Made by a program: the position numbers and the translations under genes. A DNA stretch of 54,473 nt, the filler included, from Jimgerdemannia flammicorona (Eukaryota): NCBI GenBank assembly GCA_003990765.1. It is 3 parts of 3 records of this genome, joined end to end, with 100 filler letters (N's around TTAATTAATTAA, not from the genome) between each part and the next. Parts side by side here need not be neighbours in the genome. Positions count along the whole stretch, not along the records: positions 18,193 to 36,283 come from RBNJ01002309.1; 2 more parts are not named here. One strand, written 5' to 3'. Under the pieces are notes generated by a model that was given only the letters and a program-made list of their open reading frames with translations, did not search any database and was not told where the DNA came from. This document shows positions 1 through 54,473 of the stretch, piece after piece (the first letter of the stretch is position 1; the number at the start of each line of letters is the position of its first letter).

Positions 1-794
1 AAAAAAAAAAAAAAAAAAACCCCGTGTCTAAAGCCCCATCTTGCTCAATAACTAAAATCGGGAAACTTGCAGCAAAAATGGCGATTCCAATATACAACGT
101 TCAATCGTACAAACAGAGCAACCATCTAAAATGTGCCCACGCCGTTTTGTCCTCGTCAAATCGCACACCGTGCTTCGCTCCCTGCTCGTATGCGACTTCG
201 CTTTTCCCCCGCGTCAACCAGCGCGTCGCCCTTCCTCCTCCGTAGCAGCGAAATGTCGACGTAAAATAACGGTTCCTGTGCTGTGGACTAGACGAGAGGA
301 GAGATGGGTGTGAATACGATCAGAATCGATGAACTGCAGATAAGCATGGCGAGGCCAGAATGGTACCAGTATGGTACTCAGCGTGCCCACAATTGTTCTA
401 CACCTTGACGAACCATCCCTTTGTTACATTTGCGACAAGCTCAGAAACGGCAGGACCCGCAATAGCTCGACAGGCAGCCCACGCCACTTGCTTTGTGCAC
501 ACAACCACCAAGATCCAAACATCCCTCCCAAGTTTTAGTACTGCAAGGGTCATGATGATTATCAAAACGTCTTGTAAACCTGCGAGAAGCACGACAGTAA
601 TAAAAATGGATGACGAACCAAAATCTCAAGCAAAAAGTCGGTAGACATCAAAACAGAAATGGTTCGACAAGCACGCCACCCACCATATGAACAGTTTACA
701 TTTGCCACATGATCAGAACGCAAAAGCCAAACTCATTACAGAGGGTCCATGATCCCTTCCCTTCCCCTCCCCCCCAACCACGAGCGCATTCTTA

Positions 795-3539
795 TTAGAG
801 CGCGCCGATGGAGTGCTCCCTCAGCTTCCTAGAGATGGCACCGTCGATTTCGAGGTCGAACATACGCCAGATGGCGTGATCATCCTGGAAGTCGTTATGC
901 ACAATGTTGATCAGGTAGTACGAGTTTTCAATCCCCTTGATCAGCTGCGCGGAGACACTGTCAGCCGCGGGATAGATCCGCGCCCACTCCGCCCAGAGCT
1001 CAAAAGCCTCCTCCTGCAAAGTCAGTCAAGTAAAGGTGAATACGGAGATGAGGAGGGAAGGGGAAGACGGCGTTGTGGTTAGTCACCTAAATTCGCGATA
1101 CTTTCAATGGCATTCAACTCAACCAAAAAGCACGCGATAAATATCTGGAGCGCTTTACATGCAGCAGCACAAACCATCCCCCCAACCTCCACTTCGTGCC
1201 CGCACAACCCAACCAGCCTACCTTCCATGCCATAAAACTCACGGCCTCGACGACAGTCGGTTGGATGATCTCCTTCCCAGGAAACACCCCCCACGTGACA
1301 GCATTAGGCCCATCGGTCTTGGTATTAGTTCTAAGGTCGCCCTGCTTATTAACAGCGTAGTACGTGACCTCTGGGTCCCTCTCAATCTTCCTGATGAGCT
1401 CGTCGAGCTTGTCTGGGCTGACGAAAAACTCGAGGTAGGCCTTCTGATACACGTACCCGTTCTTGGGACCCCAGCCGTGCAGTTTGTCCGCCGACTTGGT
1501 CCCATTCACCGCCGGCTGCGAGTTAATCGTCAGGTACCCTAACAGATTGATCGCCGCAAGCCGCTGCCGGATCGCGTCGGTCTCTGGGTCCAGCTGCTGC
1601 GCAGACCAGGGCAACGCCGCCACCTCGCCTCTGCAGAACTTAGCGAACAGGAGAGAGATGTCGTCGGACGTCGCAGGCGTGCCCCACATCGCCAAGCACT
1701 CCGCGGGCGTGTATTTGAGGGTGATGCCGTAGCCGTCCAGCTCGCCGAAGGCTAGATTGTGGGGACAGAAGGGAGAGTTACAAAGATTGAAAAAAAAAAA
1801 AAAAAAAAAAACTTCCCAAGGGAGCAATGAAATAGGACGTGCGCAAAGAAGGGATATTTTTGAAAACACTTACCAGGCGAGCGAGAATCGCCCCACCTTC
1901 CGTTCGGGAACTCGTCCCAAGACTCGGTACGCTGGATGTAACTCTTGATACGGTTCTTCCAGAAGATCGGACGCACATTCTCCTTTGCGCGCTTCTTGGA
2001 CAGCGACTAAAATCGGGCAATATGCAGTCGAAACGAGCGATCAACGACAACCCAATTCATCACAAAGAACCAAACCATTGGGCCAAACAAAACGTACCGG
2101 ATTCCATGGCAGCGGCTTCACGTTCTCGGGCGCCGGCACAAACCCAAGCCCTTCAAGGATGAGCCTGGTAGACCTTTCGAGGTTGAAGGTATAGAAGTGG
2201 AACCCGTTGATGCCGTTGTCCATCATGATCTGAATATGTTCTATGGCGAGCTTGATCCCATACTCCTTGACAGCAGCGTCGTCATCCTTGATGGGCTCGA
2301 GGTCGTCCCAAATCTTCTGCGGTATCACGTTGTTATCGAACGAGATTACCCGCTTCAAACCGTTGTATGACTGGATTGGGAAAATCCCCGGAAGGATCGG
2401 AACCGTGATTCCAGCCGCGCGGCACTTCCGAACGTACTCCAAGAAGATGTCGATGTCGTAGAAAAGCTGTGTCACGATCAGATCGGCACCGGCGTCAACC
2501 TTCTGTTTCAGGAATTGGATGTCCTCGTCTAGATTGCGGTTGTCTACGTGGCCTTCGGGATGGCCTGTGAGTGCATGGGAAGATGATATCGTGTTTAGAA
2601 TAGATGCCTAATCTCCTTGTCATCGCATACATCACACATATGGAACTTACCGGCGACGGCAATTCCAAAGTAGTCGCCGTACTGTTGGCGGATGTACTTG
2701 ACCAGATCGATTGCGTAGGAGAAGCCGTTTTCCACAGCCTCCCAGTGGGAAGCACCCCTCGGGGGGTCACCACGGAGGGCAAGGATATTTTGGCACCCGC
2801 AATCCTTGGCTTCCTGTTCACGTAACAAGCTGCAATCAGACCACATATTTCATCTTGGGGCCAAGCAACGACGCGATACTATGGGTCCCAGCTCTTACTA
2901 TATATACCATGCAAAGAACCTGCTGTCTTCTGCTTCTATATATACCACCCCCTCGCGAGACCCGTACCCTTCCAAAAACCACAATTCCTACTCACCTTTA
3001 GGGCAACATCAATCTTTTCCTTGGGCATGTTTGTGCAGGTAAGATGCATCATGGTCTCGAGGCCGTAGACGGACTGGGCCGTTGCGACGATCTCAACCGA
3101 GAGCTGGGAGGTCACGCCGCCGGCGTTCCAGGTAATATCAACGAACTCGGGCCCGAGACGGTACATACGTTCAATACGGTCGTAGAGGTTCTGGACACCC
3201 TGTGGACATGAAGAACGCGGATGGGGAATGTAAGGGTTTTACTGGTGAGGGGCCGCTTCCGATTTTTTTAAGGGCGACAACACTTATTGCGATCGCTCCT
3301 CCACATCTTCTACGCACAAGCTTCTCGAAACTATGTTCTCGAAACTATGCTGGAATTATATGAGTTTGGGTGGCATCTCATTCGGGGTGTTCCCCATGCC
3401 TCAAATCAACCACAAGGAACCCCTAGGCCTAGGTGCTTCTCGCATCACATACCTGCTGTGTCTTAGGGGGGAAGTATTCGAAGGACCAGAAGTTTCTGCC
3501 CTCCTCCTCGGCCTTGTGGATCTTGTCGATGACCTTCAT
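795..3539 (-). CDS. MET13: Methylenetetrahydrofolate reductase (MTHFR), copy A; 7 exons: 3539-3453, 3199-2996, 2813-2651, 2564-2098, 2006-1874, 1751-1222, 1013-795
   Basis: Spliced (GT-AG) translation gives [66 protein letters not shown]. The C-terminal SAM-regulatory domain carries [50 protein letters not shown] and [17 protein letters not shown]. Confidence 0.96.
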
Positions 3540-3651
3540 GTTTGCGCGCTCGTCGGGGTGGGGGGTGGATAGCTTCAGGAAGAGAGTTCTCGTAAAAGTA
3601 TGCAGGGTGAGTCAGAAGTCTGAAGTCCGTGGACGCGGTGGCAGTGGCCAG

Positions 3652-3876
3652 TGACGTCATGGGGAAGTTACACCATGATTGGTGACGATGGTTCCTATGC
3701 CTGGATTAAAATTTTTGGGTAATTCCTGCCAATGACAAAGTTTTTCTTTAAATCTAACCAGTTTCATTGATAAAAAACACAAGTCACAACTGACGGAAAC
3801 AGAACACGCGTGCGTGCACGCGTCGTCGTCATTTGTTGCCTCAAAATGGACACTCGAGGTGATGCAGCATCACGTG
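3652..3876. promoter_or_regulatory. Candidate upstream elements of MTHFR-A: CRE palindrome TGACGTCA (3652-3659) and E-box TCACGTG (3870-3876)
   Basis: Motifs are seen directly in the short intergenic region; function is inferred only. Confidence 0.3.
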
Positions 3877-4091
3877 CCGTCGAAGAGTTGCTATTATAAG
3901 GATGCATCCAGTTACTACCAGGGTATTTATTGTGGACGTGATTATGGCGAAGAAATTAAAATAAAGCAAACTATGCAATAATTCCATGGAGTAATAATAG
4001 CATACACACACGGCAGAAACCAAATTAAAAGAAGATAAGCCCAACCCAGAACACGATGACTACCATAGACGGTCTATGATTGCATCACTTC

Positions 4092-6849
4092 TTATCTCCC
4101 CTCCCCGACACTCTTGATGTGCCCAGACTCGAACAAGCGCCAGATGGCCTCGCCGTCCTGAAAATCGTTGTGCACGATATTGACGAGGTAGTACGTGTCG
4201 CGGACGTGCTCGATAAGGCGCCGCGCGTCCGAGTCCGGTTCACCGGCGGCGGAGTCGTAGAGATGGGCCCACTCCGTCCAGAGCTGGAAGGCTTCGTCCT
4301 GTTTTTTATAACCCCATGATGTGACATGTGTTGAACATTTTTTTTTTTTTTTATGGATCGAGATCGAGACGATATGAAGGCGCGTGGTAGAGACGCGCGC
4401 GCAAGCAAGCAGCAAAGACAAGGTCGAGCGGGAGAAAACAGTGTGAGGAGGCATGTGTTGAACATGACCATGTGTTGAACATGATGAGGCAGAGGCGGGA
4501 TGGGAGAACGAGGGTGAGTGATCGGGGACATGTGACATGCAATATTTAGAGGGTTACGGGGAGAACCATCGTTACTGCAAAGGCAAGACGTCGCATTGTG
4601 ATGTCGGATGCTGTTGTGTGCGGTGTACCTCTTTCATACGGCTGTTGCATCAATTCCCAGTCTCAATTCACAATTCACAATTCACCACCCTTCAAGTGGT
4701 TACCATCACTGCAAACCGTATCGGACGACGAAACCATACCTTCCACGCCATAAAACTGTCTTCCTCGACGATCGTCGGCTGCACGATCTCCTTGCCAGGG
4801 AAGACGCCCCAAGTGACGGCGGTGGGGGACTTTTCCTTACCACTGTTGCTCTTAAGGTCGCCCTGCAAGATCACAATCGTGGAAAAATGTGAGTCCACTA
4901 TTCACAAAATGCCAATCTATTCACACCAACCAAATTAGTAAAGAAAATGAATCATCAATCAACCTTAATGTTCACAGCAAAGTATGTGATGTCTCCATCC
5001 TTAGCAATCTTCTCTTCGAGCGCGGTCAACATCTCCTTGGGCACAAAAAACTCAAGGTAGGCCTTTTGATACACATACCCGTTCACAGGGCCCCACCCGT
5101 ACACGGGGTTCGTGCTGCGTGCACCGTTCACTGCTGGCTGCGAGTTGATTGTTAGGTATCCCGCTAGGTTCACCTCTGTCAGCCGCTGCCGGATGGAGTC
5201 CGACTCCAGCTCAAGCTGCTGTGCAGACCACGGGAGAGCCTTGAGCTCACCCATGCAGTACCGCGCGAAGAGGGAACATATCTCGGAGATCGTCGTAGGA
5301 CGGCTCCACATGGTTAGGCACTCCTCTGGGGTGAAGTTCAGCGTCACCCCGTAGCCGTCGATCTCACCGAAGGCTGGTGGGTTGGGGAGAGGGTAAGAAA
5401 TGAGTTTGGAGATAGGGAGTTGCTAAGTGGAGGGGTGAGAGCATTATTTAACGTACCAGGCGAGCGAGCGTCGCCCCAGCGGCCATTGGGATATTCGTCC
5501 CAGTTTTCCGTGCGTTGGACGTAGCTATGAGTGCGGTTTTTCCAGAAAATAGGACGGACGGTCTCCTTGGCACGCTTGGTGGAGAGCGACTTAAAAAGAA
5601 TAAAGTTCATCATCACACTTTTAGATATCGATCGACAAATTTGACCATCTACGACAAAATGAGAGATGACCAATTCATACCGGCTTCCAAGGTAGCGGCT
5701 TTACCATTTCCAAGGATGGCACCCACCCAAGCTTCTCAAGCGTCAGTCTGGTGGACTTTGCGAGGTTGAAGGTAAGGAAATGGAATGCGCGAAACCCTTT
5801 CGCGTACAGCTCGCGGACCATGCGCACCGAAAGGTCGACACCGTAGGCTTTGACGGCCTCGTCGTCGTGCTTGATGGGCTCGAGGTCGTCCCAGATCTGC
5901 TGCGGGACGTGGTTATTGTCGAACGAAGTCACACGCTTCAGGAAGTTGTACGACTGGATCGCGAACATCGCAGGAAGGATCGGAACCGTGATCCCCACAC
6001 GACGCGCACGATCCACGAACTGCAGGAAGATGTCCGTGTCCATGAACAGCTGCGTGATGATCAAGTCCGCACCAGCGTCGACCTTCTCCTTGAGGAAGAG
6101 GATGTCTTCCTCCAGGTCACGGTTGTCCACGTGGCCTTCAGGGTGACCTTTGGAGTTGAGGGGAGGGGGGGGGTTTCACGGTTAGGTATATATGGACGCA
6201 TGTTTCATTGAATAAAGCCGAGCCATCAATTACAGCATTTGCAACGGCCGAAACCTCGAAAAGTAACGTACCGGCAACAGCGATCCCGAACCAATCCCCA
6301 TACTGCTCCTTGATGTACTTGATCAAATCGATCGCGTGCTCGAATCCATTATCACAAGCCTGCCACTCTGTCTGTCCTCTGGGCGGGTCACCACGCAGCG
6401 CCAGGATGTTGCGGCACCCGCAAGCCTTGGCCTCGCGAAGCGCAATGTCGATCTTTTCCTTGGGCATGTTGGTGCACGTCAGGTGCATCATCGTCTCCAG
6501 CCCGTACACCGACTGTGCAGTTGTCACGATCTCGGCTGTCAGGTCCGACGTCACGCCACCGGCGTTCCAGGTGATGTCGATGAACTCGGGGCCCATGCCG
6601 TACATGCGCTCCATGCGGTCGTAGAGGTTTTGCACTCCCTGCGATTGGGATGCAGGGATTGGGATGGGTTAGTTGTGATGATGGATAGAATCCGGAGAAG
6701 GCACGTCGTCGAGGTTGTTCAAATGAAGTGTTTAAACTTGATGGTATGGAAAGAAAACATACCTGAGGGGTCTTGGGGGGGAAGAACTCGAACGACCAGC
6801 AGGGCTGGTTCTCCTTGATAGCCTTGTTTATTTTGTCGATGACCTTCAT
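4092..6849 (-). CDS. MET13: Methylenetetrahydrofolate reductase (MTHFR), copy B; exons approx. 6849-6763, 6638-6272, 6147-5681, 5589-5457, 5373-4964, 4862-4740, 4298-4092
   Basis: Same motif series as copy A ([77 protein letters not shown]). Canonical GT-AG introns keep the frame open. Confidence 0.95.
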
Positions 6850-7879
6850 GTTGTATGTTTGGATGGGTGGATTTCTTCAAAGGCTAACCGGCACCGGGCA
6901 GAACGATAAAATGCTAAAAGAAATGGGTAAACTAGGGAAAACTGAGGGGGTTAAAGAACGCAACCGCTCTGACAGAGGTTTTAAACGAATCCACGCCTCG
7001 CACCAGCGTCTTGGTGACCAACGACTGCAAACGGGGGTTGGGTACCGATCCACTGTGTCGTGCCGTCACACCCGTGTTACCCTCCTGATTTTTCTTCCTC
7101 TTTTTTTTTTTTTTTTGTCTGTGCGCATGTGTCTCTCATCCCGATCAAGGAGCTACTGATCAACAAAGTAGTATGATTTCCAGAAAGCTCCAAAGTTGGG
7201 GCCCGAGCATATGCCTTCCACCATTCGACGTGTCTTTTGGGGCACGAGCGTGGAGCGGCTTCGATCGCACGCGTCCAAATGTTTCCCCCGCGGTTCGCGA
7301 GGATTTGTCGGAACATGACTATATTGGGAAAAAGTACCAGTTATAACCTTGTTTTGGCACATGTCCGTTGTACAATTGTGAAAGATTGAAAGATTGGAGA
7401 TAAGACCAAAAAACCAGATAGAATATGTCATAAGTAGTCCCAGAGCTGCATGGAATAGCATGGAACGTTAATTAAATAATCACATGAGATGTTTGGGACA
7501 TGATAATAGTGAGCCTAATTTGTGTCAAATACCCGAGAGGTGCTTTGGCCCCCCTGAATATATAAAAGACTCATTAAGATATCGCCCCCCCCCCCACCTA
7601 ATCATGAGGAAAAAAAAAAAACTCTGTATGACACCTCATCTGTTTCGTTATGCCGCTACCCAGAATTCAACTTTGCATGCTCTCATTTTCACAATCTCTG
7701 GCCTACTTTGGCGAATCCCGGCCACCCTCGTCCCTAATGCATGTATGATTGAACACCATTCACAACACGACATTGTAGGATCGTAAGGAGTCTGTCGAAT
7801 GATTTCTGTCGCATCAAGATAGAATTCGGAGCGCTTCTTCAACAAAACCGAAACGTTGAAAACTTGCTTGTCTAATTAC

Positions 7880-8141
7880 CGTTATAGGGGTTCTCAGCCG
7901 AAGTGTCAAAATAATCTGCGGTCCCTATGTTCGGATAAGCAGCCACAATTAGGAGTCACGCCAAATCTAACTCTCCCCTGAACCCCTACAACGTTGTCGA
8001 CGGAAGACTGCTAGCGTGACCCTCTGCTACCAGGTATAGGTCTTCCCGATGCCCGACCAAACAAACAAACGTCGGGTTATGTAATTATGACAGGGTGTTG
8101 GATCCCTATAACCTATAACCGAACGAGAAGATTATGTTCGG
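7880..8141. other. Cluster of consecutive stem-loops (possible structured RNA or small foldback element)
   Basis: Complementary pairs 7880-7893/7980-7993 (14 bp), 8002-8008/8040-8046, 8052-8057/8071-8076 and 8119-8124/8136-8141. Confidence 0.35.
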
Positions 8142-9748
8142 CCCAAATGCCGTGGATTTTTTGTTTTGTTTTGTTTTGCCTCTCCCAATATGATGGCTGA
8201 AATGGCGAGGGGATTTTGTTTACTCTTCTTAATACCTACATTTGGCCAATTGCACGCATGCCCATCAACTATTGAGTAGGTGAGGGTGCGCTTGGACTCG
8301 TTTCAATGTAGGCATTGAAAACCAGCAATACTTCTTGAACTTCTTCCCTTTGCACCAGTCTACATTATCGATAAGATCGAGGCGATTAAAAACATTTATT
8401 CATAATTAAACTTTTAATACTAAGTTTTATACTGCAAATAACTAAGTCCTTTTTTTAATTGCGAATTCCCCATGATCACGCTTACGTTATTAAAATTCGG
8501 TGGGAGCCAACTTGGCAATACCATTTCCATTTAACACCAACCAACCACATTGCTGCGTGATATCTCATCGTCTCCGGAACAAATCGGCCTTAATTATTGT
8601 GTGAAGAGAATTTTAACACATCACCTACCTTCATGCCGTCGTCTTTTTTTTTATTTTTTTTATTTTTTTGGGGGGGATTCAACCGAGACAAAACACTCAG
8701 CCAATGACATGAAGGCACGCCTATATGAATTTACTACTTGCCCCAAATTTTTTGTCATCACTCGTAGAGAAACGGGTATTGTACGAACAAGGCAAGTCAA
8801 TTTATTGGGGGGGATTGAGCTCCATTGGGTGGGCCAAATAATTTCGGCAAAGCGATAAATATGCAGGGTTCTGGATTGCGTAATAATAAATTCCTCGGCT
8901 TCCCCCCAAAAAGTAAAATGTAACAATGGCATCACACATAATTATGATAAAAAAAATATAAAATAAAATAAAATAAAACTCCGTATTGTTCGAAAGAATG
9001 GTCTGCATCCTTGTTTTCTTCGGTCAACTGACACCTTCAATTGCAACATTTTGTTCCAGGCACGAGGTTTTGTGTCCGCTTCACCCATGGAGCAGGTGCG
9101 TGCTTGAGGATATCTTTCACCAATCATTGGTACACATGGTACCTTTTTTTTTTTTGAATGATGGTAGTCAGCTGACCACACACGTCAGCTTAGATCATGG
9201 CTGCATGAAGATCCATGTTTCAATTTGTATATTTGGTATATTTGTTTATTGACAGGTGCTATATATCTCAATACACGCTAACTGCGCCCAATATTTTATT
9301 GCGTGGGTAACCAATAACGTGGATTGTGGCGTTGACCTACAGTTAAATACAATTAAAGTATTCTCGAAGGGTCGCTAGTGGTACAGTGTTCTTTCCATTT
9401 GTTCGATTTGTTCGGAATATCAACTACCCCTATACCTTAACTACATTTAAGGCCGATCTGGGTTAACGATTGCATGTCAATATTTTGTTTACGGTCGATA
9501 CGCCTACCTAGGTTGTGGAACCATCCCGATAGTCAAATTAATCAAGATGTGAGCCACTAAAGCAACCAGATTTGATTTAATTGTTATCCCCTCGGTCATC
9601 ACAATACGAATGGTGGAACCGCCACTTCTATTTGGACAGCCGATCCAACAACGTGAGCCGAGCCCCTCCCGATAGATGGCTGTCACTATAAAAATGTGAA
9701 CCATAGCCCAACTTGCCCACCCCCATCCCTCAAACCCATCCCTTCAGA

Positions 9749-10444
9749 ATGCGTTTCTCTACCGTTCTGTTGAGCATCGCCGTGCTCATTCTTCTTTTTT
9801 CGAGTGTGGCCAGTGCTGGTCCTGGCTACAAAAAGGGTGATCGTCGTTGGAAAACCACTTCAAAAAAAACCAGCACTTCTACCAGAAAAACCTCCACAAA
9901 AACAACCTCCACCAAAACAACCAAAACCACCTCTACGAGCACTAAAACTAACGGGCCGGGCGGCGCGACTCAAAGCGGTGATGTGACCTGGTACAGCGTA
10001 TGCAATGGCTGCAAGGGCTATGTTGCTTGTGGTGACGCCGATGACGACAACAGTGTCATAGTGGCCATCTCGAAGTACTGGTGGAATTCGGCGGCGAACC
10101 CAAACAACGATGCGCTTTGCACTGTTTCAGGTCAGATGCATATCAAGATGACATACAAAGGCAAAACTATAAAGGTGCCCGTTCGTGATAAATGTTGCGG
10201 ATGCAAACCCAATGATCTCGATTTCAGGTAATTCAATGTAGACCTCATGCAATGATTCGATTCATTTTACTTCTGCACATATTAACAAGCGCACTTGCCC
10301 TGAATGTTTACTCATAGCCCCGCCGCCTGGAAAGCCTTCGGCCTCGACTTTAGTGTTGGTCGCTACCACAACATGACCTGGGAGTTTGCCGACTATATAC
10401 CGAAGTACAACGGGAACCCGTCCGGGTGTCCGCAGACTGGTTAG
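9749..10444 (+). CDS. Secreted RlpA-like double-psi beta-barrel (expansin/barwin-like) protein; intron 10228-10317
   Basis: Signal peptide MRFSTVLLSIAVLILLFSSVASA, K/T/S-rich linker, then GDVTWY..ACG..IVAIS..NPNNDALC..VRDKCCGC..DLDFSPAAWKAF..GR..MTWEF after splicing. TATA-like TATAAAA at ~9687. Confidence 0.88.
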
Positions 10445-12135
10445 CCTATTCGTTCCGGCAAGAATAGCGAGAGTCAGTAAAACCGCGTCAAACAGGCGCG
10501 TCGCCACGTTTTAGAATAACAGTTATACACTAAAGAAACCATCCAAGACACTACGTGTCCAATATGTATTATACCCGCATATATCCATATACCCTCGACA
10601 TTGTGCTGGCACGTATGTTGAATCTTTCATTAAAAACAAACTTGAGGTTTGTAATGAAGTTTACAAAGTGATAACCTACTCGATATAGGCATGATATTTG
10701 AAAGTGGATATATTTACGGCAATAGAGTGCGATCGCAGCATTTGAACCATGCCAGCAAGTATAACTATTGGCTGTCTATGAAATAGATCTAATCAAATCT
10801 TCGATTATAGATTCAAGAAGATACACAGCTTTCGAAGACGAATTGTACACGAAGGCGAAATACCTTTAGTGTTAATGTCCTCCTACTATGTTATTTATCG
10901 TATAATGTCCGTACGACATCCCGACTTTGCTTGTAATGTGTCAGACTTCCAAATCGCAGCATCCACCAATACTACATCGTTTCTTCATCCGAATCGAGCA
11001 ACTGGACGCCAAAGCATTAACCTCCTCCAACCCCACCATGGCATTTCGGCCCGCCCTTTCCGGCCAATCATCGAGGCCGCGACGATCGTCATTTATCGAC
11101 ACAGTCGTCGAGTAAACTGGCCCTGTCGAGATGGTCCCTTCGTCGAAAATTGTGACGAGGCGCAGCTGGCAGAATATCACGACCGGTTGGAGCAGTAACA
11201 CCGCCGAGGCCAGACACCAGGCACCCGTGGCGACGATGACGCAAAGCCAGAGAAGAAAGAGCGGGAAGACAACCACGGCGCATCACGCATCGGCCAGTTT
11301 GTGAGCCAGGCTGAGGAAAGATAGACACGGGGATGAACGAGCGGTGGGGGCCATTTGGAGTAGTGGAGGGAATGCAATGCCGATTATGATTATCCTACTT
11401 GGTTTTCATATATTCAGTAAGGGCATTGGGGGCGACGATCAAACCGCTGTCTGTCTCATATACAAGTATGCGAAACATTTTTTCTGCCGACTGGGGTCCC
11501 AGCCAGCTAAACCCATGTCGAATCCAATTGCATATAGCAACTGCTTGTAACGGTGTGAATCAACGCATGTCCCTTAACACATATCTCCATCTTCAGATAC
11601 GATCAAACTTTACTTATTAGGTGCTTGTGTAGAATGCTTGACACTGGATTTCAAAGTTGGAGAACACAACCAGGCTGTACCACAAACAAAATTCCAAAAG
11701 GGTTGCTGTACTTACCATACGCATTGATGTTTGCTTACGCTCATTGCGTTTAGACGTCGACATATAAACAATTGCCAAATCAGGGATATGTACTTCCCGT
11801 GCCTTATAGTCTCCTGACCGCAAAACTCGACTATATAAAAAACCATCGAAAAGTTGGATCCATAGTAACCTAACCATATTCTCGGGCCTGTTGGGATATA
11901 TCAACATCCATTATCCTACGTCATCCATTTGTGGCTTATACGAGGTTGCTTACGCCACTAACAATCATAACGCGTTACATACATTATCGCTCTTTGCCCC
12001 ATTCCTCGAGATCCCTAACTAAAGGATAATCCAATACTCAACAGGGCCGAGAATTATCCTTTGGCCTACGTGAGCTCTATTTGTCTATATATTTCCACTC
12101 AGGTTTACCAATATTCGTCTCAGAATCCTCACCAA

Positions 12136-13482
12136 TGTCTGAAACGGAACAAGCCGGATGTCAACAACCCGGACCCATCACTACAGTCGGCGATATCAAA
12201 CCTGCTGAATAAACCAGAGAAAAAATGGTTCACTACAAAGCATCAAGTGTATCAAAAAGAATTCCCACACGATGACCAACTCAAACGAGAGCTTGCGACC
12301 CTTGGCCTGCCCGAGCTCTTTCCGTACCTTGTTTGGATTCCGTACCTTGTTTGGATTCCCTATGTCCACTTCACCGAGATAAAGAAGCTTGGGGAGGATG
12401 GTTTTGCCGCAGTTTACAGAGGTGTCGTCAGAAGCTTGGATCCGAAGGGGTTTAGTTACCTAAAGTTCGACAATTACGTAGAATATGTTCCAGCGTATAG
12501 CGATCCTCCACAAAAGAAGCGGGGTTACCAATGATTCAAGAGGTGCATTCTTATGACTTCTGTGTTTATCTGTGTGATAGAAACTTTCATAACGTATTTT
12601 TCCAACAGCTAAATATGCCCTTTATTTTTTTATTTATTATTTTTTTACTCGTTTATGGCAGTTTGTCATCAGCATCATCCTCTCCACTGCCTCCATGGCT
12701 CGGACAGCAGATCTCATTGGCCTGTCTCGGTCTCAAAGTGTAGATGGAAAGTATTTCATGGTCACCGAGTGCGGAAAAAGAGGAAATATGGAAAGTGGAT
12801 TCGCGGTAAATGATTGGAAGAAAATATTTTTCCAAGTCGCCATCCCGATAGCCAATAGCTTGGACTATATGCACCAGAATGGTTGGGTTCACAATGACCT
12901 ACATATAGGGAACGTCCTGTTCATGAACGAAGAGCGAAACGTCCAGTTATCATCGACATGGCCACTCGAAGACCGTTGTAAATTGCCACGGCGAGAAAGA
13001 CGGCGGAGTCTATGGTCGGCTGGAGTACCTTTCCCCAGAAGTTCTCAAGGGACAACTTGCCACACCCACGTCGGACATATACTGCCTTGGAATACTCATG
13101 TGGCAAGCTATTACCGGCGTGCTGCTGCGAGGGAGCGCCCTATCTTTCAGAGATGGTGATGGCCTCCGCGAGGATCTACCTCCCGAATCTGCTGATATCA
13201 TCAAGGCTTGCTGGAACCTAGACCCCATTAAACGTCCATCTGCGGAGGAGATCATGAAAAATCTCATGAGACTCTGACAGATGGTCCTACCAAGGCGGAA
13301 GTCATCCATTTGGGGCTGACACCAAGGCGTTCATCGAAGAGCGCCGAGCGGCTTACGAACAAGAGCTAGCGAACGACGACAACGATTTCTCATTTGAGGC
13401 CGGGTCGAGATACTTTTCCAGTGAGCAACTGAGGCAGTTCAGTCAATCAATCAGCCTACCAAAGGATGGCGAGCTTTTCTAG
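12136..13482 (+). pseudogene. Tyrosine-kinase-like (TKL) protein kinase pseudogene
   Basis: WIPY..FTEIKKLGEDGFAAVYRG, YFMVTEC, HNDLHIGNVL, YGRLEYLSPEVL, SDIYCLGILMW and CWNLDPIKRPS lie in different frames with stops. An 18-bp duplication (PYLVWI x2) is at ~12322-12358. Confidence 0.85.
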
Positions 13483-13879
13483 AATGCAGGGATTAAATAC
13501 AAAATACAAATTTGCGGTGCAATACATATCGCGCTGTCCACTGCATGTAATTTGGTATATGTTCTTTGGCGGTTTATTTTTATTTTTATTTTTATTTTTT
13601 GCGAAGCCTTCACTATAAAAATAGCTGCCGTAGAAGATATGAACTTCGAAGTATGGATATTACGTCCCAAGCCATCAATTCAGGCGATGTAGCGGTCCAA
13701 CCTTGGTCTAGTCACGGATGACTTTGGAGGCAGGGGATGCTCGTGGAGGGAGGTTAAGATCAAGATTCTCCGACATATGATATTGATTCGGGGCGTAGGC
13801 TGTCGTTAAAATAATCGGGAGTGTTACAGAGTTACGTAATTACATCCCCACCCGAATTTGAAATAGTATTGGCCAAAAA

Positions 13880-14330
13880 TGGCGTAATCGATCTTCTCGA
13901 CAGTGCGGTGTCGGAATCCTTGGTGCCAGCGACGATGGCGTTCTTAGAAAGGAGGAAGCCAGCCAAAAAGATCGACGACGGCGAACTTGGCATCCTCAGT
14001 CACAGCACTAACGGAGGGCAGGAAGTAGTCGGTACTGTACCCTGGCGCTTGATCTCGCCAGCCTTGCCCTGATCCGGCTCATTCAGGGTCTTGGCGATGA
14101 AGCTACTGTACTCGGTGGCATCCTTGAGATACATGGGTTTAGAAAACAATATCATTAAGGCCATTGGTAACCTGGATGCATGTCACATTTCCGAAACCCA
14201 ATGGGTTTGACACGATGATTCGCTAAAGTGGTGGAATGGCCATAGTTCACGGGTTGTGACCTGTACATTCCTTGCACGCTCCACTAGGCTATGGCGTCTT
14301 TCACGCAAATGAAACTTCGCTTGTACAACA
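13880..14330 (-). pseudogene. Degenerate tandem copy of the LUD-domain gene
   Basis: The minus strand reads YGHSTTL (~14226-14247), YLKDATEYSSFIAK..KAGEIKRQG, DYFL..AVTEDAKFAVVDL and IVAGT. It is collinear with 14508-15314 but has deletions and frameshifts. Confidence 0.85.
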
Positions 14331-14507
14331 CAAACATTTCACCATTGCCCTACCTCCTTCCTGGGCATCATTAGAAGTTCACCAACCATTCTCTGCTTTG
14401 AGAATACCAAACACTTGAAAATTCAGTTTATTGCGGGCAACACAAGCCATGGGCTTAGACCAAACATGAATTATGCAATGGGTGTAGATTTACAGTGGAT
14501 ATGCAAT

Positions 14508-15314
14508 TTAGTAACCGAGCTGCTCCTTGATGAGGATGATGTGGTACCTCGGGGGAGCCCATGCGAAGCCGCTCTCCACGAGAAGGTAGTTGTTGATCTG
14601 GGAAGCTGGGACCTTGTAGTGCAAGCGAACACGAGCGGACTCGACATCAAGGGCGAACTCGACAGTGCGCTTCCAGGCGGCGTCGGAATCCTTGACAATC
14701 TTATTGGTGCCAGCGACGATGATGACGTTCTTGGCGGGGAGGAAGCCAGAGACGCGGGTGCCAGACAGATCGGCGACGGCGAACTTGCCATCCTCAGTCA
14801 CAGCGGTAACGGAGGACAGGAAGTAGTCGGCGCTGTAGCCCTGGCGTTTGATCTCACCAGCCTTGACCGGATCCTCCTCCTTAAGCATCTTGGCGGTGAA
14901 GTTATTGTACTCGGTGGCTTCCTTGAGATACGTAATGAAACCAATCTCCTCCTGTTGATCGTATATGTCAAGAACAAAAATAATCGACGTCATTAATAAG
15001 TGGGACACATGAAAAGATATTATAATGTATTTCTAAATCGATTTAATACTAGGACATACCAAGGTAGTGGAGTGACCATTGCTCACGGAAGCACCGGCAG
15101 GTATTGCAGCCTTGACGGCATTGAAAGCCTGCTCACGGTTTTCAACAACGGTGACCAAGTGGTTCTTGGCCTTCAAGGCGGCGACAGTCTTGTCAATGGT
15201 GGCCTGGTCAGCGAGCTTGTTCCATTGCTCGGCAACGCCCTTGGTCTTCAGGACGTCATCGGACTTGAGGAGGGCCGCGAGGGTCTCTTCGGGGTAGTTG
15301 TTCTGGTAAGCCAT
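14508..15314 (-). CDS. LUD domain (lactate utilization, LutC/YkgG/DUF1121-like) protein; exons 15314-15060, 14951-14508
   Basis: GHSTTL|EEIG, ADYFLSSVTAVTEDG, DLSGTRV, NVIIVAGTNKIV, ESARVR and C-terminal HIILIKEQLGY are typical of the LUD family. One clean GT-AG intron. Confidence 0.85.
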
Positions 15315-16494
15315 TACGTTGAAGTTGATGGGCAGGTTGTGTGATGAAGGTGCGTGTGAAATGTGGTGAATTTTATACCTGTGCGATTTCCAAACCGCGT
15401 TTCACGACAGATCGGTCGACTATGGCATAATGCCAGTGATGTCCGACCATTGCCGGGGCGTGTCAAACAGTCCGGCAAAGCCCCGGAGCTCTGGTCTTTG
15501 ACAAATGCACCCAACGCATTTGTCATTGACCGCTGAATTACGTAATTTTGCCAGTTAGCACGCACCTCCCAAAAACAGCCCAGGACTTGTTCGACTTCCC
15601 CAACTTTTTGGTCAATGCAAGTGACAATGAAAATACGTACTACGTAGTAAACAATCATGCAATCCAGTCAAGCAATGGGAATCACAAACCTTTAGAACGA
15701 AACATCTCACCTTTTTTTGTTCGGCGTTGTAAAGACATTAACATGGTGCTGCCGTTTAACACCATGCCGCACCAAGTTACTTTTGATCCACCTCTCTATA
15801 ATATTGCATCAAGACGAACTAGACAACGTTTCGTCTTTCAAATTGTACCCCTGGCGGGATGGGCCGAATCCGCCGTGCCGCGACTGCGTGCAGTGGAGAA
15901 ATTCGCCGATTATCCGAAGCCAACAAATAATTACGGAACCTTCTAAGGTATTCCAAACACCTGCCATGCGTCTTCTTCCGGCACGTTTTCCACCATGTCG
16001 GCCATTCCCCTTTGTCTCACTGACACCCACAGGACAACCCTCGAGCGTGCCACACATTAGATCGGCTGCTGGTTGAGCAGTGGTGCGTAAAGTTTATACG
16101 AAAAGCTATCTCAAAAGCAGTTTCGCGATGGCGGTATTATTATGCACTGTGTTCTCATTCTCAAAGTTCAGCGAAACAGGAGCATGAAATCCCAATTCAG
16201 ACACGTCAAAGAGCGCGTTTCGAAAATGCGGTCGAACTCAGCGACGGGACTTTCCACCGCTTTGAGCAGCGTGTCGCCGCGGACGCCGATATCACCATAA
16301 AGAGAAGGGTCGAAACCTCCGTTCGTGTATTATACAGATAGAGAAAAGAGACGAAGGCCAACGCGGTGCTATAATAAGCACGTTAAGAAATTGTGCGTGC
16401 CAAGTTCAAGGACATCGATGTCCATTTCGAGTAAACGAGGGATAAGCGTCTACTTCGGTCCAGTTAAGTTCTGCGTAAACAAGCGACGAAGAAG

Positions 16495-16551
<57 letters not shown>

Positions 16552-16920
16552 GATTTTTTAGCTTACACTGAGCTTCAGACACGAAATTCGGATTTTCAGG
16601 ATAACACAGCGCCAAAACAAGCCGTTTCGATAACGGAGGGTCGAAACTTGAGATTGAGCGTTGATGACGGAACATATCATAAGGCGCTGGTCAGCTTATT
16701 TTGCTTTTGCTGACAATACCCATCAAAATTTTATTTGAAAATGTATTATCGAATCTTATATTTGCCGTACATCCAGTATCATGTTAGAATCCATCGGAGA
16801 ACGCTTCACAGCAATCCACATCTCAAAACTCGGGAATTGCGGACGGCAAAGATACCAATAGAATCGACGTCAGGTGATTATCACGTAATTAACTCCGCCA
16901 ACAGTGTGCAATATTTAGTT

Positions 16921-17222
16921 ATTTAGTTATAATGATTTATTTTATTTATTTATTTATATCTATTTTAGAACAATAAGAGATATTTACAAAATTCTTTTTT
17001 TATTTTAAATAATAAAATATAAAGTTTAAATATTTTAAAGTTAATTATTTTATGTCATAATATAATAAATATATATTTAATCTAAAAAGTATATCAGATT
17101 TCTTTATCTTGAATTCTTGTCTTCTTTAACTTTTTATTATGAAAAAAATTCAGTTTTAAATATATTTATTAACTCTAGAGTATATTTATAAAAATATATT
17201 TTATAAATATAAACTTTATAAC
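16921..17222. repeat. Extremely AT-rich relic (hypermutated repeat)
   Basis: Abrupt shift to almost pure A/T, as in the 24.1-28.6 kb block. Confidence 0.55.
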
Positions 17223-17312
17223 TGTAATAGACAAGTGGCAGACACGAACGGTTATCACGTGATCCAGCGATGACGTCACAAACGAGCGACATACGAACGA
17301 GACCAACGAGAC

Positions 17313-17753
17313 TGCCCCTTTCTCCACTACCATACTGGTCACAAGGTTTTGATAGGCAACCTTCCAAGTTCCTTTTCCATAACTTTTACCCCCTCTACCT
17401 TGGGTTGGTTCACTGTACCTGCTGCAGGATAGTGGGAGGAAGGCAATGGTAATGAGTTACCTTTTTATCAGTATTAGATCAGTGCTTCCTTTACTTTTTT
17501 GCAGTTTCTGGTACCTCCAACTGTATCTGAAGTGTGCCTGTTTTGGTGTGGTACCTTCTTTCTTTTGCCTATCATCACCAAGGTATCATCTCAATATATC
17601 ACAGGCTATGTAGGAAGTCAGCTGACCTTGGATATTAAGTATTAGTAAAGGTTTTAATAGATTCTTAGTATCTATAGCAGGCTCTCTAAGCTTTGGTGAG
17701 CTTTTTGGTAAGCACAGTTCTGGCATAGGTGACTGCTTTTCAGATGGTATCAG
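17313..17753. repeat. Unclassified interspersed repeat, copy 1 (homologous to ~34555-34990)
   Basis: CCCCTTTCTCCACTACCATACTGGTCACAAGG aligns to CTCTTTTCTCTACTATCATACTGATCACAAGA at ~34557; collinear for ~430 bp in the same orientation. Confidence 0.8.
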
Positions 17754-18092
17754 TAGTGCTTCGAACGAGTCAATCCGGATGGGATTCGGATGGATTCGAA
17801 TCAACCATTGTTTTGATTTCCAAATTAGACAATTAAATGTTTACATCAATAACTTGATGAATAATCATTCAAATTTGATGATCTTGGTGTCATTAGAAAG
17901 CCCTTAATAAGGCCTTTCTAATGATACCAAGAACATTAAAATCAGATTATGTGTTGCCGAGATAATAAGGAAAACGTTCCATTTGACGAAATTTCCAAAA
18001 TCGGCAAATCAAAGAATTTCCAAAATCGGCGATTCAGACATTTTCCTTCATAACTCAGCAACGCATGATCCGATTTCAATGTTCTTAGTATC
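17754..18092. mobile_element. End of an hAT-like DNA transposon/foldback element, truncated by the assembly gap
   Basis: Starts TAGTGCTTCGAACGA, similar to the TIRs of the MITE at 25564-25918. Hairpin 17882-17900/17914-17932 and inverted repeat 17923-17977/18038-18092. Confidence 0.6.
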
Positions 18093-18192
18093 NNNNNNNN
18101 NNNNNNNNNNNNNNNNNNNNNNNNNNNNNNNNNNNNTTAATTAATTAANNNNNNNNNNNNNNNNNNNNNNNNNNNNNNNNNNNNNNNNNNNN
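18093..18192. other. Artificial contig linker (44 N + TTAATTAATTAA + 44 N)
   Basis: An all-frame-stop spacer inside an N run; the same structure occurs at 36284-36383. Confidence 0.97.
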
Positions 18193-21100
18193 TTGAAGGT
18201 CATTATCTGCAATTCTAGTAGAACCAGCTGATTCTTCAGTCCTATGGAAGCCATCTGCCAAATCCTGTTTATCAAGACATCACAGCCGACCATCCAAGAG
18301 GTAGACCAACTAGAAGATATCAACAGAGGACAAGGAGGCTTTGGAAGCACCAATAGAAATCTACGGACACCACCTGTCGAGGTTCATTTGGCAACAGTTG
18401 CTCAATTCCGACAAATGAGACCCCATATCTGCTGTCCAATCCGAGCAAGAGAAGACATCCTCCTGCAGCCCTACCAGCAAAAAGGCCTAGATGTGCACCT
18501 ACCAGTAGAAGCAAACAACTTGATATTTGCACCATCACTGGAGCTTCAAAAGGAATACCACATCCTCCTGGCTGAAGAATGAATTCATGATCAGATGTCA
18601 CCAATCCACATCCCTATCAGAAACTCGGGCTTCGAAGTGATAACTATCCCCAAGGGAACAACACTGGGATATTTCGAACTACTGATAGACACCTACGAGG
18701 AAGAAGTCTTCGAATTCTTGAGAAACGGCAAGTCCTCTCCAGTGAGACTGATGGTACCAGGGAGGAAGACTCAGCAAATTCAGCAATTAAAGCCATCGAC
18801 ATCGAGACAACTCTAACCAAGGACCAGCAACAACAAATACAGGAGTTGATAGAGGAGTACAAAGATATATTTACCACCACATATGATAACTTCCTACCAT
18901 ATCAATATGGAGAACACCCATATATACTGGAGATGCAAGACTAATCCGACAATGACCCTACTGAACACCACATCATCTGATTGAATTTGAACAACAACAC
19001 ATAGATGAAATGCTATGAAATGGAGTCATCGGACCATCATCAAGCCCCTGGGCCTCACCAGCAATCATAGTACCAAAGAAAGGAGGATGGAGATTAGTCG
19101 TAGATTTCAGAAAACTCAACAAAGTTACCACAGAAGATGCCTACCCACTGCCAAGAATTGATGACCTCATCAATGCCCTCGGAAAAGCCAAATACATGAC
19201 CACTACTGACCAGTTCCAAGGATTCCAAGTAATACCCATTGCCAAAGAAGATATCTGTAAGACGGCCTTCATTACCAGATGAGGATAGAATGAATACCTA
19301 CGAATGCCCTTTGGACTCTGCAATGCACCTGCCTCATTCCAATGAATGATAAACTATATCTACCGGGACCTCATTGGAAGAAATGTACTAGTGTACATAG
19401 ATGATGTTATCATCTACTCTGAGACATTCAAGCAGCATTTGCAAGACCTCCATGAAGTATTCGATACCATTTAAAATTCAGGACTCAGACTCAATACCAA
19501 GAAGTGCTTCTTTGGAAAACATCAAGTCGAATATCTGGGATATATTGTCTCAGCTCAAGGAACACATGCCGACCCTCACAAGGTGGAGAAAGTCAAGAAC
19601 TACCCGACTCTGACCTCAGCGAAGGAGACCCTATCTTTCCTTATGCTGGTATCCTACTATCGACGATTCATCCCAAGGTTTTCAGATAAGGCAGCACCTC
19701 TCCGAGATATCTCCAAGAAGGACCAACCATTCTACTGGAAAAAGGAACAATAAAAGTCATTCGATCTACTCAAGAAGGCCCTTACCGAAGTTCCTGTCCT
19801 GGTGTGACCAGACTTTGGCAAACCATTCATCCTGGCAACTGATGCCTCAGCCTTAGAACTTGGATCAATTCTGTCTCAGCAAGATGACCAGAAGAGGGAG
19901 CATGTTATCGATTATGCTAGCAAGGCCATGAATGAAACACAAGCGAACTATAGAGCTACTAAGTTGGAATGCCTAGCAGTAGTTTGGGCTGTAGACCACT
20001 TCCAACACTATTTCTTGGGAAAGAGATTCGCCCTCATCACTGACCATTAAGCTCTACAATGGTTGTTCAATAAGCCGGAGCCCTCAGGAATCTTTGCTAG
20101 ATGGATCATGTCTCTGCAAGAATATCAGTTCACTATTGTCTACAAGAAAGGTGCTAAGAATTCCAACGTCGATACTCTGTCAAGAATCCCATGAAACCAA
20201 CAAGAAGGGAAGGAGCCCCCACAAGAGAAGGCTACTTCCCGCTCACCCAAATGAACCAAGAATTGCGTCTCACCCTCACCTGGAGTCTGCACCATAGAAG
20301 CTTCAAGAAAGGAATCCAACCAGCCCACAAGTTGTTTATCCAAAGGAATTTCAAGAAATTCCAAGAAGGCGATGGCAAACTTTGGAGAGTAGAAGGAGAG
20401 CAGTACACCCAAGTTCCAAGAGAAGAAGAAATATTGAAGATCCTAACAACAAATCATGACCAAAATGTACACTGAGGAATTGGTGCCACAATCGCAAGAA
20501 TCAAGAAACGATACTGGTGGCCCAAGATGAGAAAACAAATTTCAATGTACATTCAACAATGTGATACCTGCCAAAGATATCGACAAAAGCCTACTGACAG
20601 AGCACCATTAATACTGATCGCAGCACCAGCTAGAGCCTTTCAAAGACTAGGAATAGACATTATTGGACCTCTACCAGTAACCAGCCGAGGAAGACGCTAC
20701 ATCCTCACTATCGAAGACTATCTGACAAAATGGCCTGAAGCCTTTGCCATTGAGACTACTGATGTCTAGACAATTATTGGGATCCTGTATAATGAAATTT
20801 TCAGCTGTCATGGTGTACCCAAGGAAATCATTACAGACCAAGGCCAAGAATTCGTCAATCAAGCCATGAAGACCTTTGTGAGCAACTTCAAGATCAAGCT
20901 ACAACCAACAACAGTCTACCACCCACAGGCAAATGGACTCACTGAACAAATGAACCAGACCATCAAGCGAGGTCTCAGTAGAACCGAAGATCAACTAAAC
21001 TGGGATATCTATCTACCGGCAATTCTGTTCAGCATCCGTACCTCTAAGACAACTGCTACCCAACAGACCCCCTTCTATTTGGTGTATGGCCAAGAAGCAC

Positions 21101-21471
21101 AAGATCCTACTGAACCAGTCCAGCTAGATCTGTCAAAATGAGTCACAGAAGAGATCACCCGGTTATATGACATATGCCAGCAAGCATGAGAATTTATTGC
21201 CAAGGCACAAGAACGACAAAAGAGATACTATGACTGCAAAGCCAACCTCGAACCTCTGCTCATTGGACAAAAGGTTCTGGTGTACCGTACCATCATAGAA
21301 GGAAATTGGAGTGCCAAGCTTGAACCAAAATGGGAAGGCCTCTATCTCATACACCAAGTATTCTCGAACCACACTTATCAACTCAAGACCTTGGATGGAG
21401 TTATACTCAAGACCAAGATACATCGCAACCGCATAAGACTCTACCACTCAAGAGAAGCAAAATACATTTGA
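18193..21471 (+). pseudogene. gypsy pol (dUTPase/RT/RNaseH/IN) with many premature stops
   Basis: More than a dozen in-frame TGA/TAA/TAG codons, several at positions expected to be CGA/CAA/CAG (e.g. FQ*M, TDH*AL). Confidence 0.92.
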
Positions 21472-21515
21472 ACAATCCTGTTCACTCTGTCTGTGTTGTC
21501 TCCGCTGGAGATACA

Positions 21516-22073
21516 ATGGACGTTTCACTCGGAACTCAAGAAAGCCAACAATGTTAGAACCAGACTTAAGCCCATCCATGTGACAGACATTGTTACTAAG
21601 AAATTGCCTCAGATTACAAGTAATACTATTTCCGATGGGTTCAAACCCCCAGCCGCAACTATGGGAGTTCTCGCCTTAGACAAGGATGGCCAGTCCTCAC
21701 AAATGCACCAGCATTCTACTTGTCTCTGGAGTTAAGACTACCCAACTTTGTGTAACCCTCACCACTGAGGACGGCTCTAATTTTGCAAGGAGCAGATGTG
21801 ATGTACACAATTGACAATAGAGTACTGGTGACTGCTAAGATCAGACAACATAATGGCATGACAATCAAATAGACAGCCTGACCCATTAGGTGATCATTCC
21901 AAAAGAAGATAAGATGATCGGAGCCAAAATGAAGACCACGTTATTTAAGGAACCATACTCCGCCTCAAGGATCGGCACCAAAGAACCAAGTATCCACTAC
22001 ACAATGCCTCCCATTCGCCAAACCAACCAGACCTCCTGCCGCTCTACCCCTTTGCCTGGCCCAAAGACCCTGA
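21516..22073 (+). pseudogene. Extra ORF 3 of the gypsy element (~185 codons, interrupted by stops)
   Basis: One frame reads MDVSLGTQESQQC*NQT*AHPCDRHCY*..GWPVLTNAPAFYLSLELRLPNF..SFQKKIR*SEPK*RPRYLR. Each stop can be reverted by a single C>T or G>A change. Confidence 0.5.
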
Positions 22074-22990
22074 TCTTTGAAGCTATCAAGAAGGCCATCT
22101 GGCGCCCAGATACTTCCGAACACTTGAACTTCTACACTGAGGACCTTGGACACTTCATCAACTACCGGTATATAATGACCCAACAGCTCAAAGACACTAC
22201 CAAACGAATGACCCTCTGGCATGACTATGAAATCAGACACCGCCTTTGCAATGAGACTCAAGAAGGCGACCAGGAAGACCTCATTGCCGAAATGTTAACC
22301 ACCAGCTGGCTAATCAAGAGAGCCCTCCATGTCCATCAAATCTTCTGCCATATTCCCTGGACTATAGCACACTTGCAAGGAGTAACAGCTGGCAGCCTCT
22401 CCTGCCTTTCAACTGAAGATGCTGACTGGATAGAATCTGAAGTAGCCAACGCTATTGGCAGCAACTGCATCACCGTAGGAAGCCAACAAACCGAACCTAC
22501 TCAGCCAGGTTTCCACACCACCCCACTCCGAGATAACCATCAAGGTTACCTAATGAGTCTTATGGAGATATTTGAAGGACCGCCCATCACTATAGAGGCA
22601 CCTGTTGGAGCTACCCCAACCACCCACCACCCTGTCAGCCACAATTCACATCTCATCATTTGGGAACCGAATCAAGAAGAAGCCCAAGAAGTTCCTGTCT
22701 TTGAAGAGGAGGCCCAAGAACTCCAAGACCCTGCCTCTGAAGAAACCCCCTCTGACACTGAAACTGACGAGCCTTCAGAAGAAGAAGAGGAGCAACAGAG
22801 AGTCTACCAGTCCTCTGTCTACATTCAAGCTGTTCAAAGGTTGGAGAATGTTGTTGAAGATGACTGGCCACTTTTCTACCCCCTTATCTCTTGGCCAGTG
22901 CTTCCCCCCTTTGAGGAGAGATATGATGAAGAAGAAATCACAACCCAGCAAGATTTACCCACCACGGATGAAGGGTACTATTTTCTCTAG
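22004..22990 (+). CDS. Extra ORF 4 of the gypsy element, 328-aa unknown protein with acidic C-terminus
   Basis: Uninterrupted ORF (frame open from 21890) between integrase and the LTR. Likely start MPPIRQTNQ; E-rich tail; no recognised domain. Confidence 0.7.
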   Translation: MPPIRQTNQTSCRSTPLPGPKTLIFEAIKKAIWRPDTSEHLNFYTEDLGHFINYRYIMTQQLKDTTKRMTLWHDYEIRHRLCNETQEGDQEDLIAEMLTTSWLIKRALHVHQIFCHIPWTIAHLQGVTAGSLSCLSTEDADWIESEVANAIGSNCITVGSQQTEPTQPGFHTTPLRDNHQGYLMSLMEIFEGPPITIEAPVGATPTTHHPVSHNSHLIIWEPNQEEAQEVPVFEEEAQELQDPASEETPSDTETDEPSEEEEEQQRVYQSSVYIQAVQRLENVVEDDWPLFYPLISWPVLPPFEERYDEEEITTQQDLPTTDEGYYFL

Positions 22991-23040
22991 AGTACCGCCC
23001 ATTAGCTGTGAGAACCCAGCTTTTGTCAGCAAGTCCGTTT

Positions 23041-23238
23041 CCAGCATTACTACCCAGTACCACCATTTTTAGCATTTTTGTCAGCAGGTCCAAATTCAGC
23101 ATTGCCACCCTCTACAACCATTTCTGGTAACAATCATCGTATCATGTCAGCTCATCTGAATCCAGCATTGCTACCCAGTATCACCATTTTCAGCATTTTT
23201 GTCAGCAGGTCCAAATTCAGCATTGCTATCCCCTATAA
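23041..23238 (+). repeat. ~78-bp direct repeat pair in the LTR U3 region
   Basis: CCAGCATT.CTACCCAGTA.CACCATTTT.AGCATTTTTGTCAGCAGGTCCAAATTCAGCATTGC at 23041 and 23162. Confidence 0.9.
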
Positions 23239-24129
23239 CCCAATCCATAGTAAACAATAGCCTGTACCTCGCATCGTGCAAACCAATAGCATAAGTTCAC
23301 CACAATGTAGTATACCTTAGCCTTAGTCGCGCCCCTCCCCCATAGCTAGTAAACTTGTATAAATAACCCATATTCTTAGAGTGAATAAAGCCTCAGTCAG
23401 CTTGTGTTTAAAAGTAAAAAAGATTACAAAGAAACCACTGCCTCCAAGAGACCGAATAAATTCTGAGAACAAGATAACAACCTAGAGCAACAGATCACTC
23501 AGAAGTTTGAGTTAAAGAATTTTCTCTTGCCATGGAAAAGAAAATGTTACCCAACCGCCACCATTCGAGACCCAGCCAAGGATTCAAGACTACGACTGCC
23601 GCGCATTTCAGACCATCATTCAGACTGTGCATTTGACTGCTATTCGAGATTCAAGATCTGGAAAACCAAGGAACCCAAGGATACCCAGCCAAACAAGACC
23701 GTAGCCTAAGACCCATCAAGATACTCGAACAACCACCAAAGACCCAAGTTATCCCGCCCTTTCAAGCTAAACAAGATGGATGAGTGAGCCATCAACCGAT
23801 TCCCGACCTACTGTGCTACAAACCGTTTAAAGTCAAGACTATCGTCACCGAGTTTGCCGCCAAGTTAGCTGCCACCAGGAGACTGAGCCGTGCATTGAAC
23901 CAGACCAAGGAACCCAAGAATACTTAGCTTAGGAAAGCCAGCACCATTGTCATTCACCTAATAAGTCAAGATGGACGAGCGAGCCATCAACCTCCGTTTT
24001 CCCGCTATTATTGCATGAATCGAACGACCTGTCACATGACCATCAACCCGCGAACGTCACCAATGCCTTCAGTTATACATTATGCGCTTCACCAAGTAGC
24101 ACACATTGAGCCATACAGTCAAAGTTCAT

Positions 24130-25466
24130 TATATATAACCAATGCCACAATATATACCATATATCTCTCACAAGAAATGTATATCAAAGCTATCCTCAAA
24201 TACTTTAATATAAGTAAATATAAGCTAGTTAGCACTCTTATAGATACTTTTGTGAAGTTAAGAAAGTCAAATACTATATCTAAGAATGATGATAACAATA
24301 TGCCTACCATAAACATTCCTTATTAGCAAACAGTTAGCTCTTTTATATATTTCATACTAAGAACAAGACCTGATATATTATATGTCATAAATAAGATAGT
24401 ACAGTATTTCTTCTACTATGATAATTTACATTAGAGTACTATTAAGAGGATTTTATAATATTTAAAGAGATCAGTATACTATATGCTTATATTGAGCAGT
24501 AATATTGAATTAAATAGGAGCAATAGCAAGAGTAATAATATCTAGCTATCTGGTATATATAATGCTAATTGAGCTAGAGTCTTAGATGACTATTAATTTA
24601 TAACTGGGTACTTCTTTCATACTTACAACTAAGAATCTATTATTTTATAGCAAACATATAAGCAGAGTTCTATAGTAATATCATCAATATAGACAGAGTA
24701 CCAGATATTATTATTGATAACAAAGGAAGTCATTTGGCTTTAAAAGCTTTTAAAAGAGCTCAGATTTACTTAGAGGAATCTTATGCTAATTAGGTAAGAC
24801 ATTTAATCTATAATAGTACTTGCTAAAAATCTGATATACTATAGCAAAATGAAACATATCAATATATAGTATTATTTTATATATGAATATATAGAAACTG
24901 ATACTATATATCAAAAATATATCCTCACAGAATATATGATTACAGACTCATTGACCAAAGCTAAAATTTGAGCAATATACTAAAGAAATGAGTCTTATAA
25001 GCTATATACCAGTATTCAGTTAACTATAGGATAATTTTCAAACTATCAAAAGCCTCTCATATATACTATTTATATATCTAACTTTTATATTGATTATATC
25101 ATTTATCTATGAGAGAATTATATATATTATATTTTTCATATTTTATACCTATGGGTGGATATTTCTGTGAGTATTTTCAGATATATTTTGAAATACTTTT
25201 TAATCTGTAAAAATTCCTAGATAGTTATAGTTCTGGGTTATATATAGTTCTAGTTTATATGTATATATATTTTTTTTGAATATATTGTATTCTTTTTTTT
25301 AGGTTATATATCTCATTGAGCAAGAGTATTGAGATAGCAACTCAATATGCCAGCACATAACCTTATGCTATTCTATTAGATTTATATTATTTATCAGTAA
25401 TATAGAGAAATATATAATCTATGTAACTTCAATAAAATTGCCCCTCTCTTTATAATACTTATAATA
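24130..25466 (+). mobile_element. Hypermutated Ty1/copia relic (RT C-terminus, RNaseH, 3' LTR ~25327-25466)
   Basis: IYLSQEMYIKAIL, TRPDILY, YNAN*ARVLDDY*FITGYFF (DADWA..STTGY), TEY..KEVIWL, SKMKHINI, MITDSLTK. A purine tract is followed by TATTGAG, a mutated TGTTGAG. Confidence 0.88.
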
Positions 25467-25563
25467 TAATTATTATACTATTTAGAAAGAACTAATATCA
25501 ATATAAATAAAGAGCTCTACTATAAAATCATTATTTATTTAAAATAGTATAAAATACTCTAAT

Positions 25564-25918
25564 TAGTACTTTTAAATAAATTAAATCAATTTGAATTAAA
25601 TTAAATTCAAATTAAATTAAGAATCTGATTTGAACCCTATTTTTAGAAATATAATAACTTAATGAAAATATGTCCAAATTTAATAATCTTTAGCATATTA
25701 GATTCACTTTATATAAAAGAATCTAACAAGCTAAAAATGGTTAAATTTGGATATATATTCATCAAGTTATTATATTTTAAAAAATAGTATTCAAATTGAA
25801 TTTTAAATTAAATTAGCCTTTGATTTGATTTAAATCAAATCAAATTGAACCTTTGATTTAATTGAATTAAATTAAATTTGAATCAAATTTAATTTAATTT
25901 AATTCATTAGGAGTACTA
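25564..25918. mobile_element. hAT-type MITE, largely palindromic, with 8-bp target-site duplication
   Basis: TIRs TAGTACTTTTAAATAAATT / AATTCATTAGGAGTACTA; TSD ACTCTAAT (25556-25563) / GCTCTAAT (25919-25926); internal foldback centred ~25710. Confidence 0.8.
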
Positions 25919-25926
25919 GCTCTAAT

Positions 25927-28590
25927 ATCTAGAAAAATAAATATAAATAATTATCAATAAAATCTAAAAATAATTTATAAATAAAAAATTACTAGTTGTA
26001 CCTAAATATAAGAAGAAATAAGTAATAAAGTTAGTATATGAACATAATTATCTAAAAGGAATAAATATCTAAAATAAAGCTAGAAAAATAATATAATGGT
26101 TAGATATAAAGAAAGATATTAGATAATTTGTTAAGATTTATAATAAATACTAATAGTAGAAGTAAAACTAATAAAATTAGACCCTAGAATTAGCAGATAT
26201 AGAACTAATCTTATTTATCTATATAATAATAGATATAATTAATTCTCTACTTATAATATTGACTAATAACTAATATGTTATTATTATTATAGATCTTATT
26301 ATAAAATAGATAGAAGTAAAATCTCTCAAAGAAGTTAATATATAGTTAATTATTAATTTATTTTATAGAAAAATCTTTTGCTAATTTAAGGCTTTAAAGT
26401 AAGTATATAACTATAGATAAAAAAAAATAAAATTTGTAAATTAGCTTTTTTAGATTCTTTATAAGAAGTACAAGATCCAGTATATTTAAACTATAGTTTA
26501 TTACTTTTAAGAAAATGAATAAATAAAGAAGACTAATAAAACTCTTAAAAATATTATTATTAAGATTTGTAATAGTTATAAAAATTAAGTCACTATCTGT
26601 TAATAGTATCTATTTTACTTTTTGAAAATTACTATTTAGAGAAAAAAGTTCTAAAGAAAGTTTATTATTTAATAAAGATTTAGTATAGAAATATATAGAT
26701 ATAAAGATATAGAGATTATACTAAATAAAAAAGAAGTTTAAAGATTATATAACTAAGATATAGATATTATAATAGAATAATATAAAAAAAAAAATTATAA
26801 GCTCTTTGAGATTATTAAGATAAAAGACAAAGTTCTAATATATTAAAATATAGTAAAGCTTTATGAGTACAAAACTAGAGCTTAGTAAAAAAAATCTTAT
26901 TTTATATAATATATATATAAAAGAAACTATTTTTTAGCTATAAAGATTCTTAAATATATTTAATTATTTCTACTGCTATCTATTAAAACTAACTCAAGAA
27001 GTATCATAACTAATAAATAGAGTATAGCTATAGCTCTTAAAATTACTAGTACTACTTAGTAAGCTATCAAAAGTAATAGTATTTTACTATATTAATCTCT
27101 AACTATAGAGAAATTTTTTGATAATATTTAGAGTAATATATAGATCTATCTATTATAAATTTCTCATTTAGAGTCTACTATTATTAAGTAGAATTTCAAA
27201 AATACTTTAAGTTAGAATAACTTTTCAACTAATAACTAAATAAGATAAAAGAAGAATAGATTATTATCTATTAGATCTCTAATACTTATATTATTATTAT
27301 TAAATAAATCTTAAAGTTATTTATAGATAATAAACTAGCTATAGCTTATTTTTATAAAATAGTACTAAGAGATTTTATATAGATAAAAAAACACTATTAA
27401 GAAAATATAATTGAATAGATTATATAGTATTAGACTCTATAAGAAGTAAAAGCTTAAAAGTTTGAATAGATATTTTAGTAATAAGATTATTTATTTAAAA
27501 AAATATATATTATAATAGTTAATTCAAATTAGAAATAAGAGTTAAAAGATAGATATTTGATTATAGTATCTAAATATAATTTTTAATATAGTATAGTATA
27601 TTATAGTTAGTAGTTATTTGATATTATTAGATATAAAAAAAAATCTTATACTTGTAAGAAAACTTACAATTGTAGAAAAATTCTATAGTTATAAAATAAC
27701 TTATAACTTAGATATTATATAGTTAGTAAAATCTGTATAAATATTTCTAGTATTTAGAGTAAATATATCTCAGATTAAAATAGTTTAAGTAAAAGATAAA
27801 AGAACTAATAAGTCTATAGATAGATATATTTTAAACTTATCTTTATACTTTATTAAAGACTCTAAAAAATTAAAGAAGATCAAGTATTTAAGATAAAGTA
27901 ATCTACTATATTTTTTAGATTAAATATTTATTATATTATAATATTTAAATTTATTAAATTTTTTAAAATTAATAACTTTCTTTTAAAAAACCTAAAATTA
28001 TTATAATAGATATAGTTTTTTATATATTATTTTTTTATATTTAAAAATTATTAAATTATAATTTTTTTTAAATTAAATATTTAAAAATATTAATATAAAT
28101 AAAATATACTTAAATAATATTAATTTAATAAATCTTTAAAAGATTATTATAAGTATTTTAAAAAGTAAAGTTAAAGATACTATAAATATATTAATTATTT
28201 TAATATATATTTATAATATATACTTTACTTAAATATATCTCTTAGATTATATTATAAATATATATCTATAAACTTTTAATATTTATATATTTTAACTAAT
28301 ATTTATTTATATTAAATTTTAAATTATAATTTTACTTACTAAAATAATTATATTTTGTTTATAATTATTAAATTATAGACTATTTAAGTATTTAATTATT
28401 AAATAAAATTAAAAAATATTATGTAAGTCTGTTAAATATATTTAAAATATGAAAAAAAGAAACTCTATTATAAGATATTGAAGAATAGAAAACAAAGATA
28501 TTTTTAGTAAATTTATATATTATAAAACTAGAGCTTATATACTTAATAAATTAAATTAATAAAAGTAAAATATTTATAACAATTATAAAC
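25927..28590 (+). mobile_element. Second, extremely hypermutated gypsy relic (integrase, 3' region, LTR core ~27720) followed by AT-rich decay
   Basis: A mutated integrase is readable at ~26040-27000 (IDIINSL..YVIIIIDLIIK*IEVK, matching IDIIGPLP..DxxTKWxEA). Sequence 27721-27775 resembles the LTR TATA core at 23344-23400. Confidence 0.75.
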
Positions 28591-29522
28591 TGTCAACCAA
28601 TATATGGGTCACCATCAAAGACATATACAGTTGAAATGGTTATGGAAGGTACCAATCAACAAATAACTGTTTTGACCCCCCTGACGCGTGGTTGTGGAAT
28701 TCGTGTTGGGTTCGTGCTTGTTTCGCGCTGTGCGCGCTGCATGTAGAGAAAATCCGGTTCACTTTCTTTTTTTTCCTCTCTCTCTTCCTGGCAGGCTGAG
28801 TGAGTTATTTAAATTATTTAGCTGGATCGATTCCTTGGTTCGTTCGCGCTGCGCGCTGTACGCCATGCAATGCAGAATATTCGGTGAGATGTCTTGGTTT
28901 CGGGTGACGCTTGCCTGTTCGCCAAAAATTTTAATGAGCAAACTCCTTGGTTGATCCCATTTCAAAAGCTCGGGTATAAATAAGTTCAGCAATTCGGTAC
29001 TTTTTCCTGCACACAATGAAATGCATAGGCTTCTGGATTTATTCCGGACTACATGTAGTCCTTTGCATAAGAAGGCTTTCAGGCTTAAAAACCTGAAAGG
29101 CAAAATGGGTCCGAAAAAGGAGTCCCCGGGCCAATGGTGCTCGTTTGTGGCATACGTTCCCAACCTTCTTTAAAATTAGAATTAAACGAAAAACTCTTTG
29201 AAACTTCTTTCCAATAATTCGTATTCACTTCTTTGGCCTACTTGGTCTTGTGTTGACCTAAAAATGGAGTCGGCGTCTAAGCCTCGCCCTCTTCAACGAG
29301 AACTAACTCAGGCACCTCGTCTGTGATTCGTTAGTGTACCGCCGAACTTTGGACCTTATTCAAAGTGTTGCGTTTGACGCGAACGTTCTTTTCGCTTACA
29401 GGGAAACACAACGATCGTAGTGTGTGTGTGTATGTTTCGGACTGTGAACTTCTATGCTCATAATTGCGAATGTATACAGTCTCTTATAATATCCTTCATT
29501 CTCTCTCCCATTACTCTACAAG

Positions 29523-30986
29523 ACATCCCGACGGCCCAAATTCACGGACGACCAACTCTACTCTCTCAGCGACGCCGTCTCCCGCATCGAGCATCTCATC
29601 GCGATGTCAACGGTGAGCAGGCCGTGCACCTCATCAGCAGTCTCGACGATAAGGAAGGGTTGGGTTACGAGGAGGAGGAACAGGTGCGGTTTTAGATTCG
29701 GTTTTGTTCGGCGCGTTGCCTTTGTAGGTTTCCGGTTGCTAATGAATTTCCAATCCTCTTCAGACGGCCGTTTCAGACATCAACACTCTTCGCCAATACC
29801 TCATGTGGAAGTGCCGCGCCATCCAACCTGAGGAGTCGGGCCACGATGCCTCCGCCGAGGCCGTCGCAGCCATCGAGGAACGCAAGGAGCGCCGCGACTG
29901 GGCTCTCGACAATTTCACTGAACTGGCTGTCGGGCGGTGGGTGTTTTTATTTTATTTTTCCCCGTCTTCGCAGTTGGGTAAGGGCGAGAATCGCATAACT
30001 GACGTGTTTGTAGGCATCCACCTCGCCTTCATATTCTCAGGCATTCAGGGCCCTCGGCGACACCTACTGGCTCTCCTCAAACGACCTGTTCCGGTTGCCT
30101 GACTCGCCAAACATGCGGCAGCTGTGCTTGATCTTCCCGAGGATGTGAAGGAGCGGTATACAGCGCCGGTCGGGGCCGGTATCAGATGATGGGCAGATAG
30201 GTTTGAGGCCGGTGAGGGGCAAGCCGGAGATGAGAGCGGGGAGAGCCGTGGGGACAACGGGGAAGTGGGATATAGGTGAGGGCCATGTTTTTCCTTGATG
30301 TGGGTTCATAAAAAGAGGTAAATGCTTTAACACGTCCTATTGTTTCACAGAGGCAATATCGCCGATACCGCAAGATCGATCGAGTTCTTCCACTTCAAGA
30401 TTACCCTGGGTACGCTCGTCATGCTGGCCGTGTTCGATGTCAAGCATTCCTGGCGCAGTGCGACAGGTTCGGACAGGAGGAGACGACCTTATCAAATAGC
30501 TCGTTGATGCCGTGCGTCTGGGGTTCAACGGGTCTGAGGCCGAGCAAGTGGGTTTATATAGAGTGGTTTAGGAGGTTTGTATTCGTTGTCGTTCTTCGGT
30601 TAGTTGAATGTGTTTTATTTAGGAATGAGAAAAATACTGGTTTGTTTCTCAACCCCCAATCCTATTCTTCCGTACAGTTCTTCGAGCTCAACATGGACGG
30701 CCGTCACACTTCGATCGAACCCGCCATTGCATCTCGCTCGGCTCCTCGTGCACACCCTCAAATCCGGTGACGGCGCTGGCGTTGACGCATGGCCTCGCAG
30801 GTCTCCTCGCAGCACATCGTGGACATACACCGCGACGGCATCGCGTACGCCATATCTAAGGTCGCCTGCTACCAGCTCGTCATCAACCGTAACGCCAGAG
30901 CCATGATCGTTGATCGTCCGCCTTTTCAAAATACTCTCGGCCTTCTTGCAGGCCGTACCCATGGAATAGTTGCAGAAAGGATGTAA
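29523..30986 (+). pseudogene. Fragment of a cohesin Scc3/STAG-like gene (C-terminal half), frameshifted
   Basis: Exon-like pieces bounded by GT-AG read DQLYSLSDAVSRIEHLIA, TLRQYLMWK..RRDWALDNFTELAVG, FFELNMDG..HLARLL and HIVDIHRDGIAYAISK, resembling STAG LHKDGIEFA. Stops and frameshifts are present. Confidence 0.55.
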
Positions 30987-33843
30987 GTGTTGGCGTTATT
31001 TTGTTTGAGGGGGGTGCCCCTGGTGGGCTTGAGGCGGGTTTGAGGATTGAGCTGTCGATAGGCGCTAAGTGGTGATAGTGGGGTGAGTTCTCGGGGATTG
31101 GTATTTGGGTTTGTTTCGGGTTTAACGTGCTTTTTCCATCTTTGCACCCGATCGAAGCAACTCGAGGGTCTACTCGATTGACATTTCGGAGGGGTCAAAT
31201 CGTTACAAATCCTGGGTTACAATTCGGTAAAGGTCTCTATTTTTTTCATCATGGAATATTTTCCTCTTTGGCATCACGTTTACATCGATCACACTATTCG
31301 CAATCATTGTAGGCGATCCCGCCTCCGCCTCCAAGCGTTTCGGTGTCGCTATCCCAATGCACTGCAAATCGATCGCCGCCGTCCGCTCCGACGACGAAGA
31401 CGACGATGGTGAATCCACGGCTGTTCGGGACTTGGGATCCGCGCGGCGCCCGGGTAGCAACTATTGATGAGGAACGGTTTGTCGATAACCGCCGTGCGCT
31501 CAGAAACAAACGGCTTGCATCGGCGTGGACGACTAGTTCGGATCGCCGAGTAAGAGGGGGAGGAGGAGGCTGGATCAGGGAAGGATTCGCAGTCAGGATA
31601 TGAGCTTGAACCGGAGCTGGAGGGGGAGCAGGAAATGGTGCTGGAGGGTGGGGAGCAGGAAATGGAGCTGGCTGCCCCGGACGACGGCGACACGCGGGAG
31701 GACGGGTCGCAGCCACCTCGGCGTTCCGAGAAGCGCAAGCTGTCACCCATACAGAACTTGGAGGTTACAGCGATGGGGATGCGTAGAGTTCGTCGCTGGA
31801 TGTGAGGGGGGTCGTTGGGAAGAAGGCGAACGGGGATAAGGAGAGAGTGACGGGGAGAGCGTGGGGAGGAGGGGCGAAGAGATGAATTGAATGAGACGAG
31901 TGACAAAGGGCCGGTGTTCAGGCGAATGGTTGCGAGAGTGTGATTTTGCCTGTTAGCATCTAGTTGGAGTAGCATATCGGTCGTCTGGTCAAAAGTTGTA
32001 ATTTTTTCCTTTTCTCTTTTATTATTATTATTATTCTTTTTCTTTTTTCGCTTCTTTTCTTTTCTTTCCATCCGTTTTACCAATTTAGCCGTATAATATT
32101 GGTGTGATTGCTTATGTACGTGCGAAGTTCTTTCAGATTGTGGTTTGTTGACGCGCCTTGGTTCATTGTCACATATGCAATGCATTTCAGATTATTCCCT
32201 TCTCTTGTGGGTGAGCAATGTGCTTGCGAGCTAGCGAGCGCGGGCGGATGCGTGCGGACTGGCAAAATACGTTTGGGCAGGTATTGTTGTTGAACGAGCT
32301 GGCATGACGGACGACATGTATGTCTGAGGCTACATCACAACGAACACTGCGAGCCCCTGCTTTTATATACCTCATCAAATGAGTATGCGAGAAGCTTTAC
32401 GAGCCATCTCGCCAGCCTGGAAAAGAGTGCTAGTAGCTATGCTAATCTTATGCTAAATTAGCGCATCAAGTTTGATAAATCAAGAACGACAAGAGGTGCC
32501 ACTAATAACTACACTTGTCTAATCGATTCAAAGCGGCTTTACCTTCCCTCGAAAAAACAGCTTCCCTCGAGAACACTAGATAAGGAGAATCCAGCAAGGG
32601 CCCGCTTCCTAGGATTTTTGTCGAATGAAAAAACTTGTCAAATTTGCGGTGAGTAAGTATATGCTGTCGCGCCTGTTTGCCAAAAATTAAAGGTCGAAAT
32701 CGCTCAGTCACGCGCCGATCCGTCACCCCCCTAGTATAAACTGGCCTATCAGATTGATCGACCTCAAGACCTCTAGACACTTTTCTCGTAGCATTTGTTT
32801 GATAATATCCGCGTACGCGCAGATTCAAGTACTGAGGTCTCTGGATTTCAACTGGTGGGGATGTGGTTTAAGCATGGTGTTCATAAGATGATCGAACACA
32901 GCCCAGTTACCGTTTGTAACCAATGTCTCGCTAGCTTTGGGTCACGGTGGTTTATTAATATTTCCGATGCATGATGAGGATTCTTGTGGAAGAGGTGAGA
33001 ATAGCCGCATTAGATTTGTTGGTTATTGCAGTCATTGGCGCAATTGACACAGAGAAACTGGCATTGGACGGGATCAGTCGCAGGGTGTTTCAAAAATGGG
33101 TGTTTGCCGGCACACTTTCTTCGGCGAGTAATTGCACTTGGAAGATTGCGAAAGTGGCCGCCAGAAACTCGAATTCCGCCAAGGTGTCAAATATCATGTT
33201 TAGAAATGTTTTCGTCTCGCAAATAAAAGATCGATTTATTTCCAATAAACATGAATTGTAATGTTTTACGCGCGGTGGTCGACCGATTTTGTATATATGC
33301 AACCGCACTGTGAATCACGTCACGTGCGATTTATGTGATCTCCGCTAACAAATGAAAGTCAGATCTATCACGACACTTTTGCTAGTAAATTCCCTAAGTG
33401 AAGCGTCGCCGGGCAGCATGTCAAGCCTGAAAATGACCCAGTATTCACGGATTATCCTGATGGCGTGTTTCTTGCTTGAATGCACCGGATTTCCGATAGT
33501 TCAAATCTTATTATTCTCCCAAACTATTCCATTTATACAGCCAATTTATTATTAATGATAGGGCCCACGGAAGTGTCTCGAGCATGCGCATAGAACCATT
33601 CGGCTTATTTAGAGTTGCGAACGACTTCTAAGGACCCTCGCGCCACGTTCAACGTGAATTGCGTCACGGCCCCAAATGGGACGCGTCAACTAAACACGTT
33701 GCAACGCGTGCGGCACTTTATTCTGTCAGTCGATTTTGGAAGAACTCGGTATGTTATGACGGACGGACGATGCATTGGGGATTTCGAATTTAAGGTCTCT
33801 CTGTCTCTTCGATCCAGAGGGCATTAAATCCCCGCCTTACTAC

Positions 33844-34500
33844 TGTAATGTGCCAGCTCAATAGAGGCAAATTACAAGGTGGGGCAGCTGTGCAAGTTGG
33901 CTTGAGCCCCAGTTACTTTGTCAAAAAGTAACAAAATGTTGAATAGTTTGTTTCAGACTGATCTTAGAATTATCACAAATAGGTGGAGTTCTATCCTTAG
34001 AAATAAGCAGTAATCTTCTAGCTTAATCTGATAAGCAGATCAAATATAAAATAACTCAAAATAGATTTGACTTACTTTTGGCAAAAAGACTGGAGTGAAA
34101 TCAGAAAATAGCTTAATAGTAGCTTTTGAGCAGATATTTCTTCTAAGTGTTATAATCCTTTTTTTAGATCAAGTAGCTCTTAGCAGGCATATCTCTTAAA
34201 GTGTGTTAGGTAGACTTGTTTTTTACTTTTAACTTGAATTTTAGACTGTGATTTATTTACTTAAGTCTTTGGAGTATTTTATATAAGTATAGTTGCTATT
34301 TAGTTATTATCTAGATAATTATAGAATATATAGTAAGATTAATTTAGAGAAGATATGATCTCTCATTTTTTCAGAGAACAGATATCTCTTAGAGAACAGA
34401 TGTTCTGATTTGATATATCTGATTATTTATAATATATATAAATAACTATATATATATAGTAACTATATTAAGTATTATATATATATATTATCTAACTCTA
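33844..34500. mobile_element. LTR-like repeat, copy 1 (more mutated; homologous to 37223-38095)
   Basis: Starts TGTAAT; GCTCAAT.GAGGCA.ATTACAAGGT..TTGGCTTGAGCCCCAGTTACTTTGTCAAAA is shared with 37223 onward. Confidence 0.78.
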
Positions 34501-34554
34501 CTATAGTATTTGCTCATTATATATATTAGTCTTTATAAAAAATAGTTTATCTCT

Positions 34555-36155
34555 AGCTCTTTTCTCTACTATCATACTGATCACAAGATTGATAGATAAC
34601 TTTCTGAGTCCCCTTTTCTCTACTTTATCCCCCCCCTATCTTGAATTGGTTTGCTATACCTATAAGAGTATAGTGAAAGAGAGACAATAGTGATGAGTTG
34701 CTCCTTTATTAGTATCATATTGGTGCTTTCTTTACTTTTTTACAGTTTTTGGTATCTCTGACTATATCTGGGATATATCTGTTTTGGTGTAGCCTTTTCT
34801 TCCTTTTACTATCATTAATAAGATATCATCTTAGTATATCATGAGCTGTATAGAGTATTGATCAACCTTGAGTATTAAGTATTAGTATAGGTTATCTACA
34901 GATCCTCAGTATCTATAGTGGAGTCTTCTGGGCTTTGGTGAGCTTCTTGATAAGTATAGTGCTAGTATAGGTAACTGTTTTTTAGATGGAATTGAGATGG
35001 GAGGAGAGATGGCTATCATAGATAAAAGGAATATAATAATTCTAGTTTCTTTAAGAGAAAGTAGCTTAATCTGAAAGTTCTAGTTGGTCTAAAGTAACTT
35101 GAAGAGGTACTTAAAGATTCAAGTGTTCTTGAAGAATTTCTGAGAGAAAGTATTCTAAGAGAGAATAAAGATATTTATACATAATCTAAAAGAAAGATCT
35201 AGAAGGATCTTGGAAAGAAAGAGAAATAATAAGAAATAGATTCTTGGCAAAGATGACTAATACTATTCTACAATGTTCTGAAAGATTCTATAACTAGCTA
35301 AGATAAGATACTTGATACAAAGGAAAGACAAGAGTATTCTAGTGATGTCTGAGTGCTGAGAGAAGATTTCTAAGTAGAAGGTAGTGGAATATAATAGAAT
35401 GTTCAAGAAATATATAATAAGAAAGACTAACTAAAAGATACAAAAATATACTAAGACTAAATATGGCTGTGAAATTGTTATAAGAAAGGACAATTACAGT
35501 AGACCAGTAGAGTATCAGACTGAGAGTAGTCATCAGAGCTGGGGTAAGTACTATATCAGTAGAGCCTTCTGATTGATGAAGAGTGGTTAGATAGTAGGTA
35601 TCACTCTTAGCTACTTTTGATAATATATAGAATTAGGCCCCAGTCATTAAGAGTAGTCAGAGGGCCTGAGGTTATTCAGATCAGATATCTTAGCCATATT
35701 TAACTAGAATTAGAAGCTAATATAGCAATATGATCAAGGTCTGTAGACTTAAGTAGTGAGATATTGGAGATCTCTTTTTATCTTATATATAAGTTCTCTA
35801 CTCATCTCATTAGAGAGAACTAGATTCTATCTACTATTCTGTATTTTGAGAAGAGTTTTTCTTTATCTGTTACTCTTCTTGAGATAATGGAAGCTATACA
35901 AAGTAGCTCAGATATAGTCTTATATATATTAGAGTTTTAGATATGTCTTTATATATAGTTGTTTACTCTCTAGTGATAGAAAGAGCATAGTATATAGAAT
36001 GAGGTACAGGCAACTTTGTCTTACTGTATCTAGTATAGTCAAGTTACTAGACAATAGCTAGTCTAGATTTAATAAGAGTATAGTACTTAGTAGATAGTAG
36101 AGGAGGGTTTTAGCCTATATAATCTAAGTTCTCTTTTAATAAAAATCTACAGGAC
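34555..36155 (+). mobile_element. Unclassified hypermutated element; 5' part homologous to 17313-17753, followed by a stop-riddled coding-like region
   Basis: Direct alignment to 17313-17753. A downstream frame is E/K-rich with a possible decayed zinc knuckle (NCYKKG) at ~35470; the family is not recognised. Confidence 0.55.
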
Positions 36156-36231
36156 TTTGAGTTTGTTAATAATAATAATAATAATAACAATAATAATCTA
36201 TCTCAGACTATTCTTTAGTTATTATTTCATC

Positions 36232-36283
<52 letters not shown>

Positions 36284-36383
36284 NNNNNNNNNNNNNNNNN
36301 NNNNNNNNNNNNNNNNNNNNNNNNNNNTTAATTAATTAANNNNNNNNNNNNNNNNNNNNNNNNNNNNNNNNNNNNNNNNNNNN
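36284..36383. other. Artificial contig linker
   Basis: 44 N + TTAATTAATTAA + 44 N. Confidence 0.97.
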
Positions 36384-37222
36384 GATGAAATATTGTTTCT
36401 CCCTCCAAAAAAAAAAAAAAAAAAACTTAAACTCCAGGTCGTTGTTCAATCTCAATAGAGGTGACTTTTCGCCACTTCGTTAGAAAATGAACAGACAGTG
36501 TCAAAGTGCGTAACGACGGTCGGGACTTCAAGCGTTCCGACAGTTCGCAGCCCGCCACCATCATTTTAACTTTGTTGTATTACTTTGAAGTGCTGGCTGG
36601 ATGCTACACCTGGCCATCTGTAGAGTCATGAATGATCTCACTACAAGGAGAAATTCCGAGTACTTTGACCATTGACTTTTTTTCTTCTTCTCTTTTCGTG
36701 GAGTTTTAGCGTTTCTCGGGAACCCGAGGGTCAATGCAGGCTTTGGTTTCGAGTGAAGTGAGGAACATTATAAAATCATAGAACGCGTATTACGGATGCA
36801 TCTCAATCCTATTGTCTCGGACCTTCCTCCCCCAATCAACTCGTTCGATGCACCACCAGATATGGATCATGGAATGCCTACAATTCGCATACGAACGTCC
36901 CAAGCCATCGCCATCAATGCTGCTGGCAGTTTCGTTCCGCTCCCCATAATAATCGCGCCATCGTTTACAACACGATAAAGACGCGACCATCGTTGCCAGT
37001 ACAGTCACCCATTTGACGAGAAACGCCCCGTTTCGTTCTCATATACGAACCCCTGCTTGTTTTGATGGGCCATTAGGTATTTTTGAAAGCTTACGGATAA
37101 CCTCATAGGCCAATCTGGTTTTAGGGGCGCCAGTATCCATCGCTTGCGTATACGATAATTGGCGAACTAGGCATATCATTTTGAAAAGCAGCAGAAACAG
37201 AAACAATAGTTCGGTGATATAT

Positions 37223-38095
37223 TGTAACATGCCTGGCTCAATGGAGGCAGATTACAAGGTTGGGGTAGCTATGTAGATTGGCTTGAGCCCCCAGTTACTT
37301 TGTCAAAAGCAACAAAATGTTCAGTGGTTTCTCTCAAAAATAGGTGCAAGTTCTCTGGTTCACATAGTGTGGATGATTTCAGCGATTTCCTAATTAGATG
37401 TGGATTCGGATTTCTCAAGGTGGCGGATATCTTTAAAGTGAGTTCTTCAGGTTTAATCTGGTAAGTGAACAAAAATCAGCAGACTTCTTTGTATTGGAAA
37501 GTGGACCAGAGTGGAATTGGACAAAGCTCACAATCTCCTGAACAGTAGCTTTAGATTTCCTTTAGGATCAAGTAGCTCTTGGCAGATATAACTCTTGAAG
37601 TATATTAGGCAGACTTATCTTTTGCTTTTGAACTTTTCAGACTAAGATTTATTCACTCAAATCTCTGGGATATTTTATAAAAGTGTAATTGCTATTTGGT
37701 TGCTATCTGGGTAATTATGGAATGTACAGTAAGGCTAGGAAGATATTTTAGTTGGAATAGGCATTTTACTTGAGACAAGTGTTCCAGTTGGAACAGATGT
37801 TCCACTTGGAACAAGTGTTCCAGTTGGAACAGATATTCCACTTGAGACAAATGTTTCAGTTGGAATAGGTGTTCCACTTGGGATAAGTGTTCTAGTTGGA
37901 ACAGGTGTTCCACTTGGGACAAGTGTTCTAGTTGGAATAGGTGTTCCACTTGAGATGAAATCAACATACCTGATTTGGTACATCAGACTATTTATACAAT
38001 TTGTGGCACATGTGGATAACTATGTGGGGTAACTAAATTATATAAGTAGCAAGGCTCGTTTACACAGATAGGAGGCTACAGGACTCAAAGTTACG
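37223..38095. mobile_element. Solo LTR-like repeat, copy 2, containing a minisatellite
   Basis: TGTAAC...GTTAC termini; homology to 33844-34500; CpG-depleted. Confidence 0.72.
37745..37955. repeat. 18-bp minisatellite (two alternating units, 36-bp higher-order period)
   Basis: CAGTTGGAACAGRTGTTC / CACTTGRRACAAGTGTTC, about 11-12 units. Confidence 0.92.
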
Positions 38096-38381
38096 TGATA
38101 CAACAGCGAAAGGCCCAAACTGAAGTATATAAGTTTACATCTTTATAATAAAACAATGCAGCGGCCTTACAATGACCTGCATTGAGCAAAAGCCAGATCT
38201 GCAAGGATATTCCTGTGTCGTCGTAATGTCCTAATGAGATGCGCGAGACATTGAATTCCACAATTTTTACAAGAAAAAAAAGAACCGATATACATAGATA
38301 ACAAACGCCTATCATACACTCGAAACAAAACATAACATTGACAAACCACCTTCGGATACACGCAATTATCTAAACGCTATA

Positions 38382-39721
38382 TTACAGTGGCTTCCTACCA
38401 TACACATAGGGCGCTTTATGCCAGGTCTTGTACTCCTTATACGAATTTACCAGCTTCACCACCTGTTTGTCAAACTCTACTTTGGAAAGGCCCATGTCGG
38501 ACCCAATGATCGGTTGCATTGCCTGGTAGACCAAAACGCAATTCTGGCCGTGTAGCTCGCCGGTACGGCTTCCCCAGCCCAGTGGGCACGAGATATAGTC
38601 TTCTTCGATCTGTGTCAGGTTGTTGGCAACGAGGAGGTCCTTGAGTTGCCAGACGTAGTCGATGTCGATGCCTCTGGACCGCGTAAGCTTTTCGACTATA
38701 GTAGATTGCAGGAAGATCATAGATTTAGTGGGTCAAGGGTCGTGTCGGTCGGGTGATATCAAAGTTGGAGGATGGCAGGGCGATTTCACTCTCGGTAAAA
38801 GCCTGAGATTCCTTACGAAACGTACGATCCATTCGCTTAAAGCATTGCATTCTTGAAATAAGCAAGGAAATTTGATTTTGGATACCCACCACCATCCCAT
38901 ATGTCGATTTTTGGCGGAGGCCTTTCAAGCCTTATGTGGTGCTCAAATAGCTCCAGCCACCCGCCGGGCTTCGTCACCCTCACCAGCTCCTTCACCATGA
39001 CGACCCAATCCTCGCGGGTGTACGAAAACACCATGAAACGCTGGAAGACGTAGTCGAACGTCCCGTCCTGGAACGGCAGCTTCTTCAGTGCATTCGCCTT
39101 GACAAATGTGCAATTAGGGGGAAGGTTGTTGCTCGTAGGGAAAACGGAGGCGACGTCGACGCCTACGAAGGAGGACTTTGGGAATTCTGTCGCCATTTCG
39201 AGATCCCAAGAACTGTAAAGGTTGGTATTTGATTAGCAAAAAAAACCGTTCATAAATTCGAATGTTTGAAGAACCAGTTAATTACCCGGAGCCACACCCG
39301 ACGTCAAGGACCTTGATACCTTGGTCAAGGATATCATCTACCGGGGCATTGAAGTTTCCGTGTACGAGTTGGCTGGAAGAGTTCACGAAAAAGGATCAAA
39401 GAACGATATGAGCCAAAAGGAACCCCAAAATGTTACTTCGCGCAATAGCCTAATCGTGCTTAACGTACCGCATCACAAAATGCTGGAGATATAGCCTAGA
39501 GGTCTCATCGGCATCATTGGGCAAAAAATACGTTGCGCCATTGTTGAACCTTCGGTAGTTTCCTATCTTGTATCCTTCAATGCAAATATGCGTGAAAGTT
39601 TCAGCTAGCGGTATTAATGGAAGCACTCCTACTCAACACAAACCATACCTCGCGCTAATCCCCATAACGAACGCTGCTTCTTTTGGTTCTTGGACGATTG
39701 GAATCCACCTTTTTCTGTCAT
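38382..39721 (-). CDS. Class I SAM-dependent methyltransferase, LaeA-like; exons 39721 (or 39787)-39649, 39574-39469, 39372-39286, 39212-38890, 38695-38382
   Basis: YFLPNDADETSRLYLQH, GNFNAPV, VLDVGCGSGSW, LPFQDGTFDYVFQR, ELVRVTKPGGWLE, YGRKP. Canonical introns. Confidence 0.92.
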
Positions 39722-41257
39722 GAGTTCTATAGAGCAGTGGTTGTTTAAACAGGTATAAGAAAGAGTTGCGTTTCTGCTCGAGACCATTGTTCTATATCTA
39801 GGGGGCGGCCTCTGAATTTGTCGTTTTGGTAGGGCGACAGTTACACACATTAGCCCAAAATTGCCAACTGTACGACCAATTCCCCCCTGGGCTAGACAGT
39901 GATCGCTCAATGGTGGCGCTTTGTCCGGATTGGGGGGACGGGGCCTGACTCTCCTGGAAGACTGGAAAGGGGCGGGTTGTGTGGTGAGCGGTCGTCGTCC
40001 AAGGGGTGCGCATACTCACGAGCTTGGCTGCACAGGGCACATCAAATAAGGAAAAGGGGGGTAATATCCTGGATCTTTAAAGCGTTACACTAATATGTTC
40101 ATATTCATGTCTTGCAGGAGAGTGCAGGTGTGGCGTTCTAAAAATATTTCAGTACGGATCTGCGAACACTGACATTTTGACATTGGTGGAGCACAAACCT
40201 TCTCCCACCGCGCTCAAGCTTGACGCGACACCATAGAACAGTATAAGCATGTTTTATCAATCTCCCGCCAAAATGTTAGTCACAACATCACGTATTAGTC
40301 TCGCCGATTCCAAATTAACATTCAATCCCGGTGTCTGGCACTATATTACCCCCTGCGCTGGTTCCCTGTTCCAAGCCTTCACATCGTAATACACCTCCGA
40401 CCAGATGGCTGGGTAGTTGTAAGGGTAGTGAGTCTGGGGTTTATCGGGGCTGGGTACCAATGCAGTCTGAAGGATCGGCTGGGCACATGGATGCGATGGT
40501 CCGAAAACTATTAAAAAATGCGACGTGATGAAAAAACGGAACAAACCTATAATAATGTTATCAGGAATTCGTAGCTACGATGTCATATTATCTTTGGGGT
40601 TTGGAACGAGCAAAGAGAAAGTGACCAAAGACCAAATCCTCAAGTCTTTTTTTTTTTTTTTTGGACGTTTATTACGACAGGTCGACGAACGGGAGAAGGG
40701 GAGATAGTCTCCCAACGAGCATCGCATGCTTACCTGCTTGGCTTCCGGATTCTGGACAACCTTCCATTGACTGCAGGGATTACGGCCGAACGGGAGACGG
40801 ATGGTATTCTAAAAGGCCAAGTTGAGGCAGTTAGACTGTAAATGAATGGTCTATAGGCACAACTTTTATATCGTCTTGTCCTTGAGAGCTTAATCCCCAA
40901 ATCCAACATAGCGTCACAGGTCGACCTGAAATCTCATGCCAGCTTGAAGGCTGATGGACATCATTCTCGCTATTAGTAATAATAATAATAGCCTCCTTTG
41001 TATTTATTTATTTTATTTGCGGGGTTGAGGGCGCCATTGGGACCACGTTCGCGATACGTACGGGAGGGTTGTACCAGGACCGGTTGTGGGAGTCGCAGAT
41101 CGACAAATGGGGAAGCCCAGAAACATTTTAATTATGCTATATATTTACGTACAACACTATCTTTGAACGAAACCATGGCATTTAGCACCCACTCTTTACG
41201 TGTGCATATCCATACACATTTTCAGGAGAACACAAACACGGTATTCAAAGATCATGC

Positions 41258-43256
41258 TCATTTTCTCCAAGTGAACTGAATCTCACAAGGATCCGTGGCA
41301 TGAACCACCATGCTGGTGAAGTCGGATTCGGGAAAAATAGTGCCCTGCGGAAGTTCGAAATCGAAAAGCCGAACAAATATCGCGATAATGGTTTTGAGCT
41401 GCACGTAGGCGAATTGTTCGCCAATACAACGGTGGCGACCTTATGGCAGATTAGGAAACGAAAGATGGTTCGTTAAGATTTCGATGGTAGTAAAATCCGG
41501 AAGGGCAGAGAACGATAGGTGGATTCCTCAATCGTACCTGCACCAAAGGGAAGATAAGCGCTCCTTGCACTCGTCGTGACCGTGCCAAACCCATAGTCCG
41601 TCGTCGTATCCGCCCCCACCTCCGACTCCAACTCAGCCGACCCATCCTCTCCCCGCATCCACCGATAAGGGTCAAATCGCAACGCGTCCTTGAAGTACCT
41701 CTCGTCCAGATGGGACACCATTGGAGCGGCGCAGATGTGGTGGCCGACGGGGATGACGTAGCCGGTCTTGTCGAAGGCGACCGGTTGGAGGATCTTGCGC
41801 AGGACCTGGAAGGTAGGCGGGTGCAGACGGAGCGACTCGCGCACGATGTTGTCCAGTAGGGGCATGTCCTTGAGAGTATCCAGCGTAAGCGGTTCGAATA
41901 GTGAGCCGAGCACCTCTAGCTGTTCCTGGCGGAGAGCCTTGATAAGCTGCTGGTCTTGCGCGAGGTGAATGATGGCCCATGTGGAAGTAGTGGCGGAAGT
42001 GTGCTGGCCGCCAAAGAGGAGCGCGATCATGAGGTGCGCGATGTGGTGGTCGGGGAGGGGGGAGCCGTCCTTGTAGGTTTGCTCCATCAGCGTTTGAACA
42101 ACGTCTTGGTTCAAGTTGTCTTCGCTCTCCCGCCTTCTTTTGACAATGCCGGCAAAGAGGGCCGTGAGTTTGACTTGCGACGCGTCCCTCTTGCGATTCA
42201 CCTCAATCGGGAGGTTTGGGATCATGAAGTTGATTGGTGAGATACCTTGTTCGAGATGACGATACAGCACGGCGGTCTCCCCTTCGTTCAGTGCGGCCGA
42301 AACCTCTTTGCCCATAAGACACCGGGACGCCGTAATGATGATCATTTCGGCCATGCACTCTCCCAAGTTCAGACGACCGCCAGTCATTGGGAAGCGTTGG
42401 CAGTACTTCAGTACGTCTTCGACAATCATCGGTACGTACAGGCGAAAGCTTTCCGTGGTGAGGCCTGCCTTGACGAACCTGATTCGAGCAAGGATGATAA
42501 ATAAGACAAGTGATTCGGCTCAACGATATCGTACTCTACGTAAACGCAAATAAGCGGGACGTCATACTTCTTCTGCTCCATAAACGTTGTCACCGAGGCA
42601 TCGTAAACGACGTCCTTCCCAAACACGGGGGTTGTCAAGTGCTTGTAGGCTTCGGCCGCAGAGACGTTCTTCACGTTTCCGTTGAAGACAAAGTCGTGCC
42701 CATCTGGGCCCAGGCATACAGTGATGCGCTTGCCCAAAAGGATACAGGTGAAGACGTCGCCGTGCTGCAATAAATTGTCATTTACGTTTAGACTTTTATG
42801 ATTTCTGACACGAAAGCTTTTGGCGAAGCCAACCCACCTTCTTCTGACATTCTTGCAAGAAATTCACAGGATTGCTACAAGCAGAAAGGGTAATATAGAA
42901 GCCGAAAAAAGAAAAAGAAAAAAAGAAAAAAAGTAACTCAGGGGTGTCTCTTACATGCCGAAAGCGACCGCATTTCCAATAAATGGGATCCAGTGGAATA
43001 CCACGGGTGGTAGAGAGGTGTTTTTTCTTGGGAGCTATAATATCACAGTTTTGATAGTATCGAATTAATTTCAGGATAAAAAAAGCCGTGGATGTTAAAA
43101 ATGGATGATGGTTAATGGTGTACTTACGCATTGACTCAGAACATGAATGCCGATAACTACTCCAACGAGGAGGGCGACGGCAGCTGGAATTCTGACTAGT
43201 AACGGTAAGCTGCTAAGGCTGGCGCCGCAAATTCCTAAGGTTGTCGTTGAAGCCAT
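41258..43256 (-). CDS. ERG11: Sterol 14-alpha-demethylase CYP51; exons 43256-43128, 43034-42955, 42874-42838, 42764-42568, 42478-41538, 41439-41258
   Basis: N-terminal membrane anchor, [55 protein letters not shown] and heme motif [12 protein letters not shown]. Confidence 0.97.
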
Positions 43257-43666
43257 TTGGAATAAATTACAATACTTGGAATGCTTGTAACGATAGAAAA
43301 CTGGCTACTTTTTATACTGCCGACCGTAACACAACGCTCATGTGAAGTTTCCATGATGTGGATGCTGAAATTCCGTGTCGTTTGAAGTTTACACAGAATT
43401 GTGTTCAATATCGTGAGCGGTGTTATCACCGGATACCCGTAGTCCGAAAGTTTACTCCACCGATGACGTCACCAAACGGCGATATCTCCAAAATTGCCGG
43501 CCTAAGGTATTTCGGCCGACTGGCAGGGAGGATTTCGGCGTCATAGAAAGCATCTGAGTCCCGGTATTTCTTGTAGAAACTACCAGCGCTTCCTGTTATC
43601 GTTCAAGGTGTACGGGCCACGTGACTTTCCGTTTCTAACAACTCAAACTCATCGATCCCATCCATA
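43257..43666. promoter_or_regulatory. Short divergent (bidirectional) promoter between CYP51 and the glutamine amidotransferase
   Basis: 410 bp between opposed ATGs; TGACGTCA at 43464-43471; CACGTGAC at 43618-43625. Confidence 0.55.
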
Positions 43667-44632
43667 ATGTCATCCCCAACCACCCCGCGCGTCCTCCGCC
43701 TGGCTCTCCTCGTCGCCGGTAGCCCCCCCCCCGCTGTTGTGGCCAAATACGGCGATTACCCGTTCCTGTACAGGCGCATCCTCCGCAAGGGCCTGCAAGC
43801 GCACCACGAGGACGCGGCGCTCGAACTCTCGTTGCGCGATTACGACGTCGTTCACAGGCAGGAGTACCCGACGGACGCGGAGCTAATGGCGGGAGAAATC
43901 GACGGGATTGTCATCACCGGGTCGGCGGCGTCGGCGTACGAGGACAAGGAATGGGTCCGGAGACTCGTCGCTTTTACGAAGAGGGTGTACGAAGAGTTCC
44001 CCAGGGTGAAGATGCTGGGCATATGCTTTGGGCATCAGATTGTCGGGATGGCGGCTGGTGGGACTGTGGAGAAGAATGCGAAGGGTTGGGAGGTAAGGAG
44101 CTGATCATAAGAGCCGGAATTATCGCTTGAAGCTATACTTCTCCTCACTCCGTTCTCTCTTTGCCAGTTTGGCTTCACGGAAACAAAGTTAACGCCGATG
44201 GGTCAGAAAGTCTTTGGTACCGACAAAGAGTTTATTGTAAGTTAAGCTGCCCTTTCGATAAGATCACGGCCTTTATGTGTCCATCATACTCATCCCCTCT
44301 CCCTCCCATCTCACCAGAACATCCAAGAAGTGCACCAAGATCACGTTCCTTCCCTACCGCCAAACTTTCACCTCCTCGCGACGACTGCGCCACACACGCC
44401 CGTGCAGGCGACGCTCTCGGCGAACGGTCAGGTGCTAACGGTGCAGGGCCACCCCGAGTTCCCGGCCGGGTTCGTGGAGGAGTTGCTGCGAATCCGGATG
44501 GCCAAGGGGATCGTAACGGAGGAACTTTTTTCACAGTCGCTGCGCACCCTGTACAGGGAGGGTGTGGACGACGTATGGATTGCGGGGAAGATGATCGAGT
44601 TCTTGAGCGGCAGGTGGGATGGCAAGTTTTGA
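43667..44632 (+). CDS. Class I glutamine amidotransferase-like protein; introns 44093-44167 and 44237-44317
   Basis: YGDY, DGIVITGS, GICFGHQ (nucleophile Cys), GWE|FG, HQDHV and TVQGHPEF (His-x-Glu). Confidence 0.93.
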
Positions 44633-45751
44633 GATTGAGTGGCCGGGTGTAGTGGGTATATTGATGTTTCCAAGAAGCACAGCAGTGTCGATCGAAATAT
44701 ACAATAGACTTAAGTAGCCACCATGAACAAATTATCCAGCCTTCAATTAACGTCTCGCTGCTGATTTCTATGACTCAGAAGCTGCTCTTCTGCAGGTCGT
44801 ACTTGGAAAAGAAACAGAAAACATATCATTGGATAGTTTCTATTCCAAAATTCACACGTGAGAAATAATTAAACGAATAAACACAAGGTCCAGCAGCATT
44901 CCGCATGGTACTGAGTAGGAGACAAATCCGCCCTTGCATGTAACTTGTTATCCACGATCACAGTTTATCAAGCAGGAAAATGTTGAGACGGGCAAGTTCG
45001 TCTTCCATCGCCCGGGAAATATCACCTCTGCTGGGTGGGAGTTCGGACTGCAACCGTGCTGACAAATTTCCTGCTCATCCAATCTCACCGCCAACAACAA
45101 TGTCCTTGCTCCGCCCGCTCGTCTGCCCGCCCGTCTGCCCTTTTATCGCCGTCCATGCGGACCATGCCAATCACGGTAAGAAGGTTTTGGTAAGTTCACT
45201 TCTTCGAGTGGTCCTGGCTTCCTTCGTCGCTCAAGAGCTTTCGGCGTCGCAATCATGGCGCCATGCCAGTTTGTAAGACTTAATCTCGACCGATCTCGCA
45301 ACCACACAGATTACCTCCTCTGTTCTCTCTGCCGCCATTGTGAGTTCCCAGAATCGCTTTGGTGCCGTCTTTTTTTTTTTTTTTTTTTTTTTTTTTCTTT
45401 TTTTTTGCATCTTATTCGGTGTACTTCCCGGGTTCGCTCATATATACGATCGTCTGTTTTTCTTTCAGCTTTTCTCTCTGACGAGCCCTCCGAAAACGCC
45501 CAAGCACACAAATCATTAGGGCGATGTATCGCGTTTCCCGAACCACCCTCAATCAATTCATTTCATAGACATACGAGAAGCTCACTACGGTTTTTCCTAG
45601 TTCCCATTAATAGTGTGATGAGCGAACACTATAGTATAGCCAGATGACGTACAAAGAATACATAGCATAGTTAGTTTAGCATACGAGTATATCATTTCAA
45701 TGTGAAAATCTACAAATCCGCCTATTTTGCGTCTTCGTCTCAAACATTAGC

Positions 45752-46268
45752 AAATTGGCCCAACTTCACCCGCGTCGCTGCCGAATACATTTGTGAAGAA
45801 AACCCTCAACCATATACACCTCACGCCCAGGTGGTGCTTTTTTTTTTTTTTTTTTTTCCTCACATCACTTCTAATCTAATTGTCATCTTCCACACCTGAA
45901 ACCGCTTCCAACACCAACACACCCCCACCACCGATGCCATCTCACAGCGCCTTCTTGCTTTCCTTTTTGCTATTATTTCTCATAACGTTGACGACATCCA
46001 ATGGCACTCACTGGGCTACGACGATGGCTTCATCCGCGTCATGGCGGATCTCAACTTTCAGTGTGTATACAACTCCGCCCACGGCGATGCTGATACTGGC
46101 GGGGAGTTTGTACTACGCCACATGAGCCCGCTGCCCTATGAGGCGGAAACGTGGAGCGTCCCGTTTCAGGACTTGAGAGAGATCTACAAGCGATTCGGGC
46201 ATATGCTCGATCCTGTGTCGATGAAACATTGCGTTTGGAGGGGCTATCTGGGCAAGCAAGTTATCAAG
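45752..46268 (+). pseudogene. Fragment of GPI-specific phospholipase D (zinc-dependent PLPC N-terminal domain); intron 45831-45947
   Basis: NWPNFTRVAAEYICEENPQP|RLLAFLFAIISHNVDDIQWHSLGYDDGFIRVM..AHGDADTGGEF..WSVPFQDLREIY matches the GPLD1 pattern LVAFLFG..SH..DVSWHSLG..AH..GDFGG..WYVP. No convincing 5' exons or downstream FG-GAP repeats were found. Confidence 0.75.
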
Positions 46269-47381
46269 GTGGGTTACGTAGTGCGGTTACTGACGGCAAT
46301 TTCAAAACGGAGGAGATTGACTTTCTGTGCTCGAAGAGTTGGTTGTGAGCCGTGATTCTGACTTTGAAAACATGTTATGTTGTAGAAATTGTCCCAGTAC
46401 AGTTGGTTCCATTCCCAGTATGCCAAAGTGGTATGTTCCGGTGAACTGCCTAATATTTTATTGTTATTTGCAATCAGTGTAACCCCACCACTCCACAATG
46501 ACCCGGTCACCGACTGGCGCCGCACGCTAGTCGAAATTCTGCGTTTGATTTTGGCATCTGAAAGCATGTGAGAGTACTGCCCGTAGTCCCGCAGGGTGCA
46601 CTTCAAGTTCTTTGCCGAGCTGCAGGGAGATTTGAAGAGTGTAAGAATAATTGATGAAAACAGATCGGATGACTAATTATATCTTTCGAATCCCAGCCTC
46701 GTCACAACGCCATACACTAGAAGCAAGAAACCCAGCTCAGGATATGAATTGAACATCTCACACTCCGCCACCCATCCCTTCACTGCTAGTTTCTTGAACA
46801 GCTTCCCAAAACCTTTCATTGCCAATCGTACAAATCTAAGAGATATCGTAGGAAGATAGAAGAGTGGAGAAGGGATTAAAAAGAAAAAGAAAAATAAATA
46901 AATAACATACGATGGATTAGAACATGAGTATCCAAAACGCCCGTAGTCACATCCCAATATTAGCTATGACCCTCAGCTTATGACACAATGCTTGCCAGAG
47001 TAACCAATTCCGCTGGATTCTCACGCCACTCGACCTTGATATCCCTCCATCCTGATGGAGCCTGCATAATCGCGTATTCCGTCCATAATAAAATAATGCT
47101 AACTCCCTTGCTACAAATCAAATTGCAAAAAGAGCACCCACCTTCTGATCCTCATGCCTCATGATTACTCCACACGTTCCCCTTCCTCGCCACATGCTCC
47201 ATACATTTCCCTCAGGCTCGCTGTTCCCGTCCCCGCATTTTTTCCACTTCTGCCTAAATTACCAGCATTTTATTGCAACTATATATCAAACTAATTGTAT
47301 ATTTATATCCTTAAAATGTCACCAAGCTTAAGCACGAGCATGTAATTAGGCGATGGAAAGCAAGCTGATGTATTATATCGA

Positions 47382-48328
47382 TTAGCGCTTCTGTTTTAAG
47401 ATTTTCTGAGGACGCGTCTTGACCTTGTTGACAGTGATCTTTGTCAGACCATTTGCAACTTCAGTCCCAATAGAACATTCCAAATCTATCCTAAAGTGTA
47501 TATGTATATATAGCTTGTTAACATTTGTGAACCAATAATTTGTAATATTTTACTTAATTTTATAAATTTAATTTTACTTCATCGGAAGTAACACACGACG
47601 TTCAACTCTATCTGGCATATTGTCTATAACCACTGTGCCAGAGATATTCTGGAACATACCCATCACGTCACCAGAGATAATGAGATTGTCATCGTCACCA
47701 TCAACGGCAATCTCGACATGATCCTCGTAAATCACTCCCGGGGTAGACACCACAATGGTGTATGTATCACTATGATAAAAGAATAAAATGTGTTACTTAA
47801 TATATAGACACAGCAAATATAATATACATAATTATTTCCACAAACTCTATACAAACCCAGTTTCAAAAATTATACAGCCATCTTTGCTTCAGGCGGGTAC
47901 TCCTTCTTGCGCTTGAAGGATGTTGGACCTTGCCCTGCCCGTTGAGCTGCGTGACCTATTTCTTGGGCTATGCGTGCATCCGCCTGTTGACCTGTGCCTG
48001 CTTGACTTGTATCTTGGGCTGTAGCTGCATCCACCTGTCGATCTGCGCCTGCCCGTTGGGTTGTGCCTGCATCCGCCTGTCGATCTGCGCCTGCCCGTTG
48101 GGCTGTGCCCGCATCCGCCTGTTGGCCTGCACCTGCGTAACCTATTTCTTGGGCTGTACCTGCATCCGCCTGTCGATCTGCACCTACCCGTTGGGCTGTG
48201 CCTGCATCCGCCTGTCGGCCTGCACCTGCGTAACCTGTTTCTTGGACCGTGCCTGCATCTGCCTGTTGACCTACGCCTGGCCGTTGAGCTGCGTGATCTG
48301 TTTTTTGGGCTGTGCCTGCAGTGTCCAT
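47382..48328 (-). pseudogene. Gene remnant: Ala/Gln/Gly tandem repeat fused to an HSP20/alpha-crystallin-like domain; 5' end cut by a LINE; exons 48328-47857, 47769-47578, 47490-47382
   Basis: IFETG|DTYTIVVSTPGV..VEIAVD..LIISG..ERRVLLPMK|IDL..VANGLTKITVNK. A 1-nt frameshift near 47870 separates the repeat from this domain. Confidence 0.6.
47930..48320 (-). repeat. Coding tandem repeat of ~39-57-nt units (QADAGTAQRAGADR-like)
   Basis: Repeated GTGCCTGCATCCGCCTGTCGATCTGCGCCTGCCCGTTGGGCT. Confidence 0.9.
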
Positions 48329-50666
48329 GAAGTTCCTGAGGGGTTTAGAAGGGGTGGAGGTGGACTTCAAAGAGGCTGAGCCATTGAAGGCTGTGATGAA
48401 GGGGGGGCTGATGGTTGGGGAGGTGTATGTTCTGATGGCATAATACTTGAGGTAGGACCCTAGGGTAGTATAACTTCTGGTGAAAGGAGTACCCATGGTG
48501 ATAGCTATGGAGATGAGGAGGAGAGTGGAGGAGGTCATGGCTGAGTATAGGGAGGTGATTGATATTGGGTTTTGAGTTTGAGAAGAGACCTCTTTCAGGA
48601 CAGAGAATGTTGATATCCAGATTTGACTGGCCAGGAGGAAGGCTATTGAGAAGACTCATGATTGGCTGACAGTGATGATATGGGGGGCCTTCATGTATAA
48701 GGTGATAAGGGTGAAGAGAAGTAAGAAGGAGGAGGAAGATTTGTTGGAGATGCTGAAGAAGCTGAGTAATACTGTAGAGTAGAGAACAAAGATCTAGAAA
48801 GCTTATGTGAGATTGATGCACTTGGAGATAGTAGATGAGAAGCATATTCACATTGATAAGGGGCTATGAGAGAGGTCCCAAGGATGCAAGAGGTAGAGAG
48901 AGCTGCTGGCAAACTTGGAAGAGAAGGTGAAGAAGGATGCTGGTAGTATGGAGGACTCTGGGGGTACCAAGGTGAGTGTCTGAGTAGGCAAGAGAGGAGG
49001 GAATGTGGAGAAGAGACTAGTGAAGGCCAGAAAGGTACTGAGCAATAACCTATATATGAATAGTATATTTGAAGTCTGGGAGAACACTCCTTTTTATCAG
49101 AAGAGGTCCAGTCTTAAGAGGTAGAGAGGCAGAGAATGTACCAATGTGAGGGGTCCAGTGAGTATACTTTGGAGTCTCCATAGTTGAAAAAGAGGGTCTG
49201 ATAGTAGCAGCAAGTGAGAAAGAACTAGTGGATATCCCTGATGAGGAGTTGGATAAGACTGCAAGTGTAGGGACAGATACTTCAATACTGAAGAAGGAGA
49301 GACCAGTGATACTAGGTGGAAAGGAGGTGGGAAACTTATAGTAAATATGTCAGATGATAAATAACTTGACAGTTGAGGAGTTAGGGGAAGTGGACCTAAG
49401 AGTGCTTAGTGATGATCAATGAGTATAGATCTTGTGAGATAATAAAGTGGTTGAGGCCCTGAAGATGGAGGTACTTACAGTACTCTTGGAAGAGGAAGAA
49501 TATGAGGTTAACAAGATGAGAGAGGCAGAGCTGGCAACTTTTGCTGAAGAGAGAGTTGCCCTCTGGTAGATGGAGAGACATAGATTGTAGCTTTGACAGA
49601 AAGTTTGCTTGGAGTATTGTGAGAACTTTGAGAAAAAAGAGAATGAAGAGCTAGTAGTACTAATGGTAGAATTGGAGACTAAGAGGGTCAAAGAGATAGA
49701 AGTATCTACTGAATATGATTTGGACTTAGTGCAGGAGGAGATAATGGTGGAGCTATAGAGAGTGTATATAACTTTTAACATTTCTTCCTATGAATAGTAT
49801 AACTAATATTTTTCTTTGAATATAAATAGACTGTAGAGATCAGTATAATAATATAATATTTTTACTTGGCTAAAGAGATTGGAGGCTGATCTCTTTCTAT
49901 TACAGTATATTAGATGTGAGGATAACTAGGATAGTCTAGATTGAACAAAGAAATAGGAAGGAGAGGTAGTATAGAAAGATAAGATTGGGATTCTGGTTTG
50001 GAGAGGTAGAGGAGAGATACATATATAATGTGGAGAGCTAGGAAGATTGGCTGGTGTGGGGAGAGTGGAGTCAACTAGATTGGGTACTAGTTATAGTAGG
50101 TTCTTGCTATAGCTCTGCTGTAAGGGTGAGAGAATGGAGTGGGTAAAAGGGCTTTATGAGAGTAGAGTTCTTATAGAGGTCAGAGTGGACATTCTTAGAG
50201 GAGACTTTAATATAGTCTGGGATATACTGGTGGATAGGATGGATAGAGAGTGGGGGGCTGAGTGTAGGAGTGGGGGCTTAGTGATATGAGAGGATGTGGA
50301 AAGGCTGAGCTCTCTGGTAGATACTGGAAGAAGATTCTGGGGAGATAGAAGAATATATATATACTGGGCAAATGGTCTGGAGATGAGAATTGACTGAGTG
50401 CTGACAGTGGACTGCTGGGGTCTGGATGTTTGGAAGGTACTAGAGACTGAGTGGTATCTGTGATCTAATTATTAGAAGTTATTGGGACAAAGTCATTTTG
50501 GAGGGAGTGGAGATAGGCCTGGATATTGGTACCTCAACTCCTCTTTGCTGGCTGAGAAGGCATTGTGAGACAAGTGGGTTGAGGATATTTAGTGAAGAGT
50601 GGAGGGCTGGATATAAGAGGGTACTCCTATTGGTGTCTGGTGGATATGGTTGAAGGAGACTGCTAA
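48327..50666 (+). mobile_element. Older 5'-truncated L1-like non-LTR retrotransposon (ORF1 3' part plus APE endonuclease), hypermutated
   Basis: Collinear with ~51328-53470; ORF2 start ATGAATAGTATAACT at 49790; ILRGDFN and MRID motifs; many stops. Confidence 0.88.
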
Positions 50667-53600
50667 CACCTTTCTCCGGTAACATTCAGGTTACACAATC
50701 TTTTGGCAACACTTTTGACACAGTTTCTGGAGAAAAGCTACTAGTATCATGGCAACCAATGAGCATCCGAAGGTGCGTACTGGGCAGGGTGGCCCTGGAG
50801 CATTTGAATGGCAGCAAGTGGGGAGAGGCCCCGGCTTGAGAGAAAGTATGAGGGGCCTACTGGCAGGAGGCCATGGTGGAGGAGGGAGAGGAGCTGGAGG
50901 TCAAGGGTCTGGCAGGGTGAGTTTTGTGGAGAAGGTGAAGGGGGGTTGGCAGGGAGCTGGACTGAAGAGCTGGCTGAGAGGGGGGAAGGTACCAGTGAAG
51001 GCTACCAGGCAGCAACCTCTTGGGAGTTCCTCTCTGGAGGGCCATAGGGGTAGAGCTGGGGGGGTAGTGGCTGGGGCAGGGACTGCTGATGGGGGTGTGA
51101 TAGGTGATCTGGAAAAAAATCTAGATGGGACTGCTGATGGTGAGCCGAGCAGTGGGAAGGGCACAAGGCCCAGGGACCTGGTGGATGGTGTAACAGGACT
51201 GGTGGTGGCTCTGTTACTCAAGAAGTCAATCTCAGTATTCGCAGTCACACTGTGCTTCTGGGGCTTAGCGGTGATGGCGAAAATGGTGTTGGGGCTTATC
51301 GCTAAGCAGATGGCAGGAGCAGCCTCAGTGAAGTTTCTGAAGGGGCTGGAGGGGGTAGAGGTAGGTTTTGAGGAGGTTGAACTACTGGAGGAGGCACTGA
51401 AGGTTGGGCTGGTGGTTGGGGAGGTGTGTGTGCCAATGGCAAGGTATTTGAAATGGGATCCGAGGGTGGTCCAACTGCTAGTGAAAAGAGTTCCCACAGT
51501 AACAGTGATGGAGACAAGGAAGAGAGTGGAGGATGTCATGGCGGAGTATGGAGAGGTGGTGGATATCGGATTCCGGGTCTGGGAAGGGACCATGCTCAGG
51601 ACTGGTGACGTGGATGTGAGGATTCAGCTGGCTGGGAAAGAGGCTACTGAGAAGATGAGGGACTGGCCTTCAGTGATGGTTTGGGGAGCATTCCTGTGTA
51701 AGGTGACATGGGTGAAAGGAAGTAAAGAAGAGGAGGAGGATTTATTAGAAGCACTGGAGGAGCTGGATGGGGCTGTGGAACGGCGAGCTAAAGCCTGGAA
51801 GACTTTCGAGAAGTTGATGCACCTGGAGGTAGTGGATGGAAAGAGGATTCAAGTGAGCAAGGTGTAGTAGGAGAGGGCTCAGGGGTGGAAGAGGCAGAAG
51901 GATCTGCTGGCTAAACTGAGGGGTGGACCACAGAAGGATGTGAGCATGAAGACGGGTGCAGAAGGGGCTGGAGTGAGTATCTGGGCTGGTGAGAGGAGTG
52001 GGAATGATGGGGCAAAGACAGGGAAGGCAAACGAGGTGAAGAGTAGCGACCCATATACAGATGGCACCTTGGAGGTTTGGGATGAAGTCTGGGAGAACTC
52101 CCCCACCCCTTCCCCTCTTATCAGGCATGGCCCAGCTTCCAGGCGCAAGTCTGGGGAGGATGTGATGATGCTGGGGACCCAGCAGGTGAAATTCAGCATT
52201 CCGGAGGTAATGGATGGGGACCAAGTAGTGGCAGCCGGAGAGGAGGAACTGGTGGATGTCCCAGAGGTATGGGATGAGGACGTGAGTGCTGGAGCTGACA
52301 CCACAATGCTGGACAGAGGGAGGCTGGCAACTTCTGGTGGGAAGGAGGTGGGGAACCTACTTTGGATGTGCCGGATGATGAATAACCTGGTGGCAGAAGA
52401 GCTGGAGGAGGTGGACCTGCGTGGGATGGGGGACGAGCACTGGGCAAGAATTTTGCAGGGGGAAGGAGTGGTGATGGCACTGAAGGTGGAAATTCTTGCG
52501 GTATATCTAGAGGAGGAAGGGTATGAGGTGGATAAGGAGAGAGAGGCAGAGTTGGTAGTTGTCACTGGAGAGAAGGCTGAGTACTGTTGGAACAGGTGTC
52601 ATGGGTTACAGCTTTGGCAGGAGGCTTGTATTGAGTACAGAGAGGAGTTTGAGGAGAAGGCTGATGAGGAGATGAATGAGATGTTGGCTGAACTGGAGGC
52701 TCAGAGGGCTGAAGAGGTGGAGGTGAGGGCTGAACATAATCTGGATGTGGCACAGGAGGAGATGGGCATGGATCAATTGAGAACAAACCGTATTTCATTA
52801 TGAACAGTACAACTAACATTTTTTCTTTGAAAGTGAATGGGCTAAGGGACGTGGTTAGATGCAGGAATATTTTTACTTGGTTGAAGGGATTGGAGGCCAA
52901 TCTCTTCCTCTTGCAGGATGTCAGGTGCGAGGATGACTCTGATAGGATGGAATGGACTAAGGAATGGGGTGGCATGGTGATTTGGAATAGCAAGGTCGGG
53001 ATTCTGGTTCAGAAAGGCAGAGGAGAGATAAGGGATGTGAGGAGCTAGGGGGAGAGACTGGTCTGGGGTGAGTGGATTCATGCAGGTTGGGAGCCAGTCA
53101 CAGTTGGCTCCTGCTACAGCCCTGCTGTACGGGGGGAGTATGTGGATTGGGTGAAAGGGCTCCTGGAGAGTGAGATCCTGGCTGAAGCTGAGTTGGATAT
53201 GCTTGGCAGAGATTTCAATATGGTTCGGGATGTACGGCTGGATAGAACTGATGGAGGACAGGGTGCAGAGAGCAGGAGTGGGGGGCTGGTGGTGTGGGAG
53301 GAGGTCGAAAGGCTAGGGGCACTGGTGGATGCTGGTAGGGAGTACTGGGGAGACAGGAGGGTATATATGCATTGGGTTGGAGGTCTGGGGACAAGGATTG
53401 ACTGAATTCTGATGGCCGACTGCTGGGGGGGGGGGCTGGGTTCCCCTGCTGCAGAAGGTATGGGAGCAGTGGATATCACCAAGAGGCTTGATGGGTGATC
53501 TTCTTTCATTAGTTGGGCTTCAGAATACTGCACAACTGAGATATAAAGGCTTCTGGTGGGGGATAGCTGAGGGAGCACACCGCATTGGTATTCGCTGGCA

Positions 53601-54473
53601 AGGGGATGAGGGGGAGAGGGCTTGGGGCCTGGTGATGTGGAGATGGGATGGCATTCTTCTGAGTGGCATGCCTTTACTTGAGTTCGACATCAGTGATGGG
53701 ATTGAATGCCAAAGGGGACCAGGCCAAGATCTGTGGCCTAGTGGTTGGCAAGGAGTTGGAATTGGTGAGGAGTGGGACTGGCATGAGGTTTGGACATGGA
53801 GTGCCGCAGTGAAAAATTGGATGCCACCGAAGTACTGGGTGGTCTGGTGGCGCGTACTGAGGAGGAATGTGATGCTCAACTTCCGGTCAGGACACCTTGT
53901 TGTTGGGGGCTGCTTTGACTACAAGGAGTACCATAATGTAGGGCAGGAAGGGGGATTTGTACAGATGCCTGAACATTGGCTAGGGGAGTGTGAGGTATTG
54001 GGAGACTTTTGGCGGGCCATTGGGGACTACTTGGGGGTAAGGCGTAGGGGTGATGAGGTACGGGGGAGGTGAGAGGACCTGAGGGATCAATTGATAGGAG
54101 GGGTAAGGGTGGAGTATATTACTCTAGGCTGGGCATTGGCTATTTGGGTTGGGCTGGCCAGTCACTGGCTATTTGTATTCGAGGAGGAAAGGCAATAGGG
54201 CTTAGGGAGCAGGTTATCATAGTGGCAGTGCCTTATGGAGGATACCTTGACAGGCTGGTGGCTTGGTTGGGGGCTGCAGGGGGGTCGGAGACGCCACTTG
54301 GTAGTGAAAATCTATGGTCAGAGTGGTGAGAGAGTTGGAGTTATTGGGGAGAGGGTGGTCTTTATACGTGAAGAGGTGGGGAGGGGCCCCCCAGTGGGGA
54401 TTGGATAGTGGGTGGTAATATTGTATATTTATTCATAGACTGGTAATAAAGACGGAGTCCAAGGGACTATAAA
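50667..54473 (+). mobile_element. Younger L1/Tx1-like non-LTR retrotransposon with no visible reverse transcriptase
   Basis: ORF1 50749-52803 (RRM-like core; TAG-TAG at 51865-51870). ORF2 from 52800 has APE motifs VNGL, LLQD, CYSP, DFN and TRID, then runs into a C-terminal W..WR..C..H...C region. AATAAA lies near the 3' end and the strand is strongly G-rich. Confidence 0.88.

Follow-up and report, generated by a model that had tools for sequence, protein, structure and literature searches.

The window, a 54-kb stretch of DNA from a fragmented assembly of Jimgerdemannia flammicorona that constitutes the whole data set, is composed of three unlinked contigs, 18092, 18091 and 18090 bases in length, with N44-TTAATTAATTAA-N44 spacers between them. 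The second contig carries an AT-rich block (24123-28590; GC 14-28% overall, lower locally), whose physical linkage extends from 18193 to 36283 only. Along 1-kb windows, GC drops from 0.44 (23001-24000) to 0.28, 0.19, 0.16 and 0.16 in the four windows covering 24001-28000, is lowest in the 500-bp window 28001-28500 (0.08), and is back to 0.49 in 29001-30000. CpG is absent throughout 24130-28590, where ~33 are expected from the C and G counts; CpA and TpG are reduced to observed/expected (o/e) ratios of 0.29 and 0.32, and CC and GG are lost too (GC 0.14-0.18). The left edge of the block (24123-24130) is the junction with a younger Ty3/gypsy element, and the composition switches exactly there. 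At the right edge, near 28590, GC rises from 0.08 to ~0.4-0.55, as the original prediction of a sharp border had it, and unique DNA of ~50% GC lies beyond. This right flank (28591-33840; GC 0.42-0.58, CpG o/e 1.13) contains no recognised gene, and Pfam reports no family in its six X-read frames. The block thus coincides with transposable element (TE) remnants, its borders lying at repeat ends. Pfam analysis found no gene of known taxonomy on this contig.

The younger Ty3/gypsy element (18193-24122, + strand, ~6 kb) has its 5' end cut by the contig start. Pfam analysis of its X-read frames reports dUTPase (18193-18351), RVT_1 (19070-19549), RT_RNaseH (19811-20125), Integrase_H2C2 (20422-20583) and rve (20632-20925) domains. 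A 366-residue ORF (21890-22990) belongs to no Pfam family and has one 77%-identical match, an unnamed JGI protein. Searches with the integrase return matches of at most 41% identity, mostly unnamed and including no named close relative. The element is not hypermutated (GC 0.44), and its CpG depletion (o/e 0.44) is accompanied by an excess of TpG (1.33) and CpA (1.15).

The first coding remnant of the block (24123-25031, + strand, GC ~0.24-0.28, CpG 0) is the C-terminal part of a copia (Ty1) reverse transcriptase (RT) followed by its RNase H, in the copia order. Despite many stops, the 303 codons lie in a single frame with zero frameshifts, and phmmer reports 23079 proteins at E<=1e-3, the best single-stretch match reaching 3.5e-40. 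Of the 122 conserved columns, 66 are retained, TRPDI and KHID-type motifs among them, and the consensus DADWA does read NAN*A here, the very example given in the original prediction. No copia Gag, PR, IN or LTRs are present on the contig. The ensuing AT-rich stretch (25032-25959, CpG 0) probably holds the copia 3' end; it contains a foldback with 128-nt arms (25578-25705 and 25719-25846), detected by the repeat-pair search and 77% complementary. The copia copy abuts or sits in an older gypsy element.

The 3' part of this older Ty3/gypsy (25960-28590, + strand) comprises an integrase remnant (26037-26720) and then unassigned 3' sequence; its start was read by eye from the frame, and the frame of the integrase begins at 25902. 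It is the most eroded piece of the block (GC 0.08-0.18, CpG 0, CpA and TpG o/e ~0.3, CpT and ApG o/e ~2). Over 23500-28700, none of the six X-read frames yields a Pfam family, probably owing to composition, so that phmmer and transition-aware alignment were needed. BLASTP against 50 integrases returned nothing with the first-guessed frame, the correct one being identified by the transition-aware alignment. Against the intact gypsy integrase of the window, this alignment, whose scoring favours C>T/G>A, yields 446 as compared with 229 +/- 10 for 20 codon shuffles (~22 sd), and with plain scoring the same frame reaches 74 versus 25-26 in the other frames. The homology covers the H2C2 and core domains over 228 codons without frameshift. 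A first transition-tolerant DNA alignment was dropped as too permissive (633 versus 487-545 for shuffles). When the two gypsy elements are compared as DNA in purine/pyrimidine (RY) space, the old one does not match the young one (28 versus a null of 25-28), and the window provides no nucleotide reference for the block. No LTRs were identified for the old gypsy, and there is no second LTR copy with which to compare the LTR TG>TA change of the original prediction. Both coding remnants are thus collinear with their families, as originally predicted, each in a single frame and converted toward A/T by changes among which C>T and G>A dominate.

The direction of these changes was counted at codon level against a consensus of distant homologs, which is not the true ancestor, nucleotide-level unmutated copies being absent: the 56 changed copia columns hold 44.3 C>T/G>A changes, 1.0 reverse transitions and 27.7 transversions, and the old gypsy integrase, which keeps 15 of 56 conserved columns, has 43.3, 2.0 and 11.7, respectively. 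The young gypsy integrase, used as the unmutated control, has 8, 1 and 12 over 62 columns. C>T plus G>A thus goes from 8 to 44.3 while transversions stay near the control level (27.7 over 122 columns in copia versus 12 over 62), and the transitions are nearly all from C:G to T:A. Both strands are hit to a similar extent: on the coding strand, C>T amounts to 20.3 and G>A to 24.0 in copia, the corresponding values in the old gypsy being 24.3 and 19.0, and no frameshift interrupts the ~1.6 kb of coding remnant. The extreme C>T/G>A erosion initially proposed for 24130-28590 is therefore confirmed by GC, by CpG loss and by the codon counts, and it was not matched by transversions or indels.

The context of the erosion was read from the cytosines that survive in the old gypsy. 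Their 3' base is A, C, G or T in fractions of.13,.02, 0 and.84 (.26,.24,.28 and.22 in unique DNA), CpT being spared ~7-fold relative to CpA, and the changes thus extend well beyond CpG. Their 5' base is a purine or a pyrimidine in equal fractions (.50 each), which indicates no 5' effect. The loss of non-CpT cytosines amounts to roughly half in copia and to about 85-95% in the old gypsy. By the usual thresholds for the classical CpA-based RIP indices, 26001-28500 is RIP-like (TpA/ApT 1.14-1.38, (CpA+TpG)/(ApC+GpT) 0.27-0.43, composite 0.84-1.11), and 24001-26000 is not positive (TpA/ApT 0.93-1.07, (CpA+TpG)/(ApC+GpT) 1.16-1.58). These indices, suggested from the outset as a check on a RIP-like process, hence agree with it in the old gypsy only, the copia part failing the substrate index.

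A second eroded repeat block lies on the same contig (33841-36283, + strand; GC 0.21-0.33 from ~34000, CpG 0), and 63% of its surviving cytosines precede T. In RY space it has copies at 17314-17753 (score 339) and 37548-37738 (score 151), as compared with a null of 25-28. The former, on the + strand of contig 1, corresponds to 34556-34995, and the pair differs by 103 transitions and 14 transversions over 437 aligned columns; another pair gives 40 and 7. The latter falls in a + strand copy (37220-37825) of 33841-34410, on the contig that carries the CYP51 gene; the alignment spans ~570 bp and includes sequence that is not AT-rich. After this copy comes a 36-bp tandem array (37750-37955, reported by TRF) whose units differ by transitions only (19/0); a further array gives 14/1. 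In independent repeat pairs, the mutated fraction is.50 for CG,.28 for CA,.24 for CC and.12 for CT. Repeats elsewhere on all three contigs exhibit a milder version of the spectrum of the block, consisting mainly of transitions. The tandem MTHFR gene pair, with 210 transitions, 262 transversions and normal CpG, is not hypermutated. Two internal comparisons are less clean. The foldback arms, compared without gaps, differ by 17 transitions and 12 transversions, and a 2.1-kb G-rich repeat pair (48318-50420 and 51319-53428) by 497 and 224, with little sparing of CpT (CA.39, CC.27, CG.35, CT.28). This G-rich repeat resembles a LINE endonuclease by eye, but it has no Pfam or PDB match and is left unclassified. 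Two degenerate RY patterns that both match the window, derived from the copia remnant and from the shared repeat, respectively, found 0 loci among metagenome contigs.

The taxonomic anchor is the CYP51 (lanosterol 14-alpha demethylase) gene (41476-43256, - strand), located on a contig other than that of the block. Its 348-residue ORF shares 98% identity with protein P0001 of J. flammicorona (97.5% and 97.8% for the exon HSPs), and the next matches are from Endogone and Mucorales (48-55% identity). The host is thus a member of the Endogonales, in the Mucoromycota, and not an ascomycete, in line with the non-Dikarya origin first surmised. The contig of the block, which belongs to the same assembly, is putatively assigned to this host through the repeats that it shares with the CYP51 contig, the only tie between the two. 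The J. flammicorona genome is described as 240 Mb in size with more than 77% repeats (PMC7928374, PMC10386755), and the published Jimgerdemannia assemblies as obtained from field-collected fruit bodies (PMC10386755); the present assembly presumably has the same kind of source.

Taken together, the process that made the block turned C into T on both strands and did almost nothing else, and it respected the ends of the elements. Its context rule is that CpG is erased, CpA and CpC are heavily lost and CpT is largely spared, the 5' base being irrelevant. We favour a TE-restricted hypermutation of the RIP type as its origin, with a probability of roughly 0.58. Such a process would be enzyme-driven and targeted to TEs or heterochromatin, a C5-methyltransferase-like activity leading to deamination on double-stranded DNA, and ordinary decay would be an unlikely source. 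The unmutated gypsy would have inserted after the hypermutation. As the RID/Masc1 family is documented only in Pezizomycotina in the available reports (PMC5751038, PMC13297926), the enzyme would be something else, a DIM-2/DNMT1-like protein being the obvious candidate. The initial proposal that a repeat-directed defence operates here is supported in part, in that a RIP-like footprint is seen. The ~6-kb young gypsy and the MTHFR pair are not hypermutated, and thus give no present sign of an efficient system triggered by duplication. The state of these two loci is also a hint against a duplication trigger as such.

The main rival is a slow, age-graded decay, in which silenced TEs carry dense methylation both within CpG and outside it (less so at CpT) and spontaneous deamination over a long time suffices, with no hypermutation step. 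The erosion does follow the order of nesting, from the young gypsy (CpG only) through copia (about half of C/G) to the old gypsy (nearly all), a gradation that weighs against the favoured reading in that slow decay would account for it no less than would successive rounds of hypermutation. In all cases CpG disappears first and most thoroughly, neither intact repeats nor paralogous genes are affected, and the young gypsy bears the classic footprint of CpG methylation. However, this signature of CpG-only loss with TpG and CpA excess fits the young gypsy alone and fails in the block, where half to more than 85% of the non-CpG cytosines are gone over ~1.6 kb of uninterrupted frame, with 1-2 reverse transitions and a level of transversions close to that of the control. 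Such a heavy loss with so few other changes implies a non-CpG C>T rate well over an order of magnitude above background. Moreover, the decay would require non-CpG methylation, of which we know no case in the fungal group of the host. In favour of the rival, the TEs of R. irregularis, which also belongs to the Mucoromycota, are reported to be highly methylated at CpG (PMC8647823). Overall we regard slow decay as a serious reading that is nonetheless rather unlikely.

The block could also be foreign, its contig coming from a RIP-competent ascomycete in a field sample or from a chimeric assembly. The field origin of Jimgerdemannia assemblies (PMC10386755), the lack of linkage between the three contigs, the lack of a gene of known taxonomy beside the block and of a named close relative of its gypsy all leave room for this. 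Against it, two repeat families of the contig also occur on contig 1 and the CYP51 contig, with the RY-space scores of 339 and 151 and the ~570-bp alignment given above; the CYP51 contig itself has transition-only tandem arrays as well as the same signature of zero CpG and enriched CpT, and outside repeats the three contigs agree in GC, CpG o/e and TpA o/e. A foreign origin is accordingly improbable. Editing of retrotransposon cDNA or single-stranded DNA by an AID/APOBEC-type deaminase is a further alternative: C-to-U deamination yields the same base change and retroelements are its usual targets, but the specificity of such enzymes lies in the base 5' of the C, and editing of cDNA leaves plus-strand G>A only. 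The block exhibits neither the 5' specificity nor the strand asymmetry, its effect being strong on the 3' side (T in 84%) and the two strands being hit to a similar extent, which makes such editing very improbable. Lastly, the blank Pfam result in the six X-read frames might suggest chance low-complexity AT-rich DNA with a spurious TE resemblance; the phmmer values for copia, the gypsy score ~22 sd over shuffles and the total loss of ~33 expected CpG refute this to the point that its chance is negligible.

RIP is regarded as a Dikarya trait and essentially as one of ascomycetes, being accepted in these and in some basidiomycetes, and the target of the basidiomycete RIP-like process is essentially (T)CpG. 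A clear RIP-type footprint in Endogonales would reopen the questions of when this defence originated, which RID-free enzyme carries it out and why TE expansion goes unchecked in this genome. That Endogonales run a true RIP-type defence, triggered by repeats, linked to the sexual cycle, RID-free (for instance through a DIM-2/DNMT1-like enzyme) and following its own context rule (CpG, CpA and CpC hit, CpT spared), is a tentative extension that we hold to be possible and less than probable; if so, the defence predates Dikarya or arose at least twice. Our literature searches returned no analysis of RIP for Jimgerdemannia or Endogone, and no report of such a footprint for Mucoromycotina. In a 2025 kingdom-wide k-mer screen, Ascomycota are reported to be the sole phylum with repeat-directed signatures (PMC12543289); the screen was restricted to scaffolds above 50 kb and would thus miss assemblies with contigs as small as these.

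Compared with known systems, the block most resembles RIP of Neurospora crassa and other Pezizomycotina in its C:G to T:A changes on both strands, the influence of the 3' base, CpA being affected far more than CpT, its sharp TE-limited borders, its AT-rich, TpA-rich, stop-riddled relics that stay in frame, and its indices in 26001-28500. Unlike that system, it lies in an Endogonales host, its losses at CpG and CpC equal or exceed those at CpA, the CpA-based index is not positive over the copia part, and no dependence on duplication is seen, the nearby gypsy and tandem genes being untouched. RIP-like hypermutation in Basidiomycota, e.g., in Microbotryum and Rhizoctonia, is reported as TCG/CpG-biased (PMC3318451, PMC5381629, PMC4014442); it shares with the block a C>T hypermutation of TE copies outside ascomycetes where RID is not known, but the loss in the block concerns mostly non-CpG cytosines. 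Outside Dikarya, a RIPper-index signal is reported in Zoophthora radicans and other Entomophthorales (PMC11105155), likewise a RIP-type compositional signal in a large, TE-rich genome. That report concerns Zoopagomycota and relies on window indices only, whereas the block adds codon-level direction, context and strand symmetry. The CpG methylation of R. irregularis TEs (PMC8647823) has its counterpart in the CpG depletion and TpG/CpA excess of the young gypsy, in contrast to the block, which lost non-CpG cytosines too. Finally, a DIM-2-dependent, heterochromatin-linked RIP pathway is described in Neurospora (bioRxiv 10.1101/2021.04.05.438447), and a review mentions a DIM-2 homologue in Phycomyces (PMC13297926). 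By analogy, this pathway may offer a RID-independent C>T route for silenced repeats, and its enzyme a candidate family in Mucoromycota.

The three contigs of the window, RBNJ01002308.1 (positions 1-18092, 18092 bases), RBNJ01002309.1 (18193-36283, 18091 bases), and RBNJ01002310.1 (36384-54473, 18090 bases), are of near-equal and descending size, suggesting a length-sorted assembly, and are therefore without physical linkage; they are joined by two 100-base spacers (18093-18192 and 36284-36383; N44, TTAATTAATTAA, N44), across which adjacency is artificial. The middle contig carries the entire finding. It opens with a young Ty3/gypsy element on the plus strand (18193-24122), cut at its 5' end by the contig start, in which Pfam identifies dUTPase, RVT_1, RNase H, Integrase_H2C2, and rve domains. 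Its composition (GC 0.44, a few stops, CpG observed/expected ratio 0.44, TpG 1.33, CpA 1.15) is a CpG-only decay pattern. Downstream of its integrase lies an uninterrupted ORF of 366 residues (21890-22990, plus strand), for which Pfam returned no family and whose one database relative is an unnamed JGI protein (77% identity, 325 residues). The composition switches at 24123-24130, where a copia remnant starts, comprising the C-terminal part of the reverse transcriptase and RNase H in a single frame of 303 codons (24123-25031). A phmmer search with this remnant against 1.84 billion representatives returned 23079 hits at E≤1e-3, the best single-stretch E-value being 3.5e-40. The AT-rich stretch between the copia and gypsy remnants contains a foldback (25578-25846; 128-nt arms, 77% complementary, 13-nt loop) that may be a small inverted-repeat element. 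The ensuing integrase remnant of an old gypsy element (26037-26720) was delineated by a Smith-Waterman alignment allowing each T as a former C and each A as a former G, with the intact integrase of the window as reference. It scores 446, versus 229 ± 10 for 20 codon shuffles and 217-225 for the two other frames, while plain scoring yields 74 versus 25-26. At the right edge, near 28590, GC rises from 0.08 to 0.4-0.55, and the 5 kb beyond, with a CpG observed/expected ratio of 1.13, contain no recognisable gene. Long poly-T/poly-A runs occur at the end of this contig (~36254-36283) and in an AT-rich part of the first contig (~16550-16600), and may account for the assembly break there.

Since no unmutated nucleotide copy was at hand, the mutation spectrum was derived from conserved codons. 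For copia, 60 of the 150 listed homologs were used, chosen as the best by score among those with a BLASTP HSP no shorter than 250 residues, and columns with at least 60% agreement were retained; the unmutated integrase of the young gypsy, treated identically with 50 of 50 homologs, served as control. The copia remnant keeps 66 of 122 conserved columns, and the 56 changed ones require at minimum 44.3 C>T/G>A changes, 1.0 T>C/A>G change, and 27.7 transversions. In the control, 14 of 62 columns are changed (8.0 forward, 1.0 reverse, 12.0 transversions). Transversions per column are thus about equal (0.23 in copia versus 0.19), as expected from divergence of lineages relative to a remote consensus, while forward transitions per column are nearly three times more frequent in copia. 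The old gypsy integrase keeps 15 of 56 columns, with 43.3 forward, 2.0 reverse, and 11.7 transversion changes, in an alignment biased to forward changes by construction. On the coding strand, C>T and G>A occur at similar levels (20.3/24.0 in copia, 24.3/19.0 in the old gypsy), and no frameshift was found in the 303 and 228 codons of the two remnants. The original prediction of a copia and gypsy block eroded by C>T/G>A is confirmed by this directional spectrum, the single frames, and the edges at 24123-24130 and ~28590.

Both the sequence context and the RIP indices were checked. With both strands pooled, T follows 84% of the surviving C of the old gypsy, 55% of those of copia, and 63% of those of the 34000-36283 block, versus 22% in unique DNA. 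In the eroded blocks, none survives before G and CpC is nearly gone; in the old gypsy, a purine follows in just 13% of cases, the 5' neighbour showing no bias (purine/pyrimidine.50/.50). Repeat-copy pairs give mutated fractions of.50 for CG (.50 being the ceiling of a two-copy comparison),.28 for CA,.24 for CC, and.12 for CT. Survivors and pairs therefore establish a loss extending beyond CpG, with the rule CpG > CpA and CpC > CpT. Judged by the thresholds customary in the RIP literature, the classical RIP indices are positive throughout 26001-28500 (five 500-bp windows, composite 0.84-1.11) and negative across 24001-26000.

Other repeats exhibit comparable spectra to varying degrees. The repeat pair shared by the first and middle contigs differs by 103 transitions versus 14 transversions, and that shared by the third and middle contigs by 40 versus 7. 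Two tandem arrays of the third contig (37750-37955, 36-bp unit repeated 5.7 times; 47947-48291, units of 42/51/93/135 bp) show unit differences of 19 transitions/0 transversions and 14/1, many unit transitions in the latter array falling at CpG. Less clean are the foldback arms (17/12 in a gapless comparison) and a G-rich 2.1-kb repeat that the third contig carries twice in direct orientation (48318-50420 and 51319-53428; 65% identical, 497/224), one of whose copies has lost C/G in excess, with CpT little spared. Its copies hold long ORFs of 382 and 310 residues without match in Pfam or PDB, and the upstream one has no CpG and a lower GC. The ordinary spectrum is conveniently gauged within the window by the tandem methylenetetrahydrofolate reductase (MTHFR) gene pair of the first contig (~850-3550 and 4130-6850, minus strand; Pfam MTHFR and MTHFR_C), with 67-81% DNA identity, 210 transitions versus 262 transversions, no direction, and normal CpG.

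Regarding the host, the third contig encodes a CYP51 ORF of 348 residues (41473-42519, minus strand), 98% identical to its best protein match, J. flammicorona lanosterol 14-alpha demethylase, followed by Endogone sp. (55%), a second J. flammicorona paralogue (51%), and many Mucorales (48-52%), identity to ascomycete and basidiomycete proteins being at most 45%. This bears out the anticipated non-Dikarya host, with evidence sitting on the third contig and the block on the middle one. Exon-level tblastn identities of 97.5% and 97.8% indicate that the source of the window is either a different strain of the annotated J. flammicorona or a closely related fungus. Ordinary host genes are also represented by ORF fragments resembling a protein kinase (12593-13159) and a class-I glutamine amidotransferase (43625-44104), both identified by Pfam on the plus strand. 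Repeats were matched between contigs in purine/pyrimidine space, where transitions are invisible: 34556-34995 pairs with 17314-17753 of the first contig (score 339), and 34149-34342 matches 37548-37738 of the third (score 151), shuffles giving 25-28. The latter alignment spans 33841-34410 on the middle contig, including a highly identical, non-AT-rich portion of ~100 bp, and GC, CpG ratio, and TpA ratio are alike in non-repeat DNA of all contigs. From these sequence resemblances, we take the middle contig to belong to the same genome as the other two. Contamination or chimerism is given a very small probability, retained because Jimgerdemannia assemblies in the literature derive from field fruit bodies, according to PMC10386755.

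The footprint combines strongly directional change, both strands, a 3'-neighbour rule, restriction to elements, heavy C loss, and almost no indels or extra transversions. We favour, at a probability of roughly 0.58, a putative enzyme-driven, TE-restricted hypermutation of the RIP type. The strongest rival, tentative and about half as probable, is a slow decay in which TEs silenced by dense CpG and non-CpG methylation deaminate gradually; it fits the age gradient, from the old gypsy (most eroded) through copia to the young gypsy, as well as the untouched intact repeats and gene paralogs, but is opposed by the great preponderance of C>T over all other changes. Decay at methylated CpG only accounts for the young gypsy and fails for the block. 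AID/APOBEC editing is characterized by a 5' context and a one-strand bias, unlike the block, and such deaminase editing, contamination, and artefact share the little that the two leading explanations leave. Of the repeat-directed mutagenic defence originally proposed, the RIP-type footprint in the block stands; the age gradient fits methylation decay as well as repeated rounds of hypermutation, and the unmutated young gypsy and MTHFR pair give no sign of an efficient duplication-triggered system at present.

A literature search, covering sources other than the genome paper of Chang et al. 2019, found no analysis of RIP in Jimgerdemannia or Endogonales. Badet and Croll 2025, using scaffolds over 50 kb, report repeat-directed signatures in Ascomycota only (PMC12543289), a RIPper signal is reported with caveats in Zoophthora radicans (PMC11105155), RID/Masc1 is documented in Pezizomycotina only (PMC5751038), and a review lists Phycomyces as having a DIM-2 homologue and some Mucoromycota as having DNMT5 (PMC13297926). 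RIP leaves a footprint with the same six features as the block. The proposed defence thus has partial support, in that one 54-kb window shows a RIP-type footprint with a somewhat different context rule in a phylum where RIP is not accepted.
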